A stretch of DNA of 64,000 nucleotides from Candidatus Nanohaloarchaea archaeon (GTDB lineage: Archaea > Nanohalarchaeota > Nanosalinia > Nanosalinales > Nanosalinaceae): positions 36,716 to 100,715 of the forward strand of contig JBDGRK010000005.1 in NCBI GenBank assembly GCA_042218075.1. The letters run 5' to 3'. How positions within the stretch are numbered: position 1 is the stretch's first letter; every line of letters starts with the position of its first letter. Positions 1 through 64,000 of this stretch are shown piece by piece. The position numbers and the translations under genes were made by a program. Under the pieces are notes generated by a model, which saw only the letters and a program-made list of their open reading frames with translations, did not search any database and was not told where the DNA came from.

Positions 1-56
1 GAAGGAAAGACAGAATAATAGCCAAATAATTTTATTCTCTTCAACAAATCAGTGAC

Positions 57-1502
57 ATGCGGAAACTTCTGGTTCTGTGGGTACTGGGTCTACTAATCAC
101 AGTGCCGATAGCCGCGCAAGGTCAGAACAGTTACCCTGATTGCAGCGAAGGTGAGGTGATCCTGGAGCCTCTGGATGGATCAACCACGTCCGACTATCCA
201 GCGGAATTCAGGGGCTGTATAAAGTCGGGAGATGATATAGACAGGATATACACCATCGTGAAACAGACCGATAGGCTTGGTTCGACGATTCCGAAAACTT
301 CTGAACACGGAGTCCTTTACCAGGACACACGTTTCTCCAGTGATCTATCAGGATACTGTACTGGAGAGGGATGCAGTATCGGGAACCAGAAACTTTCGCT
401 CGAAAAAGATGGCGATCAGATAGGAGTTAAGCTGAAGCTGAACGGGGGAAAAAGTATTAAAGACGGGGTTGTGATGACGGAGGCCGTTTTGATACCCAAC
501 GAGAAAATCCCTCTTGGCGGAAAACCTCTTGAAGAGAAGATGCGGGCGGCCTGTGGAAAAAAGGGTAGTGAGTGTATTGATGGCGCGGAAAACTCATACG
601 ACAGGGCAACCCTCAGGGTGGGAGGAAGCAGTTTCAAATGGGGAAGCAGATTTACCGTAAGACCGGGAATGACAATCGACCTGAGTCAGGGAAATACGGG
701 ATGTTCTGGAACTCTTGATGTAACTTCCTCAGCAAACTATGTACACCTGAAGTTCAATTCGAAGGTGGTCAGGCTGACAGACAAGGTGCATGCCCCGGAC
801 CAGGATATGCCCAGGCTGGGAGAGAACCGTATATTAAGTGGCGAGGTAACAGGAGGAGTCAAGGTAACACATCACGAATCCGGCGAGGGAACGACTGCAG
901 ATATAACTCTGGAGTGTATTAAAGAGGAGAAGAGTAGTTCGGGAAGGTTTCTTGAGCTGAGCAGAGGAGAGGTCACGCTGGGACAGAAAATTACGATAAG
1001 AGTCAAGAACACCGATGCAGAGCAGCTGAAGAACGGCTGGAAGGTTCTTGTGAAAAATCCTGGAGGCAAGAGAGTTGGACCGACAACAGGCTGGAGTCCA
1101 GAGAAGATTGAGTTTTCACCCCGGAAAACGGGAAGCTACAGTGTGATGCTGAAGGAAAAGCCGGGCACTCTGAGGAGATTCTTCGCGATGATCAATCCCT
1201 GGGCAAGTATAGATACTATTGAAAAGGCCGGGTTTAGCGTGAGCGGGGACTACCGGATCCTTAAGGCCTGTCCTGTGGAGGAGGGCTCTTCAGCTGTTAA
1301 GAGCTGTCTTGAAAATAAGTGCGGCGGGAATATACCCAGGAGCTATGCATCAGTGAAGCAGAAATCACCTGAATGCAGGAAACTTGTCGGCTCTGCATGT
1401 TCGTACGCTGTAACATCGGTAGGGATAGAAAGCAGCAGTGTTGCGGCGTGCGACGCTTTATCGAACTGGAAGGCCAGGAAGGGAGGTGGAGGCTCTGAAT
1501 AA
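57..1502 (+). CDS. Secreted/surface Cys-rich hypothetical protein
   Basis: N-terminal signal peptide (MRKLLVLWVLGLLITVPIAA), many Cys, 481 aa ORF; no recognised family. Confidence 0.75.
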   Translation: MRKLLVLWVLGLLITVPIAAQGQNSYPDCSEGEVILEPLDGSTTSDYPAEFRGCIKSGDDIDRIYTIVKQTDRLGSTIPKTSEHGVLYQDTRFSSDLSGYCTGEGCSIGNQKLSLEKDGDQIGVKLKLNGGKSIKDGVVMTEAVLIPNEKIPLGGKPLEEKMRAACGKKGSECIDGAENSYDRATLRVGGSSFKWGSRFTVRPGMTIDLSQGNTGCSGTLDVTSSANYVHLKFNSKVVRLTDKVHAPDQDMPRLGENRILSGEVTGGVKVTHHESGEGTTADITLECIKEEKSSSGRFLELSRGEVTLGQKITIRVKNTDAEQLKNGWKVLVKNPGGKRVGPTTGWSPEKIEFSPRKTGSYSVMLKEKPGTLRRFFAMINPWASIDTIEKAGFSVSGDYRILKACPVEEGSSAVKSCLENKCGGNIPRSYASVKQKSPECRKLVGSACSYAVTSVGIESSSVAACDALSNWKARKGGGGSE

Positions 1503-1746
1503 GACCATGGGACTGCTGATCGCGGCCACGGCAATACTAATGGCCGGCCTCCTGATTCTCACAGTATTCAACAGCCGGATAGGCCTGTTCGGAGAGCAGG
1601 CAGACACCGCAAAGAAGGACATCGGATGCCAGAAGTATAACAAGAGGTATGTTCAGGGTGGAAACCCGGAGTCGATTACAGGCCAGTGCTCAAGCGGTCC
1701 ACAGCTCCAGAAGAAACGCAATGTCTACCAGGCTCTGGGCGATTAA
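1486..1746 (+). CDS. Small membrane-anchored, possibly pilin-like protein
   Basis: Probable GTG start at 1486; N-terminal hydrophobic helix (MGLLIAATAILMAGLLILTVF) and two Cys; overlaps the end of the upstream ORF. Confidence 0.55.
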   Translation: MEALNKTMGLLIAATAILMAGLLILTVFNSRIGLFGEQADTAKKDIGCQKYNKRYVQGGNPESITGQCSSGPQLQKKRNVYQALGD

Positions 1747-2444
1747 CCTAGAATCTCAGCAGACCTTTCCTTCTCCTCACTCAGTATGGACCCCAGCTCC
1801 TCGGAATCGTTCCGGGCCAGGGCCAGCCTGTAACGCTTTGAACGGGAGTAGAGTCTTTTATCTATGGTCTCAGGATCCAACTTTCTATCGCTCAGGATTA
1901 CTTTCTCTTCCCTTATTTCGCCTATTTCATCCACTTCAGCCCTGAATTCCCTCCGGTAATCTAAACTGGAACAGATCAAGCTGATAGACTTGGGAAACCT
2001 TACCTCTTGGCCTGATCTGCTGTAAATTCTGGGCTCCACGCCGAAAGAATCAGCGAGCAGAACACTAAATCTCTCGGCCAGTGAGCGCTCAGGGGTGTAG
2101 TAAACAGGTACTCCATCACTATTGGTTGAGACTGAAACCTCTAGACGGGTGAGAAATTCCCGGGAGACTTCTATCGGTAAATCAGTGTAGATCAGTTCAC
2201 TCCTACCTCCTGCCTTGAAGCCCTTTATCCTGGCTCCATCTTCCAGGAATTCTCTCACCAGTGATGCAGGAATCGACAGCTCCTTGTTTCTCCAGTTGTA
2301 GAGCCTTGATCTATCAAATCCATAGGATTCTGCAACCGGGCCTATACCCCTATCCTCGACTTTCTCCCAGAACAGTCTCTTTCCTTCCTCCGTGAGCTTC
2401 AGTCTGATGTCATCGGGAATCTCTCCCAGTCCTATCTCTTTCAT
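1743..2444 (-). CDS. Hypothetical protein with HTH-like segment, possibly a degenerate LAGLIDADG-associated protein
   Basis: 233 aa ORF; GFDRSRLYNWR HTH-like motif followed by LPIEVSREF, which resembles the segment preceding LAGLIDADG helices. Confidence 0.5.
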   Translation of the reverse strand: MKEIGLGEIPDDIRLKLTEEGKRLFWEKVEDRGIGPVAESYGFDRSRLYNWRNKELSIPASLVREFLEDGARIKGFKAGGRSELIYTDLPIEVSREFLTRLEVSVSTNSDGVPVYYTPERSLAERFSVLLADSFGVEPRIYSRSGQEVRFPKSISLICSSLDYRREFRAEVDEIGEIREEKVILSDRKLDPETIDKRLYSRSKRYRLALARNDSEELGSILSEEKERSAEILG

Positions 2445-2510
2445 CTATAATCAGCTATGAAAGATGTCTTTTTAAGAGTAAAGTTGAATTTCAAGTTAAG
2501 GTAGATCAAG

Positions 2511-2828
2511 ATGGAACTAGTTTACGCAGCACTGACACTTCACGAGGCAGGAAAGGAAGTCAACGAGGAAAACCTCCAGTCTATAGTAGATGCAGCCGAT
2601 CTTGATGTAGAAGATACAGAGATCAAGGCAATAGTCGCGGCCCTGGAAGATGTTGATATAGAAGACGCGATGGAGACAGCGGTCGCAGGAGGAGCAGCAC
2701 CTGCAGCATCGGGAGGTTCAACTGAGGAAGACTCAGAAGAAGCTGAAGAAGAGGAAGCAGATGAAGAGCCTGAGGACGAAGGAGCAGACGAGGAAGAAGC
2801 CGCTGAAGGACTGGGCGATCTTTTCTGA
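2511..2828 (+). CDS. rpl12: 50S ribosomal stalk protein P1/L12
   Basis: MELVYAALTLHEAGKEVNEENL N-terminus, Ala/Glu linker, C-terminal GLGDLF. Confidence 0.97.
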   Translation: MELVYAALTLHEAGKEVNEENLQSIVDAADLDVEDTEIKAIVAALEDVDIEDAMETAVAGGAAPAASGGSTEEDSEEAEEEEADEEPEDEGADEEEAAEGLGDLF

Positions 2829-2901
2829 CCCACATTTTAGCTTTTCTTTATTATCCAGCGGTTTCGAACAGGATAAAAAAATTCTCTGGGTATAGCTTAA
2901 C

Positions 2902-5691
2902 ATGCCCGCACTTGAAAAACTCAAGAAGGAGATCAAGGAAGAAGCATCGGAGAAACCGGATAAGTTCTTCGCGACGGAGATACTGAGGCAGCAGGGATAC
3001 AAGAGGTCGGAGTGCTCCAGCTGCGGTATCTACTTCTGGAGCAGAGATGAGAGCAGGGAAGTATGCGGTGAACCTGACTGTTCCGGCGGATACACTTTCA
3101 TCGGGGATTCTCCCACGGAAGAGAAATTGACCCATGCAGAGAGCTGGAAGCTTTTCTCCGATTTCATGGAACAGAGAGGATATAGCTCCATCGACCGCTA
3201 CCCTGTGATAGCAAGGTGGAGAGATGACGTTGAGTTCACAGGCGCATCCATCTACTGCTTCCAGCCGTATGTTGTTTCAGGGGAGGCCGAGCCTCCCGCA
3301 GATGAGCTGGTGATACCGCAGCCCAGCCTGAGGTTTAATGACGTTGACAACGTAGGTATTACAGGCAGGCATTACACCAACTTTACCATGATAGGCCAGA
3401 CCTGCTTCCAGCCCCCGGAGAAATACGACCGGGACCGCTACTTCCGCGACATGATGGATTTTACCTCTGAAGCGCTGGGTATACCGGAGGAGAAGATGAT
3501 CTTCCACGAGGAGGCGTGGGGTGGAGGGGGAAACCTGGGGCCATGCATGGAGTGCTTTGTGGATGGGTTGGAGCTGTGGAACCAGGTCTACATGCTCTAC
3601 GAGATCACACCTGAGGGATACCAGGAGCTGGATCTCCAGGTGCTGGACATGGGTATGGGCCACGAAAGGATCACCTGGATTTCAAGAGGAACGGAGACCT
3701 CTTACGAGAGCGTGATGCCGGAGACCCTGGAAAGGATGAAGCAGCGAACGGGAATAGAGGTTGACAGAGAAGTGTGGGAGAAATTTCTCCCGTACTCCTC
3801 CTACCTCAATATAGATGAGGTCGAAGATATCGAGGAAGAATGGAAAAAAGTTGCAAAAGAGATGGATATGGAAGTTGAAGAACTGAAAGATGAGATAAAA
3901 CCTGTGGCGGCACTCTACTCTATCGCTGAACACGCCCGAGCATTACTCTTCGCCCTGGCCGATGGCAAGCTTCCCTCAAACACGGGTGGAGGCCACAACC
4001 TCAGGATGGTCTACAGGAGAGCACAGGATTTCATCGAAAAATATGAATGGGATCTTGAAATGGGAGAGGTTGCGGAGTGGAATGCGGAGGAGCTGGAGCA
4101 AATATTCCCTGAACTCCTGGAGTCTATAGATGAGGTGAGGGAGATACTCCAGATAGAGCAGGAAAAGTACAGGAAAGCAAGGAGAAAAGCTCGGCAGAAA
4201 CTTGATGAAGTCGACTCCCAGCCCTCGCTGGAGAAGATGGTAGAGCTCTACGAATCGCATGGTGTCTCTCCCAAGATGATGGAAGACCGCGGCTTCAGTG
4301 TACCGGAGGATTTCTACGCCAAGGTCGCATCGGAGGATGAGTCGAAAGTGGAGGGGGAGGAAAAATTCGATCTTGAGGGAGTGGAGGATACAGAACTGCT
4401 CTTCTATGGAGATGAAACCCGGAAGGAGATGGAGGCGGAAGTTGTCGCGACCAGGAGAGAATGGGTTGTGCTGGACAGGACGGTCTTCTACCCTGAGGGA
4501 GGAGGACAGGAAGCTGATAGAGGAAAGATTATTCACGAAGGAGAAAGTTACAGGGTTTCAGATGTACAGAAGCAGGGAGGAGTTGTACTCCACAGAGTTC
4601 CCGGTCATGGGCTGGAGAAAGGAGATAGAATCGAGGGAAGCATAGAGTGGGAGAGGAGGAGACAGCTGATGCAGCACCACTCAACGACTCATATGGTGAA
4701 CGGAGCTTCAGTTGAGCTTCTTGGGGATCATGTATACCAGGCCGGAGCGCACAAGACGGTGGAGAAAGCAAGGCTGGACATCACTCACTACGAGAAGCTT
4801 TCAAGGCAGGAGCTGGACAGTATCGAAGAAAAGGTAAGATCGATGATCTGGAACGACCTGGATATTGAGAAAGAGGTGCTGGAGAAGTCAGCTGCGGAGC
4901 AGAGGCACGGTTTCAGGATATACCAGGGAGGCGCTCCGCCAGGAGATGAAGTCAGGATAGTCAAGATTCTGGACGAGGGAGGGATAGTGGACGTGGAGGC
5001 GTGCGGAGGTACACACCTTGACTCGACTTCAGAGGCAGAAGATTTCATTATTGTCGGCAGCAACAAGGTGCAGGATGGAGTTATCAGACTTAATTATAGG
5101 GCCGGAGAGGCCGCGAGGCAGTACCTGAACCGGATCGAGAGCAGGATAGAAGAAATATCTGAAATGCTCGGGTTTGAAGAACCAGACAATCACAGGCAGG
5201 CAGAGAGAGAGCTAGAAGAAGTTTTCTCAGTGGATGCGGATAATCTTGTGTCGACCCTCGAAAACTTCAGGCAGGAAAACGAGGAGCTGGCCCACCGGAT
5301 AAAGAAACTTGCAGATTATCTTGAGAGAGGTGCAGAGATACCGGAAATAGATGGAGAAACCCTGATCGAAAGAGCGGAAAGCCTGTTTGAAACGAGAAAG
5401 CAGAGGGAGAAAAAACTTGAAGAACTTGAGTCAGGTCTGGAGCAGAAGCTGAAAGACGAAATGGTTGACCGTGTGATTGAGGAGGAAATACCCACGGAGA
5501 ATATCGGTCTGCTGATACAGCTGGCGAGGGAACTGGCGAGAGACTACCAGGCCTCTGTGACCCTAGTCGGGGAGGAAGGTGCTGTCTCAGCCTCCTACCA
5601 CGAGGATTTCGATGCCGATCTCAACCTTGAGAAGTACTCCGACAGTGTGGAAGGAGATGAAAACTTAGCAAAGGCTTTCGACATTCAGTAG
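2902..5691 (+). CDS. alaS: Alanine--tRNA ligase (archaeal type)
   Basis: RYPVIARWRDD, QPSLRFNDVDNVGITGRH, editing-domain motifs HSTTH and CGGTH. Confidence 0.97.
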   Translation: MPALEKLKKEIKEEASEKPDKFFATEILRQQGYKRSECSSCGIYFWSRDESREVCGEPDCSGGYTFIGDSPTEEKLTHAESWKLFSDFMEQRGYSSIDRYPVIARWRDDVEFTGASIYCFQPYVVSGEAEPPADELVIPQPSLRFNDVDNVGITGRHYTNFTMIGQTCFQPPEKYDRDRYFRDMMDFTSEALGIPEEKMIFHEEAWGGGGNLGPCMECFVDGLELWNQVYMLYEITPEGYQELDLQVLDMGMGHERITWISRGTETSYESVMPETLERMKQRTGIEVDREVWEKFLPYSSYLNIDEVEDIEEEWKKVAKEMDMEVEELKDEIKPVAALYSIAEHARALLFALADGKLPSNTGGGHNLRMVYRRAQDFIEKYEWDLEMGEVAEWNAEELEQIFPELLESIDEVREILQIEQEKYRKARRKARQKLDEVDSQPSLEKMVELYESHGVSPKMMEDRGFSVPEDFYAKVASEDESKVEGEEKFDLEGVEDTELLFYGDETRKEMEAEVVATRREWVVLDRTVFYPEGGGQEADRGKIIHEGESYRVSDVQKQGGVVLHRVPGHGLEKGDRIEGSIEWERRRQLMQHHSTTHMVNGASVELLGDHVYQAGAHKTVEKARLDITHYEKLSRQELDSIEEKVRSMIWNDLDIEKEVLEKSAAEQRHGFRIYQGGAPPGDEVRIVKILDEGGIVDVEACGGTHLDSTSEAEDFIIVGSNKVQDGVIRLNYRAGEAARQYLNRIESRIEEISEMLGFEEPDNHRQAERELEEVFSVDADNLVSTLENFRQENEELAHRIKKLADYLERGAEIPEIDGETLIERAESLFETRKQREKKLEELESGLEQKLKDEMVDRVIEEEIPTENIGLLIQLARELARDYQASVTLVGEEGAVSASYHEDFDADLNLEKYSDSVEGDENLAKAFDIQ

Positions 5692-6296
5692 CTCCTGTCA
5701 GCAGAAGTTCCCGGACACCCGATGCCGTGGAAAGAAGCCTGGTTCCCGACCGCGTCTACTCTTATAGTTCCGTCACCCTTCATGACTTTGGAAGTCTCTC
5801 CAATCTTCTCACCGTTCCTGAAGACTTCCAGCACCACTCTCGCCTCTTTGACTGTTGTTACTTCGGCGACTGTCTGTCCTCCTTCAGCTGTTACGGAATA
5901 CATTTTCACTCCGACGCACTGTTTCTCCGGCTCTGTAACCTGGGACTGCTGTAGAAGGTAACCTGACCCTGCCACCACCACTAGAATGATCAGTATAGCA
6001 AGGTGTTTCAAACCGAGTCTAGAAAGCAGGTTGCCACCCAAAAAACCAGGAAAGTCAAGGTCAAGCCTTTCCGATTTCCCTCCTGCCGAATCATCCTCCT
6101 CTTCTTCGACCTGGCTGTCATTTCCGGAAAATTCGAATGGGTCTTCCTCAACTTCTTTTCCATTGAATGGCGCCTTTACTTCCTCCAATATAGAGGGATC
6201 ATGTCCGGTGTTCTCAAGAGAGTTCTTTATTCTTTCCTCATCAACACCTTCATCGAGCTTGTCCTCGACCCATTCTCTGATTTTTTCCTCCGACAT
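5685..6296 (-). CDS. Single-pass membrane hypothetical protein
   Basis: Acidic N-terminal domain, central TM helix (LAILIILVVVAGSGYLL), beta-rich C-terminus. Confidence 0.7.
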   Translation of the reverse strand: MSEEKIREWVEDKLDEGVDEERIKNSLENTGHDPSILEEVKAPFNGKEVEEDPFEFSGNDSQVEEEEDDSAGGKSERLDLDFPGFLGGNLLSRLGLKHLAILIILVVVAGSGYLLQQSQVTEPEKQCVGVKMYSVTAEGGQTVAEVTTVKEARVVLEVFRNGEKIGETSKVMKGDGTIRVDAVGNQASFHGIGCPGTSADRSY

Positions 6297-6329
6297 GATT
6301 CTTTATTGTAAGAGGTGACTAAAAAAGCT

Positions 6330-6836
6330 CTACAGGCACTTCGCCGAAACTCCGCCGCCCTGGAGACTCCTGAAGCTGTTGCAGACGGCATCGGAAACTG
6401 TAGAAACTGTTACATTCTCCGGTTGTGCGGTGCCTCTTGCGCCCAAAACTAGAACAGATGGAAACTCAGCTATTCCATACTGTATCATCAGATCGGATCC
6501 CTCAGATGAGTTGACAAGGCTGACGTAGACCCTGTCCCCGAACTTCTGGCTCACCTGCCTCAACTGCTGAAGCTCCTGCCTCTGCTGATCTGTCTCGTAG
6601 TATGCGTTGACGAAAACAACATCGTGGTATCTCACAAGAGCATTCACTTCTCTCACGTCCATGCCCAGGCCTCCGGTCCTGAAGTTTTTCGATGGCAGCG
6701 AAGCGTTGAATTCTTCCTGGCTGCTACCGCCTCCTCCACCTGTTATCCCGGCGTAGCTCGCGATTCCTCCGAAGGCAAAACCACCTCCTATAAGCAGAGC
6801 AACCACAAATATTCCGTACTGGGTCCAGTCAGCCAT
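6330..6836 (-). CDS. Membrane-anchored thioredoxin-like fold protein (no CxxC)
   Basis: N-terminal TM helix; QYGIAEFPSVLV resembles the Trx cis-Pro loop; ATG start chosen at MADW. Confidence 0.55.
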   Translation of the reverse strand: MADWTQYGIFVVALLIGGGFAFGGIASYAGITGGGGGSSQEEFNASLPSKNFRTGGLGMDVREVNALVRYHDVVFVNAYYETDQQRQELQQLRQVSQKFGDRVYVSLVNSSEGSDLMIQYGIAEFPSVLVLGARGTAQPENVTVSTVSDAVCNSFRSLQGGGVSAKCL

Positions 6837-7009
6837 AATATCCCCTGTTTCCACAGAGATAAAAAAGACTGGCAGGAGAAGAGATGTATCAAAAACGAAG
6901 TTACCAGGAGATTAAAACAAATGAACGGAAAAGGCGGAAAAAGACTTAAGGAGAATTACAGCTGATTTTAGGCGATTGTTTAAAGTAAATTGGCATTAAT
7001 TTGTTTACT

Positions 7010-7408
7010 ATGATAGTAGGATTCAACGTTGACTCTCTGAATGCGGAGAGGAAAGAAGGCGGAAGTGGCGGAGACCTTAAAGTGAACTACAATCCAGAGA
7101 TAACTGAAATCGAGGAAGCCGAGGTATCTGCGATGGATGACAAGGTTGCGAAGATAAACTTCGAGTTTACAGTAAGTTATGACGTCGGAGATCACACCGA
7201 GGCAGAAATAGTACTTGAAGGAAATATCCTGTGGAAAGGCCATCTGGAAGAGATTATAGAGGAATGGGATGAGAACGAGGAACTGCCGGATGAAATCGAA
7301 GCACCACTGATGAACGATCTCTACAGGAAATGCATCTCACAGTCGGTCGGTATCGCTGACACACTTAACCTTCTCCCGCCGATACCCACACCGAGAATCG
7401 ACCGATAG
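7010..7408 (+). CDS. Conserved archaeal hypothetical protein
   Basis: Acidic ORF of about 132 aa ending LNLLPPIPTPRI; host-like composition. Confidence 0.7.
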   Translation: MIVGFNVDSLNAERKEGGSGGDLKVNYNPEITEIEEAEVSAMDDKVAKINFEFTVSYDVGDHTEAEIVLEGNILWKGHLEEIIEEWDENEELPDEIEAPLMNDLYRKCISQSVGIADTLNLLPPIPTPRIDR

Positions 7409-7492
7409 TTCCAGGTGTTCTAACCCAAATTTTTTAAAGCCTCAGCTTCAAACTTCGAAGGTCGGGGAGGGAAAAAGTCGTGATGATAAACT

Positions 7493-7972
7493 ATGTCGAG
7501 CTCTGCGAATCAGAATACGCCTCCTGAAGCTGATATCGAGACGGAGAGAAGAGCCGAAAGGTATGAAGATTTCGTGGACTACCTTCTCGATGAGGGAAGA
7601 GTATTCCCCGATAATAGAGAACTCCTGGAGAAACCATACAGTGAGATGGAGCCTGGTGAAAAGCTGGATGCGCTGGCCACGTTCTACAACGAAATTAGGG
7701 ATGCAAGAACTATCAGACAGGAATACACCGGAGCGGAGATCCTGGATTATCTGGAATCGATAATCGAATCACCTGAATCTATAGAGTCTGAAATAGGGGA
7801 AGCAGGCAGGAAAGATTTTGAGGATTTACCTGAGGTCGAGATCAAAAAGCAGATACAGCGAGAGACTGGAGGATACCCTGATGAAGAAAGTACTAGGCAT
7901 ACCACCCAAAGAATGGGTACCGGGGAAGATGGAGAATGGGTCCAGGTGTTCGGTATTCTTGACTGGGAATAA
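7493..7972 (+). CDS. Hypothetical acidic protein
   Basis: 159 aa ORF with acidic composition. Confidence 0.65.
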   Translation: MSSSANQNTPPEADIETERRAERYEDFVDYLLDEGRVFPDNRELLEKPYSEMEPGEKLDALATFYNEIRDARTIRQEYTGAEILDYLESIIESPESIESEIGEAGRKDFEDLPEVEIKKQIQRETGGYPDEESTRHTTQRMGTGEDGEWVQVFGILDWE

Positions 7973-8023
7973 AATAAACCGGGAATAATTGATAAACCGG
8001 TTTGATAAACAATCTACCCTGGA

Positions 8024-8047
8024 TTTGTTCGGGTTGAGCCGAACAAA
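8024..8047. terminator. Perfect 9-bp hairpin (possible terminator or regulatory site)
   Basis: TTTGTTCGG-GTTGAG-CCGAACAAA, about 50 nt downstream of the stop at 7972. Confidence 0.4.
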
Positions 8048-8178
8048 CCTGTTCTGAGAGATCTCTTTACTCTGTTCATAAATGTTCCAGCGATCTTTAT
8101 TTAGCTGAAAATCTGATTTAAGAAATTCCTAAGTCTGAAAAAGAGATTAAAAGAGTTTTTGAATTTGAAGGATTTTAC

Positions 8179-8227
8179 TGCTGTCAAAATTGCTGAAAAC
8201 TGCTGAAAACCACTTGATTTGCTGAAA
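8179..8227. repeat. Short direct repeats TGCTGAAA(AC) upstream of the S-layer promoter
   Basis: TGCTGAAAAC tandem at 8191-8210, TGCTGAAA at 8220, variant TGCTGTCAAAA at 8179. Confidence 0.55.
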
Positions 8228-8317
8228 GGACGATGCTAAACTATTCTAAATCCAGTAAGGCGATCCTAGAACCGTCCAAATCACCGCGTGAACGGTTAAA
8301 CAGCAGAAAAATCGTGG

Positions 8318-8561
8318 GGTTTAAAAAGGGTTGTACACTAATAGGGATACAAGGCCTAGCCCATGTGCTAGTGCTGACTGGGATCCCAGCCCATACTTAA
8401 CTATTCCCGCGCGAGGGAAGATAACTTTTTTCGGGAATCGGGATCCCGCGGAGGACTGAGCCCTCTCCGATACCGGTAACGGGTTCAAGGGAGCCTTCCC
8501 CCGAGGGCTTCACTCCAAAAAACAAAGAAAATCGGGTACACCACACAGGTGAATACACAAC
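8318..8561 (+). promoter_or_regulatory. S-layer promoter and long structured 5' UTR
   Basis: TTTAAAAA TATA-like box at about 8320; nested stems GGGATCCC(8380)/GGGATCCC(8440) and ATTCCCG(8403)/CGGGAAT(8432), further hairpins; SD AGGTGA before ATG 8562. Confidence 0.65.
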
Positions 8562-11500
8562 ATGAAGTCTATCAAAAAACTCAAGAACGCAGGAAAAGCT
8601 GTAGCAGGCTCTGCACTTCTCGTCGGGGCTACCCTGACAGGAGCGGCCGGCTTTGCTGCAGCACAGAGCGGTAACTCTTCCAGCATGACATTGGGAGACT
8701 ATCCGCAGCCGTTTGTAGATGACAACGGCGAAGTAGATTCCACAATTGTAGTGGGATCACAGGGAAAAGTTTCAGACGTAGTAGGAGCAATCAACGTTGC
8801 CGGATCACTCGGTAACTCAGCATTCATGGAAGAATCAGTTTCCGTGAGTGTCTCAGGAACAGGAGGAAGATGGAGTGCTTCAAACGGAGTAACTCTGGAC
8901 ACCACAAACGACGACCTGTTCTACGGTGACTCGATCAGCACAGTGAGGGACACCCTGACAGAGACAGACCTTCCAACACTCAAGGAACACACGTTCACGG
9001 ATGATGGAGGAACCGAGTACGACATCACACAGTACGTGAATGTTGACAACCAGGGAGTCCAATTCGGAAACAGTCCTGATGAACTCAACAACGAGGATCC
9101 AAAAGTTCACATCCCCGTACCGACAGAATCAGACGTAGATAACAACAACTACCTGATCAACCTACAGGCGAATATAGAAACGCTTAACTTCTCCGATTCG
9201 CAGGTACAGGGAGAAGAGATCAAACTCTTCGGCAAAACCTTTACACCTACAGAAAGCGACAACTCTGTAGGAGACAACGAACTGGTAATGTACGGTTCCA
9301 GCCAGACACTATCTCTATCCACAGGCAACTCAACCACAGTAACAGTTGGTGGAGAAGAAGTCACTCTGGGAGTAGAATCCGTAGACGCAGGTAGCGACAA
9401 CGCAGCTATCAGGGTCAACGGAGAAGTAAGCTCCGAATCAACAGAGGACACAATCAACGTCAACGGAGAAGAGATTAGAGTCGACGAGCTGATCAACACC
9501 GGAGCAACAGACAACGGAGAAGGAATCGTCAACTTCGAGATCGGATCAGAGAAGCTCTCCTTCCAGGATAACAGCGCAATCCAGGACGATAATGGAGACG
9601 ACATTGAAGGAACTTACGTCACCATCAACGGAGGAACGAGCTACTCGGTGGGTGACGGAGTCTCATCGATGACAATCTACCTGGGAAGTCAAGATGACAA
9701 TGACGATGCACTGACCTCTGGTGAGACGTTCAGTCACTCGATGTTTGGTGACTTTGAGGTTGACTTCGGCGGACTCAACCCTGACGCAGTCAATGGATCA
9801 GAATCCGTTTCAGAAATCGAGTACGGAACATCAGGAGGCGACACATCCACAGTGGATCTTACCTCCAGTGGAGAGCCAGCAAGTATAGGGTTCGCATACG
9901 ACAGCGACTCTGAAGATGGAAACACTGATTCCTCAGATTCAAGCTCCACAGGTCAGGGTAAAGGTCAGGGTAATTTTGATGCAGAACTTGCTGACTCCGA
10001 CGGAGACAATATAGTCGTGGATGAGTCGGCTGCAGTTGACGAAGAACAGTTTATCTCTTCCGATGCTGGAGACTTCGCTCACATGTGGGAGGTTTCCAAC
10101 ATCGACAGAGATGAAACCAGCAACATGGCCTCAGACGACGAGGCAACGATTGACCTGACGGATACGGTGACAGGTAACTCCGTTGAAGTAGAGCTAGAAG
10201 CTGTAGACGGTGGAGGAGACAACGACTTTAAAGACGGAGACACAGACCACTACGCCGGAACAGAGATCATCGACGGCCAGACCTACTACTTCGAGCTTGA
10301 AGGAGAGAGTGACACCGCAATCGAATCAGGAACACAGGACGGAGAATCAAGCAGCCAAGTAGCCGACTTCAGAATGGCCTGGGGTTCCGGGCTTTCAGAG
10401 AGCGATGCGACAGACTCCGGGAACACGGATCTTCCTTCGGGAAGCGTTAAGTCGCTCTACACACCTGTTGACACCAAATCCGGTTCAGCAGTAGCTGTAA
10501 CCGAACAGGTACAGGTAGCGAGCGACGCCTTCAACGACGCTAGCAACAGCTCGACACAGGGAGAGATCTACGATCAGGAGATCGAACTGCCAAGCACCGA
10601 ATCCACCGACGCGAAGAACGCGAGAGTATTCGTGCGGGAGACCGGAGATGGTGAAGCAAACACAGATTCCACACTCACATTGACAGTTGCAGGAACGAAC
10701 GAGACAGTAACCGCAGACGGTAGCAGTGTGGCTCAGGAATTCACCGTCGGACAGACTGTCTACACGGTTGACCTCGATTCAGTCGGTTCTTCAGGAGACA
10801 ACGATGGTGAGTCATTCAATATTGATGTAGGAGTTTCGAGCGACCAGACCGACGATGGTACTGGGGCAACCAGGTCCGCAGTTAGAACTAACCCAGCAGC
10901 CATCACAGTGCTTCCGGAAGACGACAACGACGAGGAGCACTCCTACGTCTCTGAGTACAGCGACAGAAGTGGTACAGATGGACTAGCCGTAGATGCAGCA
11001 ACTTACTCAGGAAGCAACAGGGACACTCAGTCACTTGAGAGCGACGATCAGACCACTGCAGGAGTCGACTTCTACGGAACCTACACTAAGCACGATTCGG
11101 ATGAAGAAGGAAGCTACATGCTCAGCATTCCGAACGGACAGTCGACAGCCGGAGTAGCGGTCACACAATCAGAAGGTGATCTTTCCGCTTCTGGCGGAGG
11201 AGGATCTGGTTCAGCAATGACCAAGAAGCCTACCGGATGGCCTGACGCCGCTGCACTTGACAGCGAAGTCTCTGGATCCGACAGGAACCAGAACCTTATC
11301 CTCGTAGGAGGACCAGCAGTCAACACACTGGTAGCAGAACTCGCCAACCAGAACATGACATGGAGCGGTGACCAGTACAGTCAGAACCAGTACCTACTGG
11401 ACCTGACAGAAGGATTCGACGGAGACGGCGGATCCAAGGCGCTCGTAGTCGCTGGTTACGGGAAGGCAGACACGAGAGCAGCAGCAAGCTACCTCTCCAA

Positions 11501-11567
11501 CTACCAGGACCACAGCAGCGAGATGGCTGGCAAGTCCACACTCACAAAGACGACAGCAGCCCAGTAA
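8562..11567 (+). CDS. S-layer protein
   Basis: Signal peptide; YPQPFV...IVVG...DVVGA N-terminal and NLILVGGPAVN...LVVAG...TRAAA C-terminal S-layer motifs; very acidic; T-rich tract after the stop. Confidence 0.92.
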   Translation: MKSIKKLKNAGKAVAGSALLVGATLTGAAGFAAAQSGNSSSMTLGDYPQPFVDDNGEVDSTIVVGSQGKVSDVVGAINVAGSLGNSAFMEESVSVSVSGTGGRWSASNGVTLDTTNDDLFYGDSISTVRDTLTETDLPTLKEHTFTDDGGTEYDITQYVNVDNQGVQFGNSPDELNNEDPKVHIPVPTESDVDNNNYLINLQANIETLNFSDSQVQGEEIKLFGKTFTPTESDNSVGDNELVMYGSSQTLSLSTGNSTTVTVGGEEVTLGVESVDAGSDNAAIRVNGEVSSESTEDTINVNGEEIRVDELINTGATDNGEGIVNFEIGSEKLSFQDNSAIQDDNGDDIEGTYVTINGGTSYSVGDGVSSMTIYLGSQDDNDDALTSGETFSHSMFGDFEVDFGGLNPDAVNGSESVSEIEYGTSGGDTSTVDLTSSGEPASIGFAYDSDSEDGNTDSSDSSSTGQGKGQGNFDAELADSDGDNIVVDESAAVDEEQFISSDAGDFAHMWEVSNIDRDETSNMASDDEATIDLTDTVTGNSVEVELEAVDGGGDNDFKDGDTDHYAGTEIIDGQTYYFELEGESDTAIESGTQDGESSSQVADFRMAWGSGLSESDATDSGNTDLPSGSVKSLYTPVDTKSGSAVAVTEQVQVASDAFNDASNSSTQGEIYDQEIELPSTESTDAKNARVFVRETGDGEANTDSTLTLTVAGTNETVTADGSSVAQEFTVGQTVYTVDLDSVGSSGDNDGESFNIDVGVSSDQTDDGTGATRSAVRTNPAAITVLPEDDNDEEHSYVSEYSDRSGTDGLAVDAATYSGSNRDTQSLESDDQTTAGVDFYGTYTKHDSDEEGSYMLSIPNGQSTAGVAVTQSEGDLSASGGGGSGSAMTKKPTGWPDAAALDSEVSGSDRNQNLILVGGPAVNTLVAELANQNMTWSGDQYSQNQYLLDLTEGFDGDGGSKALVVAGYGKADTRAAASYLSNYQDHSSEMAGKSTLTKTTAAQ

Positions 11568-11656
11568 AACGGGCTCACATTTTCTTTCCTTTTCTATTTT
11601 CTATTCTCAAACTGATTCAAGACAGATTTTTATTGCAGCATTTCCTATTGACCGAC

Positions 11657-11989
11657 ATGAAAGATCTTGAATATATAGTAGAATTCAAATACAATCCGGA
11701 ACTCGATATAATCACGATCGATAAAGAAGGCAGAAGTCCGGAAGAATACGAAGAAAGCCTTCCAATGGGAGACTACATAGTCGATATAGATAACGAAGGC
11801 AACTTTCTGGGTCTCGAACTCCTGAACGCATCTCAGAATCTTCCATTCAATAAGGAGGAACTTGAGAAGATTGAAAAAGTAGAACTAAGTCTGAAGGAAA
11901 GAGGTGACGCCAGAACTATCGGAGTGGATATAGAGTATTCAGGTAGTAAAGGCAAATTCAGCCTGGGTTACGCGACAGCCAAGGCATAG
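11657..11989 (+). CDS. DUF2283-like protein
   Basis: YNPELDII...YIVDIDNEGNFLGLELLNAS pattern. Confidence 0.75.
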   Translation: MKDLEYIVEFKYNPELDIITIDKEGRSPEEYEESLPMGDYIVDIDNEGNFLGLELLNASQNLPFNKEELEKIEKVELSLKERGDARTIGVDIEYSGSKGKFSLGYATAKA

Positions 11990-12023
11990 ATTCTACCTTA
12001 AAATGTAGATTAAGAAAGATCTA

Positions 12024-12536
12024 TTAATTCTTCTTCGTCCACTTCCTCTCGACGTCAGAATTGTTAATGACTCGAGTGTCGCCGTTCACCAGCTCAAGCC
12101 TCGACTTTCTCAGGTCAATTTCCTTCACCTCTCCACTGAACGAGTCCACTTCCACCTCATCACCGACCTCGAAGTCAGGATCCCTTGCAAGATAAACTCC
12201 AGCTACGGTGTCAGAGAGTATATCCTTGAGAGCGTAAGCTACACCTAGAGCCACGAATCCTGAAGCGGTACCGAGGCTTGAGGCGATGCCGGAGAAGCCC
12301 AGCATGCTCAGTGTTATAAGTGCGACGAAGAACCACATGAAATACTTGGAAAGGTTGGAAAGCAGTCCAGATACCGCCTCCGAGCCAAACTTCCTGAAAG
12401 CTATCTTCCTCACCAGGCCTGAAGCGAACCGGATAACAACATAGGATGCAGCGATAAACAGAACCGCGAGAACCAGGTTGTATATCAGGGCGGTCGAGGT
12501 TATACTCCGAACAGAGTGCACTATACTGTGGCTCAT
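12024..12536 (-). CDS. mscS: Small-conductance mechanosensitive channel family protein (short)
   Basis: Three TM helices, GVAYALKDILSDTVAG, FEVGDEVEV...GEVKEIDLR. Confidence 0.85.
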   Translation of the reverse strand: MSHSIVHSVRSITSTALIYNLVLAVLFIAASYVVIRFASGLVRKIAFRKFGSEAVSGLLSNLSKYFMWFFVALITLSMLGFSGIASSLGTASGFVALGVAYALKDILSDTVAGVYLARDPDFEVGDEVEVDSFSGEVKEIDLRKSRLELVNGDTRVINNSDVERKWTKKN

Positions 12537-13936
12537 GACTGGTAGTTTGTGAGAGACTGTTCAAACTCTTCTGCACTTCTCCTGTGCTTTTCCAGTGTCT
12601 CATCATCCATCCGATCGAGGTGAGAGGTCATGAATCCCATCCTGGGTATGTCCTCTATCTTCTCTCTGTTTCTCTCCAGAAAGCTCCAGTACAGACCATC
12701 CATGTATTCCTCCCATTCTCCTCCCTCGTAGTTGCTCATCTTCCTGATGTAGTTGCTTGAAGCAATATAGGGCTTCGTCATCATTTCCGACCACGAATAC
12801 TGGCTCATGCCGTAGATGTTAGGCACCATCACCCACTCGTAAGCATCCACGAACATCTCCATGAACCATCTGTAAACCTCATCCGGATCGATCTCCAGTA
12901 TGAGCATCACGTTGCCAAGCACCATCAGGCGCTCGATGTGGTGGCAGTAAGCGTTTTCCTTTGCATTCCGGATTGATACATCCAGAGGATCTACACCTGT
13001 CTCAGCCGAGTAAAACTCCTCCGGAATCGATCTCTGATTGTCCCAGAAGTTTTTCTGTCTCATCCCGGGCTCCATCTCATACACAGCTCTCACATACTCC
13101 CTCCATCCGATAACCTGGCGGATAAAGCCCTCCAGCGAATTCATCGGGTAGTCCCTGCTTTCATGCCAACTCAGGGTTTCCTCAACAACTTCTCCCGGAG
13201 TCAACAATCCGGTATTCAGGGATGGGGAAAGAAGGGAGTGGTAGCCGAACTTCAGCTCCCGATCCAGCGCGTCCTGGTACTTTCCGAACTCCTCCAGTCG
13301 ATTCTCCAGGAAATCCTCAAGGTTCTCTCTCGCCTGTTCATGAGTCACAGGGTAGAAGAAGTTATCCACGCTTCCCGGGTTCTCAGGAAAGTTATCCTCC
13401 ACGTACTCTCTAGCCCCCTCGACATACTCAGAGCTGAACTCGGGTATCTCCGGCGTCTGGTGATCTTCAGGCATCTTCTCACGGTTCTCCGGGTCGAAGC
13501 TCCATTTGCCTCCTTCCGGTTTCCCCTCTTCATCCACCAGAACATCCAGACGCTTCCTCTGGCTGCGGTAGAAATCCCTGTGGTAGTAACTCTCGATAAG
13601 CTCCCGGTTCTGCTCCATCGTGTTCAGGAACTTTGGAGTCTCAATCATCTCGAACTCCACGGTCGCATCACGGAGATCTTCTCTAAGCTCTCTATCCACG
13701 GGATTGAAAATTTTGACTTTTTCATCTATATCTTCCCTCCAGTCCTTCCCCATTTCAAGGTACTCCACGTTATCAAGCCTGTCCTGGAAGGCCTTCATGG
13801 AGGCGCGGTGCAGCACCAGCTTCTTCTTGTTATAATTGAATTCGGAGAAGAATTTCTGATGTTCTACCAGGTAGACCTTCTCATCAGAACCGACAACCTT
13901 CTCGAACAGCTGGTCAGGGAACAGCAGGTAAGCCAT
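12533..13936 (-). CDS. Cryptochrome/photolyase-related protein (PhrB/FeS-BCP-like, no FeS Cys set)
   Basis: PEGGKWSFDPENR, HSLLSPSLNTGLL, EGFIRQVIGWREY, HHIERLM, KPYIASSNYI. Confidence 0.92.
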   Translation of the reverse strand: MAYLLFPDQLFEKVVGSDEKVYLVEHQKFFSEFNYNKKKLVLHRASMKAFQDRLDNVEYLEMGKDWREDIDEKVKIFNPVDRELREDLRDATVEFEMIETPKFLNTMEQNRELIESYYHRDFYRSQRKRLDVLVDEEGKPEGGKWSFDPENREKMPEDHQTPEIPEFSSEYVEGAREYVEDNFPENPGSVDNFFYPVTHEQARENLEDFLENRLEEFGKYQDALDRELKFGYHSLLSPSLNTGLLTPGEVVEETLSWHESRDYPMNSLEGFIRQVIGWREYVRAVYEMEPGMRQKNFWDNQRSIPEEFYSAETGVDPLDVSIRNAKENAYCHHIERLMVLGNVMLILEIDPDEVYRWFMEMFVDAYEWVMVPNIYGMSQYSWSEMMTKPYIASSNYIRKMSNYEGGEWEEYMDGLYWSFLERNREKIEDIPRMGFMTSHLDRMDDETLEKHRRSAEEFEQSLTNYQS

Positions 13937-13961
13937 GAGTAAATAAATTTTTCTGCAGCCT

Positions 13962-14171
13962 TTACTCTCTTTTCACAGCTACCATTCTAACCTTTTCACC
14001 CAGGATCTCTCTGGCGTAAGTCTCCACCCTGTCTTCCTTCTCCAGAGCGTTCAGAAGCCTGTGGACGCTGGCCGGATGGTACTCCAGCTCCCTCGCAAGA
14101 GTTTCAACAGAAGGTTTCTCTCCCTCCTCTATCATCTGTCTGGATCTCTCGAGTATCTCCTCTTTCCTCAT
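13962..14171 (-). CDS. Small winged-HTH protein
   Basis: PSVETLARELEYHPASVHRLLNALEKED. Confidence 0.75.
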   Translation of the reverse strand: MRKEEILERSRQMIEEGEKPSVETLARELEYHPASVHRLLNALEKEDRVETYAREILGEKVRMVAVKRE

Positions 14172-14209
14172 ATCGATATTTTAATAGCTCCGACAGATAA
14201 AGTTTCAGC

Positions 14210-14386
14210 ATGGAAGAGATGGATTTCCTGGATGATCTTGAGGAAGAGGTCGATTCGCTGGAGTCAGAGTTTGAAGAAGAGGAATCGAACACCTCGAGGG
14301 AGAAACACAGGCAGGTGGAAGAACTGCTGCGGGAGATACACGGCCAGATAGACACCCTGAGGGATCTGGCGGAGAAAAAGGATTAA
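14210..14386 (+). CDS. Small acidic coiled-coil protein (58 aa, absent from the ORF track)
   Basis: Manual translation MEEMDFLDDLEEEVDSLESEFEEEESNTSREKHRQVEELLREIHGQIDTLRDLAEKKD; fills the gap before hsp20. Confidence 0.65.
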   Translation: MEEMDFLDDLEEEVDSLESEFEEEESNTSREKHRQVEELLREIHGQIDTLRDLAEKKD

Positions 14387-14413
14387 AAAGTTTTGTTGAC
14401 GTAATTAAAACAG

Positions 14414-14830
14414 GTGGTAGTTGTGAGAAGGCTTGAAAGGCGTGACTTTGACGACGTTTTCGACCAGATGCAAAAAATGTTCAACCAGTTCCAGGACTTC
14501 ACCGATCTCAACGCGGGCATGCCGGTCAACGTCAAGGAGGAGGACGGCGAGATAGTGATGCAGGCGGACATGCCGGGGGTCCAGAAAGAAGATATCAATC
14601 TCAAAGCAGATGAAGACGGTATCGAGATATCAGCAGAGTCCAGCGAAGAGTACCAGGAAGAGAACGAGAAATACTTCAGGAGAGAGACTTCCTCGAGGCA
14701 TTACAGGAGAAGGATTCCCTGGCCGACAGAAGTGGACCAGGAATCGATAACTGCAAAGCACGAGGACGGAGTGCTCACCATCGAGGCCAAGAAAGAGGAA
14801 GGTGACGACTGGAACGTCGAGATAGAGTGA
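14414..14830 (+). CDS. hsp20: Hsp20/alpha-crystallin small heat-shock protein
   Basis: ADMPGVQKEDI...ITAKHEDGVLTI, C-terminal VEIE. Confidence 0.93.
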   Translation: MVVVRRLERRDFDDVFDQMQKMFNQFQDFTDLNAGMPVNVKEEDGEIVMQADMPGVQKEDINLKADEDGIEISAESSEEYQEENEKYFRRETSSRHYRRRIPWPTEVDQESITAKHEDGVLTIEAKKEEGDDWNVEIE

Positions 14831-15841
14831 TCAGGAAACCCTCAGAACTATATCTTTTCCTTCATCTACAGTCACATTTACGCCGAATTCTCCCAATACC
14901 TCCATATTTGTCTGCACGTGCCGGGTTAACTCAGGAACGGAGATTTCTCCACCAACCACTGCCATGAAAACCAGTAACTGGTCAGCCATATAGCTGTCTA
15001 CGGCAGCTTCTCCAGATTGGAAATTCCTGAAGCCTTCGACCGCCTTTTTTGCAACCTCCTCACTCCTCTTGCCTTTCTCTCCTAAAGAATCAAAGCCTGC
15101 GATAGAACTCTCGTACACAGCCTTCAGGAGCAGCGAAGAACCCGTGGAATCCGTCCGCTCGTATTCGACCTGCTTTTCGATCGGGACGGAGATATGAGAG
15201 TTCTTCAGCCTCCTAGCGGCCTCGTCGGCCTGTCTATCCGCTACATCCTGATCCACAAGCTCTTCCGAGGCCTTCGAGTAGATCTCGAATCTCTCCAGAT
15301 CTCCCCTCTGTCTGATCTCAACCGGTTCAAGAGAATGTGGTCGGGTTCTCAGCTCAACTTCACCTCCTCCCTCCGGGTAGTAACCTGTCTTTTCAAGCTC
15401 CAGGTCTCCCCTGAAACCAATTTTTCGCAGAAGAGGCAGCTTCACGTGCTTCAGATAGTTGAAACTGGGAGACCATTTCACATCTGTCCCTCCTTTAACT
15501 TTAAGCCTGAAACCTGAATCGAACTGAGAGCTGATCGGCAAAACTGTATCCAGTAGCAGGGTCACGCTGCCCGCAGTACCGATGTTAGCGGTAAAAGACT
15601 GATTCCTGAGCTGCAGCGGCCTGAAAACAATTTCTTTCGACCCCATCTCCGCTCCCTCGACCTCTGCAGATGTCAGCCTCTTCACCGCCTCAACGCATTC
15701 CAGGTGCTGCCTCTTCAGCCCGGGATTCGATCTGTTGGCCCTGATATTCTCCATCCTGAAATCTTCGCCCCTTACAGCAGAAAGAGTCAGCGCGGTCCTC
15801 AGCATCTGGCCGCCTCCCCTCGATCCATCAATCTCTATCAT
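14831..15841 (-). CDS. rtcA: RNA 3'-terminal phosphate cyclase
   Basis: IDGSRGGGQMLRTAL, IRANRSNPGLKRQH, GYYPEGGG, ADQL, HVQTN. Confidence 0.95.
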   Translation of the reverse strand: MIEIDGSRGGGQMLRTALTLSAVRGEDFRMENIRANRSNPGLKRQHLECVEAVKRLTSAEVEGAEMGSKEIVFRPLQLRNQSFTANIGTAGSVTLLLDTVLPISSQFDSGFRLKVKGGTDVKWSPSFNYLKHVKLPLLRKIGFRGDLELEKTGYYPEGGGEVELRTRPHSLEPVEIRQRGDLERFEIYSKASEELVDQDVADRQADEAARRLKNSHISVPIEKQVEYERTDSTGSSLLLKAVYESSIAGFDSLGEKGKRSEEVAKKAVEGFRNFQSGEAAVDSYMADQLLVFMAVVGGEISVPELTRHVQTNMEVLGEFGVNVTVDEGKDIVLRVS

Positions 15842-15873
15842 GATTTAAAGGTTTACGCGGAGAGTTAAGTATT

Positions 15874-16392
15874 ATGGAGGCCTTCGAACAGTCAAGAGAG
15901 CAACTCGAAGAATTCCTTGGTTTCATGGAGGAAGATATTGAAAACGTGAGAAGAGTGATCGAGTTCTGCGATAGGGAAGATATCGATGCTGATTTCATCA
16001 TCCACGGCAAGGCCGAGACAGTCGAGCAGTCTTCCGAAGTCAAGGATATAGAAGAGTCAAGGATTGTGAAAACCCTGGTATTCAGGTGTGGAGAGGAGTT
16101 CGTCGCGGTTCTGTGTCCTGGAGATGAAAGAGTCGATGAAGAAAAGCTGGAGGAAGTGACAGGTAAGGAAGTCAGGATGGCTAACCCTGAAGAGGTTGAG
16201 GAAGCTACAGGTTACGTAATAGGAGGAGTATCTCCCTTCGACCTGGACATACAGGTTCTGATGGAGGAAAAATTACTGGAAAGAGACAGGGTAAACCCGG
16301 CGGCGGGTTCAAGAGTGGTTGGAGCCGAGGTCGATCCTGAAGAGTTGATAAAGAGATTAAAAGCAGAAAAAGTTGAAGTAGTCGGAAAATGA
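15874..16392 (+). CDS. YbaK/EbsC/ProX aminoacyl-tRNA deacylase family protein
   Basis: IVKTLVF, ATGYVIGGVSPF, AAGS. Confidence 0.9.
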   Translation: MEAFEQSREQLEEFLGFMEEDIENVRRVIEFCDREDIDADFIIHGKAETVEQSSEVKDIEESRIVKTLVFRCGEEFVAVLCPGDERVDEEKLEEVTGKEVRMANPEEVEEATGYVIGGVSPFDLDIQVLMEEKLLERDRVNPAAGSRVVGAEVDPEELIKRLKAEKVEVVGK

Positions 16393-17021
16393 ATCAAGTA
16401 GAGCAGAGAAATGTAGACGACCTTGCGAAAAAACTCAGGAATAAAGCGGCCCTCTACTGCGATCTTTTCAAGATAGCCTACGGTCTTGAAGAAGATCCTG
16501 AGTTGATAAATGCCTATGTTGAGAAAGGCTGGGATTACGAGGTTTTGAAGCCAAGAATCGAGAATCTACTGGAAGAAACTGAAGATATTCTACCGGAGAC
16601 GAGAAATAATTATAGTAACAGAGAAGAGGAGCTTTACAGATTTTTCAGAAGGAAGGGAAAACCTAGATTTTCTAAAGAGTGTAAAAACTGGAGAAAACAT
16701 CATTCCGAAGCAGAGTTAGTGGATAACCAGAGAGATTCGGATACTCTTGATTACGGGCCTTTAATCAGGGCCCGGGCAACAGTAATCACCTTCGCTATGG
16801 AAGCTGCAAAATGGGATGAAGATCACTATGAATGGATACCTGATATAGAAGAGGATGATGACACTGAAATTATTGAGGAAACCGTTGACACGATTGATGG
16901 AGAAGTAGAACCTGCAACAGTTGCATCGCATCGATCAGAATCCCTCCCGCAAGAAAGTTCTGCAGCTTACATATTTCCGGGAATTGACCAGAACATAATT
17001 CTGGAACCGGAAAAGGATTAG
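16389..17021 (+). CDS. Hypothetical protein
   Basis: 210 aa acidic ORF with ATGA overlap to the ybaK-family gene. Confidence 0.65.
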   Translation: MNQVEQRNVDDLAKKLRNKAALYCDLFKIAYGLEEDPELINAYVEKGWDYEVLKPRIENLLEETEDILPETRNNYSNREEELYRFFRRKGKPRFSKECKNWRKHHSEAELVDNQRDSDTLDYGPLIRARATVITFAMEAAKWDEDHYEWIPDIEEDDDTEIIEETVDTIDGEVEPATVASHRSESLPQESSAAYIFPGIDQNIILEPEKD

Positions 17022-17060
17022 AGATTTAAGTTTAAGTTATCCAAGTTTAAATGATCACCA

Positions 17061-17181
17061 ATGAAAGGTGGACGTTTTTACACCGGAGCATTTTGAAAAT
17101 GACTTAAAACCTTCTAGCTTTAGCTCCAGCTTATTAAGTTCCCGCCCCGAATCTCTCTGCATGGTGGTTCTGAATGGATAG
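17061..17181 (+). promoter_or_regulatory. Putative Tyr-sensing frameshift leader of tyrS
   Basis: uORF 17061-17096 ATG AAA GGT GGA CGT TTT TAC ACC GGA GCA TTT TGA; +1 frame open to TAG 17179-17181, overlapping the tyrS ATG by 8 nt. Confidence 0.75.
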
Positions 17182-18196
17182 AGAGAACAGGAAAGAGTTT
17201 GTCCTCAGGAATACTGCAGAGTTTGTGAAGGAGGAGGAACTGGATGAGGTGCTGGATAAAGATGAACCCCGCGCCTACGTTGGATACGAGACTTCTGGGC
17301 CCGCCCACCTGGGACACTGGATCTCGGTGAGAAAGATGCTGGACCTTCAGAAGGCTGGCTTTCAGCCTGTTATACTCTGGGCGGATCTCCACACATACCT
17401 GAACAAGAAAGGGGAGGAGGAATGGATCGAGGATATGATGGAGTACTGGCAGGCCACCTTCGAGGCACTGGGACTTGAGGCAGAATACACTAAAGGAAGG
17501 AGTTTCGAGGAAAAAACAGAGTATTTCCACGACGTACTGGAGATGGCGAAAGAGACCACGATTAACAGGGGGACTCGATCAATGTCGGAAGTTGCAAGAG
17601 ACGATGAAAACCCTTACATCTCCCAGATAATTTACCCTCTGATGCAGTGCCTGGACATAGAATATCTCGACCTTGACCTGGCGGTCGCGGGCATCGACCA
17701 GAGAAAGATTCACATGCTGGCGAGAGAGAAACTCCCAAAGCTCGGCTACAGGAAGCCTACCTGCCTCCACTGGCCGATGCTGGCTTCACTTTCAGGAACG
17801 GGAGACAAGATGTCGTCCAGCAAGAAAGATACAATGTTCCCTCTGCACGCCGACCCCGATCACATTAGAGAAATTATAGAGGAAGGCTACTGTCCGCAGG
17901 GAGAGGTTGAGGACAATCCTATCATCGAGATAGCAAAGTACTTCATCTTCGGAGCTGATCGAGAGCTAAAGATAGAGAGAAAGGAGGAGTACGGTGGAGA
18001 CATTCACTACGAGGATTTCGAGGCTATGGCTGAAGACTTCGAATCCGGAGATCTACACCCTCTAGACCTGAAGGAAGCTGTAGCTGACGAAGTGGTGGAA
18101 AGGTTTGAGCCGGTGAGGCAGCGATTCAGAGAAGAGCCTGAGCTGCTTGATCCACTGGAAGAGATAGGTCACGAGAGACCCGGATATCTCCAGTGA
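17174..18196 (+). CDS. tyrS: Tyrosine--tRNA ligase (archaeal type)
   Basis: YVGYETSGPAHLGH (HIGH), IYPLMQCLD, GIDQRKIHMLARE, KMSSS. Confidence 0.97.
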   Translation: MDRENRKEFVLRNTAEFVKEEELDEVLDKDEPRAYVGYETSGPAHLGHWISVRKMLDLQKAGFQPVILWADLHTYLNKKGEEEWIEDMMEYWQATFEALGLEAEYTKGRSFEEKTEYFHDVLEMAKETTINRGTRSMSEVARDDENPYISQIIYPLMQCLDIEYLDLDLAVAGIDQRKIHMLAREKLPKLGYRKPTCLHWPMLASLSGTGDKMSSSKKDTMFPLHADPDHIREIIEEGYCPQGEVEDNPIIEIAKYFIFGADRELKIERKEEYGGDIHYEDFEAMAEDFESGDLHPLDLKEAVADEVVERFEPVRQRFREEPELLDPLEEIGHERPGYLQ

Positions 18197-18243
18197 TCAC
18201 CCATTATTTTTATTTCTTCCAGAGAAAGCTAGAACGATCCGCA

Positions 18244-18337
18244 ATGAAGGGTGGACGCTTTTCCGGTCGGAAGGTTTTCGAATGAACCAAAACCTGTTCT
18301 AGTTAAAGCTTTCTTCCAAAGTGGTTGGTATGCTTGA
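18244..18337 (+). promoter_or_regulatory. Putative Ser-sensing frameshift leader of serS
   Basis: uORF 18244-18285 ATG AAG GGT GGA CGC TTT TCC ... TGA; +1 frame open to TGA 18335-18337, overlapping the serS ATG by 8 nt. Confidence 0.75.
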
Positions 18338-19595
18338 TATAGATCTTTTCAGGCAGAATCCCGAGGAGATCAGAGAATCACAGAGAAAAAGAGGTGAAGA
18401 TCCTGAAAAAGTAGATGAAGTTGTCGAAGTGGATAGAGAATGGAGAGAGAAGCTCCAGGAGCTGGAATCTCTGCAGCAGGAGAGAAATACTGTTGGAGAT
18501 GAAATTGCTGAAGCAAAACAGAAAGGGAAAGACGCCTCTGAAAAGATCGAAAGGATGCAGCAGCTGAAACAAAAGATAGATGAACTGGAGGATGAGGTAA
18601 AGCAGCTTAAGGAAAGACGTGACAACTTGAGATACCAGATTGGAAACTTGCTGCATGAATCAGTTCCCGAAGGAGAAGGAGAGGAAGACAATCCTGAAGT
18701 CAGGAGCTGGGAGCCTGAAGGAGGAAGAAAGGAGGATTCGAAGCTGGCAGCCCACATTATGGAAGAGCAGAATTTGCTTTCCTCGGAGAAAGCGACTGAG
18801 GTGGGCGGAGAAAGAGCCTATTACCTATCACCAAAACTGATACAGCTTAGTCAGGCACTGATAAACTTCTCTATAGATTTCCTAGAGGAAAGAGGTTTCG
18901 GTGTATACCAGACTCCCTACATGCTGGAGGAAGAATCGATCTCAGCCGCAGTCGATCTTGAAACATTCGAAGAACAGCTTTACCAGGTGAATGAAAACGA
19001 TCGATACCTGATAGGGACCGCGGAGCACGCACTCGCCGCAAAGTACCAGAACGAAGTGATAGAAGAAGAACTTCCCCTCAAACTCGGAGGTTTCTCAACC
19101 AACTTCAGGAGGGAAGCCGGGAAGCACGGCCAGCAGACAAGAGGTCTATGGCGAGTACACCAGTTCGAGAAGGTGGAGCAGTTCGTGTTCTGCAAGCCAG
19201 AAAACCACCTTGATATTCTTGAAGAGACTCTATCCAATGCCGAGGATATAATGAAGCAGCTTGGTCTGCCGTACAGGGTGGTTGATATTTGTGACGGCGA
19301 TATTTCCAACAAGACTTTCAAACAGTACGATATAGAGGTCTGGAGGCCTCCACTTGGAGAGTACGGAGAAGTAGGAAGCTACGGTTCGTGCACAGGCTAC
19401 CAGTCCAGGGAATTTAACACACAGTTCAGAGAGGGAGGCAACAGAAAGACACCCTACACTGTATATGCCACTGGATTAGTACCTCAGAGGATTATTACAG
19501 CTATATTCGAGAACAATCAGGAAGAGGAAGGCATAAAGATTCCAGAACCTCTAAGAGATTACATGGGAGGCAAGGAGTACATCAGGCTGGAATAA
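18330..19595 (+). CDS. serS: Serine--tRNA ligase
   Basis: MLDIDLFR N-terminal coiled coil, LIGTAE, FRREAG...RGLWRVHQFEKVEQF. Confidence 0.97.
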   Translation: MLDIDLFRQNPEEIRESQRKRGEDPEKVDEVVEVDREWREKLQELESLQQERNTVGDEIAEAKQKGKDASEKIERMQQLKQKIDELEDEVKQLKERRDNLRYQIGNLLHESVPEGEGEEDNPEVRSWEPEGGRKEDSKLAAHIMEEQNLLSSEKATEVGGERAYYLSPKLIQLSQALINFSIDFLEERGFGVYQTPYMLEEESISAAVDLETFEEQLYQVNENDRYLIGTAEHALAAKYQNEVIEEELPLKLGGFSTNFRREAGKHGQQTRGLWRVHQFEKVEQFVFCKPENHLDILEETLSNAEDIMKQLGLPYRVVDICDGDISNKTFKQYDIEVWRPPLGEYGEVGSYGSCTGYQSREFNTQFREGGNRKTPYTVYATGLVPQRIITAIFENNQEEEGIKIPEPLRDYMGGKEYIRLE

Positions 19596-19649
19596 TCCAA
19601 AGATCTTTTGAGTGAGGAAGCAGAATTAACTAGCGAGGTGAACTCTTTG

Positions 19650-19859
19650 ATGGGTGTAATGGATGCTCTTTCAGAGCTGGTTGAGAGCGTAGTGGCTTTC
19701 GTAGTGATGATTCTGCTTGGAGTTGTCTCCTTCTTCGTGACAGTATTCGTCGTGGATGCAGGAGCAGCACTGGCAGGTTATTCTCCAAGCGCCGACTTTA
19801 CAGTGCTCTCGGCCTCTCTAATAGTGGTTGCGTCGATCCTCGCAGGATCGATGCGGTAA
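19650..19859 (+). CDS. Small two-TM membrane protein
   Basis: Two hydrophobic helices; start codon uncertain (19608, 19650 or 19659). Confidence 0.65.
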   Translation: MGVMDALSELVESVVAFVVMILLGVVSFFVTVFVVDAGAALAGYSPSADFTVLSASLIVVASILAGSMR

Positions 19860-19874
19860 ATTTCTCCTTTCTTT

Positions 19875-20789
19875 TTATCTTTCTACCCTGTGCCGCCAGT
19901 CAGAATACTTCTCTCCTTTTCCACTTACAACTTCCATGAACTCCGACTGTATTTCTTCCGTTACAGGACCTCTTCCATCAGAAATCTGCTTTCCATCTAT
20001 TTCTCTAATAGGAGTGACCTCTGCCGCAGTACCTGTAAAGAATGTCTCGTCCGACCTGATAAGCTGGTCACGCGTCATCCTCTTCTCCTTCACGGCGTAA
20101 CCCAGGTCTTCGGCTATCTGCCTGACTGAATCCATCGTAATTCCTTCTAGAACAGAGGAAGCGGGCGGTGTTAAAAGCTCTCCATTTCTTACAGCGAAAA
20201 GGTTCTCTCCTGAGCCCTCGGCTACGTATCCTTCGGGAGTAAGCATTATCGCCTCATCCATTCCATTTCTTATGGCCTCCTGCTTCGCCATCACCGAGTT
20301 AACATAGTTTCCGTTAGCTTTTGCCTTCGTCGGCATAACGTTTGGGTGATGCCGGTTCCATGAAGCAGTCTGGACCTCGACCCCGTTCTTCAGTGCTTCC
20401 TCTCCCAGGTAAGCTCCCCAGGGCCAGACCGCTATCGAAACCTTGACAGGATTATCATTCGGGTTCAGACCCATAGGTCCGTACCCCCTGAAGGCGACAG
20501 GCCTGACGTAACATGACTTGAGTTCATTTTCAAGTATTATCTTTTCCGTGGCATTTACCAGCTCCTGTTTGGAGTAGTCAAGATTCATTCCGGTTATCTT
20601 CGCAGAGTCGAGGAACCTCTCCATGTGGGAGTCAAGCCTGAAAACCGCGGGCACGCCATCGTTCTCATACGCCCTTATTCCCTCGAATACTCCTGTACCG
20701 TAGTGCAGGGCGTGAGTCAGAACGTGTACATTCGCGTTTTCCCATTCAACCATCTCGCCGTCCATCCAGATGTAGTCAACAGGCTCCAT
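19875..20789 (-). CDS. ilvE: Branched-chain amino acid aminotransferase
   Basis: HALHYGTGVFEGIRAY, AKANGNY, EGSGENLF, LEGIT, FFTGTAAEVTPI. Confidence 0.96.
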   Translation of the reverse strand: MEPVDYIWMDGEMVEWENANVHVLTHALHYGTGVFEGIRAYENDGVPAVFRLDSHMERFLDSAKITGMNLDYSKQELVNATEKIILENELKSCYVRPVAFRGYGPMGLNPNDNPVKVSIAVWPWGAYLGEEALKNGVEVQTASWNRHHPNVMPTKAKANGNYVNSVMAKQEAIRNGMDEAIMLTPEGYVAEGSGENLFAVRNGELLTPPASSVLEGITMDSVRQIAEDLGYAVKEKRMTRDQLIRSDETFFTGTAAEVTPIREIDGKQISDGRGPVTEEIQSEFMEVVSGKGEKYSDWRHRVER

Positions 20790-20867
20790 GTAAATTCTCC
20801 AGGCACTAAAATTCTTAATTTTAACCAGAGCCCTGAAATAGAAGAAGAGATTAGGATAGTAGAAAAC

Positions 20868-21254
20868 CTATTCCAGTTTACTACCAACAAGGCCTTCCTT
20901 CTCCTCTAAAAATTCGGCTTCGGCTCTCATTGCTCTCTCTGTCACATCTGAAGTTTGCTCATACTCTGATCCTCCATCAGTTTCCAACTGTGGCTTGTAG
21001 AAATCCTCTCCATCTCTGCGAACAGTACGAAGCTCGACATCTTCACCATGGTGTTCCCGTGCCTTTTCTTCACTCCGGTACAATCTAACTCCCGGAACTC
21101 CTCCATCAGGTATCAATCCCTCTTCCATTCTTCCATCTCTCTTGGCAACTTTATGTCTCCTTGGAAATGCGCCTCTACACATATCTCGGGAATCAGTATA
21201 ATTATCTCTAAATTGATTGGCCTGAATCTCCTCAGTAGGCATCGGCATCTCCAT
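20868..21254 (-). CDS. Orphan acidic protein with ETDGG motif
   Basis: 128 aa ORF; SD GAGGT lies inside the upstream mini-ORF. Confidence 0.65.
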   Translation of the reverse strand: MEMPMPTEEIQANQFRDNYTDSRDMCRGAFPRRHKVAKRDGRMEEGLIPDGGVPGVRLYRSEEKAREHHGEDVELRTVRRDGEDFYKPQLETDGGSEYEQTSDVTERAMRAEAEFLEEKEGLVGSKLE

Positions 21255-21256
21255 CT

Positions 21257-21328
21257 CTAACCTCTGTAGAGTTTTCCCCTGGATTTTGAAATTTTGCTGA
21301 ATGCTGTGTTATGGTAGTTTTTTTTCAT
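21257..21328 (-). CDS. Mini-ORF (23 aa) coupled to the downstream orphan gene
   Basis: SD AAGGTG; MKKNYHNTAFSKISKSRGKLYRG*; stop 2 nt before the next ATG. Confidence 0.55.
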   Translation of the reverse strand: MKKNYHNTAFSKISKSRGKLYRG

Positions 21329-21333
21329 GTTGA

Positions 21334-21504
21334 AACACCTTTGACGAATGAAGATGATCTAATGCGGCACGAGCACCGCAATCGAGAAACTCTGCCAGCC
21401 CACGGAAAGGTCATACCTTTCGGTATAGTCGGAAACCTTTTCCGTCAATAATTCAGCTGGCATGAACTCTCACAACCGAAAGTATAGAATCAATGATTTA
21501 TAAA
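21334..21504 (-). promoter_or_regulatory. Structured leader with uORF and anti-SD hairpin upstream of the orphan-ilvE unit
   Basis: TTTATAAA at 21497-21504; long stem TGCCAGC/GCTGGCA plus ACGGAAA/TTTCCGT capped by ATACC-GAAA-GGTAT; uORF 21359-21463 ending SIAVLVPH*; CATCTT pairs with SD AAGGTG. Confidence 0.6.
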
Positions 21505-21554
21505 CATTCTCTACCTCACGACTCTAAAAGTCTTAGGTTTCATCTTAACCTAGT

Positions 21555-24500
21555 ATGGAAACCACGGTGATGATCGGGGAGAAGCCGAAAGTGGCATCGC
21601 GACTGGCTAACGCCCTTGGAGATTATTCTGTAGAAGAGAACAGAGGCGTAAAGAACTACGTGATGGAGACAGAAAACAGAGAGATAATCATAGCGCCGGC
21701 GGTTGGCCATATATTCAACCTGGAGCAGACGGAGGAAGGCTGGGATTACCCTGTATTCGACGTGGAGTGGAAACCAATATTCGAGACACAGGACGGAGCG
21801 AACTATGTAAAGAAATACTTCAATAACCTGAGAGATCAACTGGAGAAAGCAGACTCCTACATCAACGCCTGCGACTTCGATGTAGAAGGCGCGACTATAG
21901 GCGGGGTCATACTCAAGGAAATAGCCGAGGCCGAAAATCAGGAGATAGAAAGAATGAAGTTCTCCACGCTGACTCCCTCAGATCTACAGGATGCGTTCGA
22001 CAACCTTGAAGAGTTCGACCACGGAATGACTGAGGCGGGCATCACCCGCCATGTGCTCGACTTCTACTACGGCATCAATGTTTCTCGCGCCTTGATGAAA
22101 GCCGTGAGAAGCAACGACCGCTACAAGACACTATCCACCGGAAGAGTGCAGGGTCCGACCCTGAAGATACTGGCGGAGCGCGAAAGAGAGATAAAGGAGT
22201 TTGAGCCGGAGCCTTACTGGGAGCTCTATCTGATACACGAAGAGTTTGAAGCCCAGTGGGAGGACGAAGAGGACAGGATATGGAAGGAAGAGGTAGCGGA
22301 CAGGATTTTCTCGAAAATCAAAGGAGAGGAAAGGGCAAGAGTTTCAAACATCAAGGTAAACAACTACAAGCACAACCCTCCAATCCCGTTCAACCTGACA
22401 GGACTCCAGAGCGAAGCATCCTCACAGTTCAACCTTTCACCCAAGGCAACGCAGTCGATATCACAGGATCTCTACGAAGAAGGTCTGATCTCGTATCCTA
22501 GAACAGAGTCGCAGAAACTTCCGCCGAAGATAGGTTATAAGAACATCCTCAACAAGCTGAAGAAAAAGAAAGACGATTATAAGGAGAAAGCGGAGAAAGT
22601 TCTGGAGAAGGATAAAAACGATAATCTATACACCACGCAGGGGAAGAAGGAAGATGATGCCCACCCCGCGATATATCCAACGGGAGAGGGATCGACCTCC
22701 AGCCTTTCAAAGAGGGAGAAGCAGGTCTACGACCTGATAGTCAAGCGTTTCTTCGCAGTGTTTGGAAAAACCGCGAAGAGAAAGTCGCTGACGATGACCC
22801 TGAGTGTAAAGGAGGAGGATTTCAAGGCCAAGTCGAAGGTAACGGTGGAGAGAAACTGGTACGACCTCTACGAACCCTATGTGAAGGTGGATGAGGCAGA
22901 ACTTCCCGACCTTGAAGAGGGAGATGTGCTGGATGTAGAAGAGTTCCGGAAGGAGGAGAAGGAGACCCAGCCCCCGAACCGCTACTCTCAATCCAAGATC
23001 GTCAATAAACTTGAAAAGAGAGAGCTGGGAACCAAGTGTCTAACTGAGGAAGAGAAAATAATCGTCAGGGATGGAGATAGTATCGATAGAGTCCCGGTTT
23101 CGGAACTACTTGGAAATCAAAATCGGAATGAAGGCCAGATACAGATTACAAGTTCGAATAAAGATCTGCAAGTAATAGGTTACAACTCAAACTTTGAGAA
23201 AAGTGGCTTTTCAGCCATAAGTAGAAGAAAATTGGAGGAGGATGAAAAAGTTGTAGAATTAAAATTGAGAGATTCTTCGACAATTAATGTAACTTCAAAT
23301 CATCCTGTACTAGTACTTGAGGATGGAGAAGCAGTCTATCGGGAAGCTGGGAAAGTTGATAAAGGAGATAGATTAATCAGATCTCACAGAGCGGATGTTG
23401 GATCAGTTAATCAGATAGGATTTGAAGAATTTATCCAGAAACTGGACAGAAAATCATCTCTCTACGGCGACTGCAAATTCAGGAAAGAGAGAGAAAGACT
23501 TGGTCTCTCCCAGAAGAATATGGCGGATAGATTGGAAACTCCCAGATCCACTCTGAGCAAGGTGGAAAATAGAAAGCATGGTCTGCTGAGATACTGGAAG
23601 AAAGCAAACCTTGAAGAACCAGATTATATCTCTAGTGAGAACTTTGAGTTAAAAATTCCAAATCCTTTCCCGATTAAAATCTCTCCGGCGTTTATGCGAT
23701 TGGTAGGGATGCTAGAAGGGGACGGCTCACTAGATATTGAGGGAAAGAAAAAAGAGAACAAGCTTGATTTCCGTTATCATAATACTGAGAAGGAGCTGGT
23801 TAACCAGTTCCGCAGAGATGTAGAATCAATCTTTAGATTCAGACCTGAGATAAAATGTGAACCGCCAAGCACAGGCGACCTGGATCGTTATTACGTTCGG
23901 TTACCAGCTGTCATTGGTAGGATTATGTCAATTATTACTGAAAATCTATCTCGAAAATGGATAATGAAGCAGGATAGAGGGAGCCATTACGTGGGTGCGC
24001 TACTAGCGGATGAAGGACATGTATCAAATTCAGAACCTAAAATATTCATCTCCAATACTGATAAAGGTATACTTCAAAACTGCAGTGAAATACTTCTTTC
24101 TAAAGGGATAGACTCGAAAATAAATATGTCGCAGAAAAAAATCTATATCAGAGGCCGTAGAAATCTGGAAAAATTCCTAGAAGAAATACCTATATTTTCT
24201 ACCAGAAAACATCAGGCGCTAATAGACCTCCTGGAGAGACACTACAAATTTGGGGGAGAGGAGTCCAGTTTGATGAAACAGAAAAAGATTCTGAGCAAAG
24301 TACAGGAAAAACCGAGGACACTGAAGGATATATCGGAAGGACTTGAAATGTCGGAATCCGCGGTAAAGCATCAACTCTACAATCTAAGAGACAAGGGATA
24401 CGTCGAGAAGAAGATAGAGGGAATCTCAGAAAGACCCAGGAAAATCATATTGTATGAATCAACGGAACCTATATCCGAAACATTCTTCAGCGAACTTGAT

Positions 24501-25202
24501 GAGAAGGCATTTGGAGAGGCTCATACGGCAGAAGTTGGTTCCGTAAATGAAGTAAAATATAGCGGTTATGTCTACGATATATTAGATACAGAGAATAATA
24601 ACTTTATTCTTGACAACAGAACAGTTGTCCACAACTCTACCAGGGCACAGACCGTGGATAGACTCTACGACCGGAACTATATTGAAAACCAGCCGATAGA
24701 GGTCACTGACCTGGGACTTGTGATAGTCGAGACACTGGAAGAATACTCCCCCGACCTTGTCTCAGAAGAGCTGACCAGAGAGTTCGAGAAGAAGATGGAA
24801 TCCATCCGGCAGGAGAAAGAGTCCCGGGAAGAAGTTCTGGACGAAGCCCAGGACAAGCTTATCGAGACTCTGACAGGTTTCCGGGAACACCAGAAGGAGA
24901 TTGGGAAGAAGCTGGTGGAGACTATAGACCAGGAAAGGCAGAGGAGGAGACAGCTCGGTCCATGCGATCAATGTGAGGACGGCACACTGAGGATGATAAA
25001 GAAGGGCGGTTCAAGGTTCGTCGGCTGTTCAAACTACCCTGACTGCGAGAACACCTATCCCCTGCCGAACAACGGCGACATAGAGTCTACCGATGAGATA
25101 TGTGATGAATGCAACACGCCGAAGATTTTCGTGGATAGAGATAAAGGAAAGAACTACAAAATGTGTATTAAAGTCTCATGTCCTACTAAAGACAACTGGT
25201 AA
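21555..25202 (+). CDS. topA: DNA topoisomerase IA with intein
   Basis: IGEKPKVA (TOPRIM), ACDFDVEG, LSTGRVQGPTL, LISYPRTES, C-terminal Zn ribbons; insertion between LGTK and STRA. Confidence 0.96.
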   Translation: METTVMIGEKPKVASRLANALGDYSVEENRGVKNYVMETENREIIIAPAVGHIFNLEQTEEGWDYPVFDVEWKPIFETQDGANYVKKYFNNLRDQLEKADSYINACDFDVEGATIGGVILKEIAEAENQEIERMKFSTLTPSDLQDAFDNLEEFDHGMTEAGITRHVLDFYYGINVSRALMKAVRSNDRYKTLSTGRVQGPTLKILAEREREIKEFEPEPYWELYLIHEEFEAQWEDEEDRIWKEEVADRIFSKIKGEERARVSNIKVNNYKHNPPIPFNLTGLQSEASSQFNLSPKATQSISQDLYEEGLISYPRTESQKLPPKIGYKNILNKLKKKKDDYKEKAEKVLEKDKNDNLYTTQGKKEDDAHPAIYPTGEGSTSSLSKREKQVYDLIVKRFFAVFGKTAKRKSLTMTLSVKEEDFKAKSKVTVERNWYDLYEPYVKVDEAELPDLEEGDVLDVEEFRKEEKETQPPNRYSQSKIVNKLEKRELGTKCLTEEEKIIVRDGDSIDRVPVSELLGNQNRNEGQIQITSSNKDLQVIGYNSNFEKSGFSAISRRKLEEDEKVVELKLRDSSTINVTSNHPVLVLEDGEAVYREAGKVDKGDRLIRSHRADVGSVNQIGFEEFIQKLDRKSSLYGDCKFRKERERLGLSQKNMADRLETPRSTLSKVENRKHGLLRYWKKANLEEPDYISSENFELKIPNPFPIKISPAFMRLVGMLEGDGSLDIEGKKKENKLDFRYHNTEKELVNQFRRDVESIFRFRPEIKCEPPSTGDLDRYYVRLPAVIGRIMSIITENLSRKWIMKQDRGSHYVGALLADEGHVSNSEPKIFISNTDKGILQNCSEILLSKGIDSKINMSQKKIYIRGRRNLEKFLEEIPIFSTRKHQALIDLLERHYKFGGEESSLMKQKKILSKVQEKPRTLKDISEGLEMSESAVKHQLYNLRDKGYVEKKIEGISERPRKIILYESTEPISETFFSELDEKAFGEAHTAEVGSVNEVKYSGYVYDILDTENNNFILDNRTVVHNSTRAQTVDRLYDRNYIENQPIEVTDLGLVIVETLEEYSPDLVSEELTREFEKKMESIRQEKESREEVLDEAQDKLIETLTGFREHQKEIGKKLVETIDQERQRRRQLGPCDQCEDGTLRMIKKGGSRFVGCSNYPDCENTYPLPNNGDIESTDEICDECNTPKIFVDRDKGKNYKMCIKVSCPTKDNW
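23037..24635 (+). mobile_element. Intein with LAGLIDADG endonuclease and HTH domains in TopA (533 aa)
   Basis: Starts CLTEEE, block B VTSNHP, LVGMLEGDG and VGALLADEG motifs, ends VVHN followed by Ser; visibly AT-richer than the exteins. Confidence 0.93.
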
Positions 25203-25207
25203 ATACT

Positions 25208-26707
25208 TTAGATTTTTAGTTTTCTATTGAGCTTTTCAATCTGTTTCTGGCTGTAACTCTGGAACTTTGGTTCATATCTATAAAATGTCTTAAAGAACCG
25301 GATTACCGTCCAATTTCTCAAATAATATTTATACTTATCTCTAATCACAGTTGTGTCAAATAGTTTCTCCAATTTTGAGGCAGTATCACTATTTTTATTC
25401 TGGATTCTTAGCTCATCTTTGCTAGATATCAAGTTAGATGCTATATTATCTATATTTTGGGATACCTTGACAGGCAATTTTACACCTGAATTAGAATTTC
25501 CTCTCAATCCTACTTTGAACTCCACTTCTTCTTTATTCAATTTCTCCAAAAAAGTTTCTCTAGATTCAAATATTGAATCTAACTTCTCTACAGAAGCAAA
25601 ATCGATTTCATTCTCCCAAGCATAAACCTGATTTTTTGATATACCTAATTCAGATCCTAATTCCTTCTGGTATAGATTATTCCTTTCTCTATAATCTCTA
25701 ATCTCATCACCCAATCCTAGGACCCTTAAATCGCTGATTTTTCCAAGATCAAAGTATGGTAAGTAAAAATTATGATTTCTTCTTCCCCTATAACACAGAG
25801 TCCTGGATCCATTTTTCAGCTTTGAAAAAATATGCTTTTTCTTCCTAGGATGTGCAGATCCAATCTTTTCGCAAAAGTATTCGAAATAATTACCTGAAAT
25901 CCTAATCCTGCCAACACCGTTCCTTTCTCTTCTATTTTTAGTCTCAATTCCCATATACTGAAGATCAGAAACACATTGATCGATAAAATGATCAGTTGCG
26001 GATGTTATTGTTACACGGTTACTTTGAGAAGAAACCGCACCATCTGCATCAAATAAACCCCTCCAATAAGCACCCAGCAATTCTTCATCTTCACTAAAAA
26101 GACTTGGCCGCCTTAATTTTCCTTTTTTATAAGATTCTGGCAACTTGAAAAAATATCTGAGGAACCTACAGAACCATTTATTTGAAACAGTCAGTTGAAT
26201 TTTATTTCCTCTATCTAGAATAGTTATAGATTTTTGAGGTATACCAAATAGTCTTTGAATCTTCATTGACATATCCTCGATAAAATCTCTGGAATGTGAG
26301 ATTTCCGAATCATTCTTTCCTCCGTCCACTAAAGTCCATCTAGATGAGTCAGAGAATCCGCCATCACCAGCAGCCAGACCAGCGAAATAAGCATATTCAT
26401 CTGATCTTAATTCAGAAATAAATCTAGGAGGATCAAATCTTGATTTATCTCCATATCCTGTGATGTAATCTATAGCTTCAGCTAGTTCTTTTGAACTATA
26501 TCTTGTTAAAAAGATTTCCAAAGGCCATAAGTTTCGCTCTTCGCAATTCCTAATTAAATAACCTTCATAATTTTCCAGATCAGTAGAATCAAAATTAAAT
26601 CTAGAGTTAAGCTTAGCGTATGGCTTCTCTCTAAAAGTTTTATCCAAATCTCTAGAGACCGATTCAACTATTTTAAGCTCTCCAGACTCGTAAAATAGCT
26701 CTTCCAT
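25208..26707 (-). CDS. Free-standing LAGLIDADG homing-endonuclease-like protein with XRE-type HTH
   Basis: FAGLAAGDG and WRGLFDADG motifs; LYQKELGSELGISKNQVYAWEN HTH; AT-rich; no intein termini. Confidence 0.85.
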   Translation of the reverse strand: MEELFYESGELKIVESVSRDLDKTFREKPYAKLNSRFNFDSTDLENYEGYLIRNCEERNLWPLEIFLTRYSSKELAEAIDYITGYGDKSRFDPPRFISELRSDEYAYFAGLAAGDGGFSDSSRWTLVDGGKNDSEISHSRDFIEDMSMKIQRLFGIPQKSITILDRGNKIQLTVSNKWFCRFLRYFFKLPESYKKGKLRRPSLFSEDEELLGAYWRGLFDADGAVSSQSNRVTITSATDHFIDQCVSDLQYMGIETKNRRERNGVGRIRISGNYFEYFCEKIGSAHPRKKKHIFSKLKNGSRTLCYRGRRNHNFYLPYFDLGKISDLRVLGLGDEIRDYRERNNLYQKELGSELGISKNQVYAWENEIDFASVEKLDSIFESRETFLEKLNKEEVEFKVGLRGNSNSGVKLPVKVSQNIDNIASNLISSKDELRIQNKNSDTASKLEKLFDTTVIRDKYKYYLRNWTVIRFFKTFYRYEPKFQSYSQKQIEKLNRKLKI

Positions 26708-26821
26708 AATATTTCTAACTTTGAAATATTAAAATACCTGATCCAAAATCTTCCGCTATTCCGGGAGAAAAGAAATAAGGGAAAAATAAAAGAGAGCTAT
26801 CATATTGTACAAGAAGGTTAA

Positions 26822-27196
26822 TCACAGCGAGGATTCAGAGAATTCACCACCTCTCTCAAACATTCTGGCCTGGCTTTCACCCCCATCGACAGAAGAGTTG
26901 TGCCGAACATCCCTCATTTTTTCTTCGTATTCCTGTTCTTGCTCTTCCACTTCTCCTCCATCGGTTGCAACAGGTTTCAGGAAGTCTTTAGTCTGTCTCC
27001 AGTTGGGTAGAGATCTCATTCTCTGCATCATTAATTCATTTCCAACCTCAGCAGACATAACTCCCTCATAGTCGCTATCTGTTTCAGGAGTTACTCTGTA
27101 CTTGCTTCTTCTAGTCTCCTCTACATGGTAACCGTTTCTATCAAACTCTCTCGCCTCTTCTTCAGTGAGATCAAGGTAAACAGAGTTTCCAGCCAT
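26822..27196 (-). CDS. Orphan acidic protein with ATDGG motif
   Basis: Start MAGNSV at 27196 shares TGATG with the upstream mini-ORF. Confidence 0.65.
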   Translation of the reverse strand: MAGNSVYLDLTEEEAREFDRNGYHVEETRRSKYRVTPETDSDYEGVMSAEVGNELMMQRMRSLPNWRQTKDFLKPVATDGGEVEEQEQEYEEKMRDVRHNSSVDGGESQARMFERGGEFSESSL

Positions 27197-27279
27197 CAAG
27201 ATCTCCCCCAAGAGCTGTTTCTATTCTCGTACTGGTTTTTGACGTTTGCGTCGTGGTTGTGGTGTGTTGTGTTTGTCAT
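27196..27279 (-). CDS. Mini-ORF (27 aa) coupled to the downstream orphan gene
   Basis: SD AGGTGA; MTNTTHHNHDANVKNQYENRNSSWGRS*; TGATG overlap. Confidence 0.6.
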   Translation of the reverse strand: MTNTTHHNHDANVKNQYENRNSSWGRS

Positions 27280-27284
27280 GGTTG

Positions 27285-27555
27285 TCACCTACAGCAAGAA
27301 GCTGTTCCCGACCTGCCAGGCCAAGAAACAGCGAGAAAACTCTACACAATAAGCAGCAGCACAATCAGGATAATCGAAACTGCACTGAATTCAGATACTT
27401 TCGAAAACAAACCAGAATCCATATTTGAGAAACTAACCGAGCAGAACATGTCCACCCTGGATAAAGCATCCACCCTGCACAAAATATTCACCCGTGGGGG
27501 CCGTGGACAGTGCTTTATGGAACATAGTCGTTAAGTCTCCTCTATTCTTTATAAA
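27285..27555 (-). promoter_or_regulatory. Putative Val/Ile/Leu-sensing triple-site frameshift leader
   Basis: TTTATAAA 22 nt before ATG 27525; uORF 27433-27525 with GGT GAA TAT TTT GTG / GGT GGA TGC TTT ATC / GGT GGA CAT GTT CTG; +1 frame ends IILIVLLLIV* at 27342; hairpin follows. Confidence 0.75.
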
Positions 27556-27563
27556 ACTCAGGT

Positions 27564-28418
27564 TCAGCGCACCTCTCCGGAAAGAAATTCTATAACCCTG
27601 TCGGTTCTGCTCTGAGCCGACTCCAGGTCGAACTCCTCGCCAAGTTGCTCAAACTTTTTCCTGAAAGCTTCTTCGTCGCCTATTATCTCGGAGAGTTCCT
27701 CTGCCGACTCTATAAATCTCTCCCTGACCTCCTCATTCTCGGGATTCTCCGCCTGTATAGAACCGTAGAGCCCGGCTTTTTGATTCAGTATTCTTGCGGT
27801 GAGATCAGTTATAAGCTGGTAGACCGGCGAGGAATAGTTTGAGATTTCCTCGCCAGAAAGATCAGATTTCCTTATAGTCTCCGCGACAACAAGCTCGGAG
27901 AAATGCATCAATCCCTGGACTATAGACATCGCCTCATCGTGAGTCTCCGGATCGGTGATATGTGTTTCCGCCCCTCTGCTCTCCCAGAACTCCTCCATCT
28001 CCGTCCATTTCTTTCCCTTCTCCGGGCACAGCACCACTTTCTGTCCTTCAATAGAATTGGTGGGAGCGTACATAGGATGCATTCCAAGAACCTCATCCGA
28101 GTACTTCTTCATCGCTTCAACCGGTTTCTTCTTCACCGAAGTGATATCGCAGAAGAGAGCGTCTTCAGGCACTTCTTCCCCTACCTCGTGGATCACTTCA
28201 ACGGTCACAGAGATCGGGACCGCCACAATTACAACATCCGCACCCTCCACAACCTCAGAACTTCTACCGTAATCCCAGTCTTCTCCCTCAGCGGCTTCTC
28301 TCGCTTTCTCCAGCGATCTACCTGAAACGGAAACCTCATTATTCTCTTCTAGATGACCGGCGAGATGCTGACCGAACTTTCCCGTCCCTCCAACTATCGC
28401 GACTTTCTTTCCTATCAT
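27564..28418 (-). CDS. tyrA: Prephenate dehydrogenase
   Basis: VAIVGGTGKFG Rossmann motif, DITSVK, GMHPMYAP, HDEAMSIVQGLMH. Confidence 0.93.
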   Translation of the reverse strand: MIGKKVAIVGGTGKFGQHLAGHLEENNEVSVSGRSLEKAREAAEGEDWDYGRSSEVVEGADVVIVAVPISVTVEVIHEVGEEVPEDALFCDITSVKKKPVEAMKKYSDEVLGMHPMYAPTNSIEGQKVVLCPEKGKKWTEMEEFWESRGAETHITDPETHDEAMSIVQGLMHFSELVVAETIRKSDLSGEEISNYSSPVYQLITDLTARILNQKAGLYGSIQAENPENEEVRERFIESAEELSEIIGDEEAFRKKFEQLGEEFDLESAQSRTDRVIEFLSGEVR

Positions 28419-29512
28419 AGATTATCCTCGATAATGTCAAAGCCGCGCTCTATCTGCTGCTTTGAAGTCGAGCCGAAGCATATCCTGACATTCCTATCGC
28501 TTCCCGGACCCATCGGCTCGCCGGGAACCATCGCGACTCCCTCTTCAACCATCTCAAGACAGAAATCCCAGGAATCTCTCCCTATTTCAGGAAAAGTGTA
28601 GATCGCTCCCTCAGGCTCGACAAAATCCCATCCCAGCTCTTCCATTCTCTCGACCACTGAATCTCTCCTTTTCCTGTATGCCTCTCTCATTTCCTCAACA
28701 TGAGAATCGTTTTCAAGCGCCTCTACAGATGCCAGCTGGGAAATTTTTGGAGGAACTGCAGTCGAGGCTCTGCCTACCTTTGCGTAATTCTCAAGATTCT
28801 GAGACTCATCTACCACCCAGCCAACCCTCCATCCTGTCATCGCGTGATTCTTCGAGACAGAACCGATTATGCAGGAGTTATCGGTGAAAGCCGCAGGAGA
28901 GTAATGTTTCCTGCCGAAAGTCAGCCTATGGTAAACTTCGTCGGAGACCAGAAAAGTGCCTGAGTCTTCCGCGACTCTTGCAATTTGCCTCGCCTGTTTT
29001 TCCGAGAGGGTGTAGCCCGTGGGATTGCCTGGTGTATTAACCACCATCAGGTCTGCCTTCTCGATCTCTTCCCTGGCCTCCTCACGGAGCTCCCGGTCCT
29101 CGTTCCAGTACTCTACCTGTCTCCATCTGTTGCCGTTCACTTCGCTTATCATCTTGTAGGGCCCCCAGCAGGGATCGTTGAACAGTGCTTTATTTTCCCT
29201 CCCAAGTCTCGCGGAGAATACTGCGAATAGAGCGCCCATTCCTCCAACTGTAACCAGTACATTTTTCGGGTCTACCTGGATTCCATGCTTACGACTTTCC
29301 TCTCCGGCAACTGCCTCTCTCAGCTCTTCCAGACCCATCATCGGTGAGTAACCCTGTTTTTCCTCCAGCCTTTCTCTTGCTGACTCTTTAATGTGTTGGG
29401 GGGTGTCGAAGCTGGGCTGGCCGATATCAAACCTGACACATTCCTCCTGCTCCGAGGCCTTTTCCGCAATTCTTCTGATCGAAAGATCTATGTTTTCGAT
29501 CCTCTCCCTCAA
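28415..29512 (-). CDS. Class I/II PLP-dependent (aromatic/aspartate) aminotransferase
   Basis: NTPGNPTG, SDEVY, SVSKNHAMTGWRVG; located in the Phe/Tyr operon. Confidence 0.92.
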   Translation of the reverse strand: MRERIENIDLSIRRIAEKASEQEECVRFDIGQPSFDTPQHIKESARERLEEKQGYSPMMGLEELREAVAGEESRKHGIQVDPKNVLVTVGGMGALFAVFSARLGRENKALFNDPCWGPYKMISEVNGNRWRQVEYWNEDRELREEAREEIEKADLMVVNTPGNPTGYTLSEKQARQIARVAEDSGTFLVSDEVYHRLTFGRKHYSPAAFTDNSCIIGSVSKNHAMTGWRVGWVVDESQNLENYAKVGRASTAVPPKISQLASVEALENDSHVEEMREAYRKRRDSVVERMEELGWDFVEPEGAIYTFPEIGRDSWDFCLEMVEEGVAMVPGEPMGPGSDRNVRICFGSTSKQQIERGFDIIEDNL

Positions 29513-30282
29513 CTTTCACTCACCTCGTAGCTCCCTAAAGTCTTCACATCAGCGTAGGTCTCAAGGCATTTCCTTGCTTTTCTGAAATCTGGCGATTCCC
29601 GGCCTGTCTCCGCCTCCACGTAGAAGTAGTAGTTCCCGAGACCGTCCTTAGTGGGCCTCGACTGGATGTATGCAAGATTTATACCGTGGCCGGAAAAACA
29701 GGAGAGTATCGACTCGAGTAGTCCTGGCCGGTCAACCCCAGGATCAAGTATCAGTGAAGTCTTATCTCGCTCTCTCGACTCACCGTTCAGAACCAGGAAC
29801 CTCGTAGTATTGTTTCCCTCATCCTGGAGGTTCTCCTCGATAATATCAAGATTGTTGACCTCGGCGGCTTTCCTCGAGCAGATCGCAGCCTCACCATCCT
29901 CTATCTCCTTTGCGGCTCTGGCAGTTGAGGAGGATTCCCTGGTCTCAAAACTTCTTTCCCTCAGAAAATTGCTGCACTGGGAAAGTGCCTGAGGGTGGGA
30001 AACCACTGCCTCGACATCCTCCATTCTATCATTTGAGGCAAGCACATGGTTCACCTCCAGCCTGACCTCTCCCGTTACGCTGACATCTTTCTGCCTCAGT
30101 AGATCCACTGACTCCCCTACTCCTCCGCCGAGAGAGTTCTCGAAAGGTATGACTGCGGCTTCAGCATCGGTCTCAACCGCCTCTCTGTTAGATGAGCATG
30201 GAACCTCTTCGTAGTCTTCAAAATATCTATCCGCAGCCATGTGTGTGTAGGTCCCTTCGGGACCGAGAAAAGCTACTCTCAT
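29509..30282 (-). CDS. pheA: Prephenate dehydratase
   Basis: AFLGPEGTYT, PFENS, SHPQALSQC, NTTRFLV, ACT domain IQSRP. Confidence 0.95.
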   Translation of the reverse strand: MRVAFLGPEGTYTHMAADRYFEDYEEVPCSSNREAVETDAEAAVIPFENSLGGGVGESVDLLRQKDVSVTGEVRLEVNHVLASNDRMEDVEAVVSHPQALSQCSNFLRERSFETRESSSTARAAKEIEDGEAAICSRKAAEVNNLDIIEENLQDEGNNTTRFLVLNGESRERDKTSLILDPGVDRPGLLESILSCFSGHGINLAYIQSRPTKDGLGNYYFYVEAETGRESPDFRKARKCLETYADVKTLGSYEVSES

Positions 30283-30539
30283 TGCCTCTCCCTGTCCAGA
30301 GCCATCTGTATCAGCTTTTCAGCAAACTCTCTTCCTCTCTCCGGCGGGAGATTTCTTTCATCGAAAATGGAGGCAAACTGCTGTTTCACAGCTTCCTCCC
30401 TGCCTTCATCCTTCATCTCCATACCGTTTTTTCTCTTGTACTCCCCTATCTTATCCACAACTTCCATCCTTTCCGCGATTGAATCGGCTATCTCCTGGTT
30501 GATGCGGTCGATCTCCTCTCTGTAGTCTTCAAGACTCAC
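30279..30539 (-). CDS. Chorismate mutase (AroQ type)
   Basis: LEDYREEIDRINQEIADSIAERMEVVDKIGEYK...DEGRE; first gene of the overlapping operon. Confidence 0.9.
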   Translation of the reverse strand: MSLEDYREEIDRINQEIADSIAERMEVVDKIGEYKRKNGMEMKDEGREEAVKQQFASIFDERNLPPERGREFAEKLIQMALDRERQ

Positions 30540-30626
30540 AGCAAAACTCTTCCTCTCCAGTTTTTAAACCTCTTGTTCCGGGGTGAATACTTTTAATCCT
30601 GCTCTATCCAAGTATTCCCGTATTCT

Positions 30627-31391
30627 ATGAGAGTGGAAAAGCTGGGATCGGGAGAGCCGGAATACGCAGTGGTGGCGTGTCTTCACGGCGACGAGCCGTG
30701 TGGAAGGAAAGCAATAGAGAGATTTCTCGCATCTAACCGGGAAGTGGAAAAAGCTGTCAAGCTGATAGTCGCGAACGAAAAAGCGCTGGAGCAAGATAAG
30801 AGATACATCGATGTGGACCTGAACAGGTGCTTTCCCGGCGATCCGGAGAGCTCTAGGCACGAGGAGAAGCTGGCTGCTGATCTAACAGATGAAGTAGAAG
30901 GAATGACGGTTCTGGACCTTCACTCCACTAGATCCTACAGCGGTGTCTTGGTGGCGAATTCCAAGGTGAATGAGGAAAGGATTAAGCTTGCGAAAGCTGC
31001 GGGAGTGGAAAAGATCGCACACCTTGCATTAGAAGATGTCGACTGCATGGAGGAAAGAGTTAAAACAGTCTCAGTGGAGTGCGGACTCCAGAAGTCGGAA
31101 AAAGCCGGGGAAAATGCGCTTGAAGTAATAAAGAACTTCCTTGGATATTTTGGTGTAATAAATCACGATTATCATGTTTCAGAACCTGAAGTATTCAGGA
31201 CATTTGAAACTGTAAGAAAAGGTGATTACACCTTCACGGCAGAGAACTTCAGGAAGGTGGAGCAAGGAGAAGTCTACGCAAAAAAAGGAGAGAAAGAACT
31301 GGAAGCTGAAGAGCCATTTTACCCTGTTTTGATGTCAACAGACGGCTACGAGGAGATACTCGGCCACAAGGCCAGAAAGATGGATATGTAA
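30627..31391 (+). CDS. Succinylglutamate desuccinylase/aspartoacylase (M14-like) family protein
   Basis: LHGDEPCG, RYIDVDLNRCFPG, LDLHST, VECG. Confidence 0.88.
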   Translation: MRVEKLGSGEPEYAVVACLHGDEPCGRKAIERFLASNREVEKAVKLIVANEKALEQDKRYIDVDLNRCFPGDPESSRHEEKLAADLTDEVEGMTVLDLHSTRSYSGVLVANSKVNEERIKLAKAAGVEKIAHLALEDVDCMEERVKTVSVECGLQKSEKAGENALEVIKNFLGYFGVINHDYHVSEPEVFRTFETVRKGDYTFTAENFRKVEQGEVYAKKGEKELEAEEPFYPVLMSTDGYEEILGHKARKMDM

Positions 31392-31406
31392 GAAACACTG
31401 CCCGCT

Positions 31407-33341
31407 TTAATCCTGTCTTGACTGCTTGGCCCTCTCAGTCTCCATCCTCTGTTCCTTTTCAGAGGTGAGTCTCTTGGCTATCAGGTAGTAGGCCTCTCTC
31501 AGCTTCTTCAGGTCCTCGATCTCGCAGTACTCGTCTTTCCTGTGCACCATCTCCTGGTTCAGACCTATCTCCACGTAGGGAGTACCCTTCTCAGCAAAGT
31601 ATCTGCCGTCGGAAGTTCCCCCTTCCGTAATGTGTTCAGGTTCTCGACCCAGGACTTTCTGGAGTTCTTCAGTAGCTATCTTCCTGAACCTCTGGTCCGT
31701 GAGCTGGTATGCTCCGCCGTGATCAACTTTCGACTCCACCACGACATCAACTTCCAGATCTTCAAGCTCTTCCTCAATCCTCTGCCTGATCTCAAGGGTC
31801 TTTTGCTCGGGCGTGTACCTGATATCCATACCTATGTGGACTTCAGCTGGCAGGCTATTGTAAGTATCATCGCTGGATATTAGTGTCGGAGCAAGCGTTG
31901 GATCAGGAAGCTTCTTGTTTTCCACCTCCAGTTCCATTTCATTTAGGCGTTCCAGAGCCTTCGGAAGCGCCTTCAGCACATTTTTCTCCGCGTCCTCGAC
32001 TCTGGATGCGTGGACTGTATCTCCCTGGAGGTAGACATCAAGCCAGAATGCTCCTCTTGTTCCTGTCTGGATATCTAGATCGGTTGGCTCACCGTTAATC
32101 ACGTAATCGAAGCCATCCCCATCCCTGTAGTAGCTCTCCACCAGTGCCTTAGTGCCGTTTTCACCTCCTATCTCTTCATCGCCAGATATCATCAACACGG
32201 CTCTACCGTCAAAGTTTGGATCTCTCCTGAGGTCGACGAATGCCTTCATCATGGCCGCCACCTCGGCCTTCATATCCGTTGCTCCACGGCCGTAAAGCTT
32301 TCCATCCAGAACTGTGGGATCAAACGGATCAGTTACCTCCCAACCCACTCCAGGTTCAACAACATCGAGGTGACCGTTGAAGCAGACGGAAGTGCACCCG
32401 TTTCCTATCTCGGCCGTGAGGCTCTTTACACCCTGGATGTCGTGTATATCTGATTTTATCCCGTTTTCCTGCAGGTAACGCTCCATAGTTCTGAAGATTT
32501 CGGGATCCTTCACCGGGGAGACTGTCTCCTGGCCTATCAGCTCTTTCGCAACATCCACAATATCTCTATCATCGGTTTCAAGCTCTTCCTCTCTGACTCT
32601 GCGCCCCTTGTAGCCTATCTTGTGGGAGTAGCCCTTGGTTGACATCACTATTGGATAGAAATCTTCTTCCGCCCTGAGTTCTTCTCCCTCTTTCCTGGCG
32701 AAGACCTCTCCCTCTTCAACTTTCTCGAAGTTCCTTGCTGTGAACTCGTAACCCGATCCCTTTTCCTCTCCGAATATGCTGAAAATATCCGGGTCGCTGA
32801 CCCTGTAGTCCGCGTCTATAACACCTTCAGCAGCGAGGAAGTTCACCATGATATCATATGCGTTCTCCGCGGCTTCCTCTGAACCCGGCTTGCCGCATTC
32901 CACTGAGATACCTCTCATGTAGTTCATCATGGTCTCCGGCATCCAGGAAAGATCCACCGCTGTATCCAGTCCGGAGTTCTTGACCAGATCTAGATCCCTC
33001 GGATCTATGAAGAAACCGAAAGGCGTGGGCTCTGACTCTGTGGAGTGGAAGTCAAGAACTTTAAGACCCTCTACTTCCTCAAGCAGTTCCGCAGCTAGCC
33101 TCTCCTCGTGTACATCGCTTTCAGGGTCTCCCGGGAAGCATCTGTTCAGGTCTTTCTCGATGTACCTTTCCCCCTCTTCCCTTGCCTCTTCATTCGCCAG
33201 AATAAACTTTACCGCTTTCTTCAGCTCGTGTTCCGACCGCTTCAGCTTCCTCATCGCCTTCAATCCGCAGTCCTCCACGCCGTGAACACATGCTATAAGC
33301 GCGTACTCCGGCTTACCCTCACCGAGAATTTCCACCTTCAT
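31407..33341 (-). CDS. Fusion of AstE/AspA-like deacylase and M20 (DapE/ArgE-like) metallopeptidase
   Basis: N-terminal VHGVEDCG/DLNRCFPG/DFHST; C-terminal FNGHLDVV, GRGATDMK, DEEIGG, GEPT, GGTSDGR. Confidence 0.88.
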   Translation of the reverse strand: MKVEILGEGKPEYALIACVHGVEDCGLKAMRKLKRSEHELKKAVKFILANEEAREEGERYIEKDLNRCFPGDPESDVHEERLAAELLEEVEGLKVLDFHSTESEPTPFGFFIDPRDLDLVKNSGLDTAVDLSWMPETMMNYMRGISVECGKPGSEEAAENAYDIMVNFLAAEGVIDADYRVSDPDIFSIFGEEKGSGYEFTARNFEKVEEGEVFARKEGEELRAEEDFYPIVMSTKGYSHKIGYKGRRVREEELETDDRDIVDVAKELIGQETVSPVKDPEIFRTMERYLQENGIKSDIHDIQGVKSLTAEIGNGCTSVCFNGHLDVVEPGVGWEVTDPFDPTVLDGKLYGRGATDMKAEVAAMMKAFVDLRRDPNFDGRAVLMISGDEEIGGENGTKALVESYYRDGDGFDYVINGEPTDLDIQTGTRGAFWLDVYLQGDTVHASRVEDAEKNVLKALPKALERLNEMELEVENKKLPDPTLAPTLISSDDTYNSLPAEVHIGMDIRYTPEQKTLEIRQRIEEELEDLEVDVVVESKVDHGGAYQLTDQRFRKIATEELQKVLGREPEHITEGGTSDGRYFAEKGTPYVEIGLNQEMVHRKDEYCEIEDLKKLREAYYLIAKRLTSEKEQRMETERAKQSRQD

Positions 33342-35176
33342 CAGACTCTCGCACCCTGATTCTCGCCGTATTCAGTTGCCGGCATAAGCCCAAGGACATC
33401 CTCCAGATGCGCCTCAAGATCTCCAGCGTATGATGGAGCCATCGCCCCTGCTGTATCCATAACATCTGAATCGTACACATCCCTGTAAATATCCATCCAT
33501 TTTTCCTCTTCGTCAAGTCCAGGGAGGGTCTCAGGATCTGAAGGATCTAAACCTTCTACCTCTTTCTCGAAAGCCTGCCTGATCTTTTCACCGTGAGGCA
33601 TAACTGCTGCCTTTGCAAGAGCAACCTGGTACTCGTCATCGTAGTTCTGTCTCGAGACTCTGTACTCGAATCCTCCTGTAGCTGGCTTGGGCCTTACATC
33701 GTGGTGGATGCCCGCCATATGGGCGATTGAGACGTTTCGCTTGTGGTATTCGTCTTTTCTCTCTTCGTCCATTCCCTTGAGGTCAACCTTTCCTCTGACT
33801 CTCTCAAGTTCCGGTTCCTGATCTGAACCGGAATTAACCACCTTTGTGAATTCAATATCGCCGTCTTCAATATATTCCGCCGGTGTCTTGGCATCATCTG
33901 GACTGAGAGCGAGGAGTGTTACATCTTCCAGCTCTAACTCCTCATCTCCGTAAAACTCGACATATTCCTCGTCAGGAGGCAGGACCCAGACCATGTGATG
34001 CTCTGTCATGTAGTGATCCATCATGTTCTCGAACTCTCCCATTTCTCTCTCCTCATCCAGTAGCTTTTCAATGAGAGTCCAGGGTGTTCCGACCCTGTCT
34101 TGCTTGTCTTCTCCTTCAATCTCTGAAATCACGTGCTGTGCGTAAGTGTCATGCTCCCAGTATACCTGGTTGACTGCGGTCCTGGAGGTTTCTCCCTCGT
34201 ATTCAACCTTTGTGTTCGAACTTACCGTTTCAAGACCTCTCTCGAACAGCATCCTGTAAACAATCTCGTCTGAGATTCTCTGGTCCAGATCAAGGTTGCC
34301 GTTCTCATCCGCAAAAAGTCCTGAAGTCAACTGTGTCGAGCCGCCGAACATGTTAAGAGCGACCTTCGGCCCGAATATCGTGGCCATGTAGTCGAAGTAG
34401 TACGGAACATCGGTGAAATGATCAAAGTACTGGTTCAGGAATGCAAGAGCCTCATCCCTCTCCCATTCCTCCAATTTACCTCTTTTAATTACATCTCTTC
34501 CATCTGTCTCATCCGGAACTTCTTCAGGATCTGTGAACTGCGGCGTCAGTCCTTCTTCAGCGTATTCCAGGGCAGGGAACTCTCTTTCAAGGTAATTCTT
34601 CGTGCCCTCCTTGAAGCTTTCAAGTATAGCCAGCAGAAGACCGAACTCTCCATCTTCAGTGACTCTCACTGCTCCGGAATCTATCTCCTGCTGGGCCCCA
34701 AGATCGAAGTCAATTTCGGGCGTGGAAACCGCTATATCCTGGTCCGAGTCCTCAGTTAAGTCAAGTTTTAGAGCCGCAGGTTTCTGCCCGCCATGACCTT
34801 TCTCAACTACTTTATCCAGTTCAAACTCAAATTCCTCTCCGTATTCATCGGTTCTCTCTCTTAACTCCGAGTCTATCTCGCTCCAGAGCTCCTCGTTCAG
34901 AATCTGCTGATAAACAGGTGAAAGAGGCATCACTCCCTCCTCATTTAAAATCGGATTCTCGCTCTCAATACCGATTCCGACTCCTTCCGAGGAAGAGGCA
35001 TCGACATTCGAATTTTCCTCATAGTTCTCTTCCCAGTCCTCAACAGCACTTTCTCTAAAATCATCGTAAGAAAGGGTTTCCTCTACCTGATCATCTTCTT
35101 CAAGCATCTCTTCCACTGTTTCATTCTCCGAATCTCGGCTTTGAGATTCCGAAACATTTGCTTGTGAAACTGACAT
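33341..35176 (-). CDS. Divergent glutamate-cysteine ligase (GCS2/YbdK-like) carboxylate-amine ligase
   Basis: GIGIESE, GSTQLT and HHDVRPKPATGGFEYRV match the order of GCS2 motifs; SD AAGGTGA before ATG 35176; TGATG overlap with the peptidase fusion. Confidence 0.6.
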   Translation of the reverse strand: MSVSQANVSESQSRDSENETVEEMLEEDDQVEETLSYDDFRESAVEDWEENYEENSNVDASSSEGVGIGIESENPILNEEGVMPLSPVYQQILNEELWSEIDSELRERTDEYGEEFEFELDKVVEKGHGGQKPAALKLDLTEDSDQDIAVSTPEIDFDLGAQQEIDSGAVRVTEDGEFGLLLAILESFKEGTKNYLEREFPALEYAEEGLTPQFTDPEEVPDETDGRDVIKRGKLEEWERDEALAFLNQYFDHFTDVPYYFDYMATIFGPKVALNMFGGSTQLTSGLFADENGNLDLDQRISDEIVYRMLFERGLETVSSNTKVEYEGETSRTAVNQVYWEHDTYAQHVISEIEGEDKQDRVGTPWTLIEKLLDEEREMGEFENMMDHYMTEHHMVWVLPPDEEYVEFYGDEELELEDVTLLALSPDDAKTPAEYIEDGDIEFTKVVNSGSDQEPELERVRGKVDLKGMDEERKDEYHKRNVSIAHMAGIHHDVRPKPATGGFEYRVSRQNYDDEYQVALAKAAVMPHGEKIRQAFEKEVEGLDPSDPETLPGLDEEEKWMDIYRDVYDSDVMDTAGAMAPSYAGDLEAHLEDVLGLMPATEYGENQGARV

Positions 35177-35181
35177 TGTAT

Positions 35182-35390
35182 CACCTTTCAATTAGGAAGT
35201 GCAGAAAGAGCGAATTCTTTTCATGGAGGCCCGCCCTTTCAACACTCCGGGTCGATGGGCCCCCTTCAAACGACTAAAATAATCAGCAGGATAGCGATAC
35301 CGCTGACCAGATTCACTGATCCCGGTTCAAAGTTTTCGGCCAGCGTTTCTAACATATTTGATGCATCCACAGCAAACATTTAAATAAGGT
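35182..35390 (-). promoter_or_regulatory. Branched-chain-amino-acid leader peptide (no frameshift site) with downstream hairpins
   Basis: TTTAAA about 23 nt before ATG 35355; uORF 35266-35355 MLETLAENFEPGSVNLVSGIAILLIILVV*; GC-rich stem GGGGCCC/GGGCCTC; TCGCTCTTTC can pair with SD GAAAGGTGA. Confidence 0.65.
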
Positions 35391-35424
35391 TTGACAGTAT
35401 TTTATGATCCCGAAATAGTAATAG

Positions 35425-36471
35425 CTATCCGGACCCTGTCTCCTCAAGATACTCCTTTCCCTCAGTGCAGTTTTCTCCAAATTTTTCCAGGTCAGTGTTT
35501 GCGCCACAGAGAGGCACCGCGACCTTTCTTCCCTCCAGATTCATGCCTAAATCTCTGCTGAAAAGCACAGCTGACGCAGCAACTGCTCCCGCAGGTTCAG
35601 TAACGACCTTCTGTCTCTCCGCCAGCATAGCTACAGTCGCCTTCACCTGTTCATCGGAAACATAGACCACTTCGTCGACAAGTTCCCTCATGTGCCCGGC
35701 GGGAAGATCTCCTACCCTTCTCGTAGCTATACCTTTCGCAACTGTGTCGACTGAATCTCTCTCGTACACCTTCTCCCGGTTGATAGTCTGCTTCGCGGAA
35801 CCGCACCCCTCTGTCTGTACACCGACAACTCTTGAATCAGGATTCAGGTGCTTTACTGCCGTAGCGACTCCACTTATTAGACCGCCGCCGCCGATGGCCA
35901 CAAAAACAGTGTTGAGTTCCGGGAACTGTTCCACCATCTCTTTTCCCAGTGTTCCCTGCCCTGCTATAACACCCGGATCATTGTATGGATGGACGAAGGT
36001 TAATCCCTGCTCCTTTTCCAGCTTTCTCGCATATTTCTTCGACTCCTCGAACTCCTCTCCATGGAGAACCACATCAGCACCGTAGCCGGAAGTAGCCTCA
36101 ACCTTCGCATCCGGGGTGTTCTCCGGCATCACTATCGTGGCTTCAACACCAAGCTCTCTGGCGGCGAGAGCAACTCCCTGCGCGTGGTTTCCTGAAGAAG
36201 CTGCGATCACTCCCCTCTCCTTATCTTCCCCGGAGAGCCGGGAAATCTTGTTGTAAGCTCCTCTAAGCTTGAAGGCCCCGGTCCTCTGGAAGTTTTCCAT
36301 CTTGAAACCTACTTTATCAGCTCCGGATTTCTCGGCGAAGGTTCTGGAGAAATCCATCGGAGTTTTCTTCGCGATTCCCTCAAGCCTTTCAGCTGCTCCT
36401 TTTACAGAGCTGTAGCTCACCAGTTCTTCGGATTTTGAAGTTTTCAGCGTTGCGTGGTCGTGTTTTGTCAT
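35425..36471 (-). CDS. ilvA: Threonine ammonia-lyase (short form, no regulatory domain)
   Basis: KMENFQRTGAFKLRGA, ASSGNHAQG, IGGGGL, EPAGA; SD GAGGTG before ATG 36471. Confidence 0.93.
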   Translation of the reverse strand: MTKHDHATLKTSKSEELVSYSSVKGAAERLEGIAKKTPMDFSRTFAEKSGADKVGFKMENFQRTGAFKLRGAYNKISRLSGEDKERGVIAASSGNHAQGVALAARELGVEATIVMPENTPDAKVEATSGYGADVVLHGEEFEESKKYARKLEKEQGLTFVHPYNDPGVIAGQGTLGKEMVEQFPELNTVFVAIGGGGLISGVATAVKHLNPDSRVVGVQTEGCGSAKQTINREKVYERDSVDTVAKGIATRRVGDLPAGHMRELVDEVVYVSDEQVKATVAMLAERQKVVTEPAGAVAASAVLFSRDLGMNLEGRKVAVPLCGANTDLEKFGENCTEGKEYLEETGSG

Positions 36472-36474
36472 TTT

Positions 36475-36647
36475 GCGAAGCACCTCTTGGAGAATAATCT
36501 AAGAGAAAGCTCGATTTCTACCCAATAATACCGATAATCGAAATGATGGAAATAGATCCAGAAACTTCAGAAAAATCAGATAGAGTTGGGACTCCCGAAA
36601 CTTTACTCAGATTCAGTAGACCGAAGGATAAAGCGTCCACCCTTCAT
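36475..36647 (-). promoter_or_regulatory. Putative Ile-sensing frameshift leader of ilvA
   Basis: uORF 36603-36647 ATG AAG GGT GGA CGC TTT ATC ... TAA; +1 frame ends ISIISIIGIIG* at 36518; CTCTT/AAGAG hairpin over the SD. Confidence 0.8.
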
Positions 36648-36701
36648 TGACGAACTCACAGAATTATAAAGAGAAATAAGAATTTAAAAAGGGAAGGGAG
36701 A

Positions 36702-37469
36702 TTACATTCCCATAGTTCCCTGAGAATCGACCTCATCTGTTTCCGGAGTTCGGTCTCGAACATAGCTATCTATAGATGTTCCCGGCATGTAGCCTCTTGA
36801 TTTAATGTACTCCTCTCTGGCTTCAACTATAACTTCATCCGGTATCTCAACATCTCTTCGAGCTTCTGGAGCCCCATCATACCTGTTAGCGGTTACAGCA
36901 TAGCGAGTATCTCCTTCGAGAAGCTGGGTTATCTGCCACTCATGAACCGGATTGATATTGCTCCCAGTGACTTCCTCAAGAAAGTTCTCATCATCTATAT
37001 CCGTCTCCTGCGCCAAGACCCTTATCATCTCCAAATCGTCCACACCAAGATATTCCTCCTCTTCAGGCACTCTATCTCCATAGATCAGAGAATCCGGCAT
37101 CTCATCTTTATAGATGAAATCTCCTTCTCCCGGATCCCACCATCTCTGATCTCTCGGATCCTGTCTGAACTCTACAGTCTCAGCACCACGATTATCAGTG
37201 CCGCTCTGAGTTTGAGTTATCACACCTCCATCGGTTCTTGCTTCATAACCCTCTTCTTCAAACATGAATTCTGAGGCGGTTTCCATATCGCTTTTCTCTT
37301 CCATGATAGAATCGTGGGGATGTTCTGTACTTGTACCGGGATCCCGGCTTTTAGCTTCATTCGGATTTGTGGGCGGAGATTCATCATGAAGAATTTCATG
37401 AACCCTGATGCCTTCTCTGAGTCTTTCATCCAATTCTTCCCTATTCTTGTACTGAGACTTACCCATCAT
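36702..37469 (-). CDS. Orphan acidic protein with RTDGG motif
   Basis: 255 aa ORF, SD GGAGGTGA, ATGATG overlap with the mini-ORF stop. Confidence 0.7.
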   Translation of the reverse strand: MMGKSQYKNREELDERLREGIRVHEILHDESPPTNPNEAKSRDPGTSTEHPHDSIMEEKSDMETASEFMFEEEGYEARTDGGVITQTQSGTDNRGAETVEFRQDPRDQRWWDPGEGDFIYKDEMPDSLIYGDRVPEEEEYLGVDDLEMIRVLAQETDIDDENFLEEVTGSNINPVHEWQITQLLEGDTRYAVTANRYDGAPEARRDVEIPDEVIVEAREEYIKSRGYMPGTSIDSYVRDRTPETDEVDSQGTMGM

Positions 37470-37546
37470 CTCTCACCTCCTTCTACAGCTGTTTCCACGG
37501 ATTTTGAGTCGCGTTGCGTATGTTGGGTTTGGTTGTAGTTTGTCAT
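37466..37546 (-). CDS. Mini-ORF (26 aa) coupled to the downstream orphan gene
   Basis: SD GAGGTGA; MTNYNQTQHTQRDSKSVETAVEGGER*. Confidence 0.6.
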   Translation of the reverse strand: MTNYNQTQHTQRDSKSVETAVEGGER

Positions 37547-37548
37547 AG

Positions 37549-37757
37549 AGTGTTCACCTCGAAATTGAGAAACGAGAAATGAACACTGCGCTTTTTACAG
37601 CAGCAGTGCCAGCAGAATCAAAAGTAGCAGTGAAAGTCCAAGATCAATTGAATCGGAAATCGAGAAAATAGCTGGAGCTCGTTTATCGCAATTCCAGAAC
37701 GCGTCCACCTATAGTTAATGGCTCCATACTATTTCCCGTTTAATCAGTCTTTATAAA
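37549..37757 (-). promoter_or_regulatory. Putative Leu-sensing frameshift leader with anti-SD hairpin
   Basis: TTTATAAA 22 nt before ATG 37727; uORF 37683-37727 with GGT GGA CGC GTT CTG; +1 frame ends LGLSLLLLILLALLL* at 37595; AGTGTTCA..CTCG/CGAGGTGAACACT stem at 37549-37587. Confidence 0.8.
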
Positions 37758-38098
37758 TTCTTGAGGTTGGCAGTCGCACTGTGATGTCTGTCTTTGCCAT
37801 GCGCAGGATGCCTGTCTATTTCAGAATTTAGCAATCTTTCCGCTTTATTCACCTTTTTGGCATCTTCAGGTTCAAGTTCTACATTTACATCTCTGAGTTT
37901 TATTTCAGCCAAATCCATCAAGTTATACATAGAATCAGAGGGTGTATCCTGGATAAGATCATTCAAATATTCAGCAGCTTCCTCCAGAGCGTCACTTTCA
38001 TATCTATCGGCAATAGTTTCGATGTCGGCAGTCGCTTCTCTGATATCGTCATATCTATCAAGAGCTTCCTTTGGGTAGACGACCATATTACTTATCAT
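37751..38098 (-). CDS. Hypothetical helical protein
   Basis: 115 aa acidic ORF; start may be 38086. Confidence 0.6.
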   Translation of the reverse strand: MISNMVVYPKEALDRYDDIREATADIETIADRYESDALEEAAEYLNDLIQDTPSDSMYNLMDLAEIKLRDVNVELEPEDAKKVNKAERLLNSEIDRHPAHGKDRHHSATANLKNL

Positions 38099-38133
38099 TT
38101 CATACAGTTTTTAATACTTTTTGGTAACAACAA

Positions 38134-38823
38134 TCAGAACAATCCCTTCTTTTCTGTTTCTTCAATACCGTTATCTGTTATCTTGAACTGCTTTGACTTT
38201 CCCTCCGGCATCGAGCGGTGCTTCTCCACCTCTATCTCTCGAAGACCGCTATCGACTTTCGAAAGCTTCAGGAGACACTTCGACCAGTAGCGGGGAACAT
38301 CTCTCCCCACCAGCTCGATATCATCCTCGTCAAAGGAAGTGTAGACCTGGTTGGTGACAAGAGCAGGAATATCATTCTTCCTCGCCACCTTCGAAATCTC
38401 GGAGAGCTGCTGGGATAGCTTCTGGTTCATCTCCTGGACCTGGTCTCCCTGGGCCTGTAAGCGGTAGAGCGAAACCATCGAGTCAACTATAACTGCGGAA
38501 GCGTCTTCCTCCTCCGCTATCGATTCAAGAGAGTTGATAGCCTCCTGCTGCTGCCCGAAGTCGAGAGGCTCGTTTACCACCATGTTTTCCAGCGCTTCCT
38601 CAGAGGCGATCTGGCTGAACCGCTCCGCCGAAAAACCCTTCTCGGTATCGAGGTAGATGACCTTCTCGCCTTCCGAGGCCAGATGCGCCGCGACCTGGAC
38701 GCAGAAGTTGGTCTTCCCTGATCCCGACTCTCCGAATACATTGGTGATTATACCCTTCTCGAGCCCTCCTTTTAGGAAAGAGTCGATAGGCTCGCTTCCA
38801 GTAGATACACGTTCTACTTCCAC
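38134..38823 (-). CDS. radB: DNA repair and recombination protein RadB
   Basis: GESGSGKT Walker A, VIVDS, VTNQVY, EKHRS basic patch; no N-terminal HhH domain. Confidence 0.93.
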   Translation of the reverse strand: MEVERVSTGSEPIDSFLKGGLEKGIITNVFGESGSGKTNFCVQVAAHLASEGEKVIYLDTEKGFSAERFSQIASEEALENMVVNEPLDFGQQQEAINSLESIAEEEDASAVIVDSMVSLYRLQAQGDQVQEMNQKLSQQLSEISKVARKNDIPALVTNQVYTSFDEDDIELVGRDVPRYWSKCLLKLSKVDSGLREIEVEKHRSMPEGKSKQFKITDNGIEETEKKGLF

Positions 38824-39056
38824 ACCCGAGCTTTCACTCGAAATCTTTTATCGGTGTGTGATAGAACTTTCATATGGGCTTAATAGAGGAGGAAGTTGAA
38901 GATAAGAATCAACTTGGAAAGGATAAATACTGAAATTGGCGAGTATTCAATAGCTGTAGAAGCACTTATTTTTGATCTCGAAGGTGATCGGATTCTGATG
39001 GAAGAAGGATCCGGATGTTGAGACGAAGTTGATAAATTGGAAGTTATTGCCGCCTG

Positions 39057-39701
39057 TTATTGAACCTGTTTAATGTCTGCTTCAGTATCTCCTGATAGTT
39101 TCTGAACTTCCATATTCCATGCGACCGATTTGAAAATCTCTCCACTATCTAACTCATAATTTGTTAAAGCGTCCCTAAGAGCTTCTTGATATTCTTGTTG
39201 AGATCTCCCATATGCTTCTTTAGCAGTTTTGCCTTTCAATAGAGAGATAGGAACTTGGTTCGAGGGATAAAGACAAAGTTCAGCGACTTTATCCTCCAAA
39301 GGTTTTGTCGTTTTTTTAGTTTGTATAATGAAGTTAAACTTATCCTCATAGCCTATATATGCTTTAGCCCCGTTTTCCACACAAGAGGGCCCCAGTTCTT
39401 TCGCTGAACTACAAGTTCGTGCATATACAATTTTGTCTTTTGTTAAGTCTTCATTATCATTTTTTTGTAGCATTGGCTCTTCATCTTCGCCTTCAACGCA
39501 TGTTGTTGATCCATGACCATTTAGAACCATCAAATCCGCGTTATTAGATTCAATGTAACTTTCAAAGTTATTTCTATTTGGATTTTCAATATCAAGAACT
39601 TTAACACCAAGGTTGTTGGCCATCGAAATTATTTTTTGACTCCAAGCACTCGCATATGCGGTTGTTTTATCGTATTGTGGTAGAGTAACCAGTAATTCCA
39701 T
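39057..39701 (-). CDS. Putative caspase-fold (C25/CHAT-like) cysteine protease domain protein
   Basis: LMVLNGHGS ... IVYARTCSSA ... GAKAYIGY His/Cys dyad pattern; AT-rich. Confidence 0.55.
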   Translation of the reverse strand: MELLVTLPQYDKTTAYASAWSQKIISMANNLGVKVLDIENPNRNNFESYIESNNADLMVLNGHGSTTCVEGEDEEPMLQKNDNEDLTKDKIVYARTCSSAKELGPSCVENGAKAYIGYEDKFNFIIQTKKTTKPLEDKVAELCLYPSNQVPISLLKGKTAKEAYGRSQQEYQEALRDALTNYELDSGEIFKSVAWNMEVQKLSGDTEADIKQVQ

Positions 39702-39704
39702 TAC

Positions 39705-39905
39705 CTACTTCACTTCTTTAAATTTTCTTAGAGCGTTCAACTCCCTTCTAGTGGCCATTTCTCCAACTTCTGATTGTTTTTCTACCTCATTTATTAGCTC
39801 CTCTTTATTAAATGACCCATGACCACCGATAGATAGCTCAAGATGCTCTGGCATAGACTTTAGTCGTTCTTTTGTCAGTTTGATTTCATCAGTAGAAAAA
39901 TTCAC
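39705..39905 (-). CDS. Small hypothetical protein (66 aa)
   Basis: GTG start after a GA-rich SD-like sequence; tight spacing in a 3-gene AT-rich cassette. Confidence 0.65.
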   Translation of the reverse strand: MNFSTDEIKLTKERLKSMPEHLELSIGGHGSFNKEELINEVEKQSEVGEMATRRELNALRKFKEVK

Positions 39906-39916
39906 TTTTCCTTCCC

Positions 39917-40129
39917 CTAGATAATTTCTTGTTCAATTAGTTTTTTACCGGTTTTCTTGCCTAGAGGAGTTTTATTTTCAATATTTCTTCTCGCCATATG
40001 CCAGTTTATAGGTTCATCGTTTATTATGACTACAGTTTTATCTCGTTCTTCCGGCGGCAAATTGGTGTAAACATCCATAAACCGGGAAAGCGGGTATTCG
40101 GGTGTTTCCTCGTTGTTTTCAGCTCTCAT
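39917..40129 (-). CDS. Small hypothetical protein (70 aa)
   Basis: First gene of the 3-gene AT-rich cassette. Confidence 0.65.
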   Translation of the reverse strand: MRAENNEETPEYPLSRFMDVYTNLPPEERDKTVVIINDEPINWHMARRNIENKTPLGKKTGKKLIEQEII

Positions 40130-40454
40130 AATGGTTCTCGCAAGCTTATTCGAAGTTTTCCCTCTCCCCTAAACTAGGTTTTCTAGAGCTTGTATAAAAA
40201 GCTCCATTATTAATATACCTTTCAGTAACTTTTATCATATCTTCACTAATACACATCTGTTCTAATCCTTGTGATTGAAGTATTTCCAGATAAATTCTTA
40301 ATTTTCCTCCATATTCCATACGTAAATTGATTCACTGATTTCAAAAGCTTCCAGAACTACCAGAAATATCTGTCTCAGAAATGCATACTATAGATCGAAT
40401 TTTTTACTCACGTCAATAAAAAAAGGTTTAAATGTTGGAGTTGCAAGTGAAGAT

Positions 40455-40805
40455 ATGTCCAAGGAAAAGGAGGCCTCGCTTCTCACCTACAACACTCACA
40501 GGGAAAAGTTCGAGTCCGTGTATGAAAGAAACAAGTTTTACCGCGGGCTATTCGGCTACACGCAAAAGGTGAAGAAAAACGGGAAGACCTACGAGTATGA
40601 GAAAGATGGACTGATGGACGAGATACCCAACTCAAGGATCGACGACTCTGTATTCATAATCGCAAACCACTACGTCACAAGAATCGAAGACTACTTCCAG
40701 GACTGGGGAGAAAAGGTCTCCCACCATATTTTCAAAGTCATAATCGAGGATAAGAACATCATCGAGCAGATAAGAGGAGATAATTATGAACGACAACAAC
40801 AATGA
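40455..40805 (+). CDS. Conserved hypothetical protein upstream of cdc48
   Basis: 116 aa ORF (FYRGLFGY...GLM...SVFII); TATA-like TTTAAA upstream; overlaps the cdc48 start. Confidence 0.7.
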
Positions 40806-43800
40806 AGACGGAAGCAGGGCGAGGCTCCGAGTAGGAGAGGTACCGCCCAACGCACAGCAGGACATCGGAAAAGGCATAGTCAGGATAGACTCCAACGTGA
40901 TGGAGGAACTGGGAGTCTCGGAGGGTGATGCTGTAACAATAGAAGACGAGAGGGAAACCGTAGGAAGAGTCGCGAGAAGCTATCCCGCAGATAAAGGACT
41001 CGGTATCGCGAGAATGGACGGTTACATGAGAAAGAACGCAGGGACTTCTCTCGGACAGAAGGTAGAGGTTGAGAAAGCCGAGCTGAAAGAGGCTGAGAAA
41101 ATCACCCTCGCACCTGCAGAGGAAGGAGTGATGATCCAGGTCCAGAACCCGAAGATATTCCAGAGAGCTCTGAGAGGAAGGGCGGTGATGCAGGGCGACA
41201 TAGTAGTTCCGGGGGATGGAGACGATCGCAGAAAATCGATATTCGACGACGTATTCGACATGGAAGCCGATCGCTTCAGGTTCTCTTTCGGGCAGGAGAC
41301 GAAGCTGGCTGTGGTCGACACAAATCCAGGAGGAGCAGTAAAGATCACTGAAGCGACCGAGATAGAGGTCAAGCAGCAGGCAGTGGAAGACGTTGAAAAA
41401 CAGCAGGTGAGAGTACCGGAGGTAACCTACGAGGATATCGGAGGCCTCGAATCAGAGATACAGCAGGTCAGGGAGATGATCGAGCTGCCTCTAAAACACC
41501 CTGAAGTGTTCCAGCAGCTGGGGATCGAGGCTCCCTCAGGAGTACTGCTACACGGGCCTCCCGGCACCGGAAAAACTTTACTCGCGAAAGCGGTCGCAAA
41601 CGAGGCGGATGCCACATTCATGTCCATCAACGGTCCGGAGATCATGAGCAAATTCTACGGAGAATCCGAGAAACAGCTCAGAGAAAAGTTTGAGGAGGCG
41701 CAGGACAACTCTCCCGCGATAATCTTCATAGACGAGATCGACGCAATCGCCTCAAAGAGAAGCGATGTAGGAGGCGAGGTGGAGAGAAGGGTTGTGGCGC
41801 AGCTTCTTTCCCTCATGGATGGACTCGAGGAGCGCGAAAACGTTATCGTGATAGCCGCGACAAACAGGCTTGACGCTATTGACGAAGCCTTGAGAAGGGG
41901 AGGAAGATTCGACAGGGAGATCGAGATCGGTGTCCCGAACAGGGAAGGTAGAAAGGAAGTGCTCCAGATTCACACCAGAAACATGCCCCTGACAGACGAC
42001 GTCGACCTTGAAGAAGTCGCGGAGAAAACCCACGGCTATGTCGGGGCTGACATAGAGGCGATGGCGAAAGAAGCCGCGATGAGTGTTCTGAGGAGAGTTC
42101 TCCCCGAGATAGACCTCGACGAGGAGATACCTAGCGACGTGATGGACGAATTAGTAGTTGATCGGGATGCAATGCTCGAAGGAATAAGAAAGGTCCAGCC
42201 CTCAGCGATGAGAGAGGTCATGGTCGAAGTTCCGCAGGTCACCTGGGAAGAAGTCGGAGGACTGGAGAACACGAAGGAACAGCTAAGAGAGATGGTGGAA
42301 TGGCCGCAGAAGTACCCTGAAAGGTTCGAGAAGATGGGTATAGAGGTTCCTAAAGGAATACTTCTCTACGGTCTGCCGGGAACAGGAAAGACTTTACTCG
42401 CAAAGGCTGTCGCGAACGAGGCGAACGCCAACTTTATCTCCATAAAGGGGCCTGAAATTTTCTGCCTGTCCGGAGATACACCTATAGTCACAGATTTCTG
42501 CGGTAGAAGGTCAATCGAGGAGTTCTACGATAGAGCGGTTGAAATTAGTGAAAAAGTCCATAAGGATGATAGAAAGACAGTCTTCGAACCTGAGGAAGAG
42601 ATCAGGACGAAAGGCATCGACGAGAATGGAGAAATAGTTGATTCCAAGGTCGATCGGTTCTACAGCATAGAGGTGCCCAAAAGTTACAGGCTGGAGTTTG
42701 ATGATGGCAGTTCCATCCATGTATCCGGCAACCAGCCTTTCTATACGTCAGAAGGGTGGAAGAAAGCTTCAGAAATAGAAGAGAAAGAAATGGTGGCATC
42801 GCCTTCACGGATAGACTCCTTCGGGAAGGATCGGATTGAATGGGAGCAACTTGACCGGGAGAACTTCCACATTCAGAAAGAAGGAGAACTGGTAGCTCTA
42901 GGCGATACAGAAGTAGAGGAAATGAATCATATCACTTATGCTAGGAAACTAACTTCGGAGGAGAAAACTATACGGATACCGGAGGAACTTAATCCTTCGC
43001 TTTCAGAACTACTGGGATTTATCTCGGCGGAGGGAAGCCTTAAAGAAGACGAGGTAAGGATAGCAGCGAGTGATGAGGACAACAGATCAAGAATAAGAGA
43101 GCTGCTGGAGGAAATATTTGAGGAAGAAAGGATAAATGAGAGAGAAGACGGTTTAGCTGTTTACTCCAGAGCATTTGTAGAACTTCTGCATCAAGGTTTC
43201 GATATTCCAAGAGAGGATAAAACAGCAAATATCAGAGTGCCAGGACTGCTCTTCAAGGCTTCCGAGAAGAACTGGAACGGATTCCTTAAGGGAGCTTTCA
43301 GGGGGGACGGCTACATAGGCGAGAAAAAAGTGGATTACTGCTCGAAGAGCGAGGAACTTGTCGATGGAATATCGACACTGTTAAGGTTCAAGGGATTCAC
43401 TCCGAGAAAGTTTGAAGACGGAGAAGGCTACTTCCACGTCAACCTAAGCGGTAAAGGCGAGATAACAAGGTTCAGGTCGGAAGTGATGGGAGAGGAGATA
43501 GAGATTAAAGAAGACAACAGGAACAAGCAGAGACCGATGCCAGACATGCGAGAGGAGGTAGAAGAGCTTAGGGATAACCTCAGGATGACCTACGGCAGAG
43601 ATATCAAGGAGGGAGTTATAGCACCCATTATCGAGAGAGAGCAGGAATTCGGGCAGGATAGGGCCAGAAAACTCGTGAATGCTTTCAGGGAGAGAACCAA
43701 AGAAGTTGAAGAATTAGAGATTGAGGAAACAATAGGGAGCCTGAGAGAGGCGAAAGATGTGCTGAAAGTTACTTGGCCTGAACTGGAAATGGAACTCGGT

Positions 43801-44673
43801 TACAATCCAAAATACCAGCTGAACGGGAAAAATGAATACGGGGAGAAACACGAAGAGATCAGAGAATACCTGGAAAAAGTGAGGGAATCAATCCTATCGG
43901 ACCGAAACTTCGAGACCCTACAGAAGCTTGACACCGCATCCAGAGATCTCGCATGGAAACAAATTGAATCAATTGAACAAAAGGGAGAAACCACGATGTA
44001 CGACCTTGAAACCTCGACAGGTAGCCTCATAGGCGGACAAACGCCTCTGATGCTTCACAATTCCAAGTATGTTGGAGAGTCAGAGGAAGCGGTGAGAGAG
44101 GTCTTCCAGAAAGCAAGGCAGGTAGCGCCGTGCATACTCTTCATAGACGAGATCGATTCTATAGCAACGAAGAGAGGATCCAGAACAGATTCAGGAGTCG
44201 GAGACAGAGTTGTCAACCAGCTTTTGACAGAGCTCGACGGAATAGAGGATCTGGAAGGAGTTACCGTGATCGCCGCGACGAATCGGCCCGACCTGATCGA
44301 TCCCGCTCTCCTGAGGCCGGGAAGAATAGACAGAGATATTGAGGTTGAAAACCCTGACCTGGAAGCCAGGAGGAAGATCCTGAAAGTTCACACGAGGGAC
44401 ATGCCGCTCTCCGATGAAATAGATCTCGATGCTCTGGCTGAGAAGATAGACGCCTACGTTGGTAGCGACATCGAGTCTCTCTGCAGGGAGGCCGCGATGC
44501 TCGCACTTAGAGAAGATCCGGACTCGGAAGAAGTGAAGATGGAGCATTTCGAGGAAGCTATGGAAGAGATCAACCCGACCGCCACAGAGGAAAACGTCGA
44601 GCACTACAGGCAGATGATGAAAAGGATGAAAGAAATGGAAGAACCTGATGAAAGCCCGGATTACTACGCCTGA
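40786..44673 (+). CDS. cdc48: CDC48/VCP family AAA+ ATPase with intein in D2
   Basis: N-domain, two Walker A ([16 protein letters not shown]) and Walker B (IFIDEID, LFIDEID) sets; insertion between KGPEIF and SKYVGESE. Confidence 0.96.
42463..44061 (+). mobile_element. Intein with LAGLIDADG endonuclease in CDC48 (533 aa)
   Basis: Starts [15 protein letters not shown] and [10 protein letters not shown] motifs, MYDLET block F, ends MLHN followed by Ser. Confidence 0.93.
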
Positions 44674-44722
44674 GGTAGAGGTAACCGCAGCCTTATTAAC
44701 CTGAGGCAGGAAAGCAAGTACA

Positions 44723-45655
44723 ATGACGGGGCAAAACAAATGCGAGAAATGCGGTGAGAGCTTTGACTCCGAGCGCGGATTACATATCCACCAGTCACAG
44801 ATGCATGAGGAGCAAGAGATGAATCAAGCAGATGAAAAACTTGAGTTCGGTGTGAGAACTGCAATGTTCGGAGTCTTTATTCTTGGAATTTTCGTAGGAC
44901 TATCCTCGGGTCTGGTATTCTCCGAGATAAGTGATTCGGAATCGGCAACAAGTGTGAAAGCTCCCGAGAAATTAGATCAGAGAAAGGATAGCGCTTCAAA
45001 AAATGATTCCAATAATAACAGGGTTAAAATAAAGAAAGATATGCTAGAAGGCGAACCTTCTCTAGGAAATGCAGATGCTCCTATCACTATAGTTGAATAT
45101 TCAGATTTTGGATGTCCATGGTGTGCGGAATGGGCAGGGTTCGAAGCAATTCCCGATGATGCTGTGAGAGTCACGGGAACGATAGATGACAAGGAAACAG
45201 TCAGAAAAATAAAGCAGAATTACGTTCAAAAAGGAAAAGCAAGATTTGTTTTTAAGGATTACCCTGTTAAGGGGCTTCATCCGAAAGCTCCATCAGCTCA
45301 TAGAGCTGCGAACTGTGTGTTCAAACAGGATGAAAAAAGCTTCTGGAAGTTCCACGATCTTCTTTTTGAAAACAGGGATGAGTGGAAAAATAGCAGGAAA
45401 CCTTTGAACGAATACCTGAATTACGCGGAAAATACAGCTATCAACGTCTCAGAATTCGAAAACTGTTACATTAATTCAAACAACTCGGAAGCAGAGAAAG
45501 ATAAAAGACAGATAAAATCGCTGGCCGGCAGACTAGGGACGCCAGCAATATTTATCGGGAACACAGAGGACGGATTTGTTTCTATCCAGGGAGCTCAACC
45601 CTATTCATCCCTGAAGAATGTTATAGAGGCAGAACTTGAACGTGCCAGAAAATGA
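44723..45655 (+). CDS. DsbA-family oxidoreductase with N-terminal C2H2 zinc finger and TM anchor
   Basis: CEKC...H...H, TM helix, EYSDFGCPWC, GTP, GAQPY. Confidence 0.88.
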   Translation: MTGQNKCEKCGESFDSERGLHIHQSQMHEEQEMNQADEKLEFGVRTAMFGVFILGIFVGLSSGLVFSEISDSESATSVKAPEKLDQRKDSASKNDSNNNRVKIKKDMLEGEPSLGNADAPITIVEYSDFGCPWCAEWAGFEAIPDDAVRVTGTIDDKETVRKIKQNYVQKGKARFVFKDYPVKGLHPKAPSAHRAANCVFKQDEKSFWKFHDLLFENRDEWKNSRKPLNEYLNYAENTAINVSEFENCYINSNNSEAEKDKRQIKSLAGRLGTPAIFIGNTEDGFVSIQGAQPYSSLKNVIEAELERARK

Positions 45656-46173
45656 CAAGGGAAATTGAAAAAATAGCAGGAATATTAAGCAGACCGTTAT
45701 ATTTCTCTATCGCTGCTATTTCCACAATTACATCCTTCATGTTTTTTTCCCTCTCAACAAATTCTTCAGCTATATTTATTTACTTCAGAAAAGGCAATTT
45801 TACACTTCTATCAAAGCTTATTCCGGATCTTATTAATGGATTTATTCTCAGTTCCTCGCTTATATCTTTGATTCTAACATTGATAACTTCAGTTCTAATA
45901 GGTCTAAACATTGTGCTCGCCGCTTTTCGGCTGGTAAATGCTTCACAGCTCAATAAGTCAGATATTGGCTCTATACCCGGAATTCTTACTTCAATAGTGG
46001 CTCCGGCCTGCCCTGCTTGTGCAACAACTTTCTTGGCTTTCGCAGGTTTTACAAGCCTTTACGCACTGCTCCCCTTCAATGGCATCTTATTCAAAGTGGT
46101 AGGTATCCTGCTTCTGAGTGGTTCGGCACTATACACTTTTACTCAAATAGACCGGGAGAGATGCAAACTCTAA
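45652..46173 (+). CDS. Multi-pass membrane protein with CPAC motif
   Basis: About four TM helices, APACPACA, ATGA overlap with the dsbA-like gene. Confidence 0.75.
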   Translation: MTREIEKIAGILSRPLYFSIAAISTITSFMFFSLSTNSSAIFIYFRKGNFTLLSKLIPDLINGFILSSSLISLILTLITSVLIGLNIVLAAFRLVNASQLNKSDIGSIPGILTSIVAPACPACATTFLAFAGFTSLYALLPFNGILFKVVGILLLSGSALYTFTQIDRERCKL

Positions 46174-47057
46174 TTCCTCGTAGTGACTATATTTTCTCCA
46201 TCATCAACACCAACCAGAACCGTGTGCTCGGCCTGTGCAACAGTTCCACCCGCCTCCTCCCTCAGGACCTCGTAGGATTTCACAACACCGGAATCAACCA
46301 GCTTCTTCATCGCCATCTTCTGTCTCGCGCCAAAATCCAGCCATCTAGTGGTGAAGGGAAGGCCGTTGAACTTCTTGATCTCGCCCAGAAGCTTCCTCTG
46401 TGCCCTTCCTCTAACATTCCTGTCCTTCTTCATCTTGTAGATATTGCCGGGCTTTCCATTCTTGATCTTGCCCGATCCATCTGTTATGAAAGGTTCAATC
46501 GCGATCGCGTCACCTATCTCGAACTCATGGGAGGAGGCGTTCTCCACGTTGGGAATTGAAATACCGGCGTGCTGTGTATATTTCCCAAGGTAATGGCCTG
46601 TCAGGTTTCTCACAGGTTCATAGTCCTCAGATACCTGGCTCTCCACGAACCTTCCGAACTCCTCTATAGTTTTACCCGGCTCTATAAACTCCAGCGCTCT
46701 TTCAAGAACTTTCTCCACTTCATCCACCATTTTCCTGTAGCTTCCCGAAGGATTTACCGTTAGCGCGGTGTCAGCAATATAGCCCTCCGAATGCGCCCCT
46801 ATATCTATCTTCAGAACGTCTTCAGGCTTCAGAACACGATCCTCATCATTTGAAGGCGTGTAGTGAGCTGCCTCTTCATTGATCGAAAGATTCACTGGAA
46901 AAGCAGGTTCCAGCCCTTCTTCACGTATAACTGCTTCAATTTCCTCGGCTATGGTTTCAAGCTTGTTCCCCGGCTCGGAGATATCTCTCGCCCTCTTCCT
47001 CGCCTTCTGGATGACTTCTCCAGCTCTTATATAGTGATCCCTGACTTCCTGATCCAT
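46170..47057 (-). CDS. map: Methionine aminopeptidase type II
   Basis: AFPVNLSINEEAAHYTP, KIDIGAH...ADTA, NLTGH, AIEPF, AQAEHT. Confidence 0.96.
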   Translation of the reverse strand: MDQEVRDHYIRAGEVIQKARKRARDISEPGNKLETIAEEIEAVIREEGLEPAFPVNLSINEEAAHYTPSNDEDRVLKPEDVLKIDIGAHSEGYIADTALTVNPSGSYRKMVDEVEKVLERALEFIEPGKTIEEFGRFVESQVSEDYEPVRNLTGHYLGKYTQHAGISIPNVENASSHEFEIGDAIAIEPFITDGSGKIKNGKPGNIYKMKKDRNVRGRAQRKLLGEIKKFNGLPFTTRWLDFGARQKMAMKKLVDSGVVKSYEVLREEAGGTVAQAEHTVLVGVDDGENIVTTRN

Positions 47058-47072
47058 GTTACCAAAATAAAA

Positions 47073-47394
47073 CTAAACCGTTAAAACCTCTTTCTCACTC
47101 CCCAAGATATCAAGATAATCAAAGAAAACTGATTTAGCTTCCAACAAATTTTCAAGGGATCTACTATTTTCACTCATTTGCCACTGATCTAGAGCTCTGA
47201 CTACCTGAAGATAACTCAAATCGGTTTCATCATCGGCGTAATAAGCCCTCTTGAGTTTCCCGAAAATAGTTTTCCACGTGATGCTTCATGGTTTCCAGCA
47301 GCCAATATTCTTCTGAATCCTCTTCAAAATCCTGCATTTCATTCTCCAGCCATCCAGGAACCCTCCAAAGATCGTTTTTATTTCTAAGCCTCAT
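47073..47394 (-). pseudogene. Split hypothetical gene (frameshifted pseudogene or +1 recoded)
   Basis: ORF1 47230-47394 (54 aa, acidic); overlapping +1 frame open from about 47285 to TAG 47073; the overlap contains TAT TTT CGG. Confidence 0.45.
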
Positions 47395-47422
47395 AATTCA
47401 TAATATTCAGAAAAAGTTAAAA

Positions 47423-48559
47423 TCAGTCAGCAACTTTTTCAACTTCCTCTGCTATCTCCATCGCGAGTTCACGATCAAGTGTTTCCGGCACAATCCTGTC
47501 TCTTTCTGGCTCGATAAAATCCCTTATAGCCTCTGAAGCGGCTTTTTTCATCTCCTGGTTTATCTCGGAGGCTCGTGCATCAAGCGCGCCCCTGAAGACT
47601 CCCGGGAAGGCAAGCGAATTATTGACCTGGTTGTCGAAATCGGATCTACCTGTAGCTGTGATAAATGCTCCAGCCTCTTTGGCTTCCCCGGGTTCGATCT
47701 CGGGTTCGGGATTTGCCAGCGCAAATACTATCGGCTTATCACTCATCGACTCCACCATCTCCTTTGAGACTATCCCGGGAGCAGAAAGTCCTATGAAAAC
47801 GTCCGCACCTTCCATCACATCCTCTAGACTTCCGAACTCCTCGGAGACAAGGGTTTTCTCAGCGAGCTCTGCCTTGTATCGGTTTTCGTCATTTGTTCTC
47901 AGAATGCCGGAAGAGTCGAGCGGAACTATCTTTTCAGCTCCTGCCTCCAGGAGAAACTCTGCAACAGCGATACCTGAAGCACCGGCACCGGAAATCACAA
48001 TCCTGGAATCCTCCAGCCTTTTCCCACCAAGCTCTAGGGCGTTTTCCAGAGCAGCGAGAACAACTATAGCGGTGCCGTGCTGGTCGTCGTGGAAAACCGG
48101 TATGTCCAGCCTCTGCTTGAGCTCTCTCTCAACCTCAAAGCATTCCGGAGCCTCAATATCCTCAAGATTGATCGCACCAAACGTAGGTGCTTCTCTCTCC
48201 ACATGCTCTACAATCTCTTCGACGGAGTCCGCATTTATGCAGATAGGGAATCCGTCCACGCCACCGAACTTCTTCATCAGGTTGGCCTTTCCCTCCATCA
48301 CCGGCATCGCCGCCTCCGGCCCTATATCGCCCAGTCCCAGAACCGCAGAGCCGTTCGAAACTACTGCCACAAGATTATCCTTTGAAGTGTATTCGTAGAC
48401 CTTTTCCTCATCTTCATCTATCTGCCTGCAGGGTTCCGCCACACCAGGAGTGTATACAAGGTCAAGGTCTTCCAAACTCTCGACATCTACAGAACACTCA
48501 ACGGAAAGCTTGCCCGGATTCTCGGAGTGGAGTTCAAGAGCCTCCTGTCTATCTACCAT
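47423..48559 (-). CDS. NAD(P)-dependent malic enzyme
   Basis: VYTPGVA, PVMEGKA, INLEDI, FHDDQHGTA, GAGASG, ANPEPEI, ATGRSDF..QVNN. Confidence 0.95.
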   Translation of the reverse strand: MVDRQEALELHSENPGKLSVECSVDVESLEDLDLVYTPGVAEPCRQIDEDEEKVYEYTSKDNLVAVVSNGSAVLGLGDIGPEAAMPVMEGKANLMKKFGGVDGFPICINADSVEEIVEHVEREAPTFGAINLEDIEAPECFEVERELKQRLDIPVFHDDQHGTAIVVLAALENALELGGKRLEDSRIVISGAGASGIAVAEFLLEAGAEKIVPLDSSGILRTNDENRYKAELAEKTLVSEEFGSLEDVMEGADVFIGLSAPGIVSKEMVESMSDKPIVFALANPEPEIEPGEAKEAGAFITATGRSDFDNQVNNSLAFPGVFRGALDARASEINQEMKKAASEAIRDFIEPERDRIVPETLDRELAMEIAEEVEKVAD

Positions 48560-48601
48560 AACCTCTATAGAAATTTCAGCTTCAAAAGAGCTGGGAAGAG
48601 G

Positions 48602-49015
48602 TCAGAAATTAGGTTCAAATTCTTCGAGATAACCAGGTTTCCCATCTTCCTCAATAAATTCTTCCACATAATCCACCAGATCCTTGCCCCTGATATTTTT
48701 CTCCAAGTCCAGCATCCTTTGAAGATACCTGCTCAAGCTCAACACATCTTTTCTGTCGTACGCCTGGTTACTTTCCCCTCTTTTAACCAAAAGCTCTGAT
48801 CTAACGTATTCGATCAGATCATCCCTTCCCCTTCCCTGATCAAGATTCTCAGAGAATTCAGGATAGAACATGTTGACTGAAACTGAGTTATCAACCTTTC
48901 TCTCATGAAAATCAACCTCAGAACCGCCTTTCAAAGCCTGCATAGCTTCAGGTATTGAGCTATCTGGATTACTTTCTTCCTTTAGTTCACCCAAATTCCC
49001 AAACACGATAAACAC
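48602..49015 (-). CDS. Hypothetical protein
   Basis: 137 aa acidic ORF. Confidence 0.55.
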   Translation of the reverse strand: MFIVFGNLGELKEESNPDSSIPEAMQALKGGSEVDFHERKVDNSVSVNMFYPEFSENLDQGRGRDDLIEYVRSELLVKRGESNQAYDRKDVLSLSRYLQRMLDLEKNIRGKDLVDYVEEFIEEDGKPGYLEEFEPNF

Positions 49016-49053
49016 AATCTAACCAAGAGATTTAAACCAGTACGATCGAAGTC

Positions 49054-49305
49054 TCACTTCCTGAACTCGTACTCCACCTCATCGCAGAAAACCTTCACAC
49101 AGTCATCCTGAAAGCTTACACTCTCAAAGCTCCCGGTACTGAAAGAGTGAAGAGGCATAGAAGCCTCAACTTCACCTTCCCTCGTAACTTTGAAACTCGA
49201 GGAACCTCCATCAAACTCTATCACATCCTCTTCCTGCGAAACTTTTCTCTCACCGAAATGCTCCCTGAACCTTTCAACCAGTTCTTTCCAGTCCTCGGAA
49301 TTCAT
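49054..49305 (-). CDS. Small hypothetical protein
   Basis: Acidic beta-rich ORF with MPLH motif; SD GAGGT before ATG 49305. Confidence 0.65.
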   Translation of the reverse strand: MNSEDWKELVERFREHFGERKVSQEEDVIEFDGGSSSFKVTREGEVEASMPLHSFSTGSFESVSFQDDCVKVFCDEVEYEFRK

Positions 49306-49563
49306 GATAACCTCATACAACTGAATTGTATTTCAAATCCTAATAATTCAGCTGGTTTTGAAAACTAGATCTCCTATTAACAAGATAACTGAAATTTATA
49401 GCTTATTCACAGGTATACTCAGTTTTTGACTACATTAAATTCCCAAACATGATATTGAATGAAACTATAAACCACGAATAAATCCTTTATATAGGGAATA
49501 ACAATCCATGTGTGTAAGGATTATAAGAATTAAATTCCCCAGCTATAATCCAGGGTCAATAAG

Positions 49564-49806
49564 ATGCCAGAAACCAAAGTAACCTTCGAAAAAGATGCCA
49601 TAGAAGGCGTATTAGAAGTATTTGACAAGGAAGTGGATGAAGATGGTTACATTGTTGAATCAGAAAGCGGAGAACGAATCTTGGATAGAGAAGGAGAGAA
49701 TATCAAAAAAGATGAACTGGGGGGCGTAAAAAAAGGATCCGAAATATTCTTGAATGACAACTTTTCCTCCCTAGTAGATTTCGTAAAACGGCATACTAGG
49801 AGGTAA
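49564..49806 (+). CDS. Small hypothetical protein
   Basis: 80 aa acidic ORF; its end carries SD GGAGGT for the next gene. Confidence 0.7.
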   Translation: MPETKVTFEKDAIEGVLEVFDKEVDEDGYIVESESGERILDREGENIKKDELGGVKKGSEIFLNDNFSSLVDFVKRHTRR

Positions 49807-49810
49807 AAGT

Positions 49811-50686
49811 TTGCTAGAGAAGCTGAAAAACCTGGTTCAAGCAGACCTGAATATTGATTTGATTAGTAATGTAGGTAATACTGAGGAAAACCACATACAT
49901 ATTCATTCAGACGATACTAAAGGTTCCGAATCTGTATCAGTAAATAGGGAAGAAGGTAGGCTTGATGTAAATATAGCTGAACTAGATGAGGAACAGAAGA
50001 AAGAACTTTTCCAGAAAATACTGCCAGAGGAATTTGAAGAGGGAAGAGTAAAGGAATTCTATAGGACAGATGTACATCAGGATATAGAAACTATTGAAGA
50101 GAACCAAGATGACGAGGATATCGCAGATATAGTAGACTATTTCGGAGGTCTAATATCGGAAAGACATCTCGATATTCTGGAAGATGCACTTTTCCTAAGA
50201 GAGATTTGGAGGGATGGAAGACCTATAGATGAGAAGAAGAGAGATTTGAGGCAGGAATATGGGAAAGAGGGAGTAACTATCGTCAATTTCTGTACAGCTG
50301 AATATTTCGATCAAGGAGGATATTTAAGAGAATTACATAAAAAGATGAGAAGTTCCGATGAATATACTGAAGGAGATTATAGAGAGGAGTTTGAAGAAAT
50401 AGTCCGTAACGCTCCTTTCTCCGTATTCGTATCCTATGGCGATAATGAAGAAGATATCAAGGATGAAGTCAAGCAGAAACTACAGAGATATCAAAAATAC
50501 GGGGTAGATATAGAATTTGTAGATGTTCGAGGCATAGGAGGAAGAAATATACATACAATAGAGCAGGTTATAGAAGCACTGGAAGAAGAAACAGATAATT
50601 TAGAATATAGAAGAAATACAAGAAGTGACGGAGAACTTAGAATAAGAATTGATACCGACAGTGTGGAAGGTCTGACACCACTTTAA
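49811..50686 (+). CDS. Hypothetical protein
   Basis: 291 aa acidic ORF, TTG start after GGAGGT. Confidence 0.7.
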   Translation: MLEKLKNLVQADLNIDLISNVGNTEENHIHIHSDDTKGSESVSVNREEGRLDVNIAELDEEQKKELFQKILPEEFEEGRVKEFYRTDVHQDIETIEENQDDEDIADIVDYFGGLISERHLDILEDALFLREIWRDGRPIDEKKRDLRQEYGKEGVTIVNFCTAEYFDQGGYLRELHKKMRSSDEYTEGDYREEFEEIVRNAPFSVFVSYGDNEEDIKDEVKQKLQRYQKYGVDIEFVDVRGIGGRNIHTIEQVIEALEEETDNLEYRRNTRSDGELRIRIDTDSVEGLTPL

Positions 50687-50739
50687 GAAAATCAAACTCT
50701 TTATTTTCCTAACTCATAACTCCAGTTCGAACATCTAAC

Positions 50740-52776
50740 CTATTCTATCTCCATCGCTATATCGGTAATGTAGAGCTCTCCATCCCTCAGCATCGCGGGA
50801 TTGAGGTCGATCTCCTGAATCTCTTCGTGGTTGAGCGCCATCTCGCCGAGCCTGATGATCGCATCCTTCACCGGCTCGAGATTGTGATGCTCTCCCCTCA
50901 CACCTTCAAACATTTCATGGGATTCAAGCTCGTCTATCATGATCTCCGCCTCCTCCTCTGAGATTGGAGCGATACCAAACGAGACATCGTTCAAAACTTC
51001 TATGTAGATGCCACCGAGTCCAACCATAACCATGGGGCCGAACTGTGGATCCCTCTTCACGCCTAGAGCCACCTCAATTCCATCAAGCTGCTCCTGGAGC
51101 TGGACGCCTTTTATCTCAGATCCTGGAGCATTCCGATGCACATTTTCCACAATCTCTTGGAACGCCTGCATCACTTCTTCCCTGGTCTCAACTCCTGTCT
51201 CAACCGCTCCCAGATCAGTCTTGTGCTTTATATCCGGGGAATCGATCTTCATGACAAGAGGATACCCGATATTCGGTGCAGCCTCTGTCGCGTCTCTCGG
51301 GGCTTCCGCAACCTCCGTCAGCGCAACGCTGAAGCCGTAATAGGCAAAAAGATCCTCCTTGTCCTCAAAGTTCTCAAACTTCTCCAGAGCCTCTTCAGCT
51401 TTCTCCCTATCAAACTCGAGATCCCTGTAGCTCTCATCTCTGTCAAGAAACTCGCCGTAGCTTTTCATCGCCTCAAGCGTCGAGACCGCATCCATAGGAT
51501 CCTTGAACTCAGGAACGTGATTCTCCTCAAGTATCTCGATGCCCGACTCCACGTCCTCCTCCCCCATGAAACAGGCGAATACAGGTTTGCTTGATTCCTC
51601 TGAGATATTTGAAATCGTCTTCGCCGTCTTGTCGATCTCCGTGTTCGCCTGCGGGGTCAGAAGGACAATGATTGCGTCCACATTCTCATCCTCAACCACT
51701 GCTTCAAGCGCATTCTTGTAGCGCTCGTGTCCCGCGTCCCCGATCACATCCAGAGGATTGTGAGCGGAGGCCTCATCCGGCAGGGATTCCCCCAGCCGAT
51801 CCCTGGTTTCCGGGGAAAACTCAGCCAGCTCCAGTCCATGCTCGGATATCTCGTCGGTTGTTATCACGCCAGGACCTCCAGCGTTCGTGACCACCGCGAT
51901 GCTATCTCCTTCAGGGAGAGGCTGGTAGTTGAAGGCCCTCCCGAAGTCGAGCAGCTCCCGGTTGGACTCCGCCTCGATTATTCCTGACTTCCGGAAAGCT
52001 GCCTTATAAGCCTCGTAGCTCCCTGCGATCGATCCAGTGTGAGAGGATGCTGCGTCACCCCCCTGGTCGGTCCTCCCCGACTTTACCATCACGATCGGCT
52101 TTTGCTCCGAGGTCTTCTTCGCCTCTTCTATGAACTCCCTGCCGTTCTCTATTCCTTCCGTGTATGAAAGTATAGTTTCTGTTTCATCCTCCCTCCACTT
52201 CCTCAGGAAGTCAACCTCGTCCAGCATCGACTTGTTTCCAAGGGAGACGAAATGCCTGAATCCTATGTGCTCCGCCTTCGCGTAATCGAGAATCGCGGTG
52301 CAGAACGCACCGGACTGGCTCATAAAGCTAATTTCGCCCTCCTCAGGCATCTTGGAGGCAAAGGAGGCGTTCATGGAGTTCTCAGTGTTGATCAATCCCA
52401 GGACGTTCGGTCCAAGCAGATCGATGCCGTGGTCCTCCGCCTTCTGCAGAAGCTGCTGCTCAAGCTCCTCGCCGCCGGACTCGGAAAAGCCAGCAGAAAC
52501 AACAATCGCTGCCTCCACTCCCTTCTCTCCACAATCCTCAATCACTGATGGAACGATCTTCGCCGGAACAGCTATAACCGCCATATCCGCGTCTTCCGGG
52601 ACTTCATCTTCGCATTCGACTCCATGTATCTCATTTGCCTTTGGATTCACCGGAACTACATCTCCCTCAAACTCGTGGAGAAGATTGTCAAAGATTTCAT
52701 GGCCGGTCTTCCCCTCCTGCCTCGAAGCTCCGACCACCGCCACAGTTTCCGGCAGAAACAGCTTTTCCAGTTTCAC
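50740..52776 (-). CDS. acdAB: ADP-forming acetyl-CoA synthetase (fused alpha/beta)
   Basis: VAVVGAS, LGPNVLG, SQSGA, SHTGSIAG, TNAGGPG, ATP-grasp KIDSPDIKHKTD, DLNP. Confidence 0.94.
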   Translation of the reverse strand: MKLEKLFLPETVAVVGASRQEGKTGHEIFDNLLHEFEGDVVPVNPKANEIHGVECEDEVPEDADMAVIAVPAKIVPSVIEDCGEKGVEAAIVVSAGFSESGGEELEQQLLQKAEDHGIDLLGPNVLGLINTENSMNASFASKMPEEGEISFMSQSGAFCTAILDYAKAEHIGFRHFVSLGNKSMLDEVDFLRKWREDETETILSYTEGIENGREFIEEAKKTSEQKPIVMVKSGRTDQGGDAASSHTGSIAGSYEAYKAAFRKSGIIEAESNRELLDFGRAFNYQPLPEGDSIAVVTNAGGPGVITTDEISEHGLELAEFSPETRDRLGESLPDEASAHNPLDVIGDAGHERYKNALEAVVEDENVDAIIVLLTPQANTEIDKTAKTISNISEESSKPVFACFMGEEDVESGIEILEENHVPEFKDPMDAVSTLEAMKSYGEFLDRDESYRDLEFDREKAEEALEKFENFEDKEDLFAYYGFSVALTEVAEAPRDATEAAPNIGYPLVMKIDSPDIKHKTDLGAVETGVETREEVMQAFQEIVENVHRNAPGSEIKGVQLQEQLDGIEVALGVKRDPQFGPMVMVGLGGIYIEVLNDVSFGIAPISEEEAEIMIDELESHEMFEGVRGEHHNLEPVKDAIIRLGEMALNHEEIQEIDLNPAMLRDGELYITDIAMEIE

Positions 52777-52873
52777 AACTCAGAATTGTCGATATCCGTT
52801 ATTTAGGTTGTTGAGTTCACCGGAAGGTCGCAAACCACCTTTTTTATTCGAGTCTGGTCGATTCTCAAACATA

Positions 52874-53929
52874 ATGTCCAGGGAACAGGTATTCTCCACG
52901 GAGATAGAAAAGATCGAGGTCATGGACTCGGACGAGGAACTGGAACTCGAGGAAGAAGAGATGAAAGAACTCTACAGGAACATGATGGTGGCGAGAAAGT
53001 TCGACGAGAAAGCTTTCTCACTCCAGAGAAGGGGCGAGATTTCCACCTACGCGCCCCACAAGGGGCAGGAAGCTGCCCAAATAGGAGCGATGTTCGCTCT
53101 CGGAGACGAAGACTGGATGACCCCCTCTTTCAGGGAGACCGCCGCCTTCATAATGAGAGGAGCACCCCTAGAAAAGATATTCAGGAGGTGGATGGGTGAC
53201 GCGAACGGCCAGAAAGGTCTTTCCGAGCTGTATACTCTTCCTGTCGCAATACCGGTCGGAACCCAGAACCTCCACACAGCGGGAATAGGAATGGCGATGG
53301 AGTTTGAAGACGATGATAAGGCGGTACTTGGATTCACAGGTGACGGAAGCACCAGCCAGGGAGACTTCCACGAGGCGCTCAACTTCTCGGGGGTCTATGA
53401 TGCACATTCCATCTTCCTCGTGCAGAACAACCAGTACGCGATATCGATGCCTGTTGAGAGACAGACCAACTCGGAGACGCTGGCACAGAAGGCCATCGCC
53501 TACGGGATCGAGGGAGTCCAGGTGGATGGAAACGATATACTTGCGGTGATCAAGGCGGTTAGGGAAGCTCTTGAGAAAGCGAGAAACGGAAATCCAGTTC
53601 TGATCGAGGCCCTGACCTACAGGCTTGAAGACCACACGACCTCGGACGACTCGACACGCTACCGGGATGAAGAAGAGGTGGAGGAGTGGAAGAAACACGA
53701 TCCAATAGAACGGTTTAGAGAATACCTGAAGCAGAAAGACATCTGGAGCGAAGAACTGGAAAAATTCGAAGAGGAAGCCGAAGAAAAAGTTGACGAAGCC
53801 GCCCAAGAGGCTATTGAATCGGAAGACCCCGGCTTCGACGAGTTATTCGACTACGTCTACGACGAAATGCCGGATCTGCTGGAAAAAGAGAAAGAACATT
53901 TCAGGAAGGAACTGGAGGTTGATTCGTAA
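52874..53929 (+). CDS. pdhA: Pyruvate/2-oxoacid dehydrogenase E1 alpha
   Basis: GQEAAQ, GDGSTSQGDFHEALN...NN TPP motif, HTTSDD; true start MSREQ at 52874. Confidence 0.94.
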   Translation: MSREQVFSTEIEKIEVMDSDEELELEEEEMKELYRNMMVARKFDEKAFSLQRRGEISTYAPHKGQEAAQIGAMFALGDEDWMTPSFRETAAFIMRGAPLEKIFRRWMGDANGQKGLSELYTLPVAIPVGTQNLHTAGIGMAMEFEDDDKAVLGFTGDGSTSQGDFHEALNFSGVYDAHSIFLVQNNQYAISMPVERQTNSETLAQKAIAYGIEGVQVDGNDILAVIKAVREALEKARNGNPVLIEALTYRLEDHTTSDDSTRYRDEEEVEEWKKHDPIERFREYLKQKDIWSEELEKFEEEAEEKVDEAAQEAIESEDPGFDELFDYVYDEMPDLLEKEKEHFRKELEVDS

Positions 53930-54939
53930 TGGCGCCTACCGGAGCCTCAGATGGTGATGGAACTTCCAGAAGTTCCGAAGAGATGAACATAGTTGAAGCG
54001 GTCAACGCGGCGCTCCACGACGAGATGGAGGAAGATGAAAAAGTGATAGCCTATGGAGAGGACGTTGGAGAGGATGGAGGAGTTTTCCGGGCGACGGAAG
54101 GACTTCAGGAGGAGTTCGGTGAGAAAAGGTGTTTCTCGAGTCCTCTGGCGGAGTCGGGAATTGCCGGGACAGCAATAGGAATGAGCATCTACGGTTTTCG
54201 TCCGGTGGTGGAGATGCAGTTCTCAGGCTTTTCCTATCTCGCTTTCTACCAGATCAAGGAACACGCTTCAAGGATGAGAATCAGGAGCAGGGGCGATTAC
54301 GAAGTTCCGATGACTGTTAGAGCTCCGTACGGAGGAGGTATAAACGCCCTCGAGCACCACCAGGAATCTCCTGAGGCTTACTTCGCTCACGCTGAAGGTC
54401 TTCACGTCGTGATTCCCAGCAACCCCCAGGATACCTACTCTCTTCTCAGAAAATCGATCCAGATGGATGATCCCGTGGTATTCCTTGAGCCCAAGAAGAT
54501 TTACAGGGCATTCTCAGAGGAAGTCGACCGTGAGAAAGAAGTCGAGCTGGAAGAAGCGAAAGTAGTTGAAGAGGGAGAAGAAGTTACCCTGATCTCCTGG
54601 GGAGCTATGATCCCGGTTGCGGAAGACGCAGCAGACAAGGTAGATGCTGACGTGGAGATCATCGACCTGAGAACCATATATCCCACAGACTTCGATACAG
54701 TGCATGAATCGGTCAGGAAAACAGGGCGAGCTATGGTGTTGCATGAAGCGCCAAGAAGCGCTGGTTTTGGAGCTGAAGTGGCTTCAAGGATACAGGAGGA
54801 AGACATACTCAAGATGGAGGCGCCGGTGGAGAGAGTCACTGGACCGGATGTTCCCTACCCCCTGTACACTCTGGAAGACTACTACATGCCTAACAAGAAG
54901 AGAGCCGTAAAAGGACTTGAAAGAGTTCTGGAATTCTAG
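53929..54939 (+). CDS. pdhB: Pyruvate/2-oxoacid dehydrogenase E1 beta
   Basis: GEDVGEDGGVFRATEGL, PLAESGI, EHHQES. Confidence 0.95.
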   Translation: MAPTGASDGDGTSRSSEEMNIVEAVNAALHDEMEEDEKVIAYGEDVGEDGGVFRATEGLQEEFGEKRCFSSPLAESGIAGTAIGMSIYGFRPVVEMQFSGFSYLAFYQIKEHASRMRIRSRGDYEVPMTVRAPYGGGINALEHHQESPEAYFAHAEGLHVVIPSNPQDTYSLLRKSIQMDDPVVFLEPKKIYRAFSEEVDREKEVELEEAKVVEEGEEVTLISWGAMIPVAEDAADKVDADVEIIDLRTIYPTDFDTVHESVRKTGRAMVLHEAPRSAGFGAEVASRIQEEDILKMEAPVERVTGPDVPYPLYTLEDYYMPNKKRAVKGLERVLEF

Positions 54940-56355
54940 GTGATCGAGATCAAGTTCAAGTTTCCCGACACAGGTGAAGGAGTTACAGAGGGACAGTTCC
55001 TTGAATGGGAAGTGGATGAAGGAGATGAAGTGGAAGAAGACCAGGTTGTGGGAGAGGCGGAGACCGATAAAGCCGTGGTCGAAATTCCAGCTCCTTCAGA
55101 TGGAACCGTGGATGAACTTCTCGCTGATCCCGGCGACAAGGTGGAAGTCGGAGACGTCATAATGATACTTGATACTGATGGGGGAGAGGAAGGAGATGCC
55201 GGGAAAGAGAAGGAACAGAACGAGGAGCAAAAAAAGCATGAGGAAGGGAAAAGGGAGAGTGAAGGAGGAGATGATGAGGATGTAGATATAGAAAATAGCT
55301 CCGGTGGAGATGTCCTCGCACTACCTAAGGTCAGGAAGCTCGCTCAGGAGAAAGGAGTTCAACTATCGGAGATAAAGACCGGGGAAAGGATAAACGAGGA
55401 AGAAGTGCTGGAAGCCGCGGAGGACGAAGATGCTGGAACTGAAGAGGTTGAAGAAAAAGAAGTTCAGGATTCTGTAAGCGAAGAAGTCAAGGCAACTCCG
55501 GCGGTGAGAAAGCTGGCCAGGGAGAAAGGAGTCGAGATTCAAAGTATAGACGGTTCTGGAAGAGGCGGAAAGATCACCAGGGAAGATGTTCTGGAAGCGT
55601 CGAAGGAGGAAGCTTCGGAAAATTCTGGAGAAGAACATGGAAAAGATAAAGTGGAGATTGAAGGAAAGGAGAAAAGGATAGAACTTTCGAAAGTCAGGAA
55701 AACTGTGGGAGACAGGATGGAGGAATCAAGGTTCACAGCCCCGCATGTGACACATTTTGATACCGCTGACGTCACCGAGCTGGTGGAGCTGAGAGAGGAG
55801 AAGAAGGATGGGGTGGAAGCACACCTTACATACCTGCCTTTCATAATGAAGGCGGTCCAGCTCTCGATGGAGAAGCACCCGAGGATCAACTCTGAGCTGG
55901 ACGAGGAGGATGAAAGCCTGATCATGAAGAACCACTACGACTTCAATATTGCTGTGGATACAGATGAAGGCCTGATGATCCCTCTGATAGAAGAGGTCGA
56001 CGAGAAAAACATAGTGGAGCTGGCGGAGGAGATAGGTGAAAAGGCAGAAAAGGCGAGAGAAAACGAATTATCGCCTGAAGATATGAGAAACGGGACGTTC
56101 TCCATCACCAACCTGGGAGTCATAGGCGGAGAGGAGTTCACACCGATAATCAACTATCCGCAGGCCGCCATACTCGGCGTGGGAAAGATACAGCAGACAG
56201 CGGAAGTGGTAGAGAGAGAGGTACAGCCTCGGAGTACTGTGAAGCTATCTCTCAGTTACGATCACAGGATAATTGACGGCGCAGATGCCACAAGATTCCT
56301 GAACGAAGTCATTCAAAACCTTCAAGACCCGGAAAACATGATACTCGAGCTCTAA
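54940..56355 (+). CDS. pdhC: Dihydrolipoamide acyltransferase E2
   Basis: Lipoyl motif ETDKA, two E3-binding repeats (PKVRKLA, PAVRKLA), DHRIIDG. Confidence 0.95.
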   Translation: MIEIKFKFPDTGEGVTEGQFLEWEVDEGDEVEEDQVVGEAETDKAVVEIPAPSDGTVDELLADPGDKVEVGDVIMILDTDGGEEGDAGKEKEQNEEQKKHEEGKRESEGGDDEDVDIENSSGGDVLALPKVRKLAQEKGVQLSEIKTGERINEEEVLEAAEDEDAGTEEVEEKEVQDSVSEEVKATPAVRKLAREKGVEIQSIDGSGRGGKITREDVLEASKEEASENSGEEHGKDKVEIEGKEKRIELSKVRKTVGDRMEESRFTAPHVTHFDTADVTELVELREEKKDGVEAHLTYLPFIMKAVQLSMEKHPRINSELDEEDESLIMKNHYDFNIAVDTDEGLMIPLIEEVDEKNIVELAEEIGEKAEKARENELSPEDMRNGTFSITNLGVIGGEEFTPIINYPQAAILGVGKIQQTAEVVEREVQPRSTVKLSLSYDHRIIDGADATRFLNEVIQNLQDPENMILEL

Positions 56356-57764
56356 TGGTAGTAGGAGACATAGAGGAGGGAACTGACCTTCTTGTCATCG
56401 GTGCAGGACCTGGAGGTTATACAGCAGCTATAAGAGCTGCACAGAAAGGGCTCGATGTGGTGCTGGTTGACAAGGAGAAAGTCGGAGGTATCTGCCTGAA
56501 CCATGGATGCATCCCCGCAAAGTCACTGATACATGCGGCAAACTTCGAACAGGATATACTGCACTGGAACCAGATAGGGATTCACACAGGGGAGCTTGAA
56601 GTTGACTTCGGAGAGATACAGGAGTGGAAGGACAGTGTTGTCAAGAGGCTTGACAGCGGGATAGAGAGTCTGCTGCAGAAGCACGGTGTGAAGTTCAAGA
56701 AGGGAGAGGCGTTCTTCCAGGACTCGGAGACTGCGAGAATAGAGATGGAGCACAACGCCGAGACTATCAAGTTCGACAATGCGATCATCGCGACAGGTTC
56801 CCAGCCGATAGAGGTTCCCGGACTGGAGTTCGACAAGGAGAGGATTATATCTTCGAGACAGCTGCTGCAGCTTGAGGAGATCCCTGACGAGATAGTGGTG
56901 GTCGGCGGAGGATACATAGGCATGGAGGCGGTCACAAAGTTCTGCAAGTTTGGAGCCACTGTCAAGGTCGTTGAGGCTCTCGACCAGGTTCTGCCCGCAT
57001 TCGACCGGGAACTGGGGGACAATATCCAGGAGGCCAGCGCCTGTTACGACGACGAGATCTACACGAATACGGAGGCGAAGAAAGTGGAGTACGAGGAAGA
57101 TAAGGCGATACTGGTGGCGGATAGAGATGGAGAGGAGGAAAGAATAGAGGGAGATCAGATTCTTGTCGCGGTCGGGAGAACCCCTGAGCCGGGCCTCGAA
57201 TCATTGAATCTTGAGAATACGGGAGTTGAGCTTGAGAATGGTTTCGTCCAGACAGATAAACGGATGAGAACAACTGATGACAGCATATTCGCGATAGGAG
57301 ATGCCGCAGGAGATCCGATGCTCGCTCACAAGGCTTACAGGGAGGGAAAAGTCGCCGCTAATGTAATAGCTGGAGAGAATGATGCGATGGACAACCAGTA
57401 CATTCCTAAGGTCACCTACACCGATCCGGAACTGGCTGTTGTTGGAATGAATCCAGAAGAGGCTGAAGAAAAGTACGATGAGGTTAAGGTCGGGAGGTTT
57501 CCATTCTCTGCGTCTGGCAGAGCGCTCACGACAGAGCAGGAGGACGGTTTTGTAAGGGTGGTTGCCTCGATAGAGGGAGAACTGCTTGGGGTACAGATAG
57601 TGGGTCCAAGAGCCTCCGACATAATAGCCGAGGCCACCCTTGCTCTTGAAATGCAGGCCTACCTCGATGACATCATCAGAACCGTTCACGCCCACCCTAC
57701 TTTCCCTGAGGCACTGGCGGAGGCCTGCGAGGACGCGAAAGGGGAGAGCATACACACCGCGTGA
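56355..57764 (+). CDS. lpdA: Dihydrolipoamide dehydrogenase E3
   Basis: GAGPGGY, GGICLNHGCIP, HAHPTFPE. Confidence 0.96.
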   Translation: MVVGDIEEGTDLLVIGAGPGGYTAAIRAAQKGLDVVLVDKEKVGGICLNHGCIPAKSLIHAANFEQDILHWNQIGIHTGELEVDFGEIQEWKDSVVKRLDSGIESLLQKHGVKFKKGEAFFQDSETARIEMEHNAETIKFDNAIIATGSQPIEVPGLEFDKERIISSRQLLQLEEIPDEIVVVGGGYIGMEAVTKFCKFGATVKVVEALDQVLPAFDRELGDNIQEASACYDDEIYTNTEAKKVEYEEDKAILVADRDGEEERIEGDQILVAVGRTPEPGLESLNLENTGVELENGFVQTDKRMRTTDDSIFAIGDAAGDPMLAHKAYREGKVAANVIAGENDAMDNQYIPKVTYTDPELAVVGMNPEEAEEKYDEVKVGRFPFSASGRALTTEQEDGFVRVVASIEGELLGVQIVGPRASDIIAEATLALEMQAYLDDIIRTVHAHPTFPEALAEACEDAKGESIHTA

Positions 57765-57797
57765 CTATTATTAACAAAGTTCTCGCATTGCAAGACA

Positions 57798-60497
57798 ATG
57801 TCCTGGCACGAAATGGGCGAGGAAGAAGTACTTTCAAGCCTTGATACTTCCAGCGAAGGCCTTTCTGGAGAGGAAGCCAGAGAAAGGCTGGAGGAGCAGG
57901 GGCAGAACGAGATAAGCAAGGAGGAATCCGCGTCTCCCGTAAAGATTTTTCTCAGCCAGTTCCACGATTTTCTGATCTACATCCTTATACTTGCGGCGCT
58001 TCTCTCGCTCGCTGTGGGTTTTCTACCCGGGCACTCGCCCGAGTACACCGAGGCAGGACTGATATTTCTTATACTGGCTGCGAACGGGATTTTCGGTTTC
58101 ATACAGGACTACAAGGCGGAGAAATCGATAGAAGCTCTTAAAGATCTCTCAACTCCAAAAACCACGGTGCTTAGAGATGGAGAGAAGAAAAAGATTGATT
58201 CAAGGAAGGTTGTTCCAGGCGATATTATTTTCCTGGAACAGGGAGACGCGGTGCCCTCGGACGCGAGGCTCATCGAACAGCACAGCCTGGAGACAGACGA
58301 GTCGGCGCTTACAGGAGAGAGCACTTCGGTATCGAAGAAAACCGGAACTCTGGACGAAGCTACCTCGCTGGCTGAGAGACAAAACATGGTCTACATGAAC
58401 ACCAACGTGGTCAGGGGTAGAGGAAAGGCTACAGTGGTCGAGACAGGCATGGATACGCAGGTTGGGGATATAGCCTCCCAGATAGAGGAGGCTGACGAGA
58501 AAAAGACCCCCTTCCAGAAGGAGGTGGATGAGCTGGGCAGGAAGATAGGTTACGGTATTTTCGGTGTTATCGGGCTTGTAGCCGCGATACAGTTCTTCTT
58601 CACTTCCGCTGGCCCGATATCGATACTTTTAGTGGCGATAACTCTGGCTGTTGCGGCTGTGCCTGAAGGTTTACCAGCAGTGGTCACTCTCACACTCGCC
58701 CTCGGCTCCAAGAAGATGCTGGAAAAGGACGCGCTGGTCAGGAGGCTGCCGGTGGTGGAGTCGCTGGGATCGGTTGACGTTATCGTGACTGACAAGACAG
58801 GCACCCTGACTGAGGGCACGATGACCGTGAAGAAGGCCTACTTTTCGGGCGAGGAGTACGAGGTGACTGGAGAGGGTGCCGACACGGATGGAGAGTTTCT
58901 GCTGGATGGAGAAGAAAACATGGATCTGAAGCCGATGCTCGAGTGCGGCTACATCTGCAATAACGCGGAGAGAGCTCCTGAAGACGAGGATAAAGACTTT
59001 TACGGTGATCCGACAGAGGTAGCGCTTCTCGTATCGGCGATGAAGGCGGATGCAACACCCTACTTCGAGAGGCAGAAGAGCATTCCCTTCTCATCCGACA
59101 GGAAAAGGATGACGGTGATAACAGGAGAGAAAGAGGCCTACATGAAGGGAGCTCCGGAGACAGTGCTTGAGAGGTGTGACAGAGTTCTGATTGATGGAGA
59201 GGAAGAAAAACTTACAGATCAGAAGAGACAGGAAATACGGCAAAAAAATACAGAATTTGCGGAGGAAGCGCTGAGAGTTCTCGGGTTTGCTAAAAAGGGG
59301 GTTGAAAATCCTGAAGCCCCGGATGAAGAGATCGAATCCGGTATGGTATTCCTCGGACTCCAGGGCATGATAGACCCGCCGAGAAGTGAGGTAAAGGGAG
59401 CGGTTGACGACTGCCGTAATGCCGGAATCGATGTTGTCATGGCTACAGGCGACAACATCGAGACTGCGAAGGCTGTAGGAGGACAGATAGGATTCGATCC
59501 GGAAGGGGCGATGACAGGTAAAGAAGTTGAAGAGTTAAGCGACAGGCAACTGGAGGAGAAAGTCGGGGAGGTAGAGATATTCGCACGCGTCTCCCCGGAA
59601 CACAAGGTGAGGATACTCCAGGCTCTGCAATCAAACGGATACAACGTGGCGATGACAGGCGACGGTGTGAACGACGCTCCAGCTCTGAAGAACTCTGACG
59701 TAGGAGTCGCTATGGGGCAGAGAGGGACAGACGTTGCGAAGCAGAGCGCCGACATGGTGCTCCAGGATGACAATTTTGTGACTATCAGGGACGCGATAGC
59801 AGAGGGCAGGGGAATCTTCGACAACATCAGGAAGTTCGTGAACTACCTGCTATCGGCCAACGCCGGAGAGGTGATGGTTGTATTCTTCGGGATACTGCTG
59901 GGCACCGCCTTATTCCCGCAGGTATTCAGCTCAAGCTCGGAGGCACTTATACTGACACCTATAATGCTTCTATGGATCAATTTTGTTACCGATGGGCTCC
60001 CCGCACTAGCTCTGGGTACAGATCCCAAGTCAGAGGGTATAATGGAGAGAGAACCGAGAGGCAAAGAAGAACCGGTTATAAACAGGAGGATGATGGCGTC
60101 GATAATCGGTATCGGAGGAATTATGGCTGTGGCCGGCATACCTCTATTCTTCCAGGCTCTCAGAAGATCTCTAGGAAGTATGGGAATTGGAGAATCTCTT
60201 GTCGTGGCCCAGACCGTGCTTTTCACCTTCCTGGTTCTGGTGGAGATGATCAGGATACAGGTGATAAGATCAAGGTACAATCAATCCATACTTTCCAACA
60301 ACTGGTTGATTGCTGCGCTTGTATTATCGATCGTGCTGCAGCTAATGGTGCTTTACACGCCGCTGAGAACCTACTTCGAAACTGCGGCGCTAGGAATACG
60401 TAGCTGGATGCTTATGGGAACCGGGGTTACAGGATTTTTGGCCCTAGCCTATGGCATGAGCAAAGTACTGGACTGGTACTCCAGCGATCATCTTTAA
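57798..60497 (+). CDS. Cation-transporting P-type ATPase (type IIA, Ca2+-like)
   Basis: TGES, PEGL, DKTGT, KGAPE, TGDGVNDAP. Confidence 0.95.
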   Translation: MSWHEMGEEEVLSSLDTSSEGLSGEEARERLEEQGQNEISKEESASPVKIFLSQFHDFLIYILILAALLSLAVGFLPGHSPEYTEAGLIFLILAANGIFGFIQDYKAEKSIEALKDLSTPKTTVLRDGEKKKIDSRKVVPGDIIFLEQGDAVPSDARLIEQHSLETDESALTGESTSVSKKTGTLDEATSLAERQNMVYMNTNVVRGRGKATVVETGMDTQVGDIASQIEEADEKKTPFQKEVDELGRKIGYGIFGVIGLVAAIQFFFTSAGPISILLVAITLAVAAVPEGLPAVVTLTLALGSKKMLEKDALVRRLPVVESLGSVDVIVTDKTGTLTEGTMTVKKAYFSGEEYEVTGEGADTDGEFLLDGEENMDLKPMLECGYICNNAERAPEDEDKDFYGDPTEVALLVSAMKADATPYFERQKSIPFSSDRKRMTVITGEKEAYMKGAPETVLERCDRVLIDGEEEKLTDQKRQEIRQKNTEFAEEALRVLGFAKKGVENPEAPDEEIESGMVFLGLQGMIDPPRSEVKGAVDDCRNAGIDVVMATGDNIETAKAVGGQIGFDPEGAMTGKEVEELSDRQLEEKVGEVEIFARVSPEHKVRILQALQSNGYNVAMTGDGVNDAPALKNSDVGVAMGQRGTDVAKQSADMVLQDDNFVTIRDAIAEGRGIFDNIRKFVNYLLSANAGEVMVVFFGILLGTALFPQVFSSSSEALILTPIMLLWINFVTDGLPALALGTDPKSEGIMEREPRGKEEPVINRRMMASIIGIGGIMAVAGIPLFFQALRRSLGSMGIGESLVVAQTVLFTFLVLVEMIRIQVIRSRYNQSILSNNWLIAALVLSIVLQLMVLYTPLRTYFETAALGIRSWMLMGTGVTGFLALAYGMSKVLDWYSSDHL

Positions 60498-60520
60498 TAA
60501 CGGCCTGACAAACCATACTT

Positions 60521-60682
60521 ATGGGACTCTTAAGCGGCGGTGAGGAATGCTACGTCTGCGGGAAGGAAATAGACTCGGATACCTGTATAGAGAAGGATGG
60601 AAAGAAGTTCTGCTGCGAGAAATGCAGGGAGAGGTTCGAGGAAGAGCAGGGTGAACCTGATGAAGTATGCCAGTTCTGCTAG
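60521..60682 (+). CDS. Small TRASH/YHS-like metal-binding protein (53 aa, absent from the ORF track)
   Basis: Manual translation MGLLSGGEECYVCGKEIDSDTCIEKDGKKFCCEKCRERFEEEQGEPDEVCQFC. Confidence 0.8.
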   Translation: MGLLSGGEECYVCGKEIDSDTCIEKDGKKFCCEKCRERFEEEQGEPDEVCQFC

Positions 60683-60691
60683 GCTGATAGT

Positions 60692-61567
60692 ATGAGAGCG
60701 CTCCACAGGATAATCGGGTCGACTCTAGTCGCGATACTGCTGACAGCCTTATCGATATTCGTGGCGCCGGAGTTCAACTTCACCCGGTACGTAGTCCCGC
60801 TTTTGTTACTTGGACTGCTGGCCACGCTGACTCTGACTTCACTGGCGTTCTACCGGGAGGACAGCCTGACACTCCACGACAAGGACATACTTATGAACGG
60901 ATTCCTGATAGCTGTGCTTGTTCCCTCATTCTACACCGCTGGAGCATTCATGCATGAAAGTGCAACCTCCTGGTCTGGCGGCGAAATCCACTACCATGCG
61001 GATTATGAAGTTATCGTGGAGAGGAACGGGGAACTCCAGACACTGGACCTGATAGATCCGGGCAAGTTCTGCGGTGACAGCTACATGTGCAACCTGAACG
61101 ACAGGACCGGGATCACGAAGTACCATGAGCACAACGACAACAGGATACACCTGGAGGGAATCTTCGAGAAGAGGGAAGACGCCACTCTCGCGGCCTACTT
61201 CGAGACTTTTGGCGGGAAACTCACGAACTCTAAACTGGTATACCCCACGAACAACGGAACGGTAAAAGTCTCAGAGAAAGACGAGAAGCAACTGAAAGTT
61301 ATTGTCAGAAAAGGCACGGGAGGAAACAGGCACTGGTGCATAATAGGCAACAATGTGCCTGAAGGAAACATATGCAGGGATCAGTACACCGGGGAACTGG
61401 CAAACTCCCCCTCAGAGTACGTTGTCTCGCCGCACAAGAAGGGACCGAGCCTAGACGACATATTCGTTATCTATGACAGTTCCTCGAAACTCGAAGCACT
61501 GCAAGACCTCCAGAAAGACGGAAAATACAGGGGCACAGGTCTAAGCAAGAAGGGTGAGGGCTTCTAA
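60692..61567 (+). CDS. Membrane protein with His-rich soluble domain
   Basis: Three N-terminal TM helices; HYHAD and HEHNDNRIH motifs. Confidence 0.75.
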   Translation: MRALHRIIGSTLVAILLTALSIFVAPEFNFTRYVVPLLLLGLLATLTLTSLAFYREDSLTLHDKDILMNGFLIAVLVPSFYTAGAFMHESATSWSGGEIHYHADYEVIVERNGELQTLDLIDPGKFCGDSYMCNLNDRTGITKYHEHNDNRIHLEGIFEKREDATLAAYFETFGGKLTNSKLVYPTNNGTVKVSEKDEKQLKVIVRKGTGGNRHWCIIGNNVPEGNICRDQYTGELANSPSEYVVSPHKKGPSLDDIFVIYDSSSKLEALQDLQKDGKYRGTGLSKKGEGF

Positions 61568-62331
61568 TGGTGACCGCTACTCTACCTACACTGACCGCTG
61601 TGATTATCACCGCTGCAGTCGACTCGGTAAACCCCTGCGCTATAGGTGTGGCTCTGCTGCTGGTCGCGACACTGGTCAAGCAGGACAGGAGGGGCGACAT
61701 ACTGAAGGTCGGATTGATCTACGTTACTTTCGTCTACCTCACATACTTCACGGCAGGACTTGGAATACTGTTCGGGCTGACATCGATACCCACACAGGTC
61801 GCCAACTACATAACCGTATTCGTATCGCTCATAGTCATAGCGGGAGGTTTACTGGAGATCAAGGACTTCTTCTGGTACGGAGAAGGATCCTCTCTCATGA
61901 TACCGGAGAAGTACTCGGAAAAGATTGCGGAGAAGATGGAGAATATAACGACTCCCGCGGCTGTACTGCTCGGAATCTTCGTGGCGGCGGTGGAACTACC
62001 CTGCACAGGAGGCCCATATCTGGCGATACTGACAGTTGTTCACCAGGCTCTCGTGCAGCCGGCGACCGCCTCAACAGCGGTGATGGTGAACATATTCGGC
62101 TTCAATCTGCCCCTGACAGCTCTGCTGATGATGGCGCTATACAACCTGATCTTCGTGATGCCGCTGATAATCATAGTACTGATGTCATACTTCGGGTCGA
62201 AGAAAGTCCAGGAGATGAAAAAGTGGAAGCACATGAACAGGGCCAGGATGAGATTGGCGGCGGGACTGCTGATGATCTACCTCGGCTGGATCCTGCTTCT
62301 CCTGGCGACCGGGATCGTGAGGCTTGGATAG
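61567..62331 (+). CDS. CcdA/DsbD-like transmembrane disulfide transfer protein
   Basis: DSVNPCA and ELPCTGGPY Cys-Pro motifs, about six TM helices. Confidence 0.85.
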   Translation: MVTATLPTLTAVIITAAVDSVNPCAIGVALLLVATLVKQDRRGDILKVGLIYVTFVYLTYFTAGLGILFGLTSIPTQVANYITVFVSLIVIAGGLLEIKDFFWYGEGSSLMIPEKYSEKIAEKMENITTPAAVLLGIFVAAVELPCTGGPYLAILTVVHQALVQPATASTAVMVNIFGFNLPLTALLMMALYNLIFVMPLIIIVLMSYFGSKKVQEMKKWKHMNRARMRLAAGLLMIYLGWILLLLATGIVRLG

Positions 62332-62332
62332 C

Positions 62333-62608
62333 ATGGGAAAGATCGTGAAGAGTCAAGGAGAGAAAGAAGAGTTCGACGAGGGAAAGCTGTGGCACTCGAT
62401 TTACTATCCCGCGAGAGAAGCACACTACACGGAGGAAGAGGCTGTAGAGCTGGCGGATGATGCAAAGCAGGAAGTTATGGGATGGATGGACGAACATGAG
62501 GACGATGTACTGACCTCTAAAGAGCTGAGGCAGAAAATATCTGAAATACTGTCGCGCAAGGACGAGGATGTGGAGTTCCTCTACAGGAAGCACCTGGATC
62601 TCAACTAG
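62333..62608 (+). CDS. Stand-alone ATP-cone domain protein
   Basis: IVKSQGEKEEFDEGKLWHSI...TSKELRQKISEIL...Y pattern. Confidence 0.75.
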   Translation: MGKIVKSQGEKEEFDEGKLWHSIYYPAREAHYTEEEAVELADDAKQEVMGWMDEHEDDVLTSKELRQKISEILSRKDEDVEFLYRKHLDLN

Positions 62609-63132
62609 TCGTATCTCCAGAGGATCACTGCTATAGCCAGGAATGCGGTAAGAGCCATAACAGGCACAGTGATGTATCCGTAGTGGAAAGTGTACTGTGT
62701 CTCGCAGCTCACCTCCATTATCGAGCAGCCCGCTGAGTGGAACTGTTCTATCCTCTGGATTATGGAGTGGTATAGAGCTATAGGTATTCCGATCAGCGCC
62801 AGCGGCATTACGTAGTCCTTCAGGTCATCCTTCCTCAGATATATAGCTGATGCTGAAAGAACCACGATCGGGTACATGAAAATCCTCTGGAACCAGCAGA
62901 GGCGACACGGAGTCCAGCCGAGAACGTTAGAAAGGTAGAGACTTCCTGCTGTCGCTATAGATGCGACAGTCAAGACAATATAGTATTTCCGATCCGAAAT
63001 AAACCCATCAGCAGGCTCCAGGAACTCTAGCTCTTTGCCCATTTTCCTCGCTAAAAATACGATCAATGCAGCTATCAATCCCAGATCCAGTAGAAAAACA
63101 GTGGTAGCTAACGCAGAGGTAACCACTCCCAT
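62605..63132 (-). CDS. dsbB: Disulfide bond formation protein B (BdbC/DsbB)
   Basis: PCRLCWFQRIFMYP, second Cys pair, four to five TM helices. Confidence 0.92.
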   Translation of the reverse strand: MGVVTSALATTVFLLDLGLIAALIVFLARKMGKELEFLEPADGFISDRKYYIVLTVASIATAGSLYLSNVLGWTPCRLCWFQRIFMYPIVVLSASAIYLRKDDLKDYVMPLALIGIPIALYHSIIQRIEQFHSAGCSIMEVSCETQYTFHYGYITVPVMALTAFLAIAVILWRYD

Positions 63133-63184
63133 GGGAGAAAGATGGTAGGTTTAAAATAAAAACCTGTCTACACCAGAATCCCAC

Positions 63185-63997
63185 ATGGTCGACTGCAAAT
63201 ACTGTGAAGAAGAGTTCGATTCTGAAAGAGAGATGCACATCCACTGGGGAGAAGAGCACGAGGACGAGCTCAACTCACACGACGAAGAGAAAGTGAAGAA
63301 GGCGGAGAGAAAGAAGGAGGAGGAAAAGCAGAAGAAGATGTCGAGAAGGAAGAAGCTTGCTGGACAGGGACTCGCTTTAGGGGGAGCGCTGGTGCTAGTC
63401 GCGGTACTGGGATACCAGGCGCTTGGAGCTTTCGGCGGATCAACAGGGTCAGGTAATGCAGAGTTCGAGCTCAAGGGAGAACCCATGCTCGGAAATCCTG
63501 GAGCCAATGTTACAGTGGTCGAGTTCGGAGACTACAAGTGTCCGTTCTGCAGGGACTTCGAGGCAAACCACTTCCAGAGGCTGGAGAAGAATTACATCGA
63601 AAAAGGCAAGGTTAAGTTCTACTTCATGAATTACGCTTTCCTAGGCCAGAGCTCAACCAGGGCGGCGGTAGCGGCCGAGTGCGTCCTGAGGCAGAACGAA
63701 TCCCAGTTCTGGAAATTCCACAAGGCTATATACCAGAACCAGGGGCCGGAATCCCAGGACTGGGCGACTCAGAGCGTGCTCATGAACATTGCCAGACAGA
63801 ACACCCAGGGACTTGACTATCAGAAGCTCAGGAGCTGTATTTCCAATCGGAAAACCATCAACGAGGTTCAGTCCGACAGGAGTCAGGGAGCCGAAAATGG
63901 AGTTTCGGGAACGCCCAAGATATTTGTCAATGGAAGGAAACTTCCGGGATACGAGTACTCGACGATCAAGGCAGCAATAGAGCAGGAGCTGCGATGA
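63185..63997 (+). CDS. DsbA-family oxidoreductase with N-terminal zinc finger and TM anchor
   Basis: CKYC...H...H, TM helix, EFGDYKCPFC, GVSGTP. Confidence 0.9.
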   Translation: MVDCKYCEEEFDSEREMHIHWGEEHEDELNSHDEEKVKKAERKKEEEKQKKMSRRKKLAGQGLALGGALVLVAVLGYQALGAFGGSTGSGNAEFELKGEPMLGNPGANVTVVEFGDYKCPFCRDFEANHFQRLEKNYIEKGKVKFYFMNYAFLGQSSTRAAVAAECVLRQNESQFWKFHKAIYQNQGPESQDWATQSVLMNIARQNTQGLDYQKLRSCISNRKTINEVQSDRSQGAENGVSGTPKIFVNGRKLPGYEYSTIKAAIEQELR

Positions 63998-64000
63998 AAA

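What the first reader, a model, noticed from the sequence alone, without database searches (positions are those of the whole stretch)
27342..27525. Triple-input leader with tandem Val, Ile and Leu shift sites feeding one +1 frame
Seen: three repeats at exact 18-nt spacing, GGT GAA TAT TTT GTG / GGT GGA TGC TTT ATC / GGT GGA CAT GTT CTG, one for each branched-chain amino acid. All enter the same +1 frame, whose last ten codons are IILIVLLLIV. A stem (GCTGTTTCTTGGCC/GGTCGGGAACAGC) followed by TTCTT lies just downstream. Inference: an OR gate for Val/Ile/Leu starvation, functionally analogous to the enterobacterial ilvGMEDA attenuator but built from frameshift modules.
Basis: partly seen in the sequence, partly recalled or inferred. 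Interest (0 to 1): 0.92.

Follow-up and report, generated by a model that had tools for sequence, protein, structure and literature searches.

The report
Codon-sensing frameshift leader in a nanohaloarchaeon
This short stretch is one of many leaders in salt-lake nano-archaea in which the codon after a fixed motif names the amino acid of the gene it controls, and ribosomes probably slip into a second reading frame there when that amino acid runs short.

Summary
Three 18-nt-spaced modules end in Val, Ile and Leu codons. One +1 frame ends in IILIVLLLIV, followed by a hairpin and TTCTT.

It is not a chance repeat. It is a triple-input member of a leader family found across Nanohaloarchaeota. Each leader has a TATA-like box about 30 nt upstream of an ATG and a short ORF. 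The ORF carries the motif AAR-GGUGGA-YGY-(U/G)UU, followed by a "specifier" codon.

The specifier matched the downstream aminoacyl-tRNA synthetase every time: 23 of 23 by NCBIfam and 39 of 39 by BLASTP in an independent scan. Ile leaders precede IlvA.

The +1 frame opening inside the motif stays open. It ends at the main gene's start codon (often ATGA), or it is the main gene.

The motif resembles the prfB +1 frameshift site: an SD-like element, a 3-4 nt spacer, a slippery codon, then a slow A-site codon.

In branched-chain leaders, the tail of the +1 ORF mirrors the specifiers.

Best reading (about 0.6): hungry-codon +1 frameshifting acts as an amino-acid sensor, here as a Val/Ile/Leu OR gate. 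It controls an orphan protein poor in Ile, Leu and Val.

No experiment or RNA data exist. I found no published description.

The parts
27548..27556 (-). TATA-like box (TTTTATAAA), centred about 27 nt upstream of the leader ATG. This implies a leaderless or near-leaderless mRNA.
   Evidence: Sequence. In 52 of 102 regex candidates (which include chance matches) a TATA-like hexamer starts 22-45 nt upstream of the in-frame ATG, with 40 of those at 28-33 nt. The figure for random ATGs is 18 of 637.
27433..27525 (-). Frame-0 leader ORF (30 codons plus TAG) carrying the three sensor modules.
   Evidence: Counterparts with a variable N-terminus but the same motif frame were seen in every relative inspected.
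27478..27492 (-). Module 1: SD-like GGUGAA, spacer UAU, slip codon UUU, specifier GUG (Val).
   Evidence: The same GGTGAATATTTT variant is the only module of the GlyRS leader of this genome, where it is followed by GGA.
27460..27474 (-). Module 2: GGUGGA, UGC, UUU, specifier AUC (Ile).
   Evidence: GGxF-Ile modules precede IlvA in this genome.
27442..27456 (-). Module 3: GGUGGA, CAU, GUU, specifier CUG (Leu).
   Evidence: This is the most conserved core. C-starting specifiers are preceded by GTT in 40 of 41 cases.
27342..27491 (-). +1-frame ORF that opens at the GUG inside module 1 and is shared by all three modules (49 codons plus TAG).
   Evidence: It is open in all relatives. A +1-frame stop often lies 1-10 codons upstream of the motif, so entry must occur at the motif.
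27345..27380 (-). Tail of the +1 ORF (VSIILIVLLLIV): a run of Ile, Leu and Val codons, read here as a second-tier sensor.
   Evidence: Composition of the last 12 residues follows the specifier set. Ile-only leaders: I 0.54, L 0.02 (n=4). Leu-only: L 0.62 (n=9). Val+Leu: V 0.22, I 0 (n=5). Ile+Leu: I 0.32, L 0.41 (n=11). This locus: I 0.33, L 0.33, V 0.25.
27296..27332 (-). Hairpin (14-nt and 13-nt arms, 5-nt loop) followed by TTCTT, starting 10 nt after the +1 stop.
   Evidence: z = -1.83. Of the 15 relatives folded, 10 reach z of -1.7 or lower and 5 lie between -0.3 and -1.2. In about half of the 15, the 3' arm covers the SD of the next ORF.
27285..27290 (-). SD (AGGUGA) of the next small ORF, 5 nt upstream of its ATG.
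   Evidence: The 16S rRNA 3' end ...GGAUCACCUCC was found on contig C28 of the genome.
27196..27279 (-). C/A-rich third small ORF (27 codons). Its UGA overlaps the AUG of the main gene (UGAUG).
   Evidence: An ATGACACAACAC-like ORF of 24-38 codons is present in 18 of 24 tail-type loci scanned.
26822..27196 (-). Regulated gene: an orphan acidic protein of 124 aa with 12.1% Ile+Leu+Val.
   Evidence: No Pfam family. The only hit among 5.8 billion clusters is itself. The genome mean for ILV is 21.7%, sd 4.0, and 0.2% of ORFs of 250 aa or more are at or below 12.1%.

Best explanation
The locus is a cis-regulatory leader that senses charged tRNA for Val, Ile and Leu.

Shown by comparison:
- It belongs to a leader family found across the phylum Nanohaloarchaeota.
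- Each leader has a promoter about 30 nt upstream of an AUG and a short frame-0 ORF.
- The ORF carries one to three copies of the module AAR-GGUGGA-YGY-(U/G)UU.
- The next codon, the specifier, names the amino acid of the controlled gene.

Inferred mechanism:
1. A ribosome starts at the 5'-proximal AUG.
2. When the (U/G)UU codon is in the P site, the SD-like GGUGG lies 3-4 nt upstream and pairs with the 16S rRNA 3' end, as at the prfB shift site.
3. If the specifier in the A site is slow to fill because its aminoacyl-tRNA is scarce, the ribosome moves +1 onto UUN.
4. Unshifted ribosomes terminate a few codons later, far from any start codon.
5. Shifted ribosomes read the +1 ORF.

In synthetase leaders the +1 ORF ends on the main AUG, so translation is coupled. 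In some Trp leaders the +1 ORF is the main protein.

Here the three in-phase modules feed one +1 ORF, which makes an OR gate. Its last 12 codons are Ile, Leu and Val, where a starved ribosome would stall again just before a hairpin. That stall would hold open, or prevent, a structure that otherwise terminates transcription or hides the SD of the C/A-rich ORF. That ORF is translationally coupled to an orphan protein poor in Ile, Leu and Val.
For: 1. Specifier matches gene.
- NCBIfam identified the downstream synthetase as cognate in 6 of 6 leaders of this genome: F-PheS, T-ThrRS, V-ValRS, Y-TyrRS, S-SerRS, P-ProRS.
- It did so in 10 of 10 leaders from three other genera.
- It did so in 7 of 7 leaders that include two further families, with H-HisRS, W-TrpRS and C-CysRS among them.
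- An independent scan of 185,579 species genomes gave 46 matches. Of these, 39 had an identifiable downstream ORF, and all 39 were cognate by BLASTP. Seven of the 39 repeat earlier loci.
- Ile precedes threonine ammonia-lyase. Trp precedes a TrpD-like protein.

2. The +1 frame is used.
- In 24 synthetase leaders the +1 stop lies within 12 nt of the main ATG in 23. It forms an ATGA overlap in 11.
- Frame-0 stops lie 47-152 nt upstream of the main ATG in this genome.
- TrpD-like, GNAT-like, DapE-like, HisC-like and GCS2-like proteins are read in the +1 frame from the motif, with no other usable start codon.

3. The motif is constrained at the nucleotide level.
- GGU carries U in 63 of 63 modules, although the search anchor allowed any base there.
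- The amino acid at the second position varies (G, E or D).
- GGUGG is complementary to the 16S 3' end found in the genome.

4. The slip-codon rule.
- C-starting specifiers are preceded by GUU in 40 of 41 cases.
- A- or G-starting specifiers are preceded by UUU in 33 of 33 cases.
- This is expected if UUU_C would slip too readily onto UUC. A pure stalling model does not predict it.

5. No SD-like G-run lies 4-9 nt upstream of the internal GUG (G counts 18, 4, 10, 5, 4 and 22 of 63).

6. Tail composition follows the specifiers.

7. The parallel with prfB (SD-like stimulator, CUU_U or UUU_U shift site, slow A site) and the concept of hungry codons come from passages of PMC5009743.
Against: - There is no experimental or expression evidence. 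No RNA run holds the locus.
- The abstract of a 2021 review says only one programmed frameshift, a -1 case, has been reported in Archaea (PMC8211752). A +1 sensor would therefore be unprecedented there.
- The invariant GUG inside the motif (63 of 63) fits an internal start codon as well as it fits an SD-like element.
- Re-pairing after the slip is imperfect for GUU and for specifiers that start with A or G.
- The YRY spacer and the flanking AA are unexplained.
- The window hairpin is only modestly better than shuffles (z = -1.83), and TTCTT is a weak U-tract.
- The four genus-mates gave no blastn match to this locus (0 of 4).
- The regulated protein has no known function.
- One HisRS leader has a 32-nt gap between the +1 stop and the main ATG.
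- Counts across relatives are not phylogenetically independent. The independent units are about 12 amino acids or gene families.
Confidence: 0.62

Rival explanations
1. Leader-peptide attenuation by stalling only, with no frameshift. The frame-0 ORF senses the specifier by pausing. The +1 ORF is a separate cistron that starts at the GUG inside the motif. The pause changes RNA structure, termination or access to that GUG.
For: - The specifier-gene match needs only frame-0 decoding.
- GUG is invariant in 63 of 63 modules.
- Annotated-style ORFs such as the TrpD-like and GNAT-like proteins can formally start at that GUG.
- Hairpins follow the +1 ORF.
Against: - No SD lies upstream of the GUG. In ATGAAGGGTGGA-type leaders the GUG sits 7 nt from the presumed 5' end, behind an AUG.
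- A ribosome paused with the specifier in the A site would cover the GUG 9 nt upstream. Starvation would then lower synthetase expression, which is the wrong sign.
- The dependence of GUU versus UUU on the first base of the specifier (40 of 41 and 33 of 33) has no role in this model.
- The nucleotide-level constraint on GGUGG 3-4 nt from the (U/G)UU codon has no role in this model either.
Confidence: 0.22
2. The conserved 15-mer is a nucleic-acid site. It could be an operator for a DNA-binding regulator just downstream of the promoter, or an RNA element that binds tRNA or a protein as a T-box does. On this view the reading frames are secondary.
For: - Nucleotides show near-invariance with no synonymous variation.
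- The position is fixed close to the promoter.
- The same genes, synthetases and amino-acid enzymes, are T-box targets in bacteria (recalled knowledge).
Against: - An in-frame ATG and an early frame-0 stop accompany the motif in every real leader. The N-terminus varies from 2 to about 35 codons.
- The specifier is always in that frame, directly after the (U/G)UU codon.
- One shared operator could not give amino-acid specificity.
- No Rfam family, T-box included, reaches its gathering score in the window.
Confidence: 0.08
3. The +1 ORF encodes a functional small hydrophobic (membrane or toxin-like) peptide, and the repeats are simply part of overlapping small genes.
For: The window ORF ends in 12 hydrophobic residues, and many relatives have similar tails.
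Against: - Tails change composition with the specifier. Ile-only tails are Ile/Ser/Gly runs with almost no Leu (I 0.54, L 0.02, n=4).
- Synthetase-type +1 ORFs have no hydrophobic tail at all.
- Linkers are unconserved in length and sequence.
- The ORF stops directly after the run.
Confidence: 0.04

Closest known systems
Bacterial prfB (release factor 2) autoregulatory +1 frameshift site
   Same: Both have a short zero-frame ORF and an internal SD-like element a few nucleotides 5' of an NUU slip codon. In both, a slow-to-decode A-site codon sets the shift rate, and productive translation continues in the +1 frame. The prfB features come from passages of PMC5009743.
   Different: - The slow codon here is a sense codon that differs from gene to gene, not UGA. 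The sensor reports aminoacyl-tRNA, not a release factor.
- It serves a whole regulon, mostly through termination-reinitiation at the main AUG rather than fusion.
- It is archaeal.
- Modules can be repeated to give several inputs.
T-box riboswitches of Gram-positive bacteria
   Same: The regulon logic is the same. Synthetase and amino-acid genes each carry a leader whose single specifier codon matches the cognate amino acid.
   Different: - There is no sequence or structure match (Rfam).
- The codon is read by a translating ribosome in an ORF, not by free tRNA on a folded leader.
- No antiterminator with a tRNA acceptor-end pairing site was seen.
- T-box features are recalled knowledge.
Enterobacterial leader-peptide attenuators (ilvGMEDA, leu, trp, pheA)
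   Same: Both use a short leader ORF with a run of codons for the regulated amino acids, just before a hairpin and a U-rich tract. The multivalent Ile/Leu/Val input resembles the ilv leader (recalled knowledge).
   Different: - The codon run lies in the +1 frame of a leaderless ORF and is reached only through the motif.
- No terminator/antiterminator pair has been demonstrated.
- At this locus the controlled gene is an orphan protein, although an Ile-only leader precedes IlvA.
Ketolide-induced frameshifting in the ermC leader ORF
   Same: Ribosomes that shift frame in a leader ORF translate on into the spacer and unfold mRNA structure, which switches on the downstream gene (passage of PMC5009743).
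   Different: The trigger there is an antibiotic, not aminoacyl-tRNA supply. There is no SD-like stimulator, no specifier codon and no regulon.
Mycobacterial leaderless polycysteine short ORFs (bioRxiv 10.1101/834739)
   Same: Leaderless short ORFs act as amino-acid-responsive attenuators of operon expression. I saw only the title and the start of the abstract, in the listing.
   Different: They rely on runs of Cys codons in frame. No frameshift module or single specifier is described in the text I saw. They are bacterial.

Membership tests
prfB-type regulatory +1 programmed frameshift | Short ORF0 overlapped by a +1 ORF that carries the productive reading | tested here: met
   for this locus. 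The +1 ORF ends at the main start, or is the main gene, in relatives.
prfB-type regulatory +1 programmed frameshift | SD-like element complementary to the 16S 3' end, about 3 nt 5' of the slip codon | tested here: met
   RGGUGG is invariant in position, with U in 63 of 63. The 16S 3' end GGAUCACCUCC is present in the genome. Pairing during elongation is not shown.
prfB-type regulatory +1 programmed frameshift | Slip codon followed by an in-frame stop (UGA) as the slow A-site codon | tested here: not met
   The A-site codon is a sense codon (GUG, AUC and CUG here) and differs by gene.
prfB-type regulatory +1 programmed frameshift | Trans-frame protein product demonstrated | not testable with these tools
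   No proteomic or ribosome-profiling data are available, and no RNA run holds the locus.
T-box riboswitch | Match to the T-box covariance model and structure | tested here: not met
   No Rfam family reaches its gathering score anywhere in the window.
T-box riboswitch | Specifier codon cognate to the regulated synthetase or pathway | tested here: met
   23 of 23 by NCBIfam and 39 of 39 by BLASTP.
Ribosome-mediated transcription attenuator (ilv/leu type) | Leader ORF with a run of regulatory codons | tested here: met
   The last 12 codons of the +1 ORF are all Ile, Leu, Val or Ser-flanked. Composition follows the specifier class.
Ribosome-mediated transcription attenuator (ilv/leu type) | Mutually exclusive terminator and antiterminator hairpins with a U-run | tested here: inconclusive
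   One hairpin plus TTCTT is predicted. No alternative pairing was tested, and the tools do not cover archaeal termination signals.
Ribosome-mediated transcription attenuator (ilv/leu type) | Controls biosynthetic genes for the sensed amino acids | tested here: not met
   The downstream gene is an orphan 124-aa protein. This feature is met at the neighbouring Ile leader, which precedes IlvA.
Small hydrophobic toxin or membrane peptide gene | Conserved peptide with its own ribosome-binding site | tested here: not met
   There is no SD upstream of the GUG. The peptide is unconserved apart from the motif-encoded residues and a compositional tail.

The most novel reading that the evidence does not exclude
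Nanohaloarchaeota run a phylum-wide regulon in which programmed +1 ribosomal frameshifting at a hungry specifier codon reports the charging of individual tRNAs. An internal SD-like element stimulates the shift. The system switches on the cognate synthetase or amino-acid genes. It would be a ribosome-based counterpart of the bacterial T-box, with modules that can be chained into multi-input OR gates and followed by a second-tier codon run. It would be the first regulatory +1 frameshift in Archaea and the first natural frameshift sensor whose specificity is set by one exchangeable sense codon.
Probability: 0.6. Interest if true: 0.95.

Novelty: categorically new. Interest (0 to 1): 0.9.

Why it matters
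How archaea match synthetase and amino-acid gene expression to tRNA charging is largely unknown. I know of no archaeal T-box or classical attenuator (my own knowledge). Six full-text searches found no description of this leader.

The family offers a simple, modular rule: fixed motif plus one codon equals amino-acid specificity. The rule can be tested directly by swapping codons.

If the frameshift is real:
- It shows that hungry-codon frameshifting, known mainly as an error, has been harnessed as a general sensor.
- It extends SD-stimulated +1 frameshifting from bacterial prfB to archaeal ribosomes.
- It gives synthetic biology a compact, programmable amino-acid sensor.

It also matters for annotation. 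Genes such as the TrpD-like, GNAT-like and DapE-like ORFs would have mis-assigned starts, and dozens of small ORFs per genome are missed.

Even if only stalling is involved, this would be a new archaeal family of single-codon leader-peptide regulators.

Tried and rejected
Explanations rejected:
- Antisense gene. The 93-aa plus-strand ORF at 27253-27534 is interrupted by stops in two of four relatives.
- Known RNA or tRNA genes. The window has no Rfam family at gathering score and no tRNA.
- Transcriptional slippage. T-runs are only 2-6 nt and are absent from Leu modules.

Function of the 124-aa protein (nothing found):
- Pfam gave nothing at E up to 10.
- The 5.8-billion-cluster search returned only the protein itself. 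That row lists a precomputed PF25951.1, which I could not reproduce or name.
- It shows no profile similarity to the small acidic proteins behind other tail-type leaders (hhalign probability 0.1).

Other leads that went nowhere:
- Loss of a frameshift suppressor. TIGR00270, which I recall as archaeal MBF1 (the name comes from no call), is present above its cut-off.
- tRNA set for the slip codons. Aragorn without intron handling found only 12 tRNAs, which is uninformative.
- Expression. No RNA holder is listed, and contigs cannot show transcript ends.
- Two class-Ia synthetase paralogues and CysRS of this genome show no leader. The His-type candidate leader of this genome (C40) has no identifiable target.
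- Loci L006, L008 and L011 looked unlike the motif in a 50-nt view, and I did not pursue them. L005 is a chance match inside another gene.

Limits on what I saw:
- The output was cut in the middle. The loci it hid were read again.
- In one search my script searched for the main start only from 20 nt before the +1 stop onward, so upstream distances there are truncated by construction.
- Supplementary files of papers were not consulted.
Full report
**What is there.**
The finding lies on the minus strand.
- A TATA-like box (27556-27548) sits about 27 nt upstream of an ATG (27525).
- That ATG opens a 30-codon ORF ending at 27433.
- Inside the ORF are three modules spaced exactly 18 nt apart: GGTGAA-TAT-TTT followed by GTG, GGTGGA-TGC-TTT followed by ATC, and GGTGGA-CAT-GTT followed by CTG.
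- Tandem Repeats Finder reports period 18, 2.4 copies.
- The +1 frame opens at the GTG inside the first module (27491) and runs 49 codons to TAG (27344-27342). It ends VSIILIVLLLIV.
- Ten nucleotides later comes a 14/13-nt stem with a 5-nt loop, followed by TTCTT (27332-27296). RNAfold predicts the stem (z = -1.83, 8 of 200 shuffles as good).
- Then follow an SD (AGGTGA), a 27-codon C/A-rich ORF (27279-27196), and a 124-codon ORF (27196-26822) whose ATG overlaps the stop of the C/A-rich ORF.
- Two DNA runs from two studies carry 27150-27650 without any difference or indel.

**Context.**
- Upstream on the same strand are prephenate dehydratase, an aminotransferase and prephenate dehydrogenase. 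The leader is downstream of an aromatic-amino-acid operon, not in front of ilv genes.
- The genome is 1.1 Mb in 40 contigs.
- The best DNA holders are salt-lake metagenomes.
- Relatives carrying the same leaders are titled Nanohaloarchaea, Nanohalarchaeota or Nanohalobium.
- The organism is therefore a nanohaloarchaeon.

**The repeat is a conserved element.**
- blastn of the region found only the repeat core in 2 of 40 relatives, both in other genera.
- A degenerate pattern and a sequence-only covariance model then found it in 47 of 70 genomes at E up to 0.1, and in 43 of 49 genomes of the family.
- In the loci I read, each hit has a TATA-like box, an ATG ORF with a variable N-terminus, and the motif in the same frame. 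The frame-0 stop follows within a few codons. The +1 frame stays open for 25-60 codons.
- The antisense ORF is not conserved.

**The key result: a specifier codon.**
In the window's own genome the motif AAG-GGT-GGA-CGC-TTT recurs in short ATG ORFs. The codon that follows it matches the downstream gene.
- This genome: TTC before PheS, ACC before ThrRS, GTT before ValRS, TAC before TyrRS, TCC before SerRS, CCA before ProRS, and ATC before threonine ammonia-lyase. All were identified by NCBIfam.
- GGA precedes GlyRS, identified by tblastn at 68% identity to a relative's GlyRS.
- Three other genera gave 10 of 10 cognate synthetases.
- Genomes of two other families gave 7 of 7, including HisRS, TrpRS and CysRS. 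A Trp leader there precedes a TrpD-like protein.
- A pattern of TATA, ATG and motif was scanned over one genome for each of 185,579 species and matched 45 stretches (46 sites).
  - Four sites, in four of the six bacterial-titled records, lacked the architecture.
  - Three leaders had no downstream ORF within the locus.
  - The other 39 were all cognate: Cys 1, Gly 7, Ser 10, Thr 13, Tyr 8. Seven of them repeat loci counted above.
  - Two of the 39 sit in records titled Colwellia polaris but encode nanohaloarchaeon-like SerRS and ThrRS.
- I saw no mismatch.
- The independent units are about a dozen amino acids or gene families, not the raw counts.
- The motif occurs in 59 of 70 genomes of the phylum, about 321 hits against about 30 for the reversed control.

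**Why I infer a +1 frameshift.**
1. The +1 frame is used.
   - In 24 synthetase leaders the +1 stop lies within 12 nt of the main ATG in 23, with ATGA overlaps in 11.
   - The exception is one HisRS leader with a 32-nt gap.
   - Frame-0 stops are 47-152 nt upstream in this genome.
   - In Trp leaders the +1 ORF is itself a protein: GNAT-like, DapE-like, HisC-like, a weak GCS2 match, or TrpD-like. For TrpD-like, the first ATG would delete part of the domain.
2. A +1-frame stop often lies one to ten codons upstream of the motif, for example the TGA within ATGAAG. Entry into +1 must therefore occur at the motif.
3. The motif is constrained as RNA.
   - With an anchor that left the third base of the first Gly codon free, it was U in 63 of 63 modules.
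   - The next codon encodes Gly, Glu or Asp.
   - RGGUGG is complementary to the 16S 3' end ...GGAUCACCUCC found on contig C28.
   - It lies 3-4 nt from the (U/G)UU codon.
   - This is the layout of the prfB site, where an SD-like stimulator precedes CUU_U (UUU_U in a minority) and a slow A-site codon sets the shift rate (passages of PMC5009743).
4. The slip codon depends on the first base of the specifier: GUU before C in 40 of 41 cases, UUU before A or G in 33 of 33, and before U either UUU (14) or GUU (3). Avoiding UUU_C makes sense if tRNA-Phe would slip too readily onto UUC. That step is my inference. A stalling-only model does not predict the rule.
5. No SD-like G-run lies upstream of the internal GUG, whereas the downstream ORFs have GGAGGTG- or AGGTGA-type SDs.
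6. A TATA-like hexamer starts 28-33 nt upstream of the in-frame ATG in 40 of the 52 candidates that have one (of 102 regex candidates, chance matches included). Random ATGs give 18 of 637. The frame-0 AUG is therefore at or near the 5' end.

**The branched-chain type and this locus.**
- Leaders with Ile, Leu or Val specifiers carry one to three modules, always in one frame with the +1 frame open across them.
- Their +1 ORFs end in a run whose composition follows the specifiers (last 12 residues):

| Specifier set | n | Ile | Leu | Val |
|---|---|---|---|---|
| Ile only | 4 | 0.54 | 0.02 | 0.06 |
| Leu only | 9 | 0.10 | 0.62 | 0.05 |
| Ile + Leu | 11 | 0.32 | 0.41 | 0.05 |
| Val + Leu | 5 | 0 | 0.52 | 0.22 |
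| This locus (Val + Ile + Leu) | 1 | 0.33 | 0.33 | 0.25 |

- That is how a regulatory codon run behaves, not a conserved membrane peptide.
- Triple modules are rare. I saw this one and an Ile-Phe-Leu leader in G006.
- After the +1 stop most loci have a stable helix and a T/C-rich tract. Of the 15 relatives folded, z ranges from -0.3 to -4.4, and 10 reach -1.7 or lower. In about half, the 3' arm covers the SD of the C/A-rich ORF.
- Whether this structure terminates transcription or hides the SD is open.
- The proteins behind tail-type leaders are small, acidic, mostly unrelated and poor in Ile+Leu+Val: 8-15% against a genome mean of 21.7%, sd 4.0. The window's protein has 12.1%, a level reached by 0.2% of long ORFs. 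That fits synthesis during branched-chain starvation. The function is unknown.

**Rivals.**
- Stalling without a frameshift, with the +1 ORF starting at its own GUG, explains the specifier match and the invariant GUG. It does not explain the missing SD, the slip-codon rule or the sign of regulation. I give it about 0.2.
- A protein- or tRNA-binding nucleic-acid site does not explain the strict framing by an ATG ORF of variable length, or the amino-acid specificity. No Rfam family matches.
- A functional hydrophobic peptide is contradicted by the specifier-dependent tails.
- Chance is excluded.

**Known or new.**
- Six full-text searches found no description of such leaders in Nanohaloarchaeota or other archaea.
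- The abstract of a 2021 review states that only one programmed -1 frameshift has been reported in Archaea (PMC8211752).
- The 2016 recoding review treats prfB, antizyme, hungry codons, the ermC leader and pheL. In the passages I read it gives no amino-acid-specific frameshift regulon.
- The parts are familiar. The combination appears to be a new kind of regulator: a motif plus one exchangeable sense codon, controlling a synthetase regulon in an archaeal phylum.

**Verdict.**
The corrections are that the host is an archaeon, the target is an orphan protein, and the frameshift and terminator are still inferences.
- Confidence that this is an amino-acid-specific leader with specifier codons: about 0.95.
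- Confidence that it works by +1 frameshifting: about 0.6.

Noticed in passing
window 17061-17096 (+) and 18244-18285 (+): Two more leaders of the same family lie in the window. MKGGRF-Tyr sits before TyrRS (17174-18196) and MKGGRF-Ser before SerRS (18330-19595). Their +1 ORFs end 5 nt inside the main ORFs.
   Followed up: yes
window 37727-37595 (-) and 36647-36518 (-): A Leu-only leader has a Leu-rich +1 tail and precedes an orphan 254-aa protein (37466-36702). An Ile-only leader has an Ile/Ser/Gly tail and precedes threonine ammonia-lyase (36471-35425). The N-terminus of that enzyme is itself C/A-rich.
   Followed up: yes
G000 contig C10, minus strand, motifs at 50939 and 50663; L064, L069, L075, L090, L091: Trp leaders come in tandem pairs. 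The +1 ORF of the first ends with a conserved ...NFSW/NISW Trp codon. The +1 ORF of the second is a whole protein (GNAT-like, DapE-like, HisC-like or TrpD-like), sometimes with TrpRS further down the operon. Current gene calls would start these proteins at the GTG inside the motif.
   Followed up: partly
window 27279-27196 (-) and counterparts in L002-L036: A C/A-rich small ORF (ATGACACAACAC-like, rich in Thr, His, Asn and Gln) with its own SD is conserved between the +1 ORF and the main gene, and is stop-start coupled to the main gene. Its role is unknown. It may be an unstructured initiation region.
   Followed up: partly
window 21555-25202 (+) and 25208-26707 (-): The 1215-aa topoisomerase-like ORF appears to carry a large insertion with intein-like ends (my reading of the translation, not tested). 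A free-standing LAGLIDADG_3 plus HTH_3 ORF follows it (Pfam).
   Followed up: no
L121 and L128 (records titled Colwellia polaris MAG): Two contigs filed under a marine bacterium carry the leader plus SerRS and ThrRS at 59% and 77% identity to the nanohaloarchaeal proteins. They are probably mis-binned contigs.
   Followed up: no
window 26822-27196 (-): The protein-cluster table lists a precomputed Pfam PF25951.1 for this protein. An hmmscan against the Pfam copy returned nothing at E up to 10.
   Followed up: partly
L004, L010, L019-L023, L026, L027, L030, L061 (proteins behind tail-type leaders): The small acidic proteins behind branched-chain leaders repeatedly contain a short T-D-G-G-like motif and have 8-15% Ile+Leu+Val. 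The window's protein has ATDGG and VDGG but no detectable homology to them.
   Followed up: partly

Follow-up and report, generated by a model that had tools for sequence, protein, structure and literature searches.

A probably translated, leaderless short ORF with a putative regulatory role ahead of a ligase-like gene in a nanohaloarchaeon

The ilv and leu leaders of E. coli are classical leader-peptide attenuators of the branched-chain type. In the ermC and cat leaders, attenuation is translational; the Shine-Dalgarno (SD) sequence is masked and stalling of a ribosome in the leader exposes it. The available text of two articles describes Corynebacterium ilvBNC as a branched-chain operon with a classical leader-peptide attenuator (PMC10272879, PMC11857589), and the accessible part of a preprint describes leaderless polycysteine short ORFs of mycobacteria as cysteine-responsive attenuators (bioRxiv 10.1101/834739). 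Here, we analyzed a short ORF from a nanohaloarchaeal genome that shares some features with each of these systems. Like the classical branched-chain attenuators, it combines an Ile/Leu/Val-rich upstream ORF with alternative RNA pairings behind it; unlike them, it has no U-tract terminator, its start is probably leaderless and the downstream ligase-like and M20 genes are not genes of branched-chain biosynthesis. As in the ermC and cat leaders, an anti-SD stretch has two possible partners, the SD and an upstream sequence, and the place of the leader ribosome could decide between them; in contrast to those leaders, the modelled geometry would mask the SD on stalling, and no inducer is known. The mycobacterial ORFs, as far as the preprint's accessible part describes them, resemble the locus in that a polycistronic mRNA begins directly with a short ORF, which precedes the operon genes and contains a run of codons specifying few amino acids. 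However, in mycobacteria the effect has been measured and the ORFs recur, whereas here there is one orphan archaeal copy with a mixed Ile/Leu/Val run, known from sequence alone.

The window that we analyzed is a whole stretch of 64,000 nt, and all coordinates refer to it. The host genome has a size of 1.10 Mb, is 92% complete, has approximately 48% G+C and encodes strongly acidic proteins; its relatives carry the titles Candidatus Nanohalobium, Nanosalina and Nanohaloarchaea. Every gene around the short ORF is on the minus strand. The short ORF is found in the spacer between two of these genes, a gene for a PALP enzyme close to threonine ammonia-lyase (36483/36471 to 35425; TIGR01127 361.9 bits, cut-off 378.75), which we call the threonine-dehydratase-like gene, and a gene for a 611-aa acidic protein (33341..35176) that is possibly a GCS2-like carboxylate-amine ligase. 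Overlapping the 611-aa gene at its stop, the next gene encodes, by family profiles, a fusion of an AstE/AspA-like and an M20 (ArgE/DapE-type) deacylase or peptidase (31407..33341), and beyond this M20 deacylase gene there are profile matches to prephenate dehydratase, an aminotransferase and prephenate dehydrogenase.

The short ORF, MLETLAENFEPGSVNLVSGIAILLIILVV, has 29 codons and a TGA stop codon (35266..35355, minus strand; ATG at 35355-35353, TGA at 35268-35266). The first half of its peptide is acidic (the first 19 codons are non-hydrophobic) and its hydrophobic end of 16 residues closes in the ten-codon run IAILLIILVV (35269..35298, minus strand; ATC GCT ATC CTG CTG ATT ATT TTA GTC GTT), in which nine of the ten residues are Ile, Leu or Val. 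The sequence-only reading had proposed exactly this ORF and tail, in frame 0, and we found both in place, with one frame running from the ATG to the tail and no second frame. It had also called the ORF probably leaderless, which the promoter region makes likely. A TATA-like box, TTATTTAAAT, is found at 35378..35387 (minus strand); its hexamer, TTTAAA, begins at –29 relative to ATG 35355. Across the genome, TATA-like hexamers peak at –28 to –31 before the ATG of 540 long ATG-start ORFs, which marks transcripts as leaderless; as background, such a hexamer is found in that position before 86 of 3509 intergenic ATGs (2.45%). The frame can be extended upstream to a further ATG at 35379 (MFAVDASN; 35356..35379, minus strand), giving a 37-aa frame; this ATG has no TATA hexamer at –28 to –31.

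To compare the short ORF with coding sequence of the same genome, we scored its codon usage. The short ORF obtained 0.172, as compared to 0.295 ± 0.217 for in-frame 29-codon windows and –0.339 ± 0.264 for stop-free wrong-frame windows, of which 1.9% reach the value of the short ORF. When we compared it with all 925 intergenic ATG-ORFs of 15–80 aa, the short ORF was alone in having at least eight Ile, Leu or Val residues among its last ten. Because promoter position, codon usage and tail are three independent measures and they agree, the short ORF is probably real, and we consider it likely that it is translated.

In the spacer between the short ORF and the 611-aa gene, we found several RNA pairings. 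A GC stem of GGGGGCCC (35264-35257) with GGGCCTCC (35232-35225) begins 1 nt past the stop codon (35225..35264, minus strand) and has a predicted energy of –18.8 kcal/mol. A longer hairpin of 18 bp, GGAGTGTTGAAAGGGCGGG with TTCGCTCTTTCTGCACTTC (35196..35248, minus strand; –22.5 kcal/mol), contains the stretch TCGCTCTTTC (35204..35213, minus strand), which is complementary to the SD region of the 611-aa gene, GAAAGGTGAT (35180..35189, minus strand). As an anti-SD, TCGCTCTTTC (35213-35204) can form 9 bp with one bulge with GAAAGGTGA (35189-35181) at –7.6 kcal/mol; its better partner is GAAAGGGCGG, which is within the 18-bp hairpin. A GC-rich stem and a stretch able to pair with the SD had both been reported from the sequence, and both are present. 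The GC stem and the 18-bp hairpin are mutually exclusive, and their energies are close when the GC stem (–18.8 kcal/mol) is taken together with the anti-SD:SD pairing (–7.6 kcal/mol) and set against the hairpin (–22.5 kcal/mol). The anti-SD:SD pairing appears only when the GC stem is forced, and the probability that the SD is unpaired then goes from 0.31 to 0.19. The 18-bp hairpin is more stable than expected by chance (z –3.28; 1 of 200 shuffles is as stable). As compared to shuffles, there was no unusual stability in the GC stem (z –1.00), the 92-nt spacer (z –0.99) or the 201-nt leader (z –1.34). The sequence CUUCCUAAUUGAAAGG after the hairpin has no T-run, hence there is no U-tract terminator, and Rfam covariance models (T-box included) gave no match at E up to 1 on either strand of 33000-37000.

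The sequence-only reading had named the folding of alternative structures as a check. When we placed a modelled ribosome over the tail, the middle of the tail or the stop codon, the accessibility of the SD was 0.28–0.31, so that the modelled ribosome positions do not switch between the exclusive pairings. This was equilibrium modelling, which has little power on true leaders: the same masks on 24 true leaders of the family described below moved SD accessibility from 0.23 to 0.31 only. Because the modelling is equally weak on these true leaders, the absence of a modelled switch is weak evidence. The short ORF stop and the ATG of the 611-aa gene (35176) are 89 nt apart, which is too large a gap for simple termination-reinitiation.

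To identify relatives of the short ORF, we searched genomes, proteins and metagenomes. In a six-frame search of 50 family genomes, the peptide matched itself (E 2.2e-18) and had no counterpart in the 49 others; seven weak matches (E 0.035–0.48) were every one inside ORFs of 218–477 aa. The DNA of 35150-35450 was absent from the 25 relatives searched, and phmmer against 1.84 billion protein representatives gave 0 matches, where at 37 aa only close relatives are detectable. In a second metagenome (run X2, from another study), we found an identical contig of 619 nt over 35108-35726, and runs X3 and X4 have next to no cover over the same interval. The sole other population copy is thus identical and has no variation from which selection on the short ORF could be read. 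Based on these searches, the short ORF is probably lineage-specific.

The same gene cluster contains leaders of a second kind, which belong to a family that we found across nanohaloarchaea. Allowing up to one mismatch, we found the 14-mer GGTGGACGCGTTCT in 55 of 70 genomes from the order, with approximately 135 matches as compared to approximately 10 for a reversed control. The family motif, AAGGGTGGACGC[GT]TT followed by a variable codon, is found shortly past the transcript start. Our family set of 59 distinct leaders was picked by an upstream in-frame ATG and short frames and is biased toward that architecture. As an independent check, we took ATGs that are 27–32 nt behind a TATA hexamer; 39 leaders qualify, and in 35 of them the ATG is in frame with GGT GGA CGC. 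Frame 0 runs for a median of 9 codons before a stop, as compared to 33 for the +1 frame (VDAF...), and where motif copies are repeated within single leaders their spacings (18, 21, 21, 24, 24, 36 and 39 nt) are all multiples of three. In the window, the leader family listing gives copies at 17061, 18244, 27560, 36646 and 37726; a pattern search for the motif matches at 17064, 18247 and 36630 only.

The variable codon is the fifth codon (after G-G-R/C-V/F), and it differs by downstream gene. In this genome, it is cognate to the downstream aminoacyl-tRNA synthetase in six of six cases: ACC ahead of thrS (contig C14), TTC ahead of pheS (contig C10), GTT ahead of valS (contig C23), CCA ahead of proS (contig C40), TCC ahead of serS (window 18247) and TAC ahead of tyrS (window 17064). 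All six synthetase identities have NCBIfam scores above the curated cut-offs, and in all six leaders the stop of the +1 frame is over, or one base before, the ATG of the gene. In other genomes, proline codons are found ahead of bacterial-type and archaeal-type ProRS alike. ATC is found ahead of the threonine-ammonia-lyase-like gene in two genera. Leu codons are found ahead of a 2-isopropylmalate-synthase-like gene, class-I glutamine amidotransferases and orthologues of the 611-aa gene, and also in leaders of small acidic proteins that head chorismate mutase/prephenate dehydratase clusters. There is one misfit copy, in which TGG lies inside or before a 244-aa ORF without a family (contig C10).

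These data fit amino-acid sensing by +1 frameshifting at the variable codon, for which the prfB cassette offers a comparison. A ribosome starting at the 5′ AUG would reach the variable codon and, where the charged cognate tRNA is scarce, would shift by +1, possibly assisted by the SD-like GGGUGGA three bases upstream of UUU/GUU. The shifted ribosome would then read the long frame and re-initiate at the overlapping start of the gene. Literature searches on leader peptides and riboswitches of Nanohaloarchaea, on attenuation and uORFs in archaea, and on frameshifting at hungry codons in connection with synthetases and archaea gave no description of such leaders; in the available text of a 2021 review of archaeal recoding, "Nanohaloarchaea" is absent and a synthetase is mentioned once, in a reference title (PMC8211752).

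In a subset of family leaders, the +1 frame closes in a hydrophobic run. Three such tail-type copies are in the window: A (37726-37470), B (36646-36472, before the threonine-dehydratase-like gene) and C (27526-27197). In two genera, the variable codon of copy B specifies Ile and its tail is Ile-rich. In 29 tails with 348 residues, we counted 174 Leu, 57 Ile, 31 Val, 21 Ser, 15 Ala, 12 Thr, 9 Phe and 7 Gly, and 119 of these 348 residues are encoded by CTG. Pairing of 7 or more tail bases with sequence just past the stop, which leaves the stop codon in the loop, is seen in 21 of 30 family leaders, and in 15 aligned leaders the tail hairpin has 8 pairs, 4 of which show compensatory changes. A third short ORF, SD-led and rich in Thr, His, Asn and Gln, bridges tail-type leaders to the gene. 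SD-led starts in family leaders have GAGGTG or GGAGGTGA.

To determine whether the short ORF belongs to this family, we compared it with the motif, with profiles and with single copies. A PWM from 48 family copies has no positive score anywhere in 35266-35400. With nhmmer and a profile of leaders from other genomes, the short ORF was not matched at E up to 10, and the same profile recovers copy A (1.9e-24), copy C (1.2e-9), the copy on contig C40 (2.2e-4) and copy B (1.4e-3). Peptide HMMs of the +1-frame peptides gave 5.6 and –0.9 bits on the short ORF, which is no match, and local alignment of its locus to copies A, B and C showed no similarity beyond shuffles. The short ORF resembles the family in being a (probably) leaderless upstream ORF in the same gene cluster, ahead of a gene whose orthologues carry the family leader, and it resembles copies A, B and C in ending in an Ile/Leu/Val-rich run. 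In contrast to the family, it is without the motif, the second frame and the variable specifier codon, and its stop is 89 nt from the next start. Judged by its sequence, it is not a member of the GGTGGACGCGTTCT family.

The sequence-only reading had assigned the short ORF the same tail-plus-hairpin module as the frameshift leaders and placed these genes in one regulon. The hydrophobic tail and a hairpin are there; however, tail pairing behind the stop came to 0/30 in the short ORF, as compared to the 7 or more bases in 21 of 30 leaders, although true copies B (1/30) and C (2/30) are likewise low. The regulon is likewise borne out in part, since orthologues of the 611-aa gene carry a family leader with a Leu codon, while the short ORF itself has neither motif nor profile match. 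One feature could be a relic of the motif: GTGGATGC, inside the in-frame extension upstream of ATG 35355, past the TATA box but ahead of the likely transcript start, reads VDA in frame and is a weak echo of the family motif and its VDAF frame, with a PWM score below 0.

We then looked at the 611-aa gene elsewhere. The protein has 18 homologues with 45–50% identity, all nanohaloarchaeal in source, and is present in 3 of 41 related genomes. In eight orthologue loci (L002, L017, L020, L021, L023, L024, L025 and L093), a different, conserved leader is found ahead of the gene, with a TATA box, a leaderless ATG, a short frame (...KGGRVLP...), the invariant bases GGTGGACGCGTTCT and a second frame, which is in +1 and starts from a GTG within the motif (VDAFYPG...). 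In L002 and L024, whose junctions we read, the second frame ends at or over the ATG of the gene. These orthologue leaders have a Leu codon at the variable position, and the Ile/Leu/Val tail is absent from every one examined. The short ORF occupies the place where other nanohaloarchaea have this conserved GGTGGACGCGTTCT leader. The leaderless upstream ORFs predicted in the orthologues suggest that the 611-aa gene family is controlled through translated leaders.

The designation of the 611-aa protein as GCS2-like, also made from the sequence, is a lead that draws on weak but mutually consistent hints from fold and feature comparisons, and it has no counterpart in Pfam, NCBIfam or PDB-sequence searches, which gave no match. 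The AlphaFold2 model has a mean pLDDT of 58. In Foldseek, the best full-length row for this model is a plant glutamate-cysteine ligase (E 0.15, TM 0.15–0.20); VIA-align gives a Z of at most 7.1, and the nearest named ESM Atlas clusters, COOH-NH2 ligase and GCS2, are at 0.80–0.84, under the 0.9 bar.

Taken together, these data make it probable that the short ORF is a translated, lineage-specific leader ORF, with a putative regulatory role. The best explanation that we can offer, which we hold tentatively and at somewhat less than an even chance as a whole, is that it acts in cis as a leaderless leader ORF that heads the ligase/deacylase mRNA and affects downstream expression. Because the 611-aa gene has an SD, it needs a 5′ leader. 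A promoter in the spacer would start a leaderless mRNA at ATG 35355; ribosomes would load on the 5′ AUG, translate 29 codons and stop at the UGA (35268-35266), and beyond a structured spacer of 89 nt the same mRNA would also carry the 611-aa gene with its SD and, overlapping it, the M20 deacylase gene. A ribosome finishing the short ORF would cover GGGGGCCC and block the GC stem, and the long hairpin could then form and hold TCGCTCTTTC off the SD. With a ribosome lagging upstream, the GC stem and the anti-SD:SD pairing may form and mask the SD. Transcription start, translation, switch and dependence on Ile/Leu/Val supply are all steps that we infer, and the last of them we consider improbable. 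A more specific version, which we regard as improbable, is an archaeal ribosome-dependent translational attenuator in which the Ile/Leu/Val run determines when the ribosome reaches GGGGGCCC and thereby selects the SD-masking or the SD-open fold; it would be a frameshift-free ("sensor-less" or rewired) counterpart of the putative hungry-codon +1 leaders that are found ahead of the same gene in other nanohaloarchaea.

Against the cis-acting reading, a small membrane peptide would account just as well for the hydrophobic end of 16 residues. The short ORF could then encode a free-standing tail-anchored or membrane-associated peptide that acts in trans and merely shares the transcript of the ligase operon. 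Its promoter geometry and its coding-like codon usage, which includes the first 19 non-hydrophobic codons, agree with this, as does the finding that other TATA-positioned short ORFs in the genome look like real small proteins. However, no homologue was found in the genomes or proteins searched, and 16 residues without flanking charge are short for a membrane span. The location also speaks against such a peptide, since the ORF is found exactly where orthologues have a regulatory leader and the cluster holds three leaders whose ORFs likewise end hydrophobic; we consider the membrane peptide rather unlikely. Similarly unlikely, in our estimate, is an incidental or decaying ORF, in which promoter and 5′ leader are real and the frame is an unselected relic, for example of a family-type leader that has lost its sensor. 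The lineage-specific occurrence, the missing conserved leader of the orthologues, the in-frame VDA of GTGGATGC and the wording of the tail (ATC CTG CTG ATT resembles family tails) would all follow from decay. In contrast, the codon usage and the tail are both improbable in an unselected frame, and a relic of a family leader does not agree with the lack of nucleotide similarity to copies A, B and C beyond shuffles or the lack of a profile match.

The sequence-only reading had preferred a simpler, classical-style attenuator, in which starvation for Ile, Leu or Val would stall a ribosome in the tail, change the fold and raise expression, in one regulon with the neighboring leaders. Nine Ile/Leu/Val codons among the last ten and the existence of alternative pairings agree with it, as do the Leu codon at the variable position of the orthologue leaders and the Ile codon and tail of copy B. 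We consider it improbable nonetheless, as it lacks a terminator and a modelled switch (the latter a weak test) and its sign is opposite. Because a ribosome at the stop favors the SD-open hairpin and a ribosome early in the tail, held upstream, permits the SD-masking fold, slow translation of the leader would lower expression, the opposite of a biosynthetic attenuator. The codons are also mixed rather than for a single amino acid, at least 43 of the 348 residues in the 29 family tails are Ser, Ala, Thr, Phe or Gly, so that the tails look hydrophobic and not strictly branched-chain, and no conservation of the short ORF was seen. In addition, ilvB, ilvC and ilvD were not found in the 92%-complete genome (ilvC was below the cut-off, and ilvB and ilvD had no match). 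The adjoining putative carboxylate-amine ligase and the peptidase might instead use the short ORF product as a precursor or substrate peptide, as the position of this small ORF immediately ahead of their genes could suggest; no such peptide is found upstream in the ten orthologue loci that we read and the ligase assignment is only a lead, which leaves this reading very improbable. We give an equally slight chance to, and reject, an origin as a fragment of an amino-acid-kinase-family gene (residues ~167-197 of a ~210-aa protein). The best weak matches in four genomes are on the same segment of one protein family (at most 47% identity over 30 residues), and the alignment to the genome's own copy scores 43 as compared to 23.4 ± 3.7 in 2000 shuffles. 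However, E-values of 0.035–0.3 per genome over 50 genomes are at chance level, the four matches are orthologous and count as one event, identity to the genome's own copy is 8/30, and tblastn with the four kinases misses the locus at E up to 10.

Taken alone, the short ORF is a modest finding, one more orphan leaderless short ORF ahead of an operon; the finding is ordinary, and the adjoining leader family is not. If its leaders respond to a starved codon with a +1 frameshift and subsequent re-initiation, the family would be an archaeal answer to the T-box and leader-peptide attenuators of bacteria. The short ORF would in that case be a natural control, a leader of the same gene for which no frameshift is required. 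In this genome, at least nine other genes are found behind a family leader, and six of the nine encode aminoacyl-tRNA synthetases.

We found that leaders of the family share a leaderless ATG, a peptide of the form GG-R/C-V/F-X, where X is the variable fifth codon, and the motif GGTGGACGC[GT]TT; their +1 frame opens at a GTG inside the motif and closes on or beside the ATG of the gene. In the window, copies carrying the conserved motif are present on the forward strand at 17061–17173 and 18244–18329 and on the reverse strand at 36472–36646 (copy B), 37470–37726 (copy A) and 27197–27526 (copy C), and elsewhere in the same genome there are copies at C14:68744, C10:44958, C23:22647 and C40:12858 (contig:position). 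The motif occurs in 55 of the 70 genomes of the order. We found no description of the family in the literature on nanohaloarchaeal leaders or riboswitches, archaeal attenuation or upstream ORFs, or hungry-codon frameshifting with synthetases.

When codon X was compared with the downstream gene, we found that it is cognate to the aminoacyl-tRNA synthetase encoded there in six of six cases (Thr, Phe, Val, Pro, Ser and Tyr). Ahead of the threonine-ammonia-lyase-like gene (35425–36483, reverse strand), codon X is Ile; leader B, which precedes this gene, combines the Ile codon with an Ile-rich tail (SISIISIIGIIG), and a second genus keeps both features, as seen at locus L013 (SGSIISIIAIIG). Despite the Ile codon of leader B, searches for ilvB, ilvC and ilvD found none of the three in the genome, which is 92% complete. 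The leader family is consistent with amino-acid sensing, in which a +1 frameshift at the starved codon would be followed by re-initiation. One motif copy does not fit the codon-to-gene rule and is an exception to it: the copy with TGG (Trp) as its fifth codon (C10:50667, reverse strand, locus L103) lies where a +1-frame ORF of 244 aa begins; this ORF belongs to no Pfam or NCBIfam family, and downstream of it there is an M20 deacylase, not TrpRS.

Tail-type leaders, whose +1 frame ends in a hydrophobic run, are a relay of successive short frames, described here from copy A (37470–37726, reverse strand) and loci L039–L048, L058 and L084–L087. The +1 frame terminates in a CTG-rich run that is also the 5' arm of a hairpin of 8 pairs, 4 of which have compensatory changes, and the TAA lies in the loop. 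After the hairpin there is a third short ORF, SD-led and with many Thr, His, Asn and Gln residues (MTNYNQTQHTQRDSKSVETAVEGGER is one example), which holds the gene's SD within its end and whose stop overlaps the gene's ATG. A candidate second helix is suggested by complementarity between the hairpin 3' arm and the SD region of the gene, as AGTGTTCA could pair with TGAACACT in the window and AGTGGTTC with GAACCACT at L048.

The 29-codon, probably leaderless short ORF at 35266–35355 (reverse strand) lies upstream of the gene for a 611-aa acidic protein (33341–35176, reverse strand). This protein belongs to a small family (19 sequences, from nanohaloarchaeal sources only) in which HHDVRPK and FEYRxxRQN are invariant. 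It had no match in any profile library searched, and fold and language-model signals give weak hints of a possible relation to GCS2 or COOH-NH2 ligases. The peptide encoded at 35266–35379 (reverse strand) aligns with residues about 167–197 of an amino-acid-kinase-family protein, with an identity of 47% at best, in another genus, and scores 43 against the genome's own kinase (C15:54221–54835) as compared to 23 ± 4 for shuffles. After correction for the number of searches, we judged this similarity to be chance.

Elsewhere in the window, the 1295-aa product of 40786–44673 (forward strand), an AAA ATPase of the Cdc48 type, is split by an intein that contains a LAGLIDADG domain (matches to Intein_splicing and LAGLIDADG_3 in Pfam), and G+C at 24000–28000 is 0.39–0.42 as compared to about 0.48–0.51 in the surroundings.

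What the first reader, a model, noticed from the sequence alone, without database searches (positions are those of the whole stretch)
36475..36647. ilvA leader: Ile codon at the shift site plus an Ile-rich tail (two-step check)
Seen: TTT-ATC site. The +1 frame has no Ile until its final ISIISIIGIIG* (7 of 11 codons). After the stop comes an imperfect hairpin (CGAGC..CTCTT / AAGAGGTGCTTCG) covering the ilvA SD. Established: threonine dehydratase is the first Ile-specific step, and this copy lacks the C-terminal allosteric domain. Inference: translational control may replace allosteric feedback, with stalling or termination at the tail opening the SD.
Basis: partly seen in the sequence, partly recalled or inferred. 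Interest (0 to 1): 0.88.

Follow-up and report, generated by a model that had tools for sequence, protein, structure and literature searches.

The report
Isoleucine-sensing frameshift leader before dehydratase
The stretch is a short translated leader that appears to read isoleucine-tRNA supply twice (one Ile codon at a ribosome-slipping site, then an Ile-rich tail), and it belongs to a previously undescribed family of such leaders that in this tiny salt-loving archaeon precede tRNA synthetase and amino-acid genes, each with the matching codon.

Summary
A short ORF (36659-36603) carries GGGTGG-ACGC-TTT|ATC. Its +1 frame stays open and ends ISIISIIGIIG* (7 Ile in 11 codons). A weak hairpin then overlaps the SD of a PALP-only Thr/Ser dehydratase.

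The leader is one member of a lineage-wide family in Nanohaloarchaeota. The same GGTG(G/A)-N4-(T/G)TT element precedes PheS, ThrS, ValS, ProS, TyrS, SerS and GlyS here, and TrpS, TrpB and ProC in relatives. The next codon matched the gene's amino acid in 24 of 24 assignable cases.

For synthetases, the +1 frame runs to the main ATG, usually as an ATGA overlap. For Ile, Leu and Val leaders, the +1 frame ends in a tail made of the same codons as the shift site.

All five dehydratase orthologues keep an Ile-only tail. The four readable ones keep an Ile codon at the site.

Best reading: a hungry-codon +1 frameshift sensor built like prfB, here with a second Ile check.

Not supported:
- The hairpin is no more stable than shuffled sequence (z about 0).
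- Modelling a ribosome at the tail does not free the SD.
- ilvB, ilvC and ilvD were not found, so calling the gene "ilvA" is doubtful.

Six literature searches found no prior description.

The parts
36681..36690 (-). TATA-like box (TTTTTAAATT), about 29-31 nt upstream of the GTG of the short ORF. This predicts a leaderless or near-leaderless transcript.
   Evidence: Sequence. The distance is tabulated. The element is conserved in G023, G012 and G052. The promoter geometry itself is recalled knowledge of haloarchaeal promoters, not a tool result.
36603..36659 (-). Zero-frame short ORF (VSSSMKGGRFILRSTESE*). It starts at GTG 36659, has an internal ATG at 36647, and stops at TAA 36605-36603.
   Evidence: The orthologues read MSSA(M/T)KGGRFI(V).. 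with an ATG at the position of the GTG.
36637..36642 (-). SD-like GGGUGG inside the short ORF, 4 nt upstream of the TTT codon.
   Evidence: It is complementary (4 Watson-Crick plus 2 G-U pairs) to UCACCU of the 16S 3' end GGAUCACCUCC(A), read in relatives G021 and G023. GGTG is invariant in all family members seen.
36627..36632 (-). Proposed shift site TTT|ATC. TTT (the minor Phe codon) would sit in the P site and the Ile sensing codon in the A site.
   Evidence: The Ile codon is kept in 4 of 4 readable orthologues. TTT is 31% of Phe codons.
36518..36628 (-). The +1 frame path entered after TTT: 36 sense codons, then TAG 36520-36518.
   Evidence: The +1 frame is open in all orthologues even though the middle part is poorly conserved.
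36521..36553 (-). Ile-rich tail ISIISIIGIIG: 7 Ile in 11 codons, all ATT or ATC, no ATA.
   Evidence: ATA is 42% of Ile codons in long ORFs of this genome, but 0 of 79 Ile codons in the 19 tails examined.
36476..36513 (-). Imperfect spacer hairpin (CGAGC..CTCTT / AAGAG..GCTTCG) overlapping the SD.
   Evidence: It is the MFE and centroid structure, but z is -0.06 to -0.51. It does not open in the masking model.
36481..36488 (-). Shine-Dalgarno sequence of the dehydratase (AAGAGGTG), 9 nt before the ATG. It is GGAGGT in the orthologues.
   Evidence: It is complementary to the 16S 3' end.
35425..36471 (-). PALP-only threonine/serine dehydratase-like gene (348 aa). Its first ~16 codons (ATGACAAAACAC...) resemble the CA-rich short ORFs that follow other tail-type leaders.
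   Evidence: Pfam finds PALP only. NCBIfam best hit is TIGR01127 at 361.9 bits, below the 378.75 cut-off. The CA-rich start is compared.
36583..36657 (-). Possible stem enclosing the short ORF. GAGUU (36657-36653) would pair with AACUC (36587-36583). The stem is longer in the orthologues (GAGUUCGG:CCGAACUC).
   Evidence: MFE and centroid structures. Leaders of other specificities pair different sequences at the same places (Phe, Val, and Ile+Leu in G021). Its function is unknown.

Best explanation
The region is a translated cis-regulatory leader that makes expression of a PALP-only Thr/Ser dehydratase depend on the supply of Ile-tRNA(GAU).

Proposed steps:
1. A leaderless short ORF is translated as far as GGGUGG-ACGC-UUU|AUC.
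2. When Ile-tRNA is scarce, the A-site AUC stays empty. Peptidyl-tRNA-Phe sits on the weak UUU codon, and the nearby SD-like element may help. The ribosome slips +1.
3. In the new frame it does not stop after 8 more codons, as the zero frame does. It runs 36 codons to a tail with 7 Ile codons in 11, read by the same tRNA, and ends 46 nt before the SD and ATG of the dehydratase.
4. Ile shortage is therefore read twice: shift, then stall. That would keep rare spontaneous shifts from switching the gene.

Shown here:
- The anatomy of the leader.
- Its conservation in orthologues.
- The match between sensing codon and downstream gene across the family.
- The match between tail composition and shift-site codon.

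Inferred:
- That the frameshift itself occurs.
- That Ile shortage turns the gene on.
- How the tail acts on the downstream start. Candidates are a ribosome held at the end of the +1 ORF, re-initiation at the SD-ATG 41-68 nt downstream, or an alternative RNA fold.
For: (1) Family membership.
- GGTGGACGYKTT occurs 250 times in 70 genomes of the phylum. The backwards control occurs 25 times. In the window's own family the counts are 202 and 6 (my addition of its table).
- In G000 the codon after TTT or GTT matches the downstream gene for PheS, ThrS, ValS, ProS, TyrS, SerS and GlyS, all above NCBIfam cut-offs.
- In other genomes: Thr to ThrRS in 9 more; Val to ValRS in 2; Ser to SerRS; Gly to GlyRS; Trp to TrpRS; Trp to TrpB in 2; Pro to ProC-ProB.
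- That is 24 of 24 where the gene is specific for one amino acid.

(2) The +1 frame is used.
- In 17 synthetase leaders, the +1 frame has no stop before the main ATG in 16. In the 17th it stops 1 nt before the ATG.
- Frame 0 has 1-11 stops. Frame +2 has at least one stop in 15 of the 17.
- The +1 stop ends at -1 to +13 relative to the ATG, and is an ATGA overlap in 10 of 17.

(3) Serial sites.
- The ProS leader has three Pro sites in frames 0, 1 and 2. Each lies in the +1 frame of the one before. The last +1 frame ends ATGA on proS.
- A similar chain precedes trpB in G016.

(4) P-site rule.
- In 53 sites, TTT precedes sensing codons that start with A, G or T (37 of 37).
- GTT or CTT precedes those that start with C (16 of 16).
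- TTT-C never occurs. A +1 slip there would land tRNA-Phe on its better codon, TTC.

(5) Tails.
- Tail composition follows the shift-site codons in 18 of 19 tail-type leaders.
- Ile codons in the tails are ATT 50, ATC 29, ATA 0.
- Leu codons are CTG 55 and CTA 17, the same codons as at the Leu sites.

(6) This leader.
- The site and the Ile-only tail are kept across three genera, where the enzyme is 63-70% identical.

(7) GGGUGG pairs with the 16S 3' end.

(8) A TATA-like box lies 28-35 nt before the short ORF in most G000 leaders.
Against: - No experiment or read data show a shift, and no trans-frame peptide has been seen.
- GGTG always puts a GTG in the +1 frame. Independent initiation of the +1 ORF therefore cannot be excluded from sequence alone.
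- For this Ile site, the slipped tRNA-Phe would re-pair on UUA in only 2 of 3 positions.
- The output step is unexplained:
  - The hairpin is not exceptional (z -0.06; -0.3 to -1.4 in the orthologues).
  - Masking a ribosome at the tail does not free the SD.
  - The +1 stop lies 41-68 nt from the ATG, not on it.
- The sign of regulation is not shown.
- IleRS and LeuRS of G000 have no such leader.
- The rest of the Ile pathway was not found, so the physiological sense of Ile control is unclear.
- One tail-type leader (G008) has only an Ile site by my motif, but an I/L/V tail.
- Several downstream genes are orphans or not obviously linked to the codon. Examples are Trp before an inositol-monophosphatase-family protein and Leu before a glutamine-amidotransferase-like protein.
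- Related genomes are not independent samples.
Confidence: 0.7

Rival explanations
1. There are two independently initiated, overlapping leader ORFs and no frameshift. The +1 ORF starts at the conserved GTG (36640) and is a classical leader peptide whose Ile-rich end acts as an attenuator. The zero-frame ORF is a separate element.
For: - A GTG lies in the +1 frame in every family member, because GGTG is invariant.
- In G000 only, a second TATA-like element (TTTATAAT) sits about 31 nt upstream of that GTG.
- Runs of cognate codons near the end of a leader peptide are the hallmark of classical attenuators (recalled knowledge).
Against: - It does not explain why the codon that matches the gene sits in the zero frame right after TTT (24 of 24).
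- It does not explain why TTT becomes GTT exactly before C-starting codons.
- It does not explain why the Pro and Trp sites are chained, each in the +1 frame of the previous one.
- A ribosome stalled at the sensing codon would cover the GTG and block the +1 ORF. For synthetases coupled by ATGA, that gives the wrong sign.
- The second TATA is absent in G023, G012 and G052.
- There is no SD upstream of the GTG.
Confidence: 0.15
2. The zero-frame peptide (..KGGRF) with the Ile codon is a stall-only sensor, in the manner of ermC or classical translational attenuation. The paused ribosome remodels the mRNA, and the open +1 frame is incidental.
For: - The motif is partly conserved as a peptide, with CGC/CGT and GGA/GGC synonymous variants.
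- Predicted local hairpins place the shift site in a loop in G012, G052 and G023.
Against: - The +1 frame is open to the main start in 16 of 17 synthetase leaders, with the stop landing on the ATG, while the other frames are closed.
- +1-frame tails track the sensing codon.
- The peptide is not conserved in the Gly leader (KGEYF) or at the Pro sites (SGGCV, KGGYL), while GGTG..TT is.
Confidence: 0.08
3. It is an untranslated RNA or DNA element. Either it is a tRNA-binding, T-box-like specifier, or it is a protein-binding site, with the codon acting as a specifier triplet.
For: - The nucleotide motif is highly conserved.
- A triplet that matches the regulated amino acid is what T-box specifier loops have (recalled knowledge).
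Against: - No Rfam family matches the window at gathering score, or 36400-37800 at E up to 1.
- Outside the roughly 15-nt motif the leaders are short and poorly conserved.
- This reading gives no reason for an in-frame start, a nearby zero-frame stop, an open +1 frame, ATGA overlaps or cognate tails.
Confidence: 0.04
4. The sensor is the same (shift plus tail), but the sign is opposite. A ribosome stalled in the tail lets the spacer fold onto the SD, which switches off a catabolic dehydratase when amino acids are scarce.
For: - The enzyme lacks a regulatory domain and scores about as well against catabolic TdcB (335 bits) as against IlvA models.
- The ilvB, ilvC and ilvD families were not found.
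- By eye, tail sequences can pair with the 5' arm of the spacer hairpin: TCGATT with AATCGA here, and CACTGC with GCAGTG in Leu leaders (sequences). A covered tail would then favour the SD-blocking fold.
Against: - Other members with the same module precede genes that should rise on starvation: synthetases, TrpB and ProC-ProB.
- The alternative pairings are short and untested.
- Masking the tail did not lower SD accessibility consistently in the model.
Confidence: 0.2

Closest known systems
prfB (bacterial release factor 2) autoregulatory +1 frameshift
   Same: An SD-like element lies a few nt upstream of a slippery P-site codon, followed by a slow-to-decode A-site codon. The frameshift acts as both sensor and effector. 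This is described in PMC5009743 (passages read). The details of the CUU UGA C site are recalled.
   Different: - The slow codon here is a sense codon that reports one aminoacyl-tRNA, not a stop codon that reports a release factor.
- The sensed amino acid changes with the gene.
- The output is translation of a downstream gene (coupling, or a tail), not a fused product.
- It is in Archaea.
- Spacing after GGUGG is 4 nt.
Leader-peptide attenuators of amino-acid operons (ilvL/ivbL, leuL, trpL, pheL, thrL, hisL)
   Same: A short translated leader carries a run of codons for the regulated amino acid just before its stop, upstream of a biosynthetic gene. It senses charged tRNA through ribosome speed (recalled; pheL is covered in PMC5009743).
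   Different: - The run lies in the +1 frame, behind a shift site that carries the same codon.
- No terminator/antiterminator pair or U-run is evident in G000.
- Archaeal context.
- No Rfam leader family matches.
ermC leader: ketolide-induced frameshifting
   Same: Ribosomes that shift frame in a leader ORF translate on into the spacer, and this permits initiation of the downstream gene (PMC5009743, passage read).
   Different: The trigger there is an antibiotic, not tRNA supply. There is no specific sensing codon, and the system is bacterial.
T-box riboswitches of aminoacyl-tRNA synthetase genes
   Same: One modular leader family is placed before many synthetase and amino-acid genes. A single triplet sets the specificity (recalled).
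   Different: T-boxes bind uncharged tRNA directly, are not translated, and are large structured RNAs found in bacteria. No Rfam match was found here.
Polycysteine leaderless short ORFs of mycobacteria
   Same: Leaderless short ORFs rich in one amino acid act as attenuators that respond to that amino acid (bioRxiv 10.1101/834739; only the search listing and the start of the abstract were seen).
   Different: No frameshift step is involved. The system is bacterial and concerns a single amino acid.
Antizyme +1 frameshift
   Same: A +1 frameshift serves as sensor and effector for a small-molecule pool (PMC5009743, passages read).
   Different: It senses polyamines, shifts at a stop codon, is eukaryotic, and gives a fused product.

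Membership tests
prfB-type programmed +1 frameshift site | SD-like sequence complementary to the 16S 3' end, a few nt 5' of the P-site codon | tested here: met
   GGGUGG pairs with UCACCU of GGAUCACCUCC(A), the 16S 3' end read in relatives. It lies 4 nt before TTT. G000 itself has no assembled 16S.
prfB-type programmed +1 frameshift site | P-site tRNA can re-pair in the +1 frame | tested here: inconclusive
   UUU to UUA gives 2 of 3 pairs at this Ile site. Re-pairing is full for sensing codons that start with U. Family-wide avoidance of TTT-C (0 of 53 sites) fits a slippage constraint.
prfB-type programmed +1 frameshift site | Zero-frame stop codon in the A site, and a functional protein made by fusion of the two frames | tested here: not met
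   The A-site codon is a sense codon (ATC). The +1 product is a 36-codon peptide of low conservation.
prfB-type programmed +1 frameshift site | Frameshifting demonstrated experimentally | not testable with these tools
   No RNA or ribosome data could be used. See Tried and rejected.
Classical leader-peptide transcription attenuator (ilvL type) | Short leader ORF with clustered codons of the regulated amino acid near its end | tested here: met
   7 Ile in the last 11 codons, in the +1 frame. Only 2 such windows exist in the genome.
Classical leader-peptide transcription attenuator (ilvL type) | Mutually exclusive terminator and antiterminator hairpins, with a U-run | tested here: not met
   There is a single weak hairpin (z -0.06). 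No T-run longer than 3 occurs in the G000 spacer. No Rfam leader family matches.
T-box riboswitch | Stem I specifier loop, conserved T-box sequence, terminator or sequestrator | tested here: not met
   No Rfam match at gathering score in the window, or at E up to 1 in 36400-37800.
Biosynthetic threonine deaminase IlvA | PALP catalytic domain | tested here: met
   PF00291, E 6.5e-78, residues 35-323.
Biosynthetic threonine deaminase IlvA | C-terminal ACT-like regulatory domain(s) | tested here: not met
   The protein is 348 aa and aligns only to positions 1-290 of the 380-position TIGR01127 model and 12-311 of the 499-position TIGR01124 model. No second Pfam domain was found.
Biosynthetic threonine deaminase IlvA | Score above a curated equivalog cut-off | tested here: not met
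   The best hit is 361.9 bits against a cut-off of 378.75. The TdcB, hydroxyaspartate-lyase and IlvA models are all below their cut-offs.
Biosynthetic threonine deaminase IlvA | Genomic context of an Ile pathway (AHAS, KARI, DHAD) | tested here: not met
   PF00920, PF01450 and PF02776 were not found in G000 (92% complete), G023 (99%), G057, G012 or G052. Only an Aminotran_4 gene is present in G000.
The leader family described here (GGTG(G/A)-N4-(T/G)TT + sensing codon) | Motif in a short ORF with a start close upstream and a zero-frame stop within about 15 codons | tested here: met
The leader family described here (GGTG(G/A)-N4-(T/G)TT + sensing codon) | The sensing codon relates to the downstream gene, and the +1 frame stays open to a defined end | tested here: met
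   An Ile codon sits before a Thr dehydratase-like gene in 4 of 4 readable orthologues. The +1 frame is open for 36-48 codons to an Ile tail.

The most novel reading that the evidence does not exclude
Nanohaloarchaeota may regulate amino-acid supply with a codon-programmable family of hungry-codon +1 frameshift switches. One roughly 15-nt module (SD-like GGUGR, spacer, weak UUU or GUU, sensing codon) would be re-targeted simply by changing the next codon.

The module appears wired into several logic forms:
- Direct coupling to the start codon of synthetase genes.
- OR gates: Val, Ile and Leu sites in one ORF that feed the same +1 frame.
- Serial AND cascades: three Pro sites, or chained Trp sites.
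- Two-step checks: a shift followed by a tail of cognate codons, as in this Ile leader.

If so, this would be the first natural amino-acid sensor based on frameshifting, and the first cis-acting aminoacyl-tRNA sensor in Archaea.

A further speculation: in these host-dependent cells, the Ile-controlled orphan dehydratase might supply 2-oxobutyrate to a partner's Ile pathway.
Probability: 0.6. Interest if true: 0.95.

Novelty: new variant of a known kind. Interest (0 to 1): 0.9.

Why it matters
No cis-acting sensor of aminoacyl-tRNA supply is known to me in Archaea; that is recalled, not searched. The 2021 review PMC8211752 states that only one programmed -1 frameshift has been reported in Archaea.

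The 2016 review PMC5009743 lists regulatory frameshifting that senses release factor, polyamines or antibiotics. It says that what hungry-codon frameshifting does under natural conditions is unclear.

This leader family would be a natural use of hungry-codon frameshifting as an amino-acid sensor:
- It has swappable specificity and visible logic.
- It occurs in organisms with about 1-Mb genomes that depend on hosts for amino acids.
- It gives directly testable predictions: swap the codon and the amino acid sensed should change.
- It offers a compact design principle for synthetic translational sensors.
- It suggests a way to read, from sequence alone, which amino acids limit an uncultured symbiont.

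Tried and rejected
- Metagenome scan for more dehydratase leaders. The tool chose generic PALP peptides. All 80 loci kept were at most 49% identical and were of no use.
- RNA evidence. No RNA holder was listed for window 35400-37800.
- 16S of G000 was not found, either by a short conserved motif or by RF01959. The 3' end was read in relatives instead.
- Relaxed genome-wide scan for motif plus a +1 stop on a start codon. The background was high: 20 hits with the motif, against 15 in the +2-frame control and 8 with the reversed motif. Only sites with a strong motif in intergenic short ORFs were counted.
- Candidates set aside as probable chance:
  - Glu-like site at C11.
  - Ala-like site at C20.
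  - His-like site at C40:23763, which precedes an AbrB-like ORF as read by eye.
  - Arg-like site inside L162.
  - TTT-TAA site at window 30579, which has no plausible start.
- Spacer hairpins across 20 tail-type leaders. z ranged from -4.4 to +0.9, and 5 were below -1.9. There is a tendency to structure but no uniform hairpin. I did not attempt a covariance model.
- Pfam on proteins downstream of Ile, Leu and Trp leaders. 6 of 10 had no domain. NCBIfam found nothing for 3 of 7 more.
- T-box or other known RNA families: none.
- Literature searches returned nothing on frameshift leaders, attenuators or synthetase regulation in Nanohaloarchaeota or DPANN. Supplementary files were not consulted.
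- I did not run structure prediction, complex prediction or large protein-homology searches. No claim here needs them.
Full report
**What is at the coordinates**

The feature lies on the minus strand.
- The upstream gene ends at 36702. A TATA-like TTTTTAAATT (36690-36681) follows.
- A short ORF follows: GTG 36659 or ATG 36647, to TAA 36605-36603, reading VSSSMKGGRFILRSTESE*.
- Inside it lies AAG GGT GGA CGC TTT ATC, with TTT at 36632-36630 and ATC at 36629-36627.
- The +1 frame is open from GTG 36640 to TAG 36520-36518. It reads MDALSFGLLNLSKVSGVPTLSDFSEVSGSISIISIIGIIG*. There is no Ile until the last 11 codons, and 7 of those are Ile.
- After 46 nt comes ATG 36471 of a 348-aa protein.

This protein has only a PALP domain. 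It is below all NCBIfam equivalog cut-offs; the best is ilvA_1Cterm at 361.9 bits against 378.75, aligned to model positions 1-290 of 380.

The Ile cluster is rare. Only 2 stop-free 11-codon windows with 7 or more Ile exist in all six frames of the 1.10-Mb genome.

**The organism**

- The genome is 1.10 Mb in 40 contigs, 46.9% G+C, with very acidic proteins.
- An exact 20-nt version of the motif hits 8 contigs in the species-representative collection. Seven are titled Candidatus Nanohaloarchaea, Nanohalarchaeota or uncultured archaeon. One is Nitrospira, about what chance would give.
- I take the organism to be a nanohaloarchaeon.

**Orthologues**

Among 70 genomes of the phylum, the enzyme has orthologues (63-70% identity) in only four others: G023, G057, G012 and G052, from two other genera. 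It was not found in the four genomes of the window's own genus.

G023, G012 and G052 share the same upstream layout:
- A TATA-like box.
- ATGAGTTCGGCAA(TG/CC)AAGGGTGGACGCTTTAT(C/T), almost invariant.
- A zero-frame stop 7-8 codons later.
- An open +1 frame of 37-48 codons whose middle is poorly conserved.
- An Ile-only tail: IGIISIIGMIMG, SGSIISIIAIIG or IISIIGIIAIIG.
- A 41-63 nt spacer with GGAGGT or GGGAGG, then ATGAC.

G057 shows the same tail (VIGIIGIIGMIMG*). Its shift-site region is withheld as N. A 48%-identical homologue in G027 has no such leader.

**The leader is one of a family**

- AAGGGTGGACGCTTTAT with up to 2 mismatches occurs 7 times in G000, against 1 for the backwards control. 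It occurs in 39 of 70 genomes.
- The exact 12-mer GGTGGACGYKTT occurs 250 times in the 70 genomes, against 25 for the control. In the window's own family the counts are 202 and 6, by my addition of the table.
- In G000 every strong instance sits in a short intergenic ORF. The codon after TTT or GTT matches the next gene:

| Codon | Next gene |
|---|---|
| TTC | PheS |
| ACC | ThrS |
| GTT | ValS |
| CCA | ProS |
| TAC | TyrS |
| TCC | SerS |
| GGA | GlyS |

- The Gly site uses the motif variant AAAGGTGAATATTTT. All seven genes score above curated cut-offs.
- In other genomes:
  - Thr sites precede ThrRS in nine more genomes.
  - Val sites precede ValRS in two.
  - Ser precedes SerRS, and Gly precedes GlyRS.
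  - Trp precedes TrpRS, and TrpB in two genomes.
  - Pro precedes a ProC-ProB pair.
- That is 24 matches in 24 cases where the downstream gene is specific for one amino acid, across ten gene families.
- Cases I could not interpret:
  - Orphan acidic proteins with no family.
  - A Trp site before an inositol-monophosphatase-family protein.
  - A Leu site before a glutamine-amidotransferase-like protein.

**Evidence that the +1 frame is read**

- In 17 synthetase leaders, the +1 frame has no stop between the sensing codon and the main ATG in 16. In the 17th it stops 1 nt before the ATG.
- Frame 0 has 1-11 stops. Frame +2 has at least one in 15 of the 17.
- The +1 stop ends between -1 and +13 of the ATG, and is an ATGA overlap in 10 of 17.
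- The ProS leader carries three Pro sites in frames 0, 1 and 2. Each lies in the +1 frame of the previous one. The last +1 frame ends ATGA on proS. A comparable chain of Trp sites precedes trpB in G016.
- Among 53 sites, TTT precedes sensing codons that begin with A, G or T (37 of 37). GTT or CTT precedes those that begin with C (16 of 16). TTT-C never occurs.
  - This is what a slippage mechanism would select. From TTT-C, tRNA-Phe would slip onto its better codon TTC and shift constitutively. That step is inference.
- TTT is the minor Phe codon, at 31%.
- GGGUGG, or AGGUGA in the Gly leader, is complementary to the 16S 3' end GGAUCACCUCC(A) read in relatives.
- By eye, the SD-like GGTG before main start codons leaves 6-7 nt to the ATG. 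At shift sites 5 nt separate GGTG from TTT. The element therefore sits slightly closer than an initiation SD, as in prfB. That comparison is recalled.

**Tails**

Leaders with Ile, Leu or Val sites end differently. The +1 frame stops 35-70 nt before an SD-ATG, after a tail built from the same amino acids as the site or sites.

| Sites in the short ORF | Leaders | Last 12 codons of the +1 frame |
|---|---|---|
| Ile only | 5 | I 5-8, L 0, V 0 |
| Leu only | 4 | L 8-10, I 0-3 |
| Ile + Leu in tandem | 7 | I 3-6 and L 3-7 |
| Val + Ile + Leu | 1 | I 4, L 4, V 3 |
| Val + Leu | 1 | V 4, L 3, I 0 |
| Ile only by my motif (exception) | 1 | I 4, L 4, V 2 |

- Codons match too. In the tails Ile is ATT 50, ATC 29, ATA 0, although ATA is 42% of Ile codons in long ORFs. 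Leu is CTG 55 and CTA 17, the codons found at Leu sites.
- So the tail and the site query the same tRNA. It also requires both the zero frame and the +1 frame to be read.
- After the tail comes a CA-rich short ORF (ATGACAAAC...). It is either ATGA-coupled to the main gene or, in the dehydratase, apparently fused to it as an N-terminal extension.

**What is not supported**

- The hairpin that overlaps the SD is the predicted structure, but it is ordinary. One search gives z -0.06, with 94 of 200 shuffles folding as well. The four complete dehydratase spacers give z -0.3 to -1.4.
- In the partition-function model, the SD is mostly paired in all five orthologues (P unpaired 0.04-0.30). Masking the mRNA up to 13 nt from the first base of the A-site codon, for a ribosome on the last Ile codon or on the stop, leaves it at 0.02-0.33.
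- The partner of the SD lies beyond the reach of such a ribosome. How the tail acts on the start site is therefore open.
- The sign is also not shown. By analogy with TrpB, ProC-ProB and the synthetases, I expect induction on Ile shortage.
- ilvD, ilvC and a TPP-enzyme (AHAS-type) domain were not found in any of the five genomes with this gene. Only a class-IV aminotransferase is present in G000.
- IleRS and LeuRS in G000 have no leader. Calling the gene ilvA is therefore premature.

**Other structure**

- In G023, G012 and G052, the first nucleotides of the short ORF (GAGUUCGG) pair with CCGAACUC just past its stop. The stem is weaker in G000 (GAGUU:AACUC).
- The Phe and Val leaders, and an Ile+Leu leader in G021, pair different sequences at the same places.
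- The purpose of this stem is unknown.

**Comparison and novelty**

- The principle is that of prfB, and more loosely antizyme and the ketolide-induced shift in the ermC leader: a slow A-site codon, a weak P-site codon and an SD-like element, with the shift acting as sensor and effector (PMC5009743, passages read).
- The tail is the hallmark of leader-peptide attenuators.
- What I could not find in six full-text searches is any natural leader that senses an amino acid by frameshifting, or any such regulation in Nanohaloarchaeota or DPANN.
- A 2021 review states that only one programmed -1 frameshift has been reported in Archaea (PMC8211752).
- No Rfam family matches.
- I therefore rate the finding a new variant of a known kind, namely regulatory programmed frameshifting. 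It is of high interest, and the frameshift itself remains an inference from sequence.

Noticed in passing
window 17061-17173 (+), before TyrRS 17174-18196: Tyr leader. ATG AAA GGT GGA CGT TTT TAC reads MKGGRFYTGAF*. The +1 frame runs 33 codons and stops 8 nt into the TyrRS start region.
   Followed up: yes
window 18244-18329 (+), before SerRS 18330-19595: Ser leader. ATG AAG GGT GGA CGC TTT TCC. The +1 frame runs 24 codons and stops 8 nt past the first base of the SerRS ATG.
   Followed up: yes
window 27525-27342 (-): One short ORF carries three sites in the same frame: Val (GTG), Ile (ATC) and Leu (CTG). The shared +1 frame ends VSIILIVLLLIV*. A 27-codon CA-rich ORF then follows, coupled by an overlapping TGA/ATG to a 124-aa orphan protein (27196-26822, no Pfam domain).
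   Followed up: partly
window 37727-37595 (-), before 37546-37466 and 37469-36702: Leu leader (MEPLTIGGRVLELR*) whose +1 tail reads SLLLLILLALLL*. It is followed by an 8-bp hairpin (AGTGTTCA/TGAACACT, z -2.5) that overlaps the SD. Then comes a 26-codon CA-rich ORF, ATGA-coupled to a 255-aa acidic orphan protein that lies directly upstream of the Ile leader. The same order (Leu leader, orphan gene, Ile leader, dehydratase) is seen in G012.
   Followed up: partly
G000 contig C40, about 12.4-12.6 kb (L058): The ProRS leader has three Pro sites in frames 0, 1 and 2. Each lies in the +1 frame of the one before, which amounts to a serial cascade. The last +1 frame contains an 80-codon acidic ORF with its own ATG.
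   Followed up: partly
G000 contig C10, about 50.5-50.9 kb (L055): There are two Trp sites. The first (MRLKGGCFW) has a +1 frame containing KNFSW. The +1 frame of the second continues for 240 codons into an acidic protein with no clear family, so there the shift would fuse rather than couple. In G053 and G016, Trp sites precede trpB.
   Followed up: partly
window about 21470-21250 (-), upstream of a ~125-aa ORF and the class-IV aminotransferase (about 20789-19998): A short ORF ending ..SIAVLVPH* is followed by a CA-rich ORF (MKKNYHNTAFSK...). The layout resembles the tail-type leaders, but no GGTGG motif is present. It could be a degenerate or different variant.
   Followed up: no
window 30579-30596 (+): GGGGTGAATACTTT is followed by TAA, and the +1 frame ends ATGA on a 254-aa ORF. 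No plausible start codon lies upstream and the motif sits close to a TATA-like box. It is probably chance or a remnant.
   Followed up: partly
window 21555-25202 (+) and 25208-26707 (-): By eye only, a 1215-aa topoisomerase-like ORF appears to contain an intein-like insertion, and the neighbouring 499-aa ORF looks like a homing-endonuclease-type protein. Neither was checked with any tool.
   Followed up: no
L143 (G057), upstream of the dehydratase orthologue: The stretch that should hold the shift site reads as N (withheld). Only the Ile tail and the spacer could be compared.
   Followed up: no
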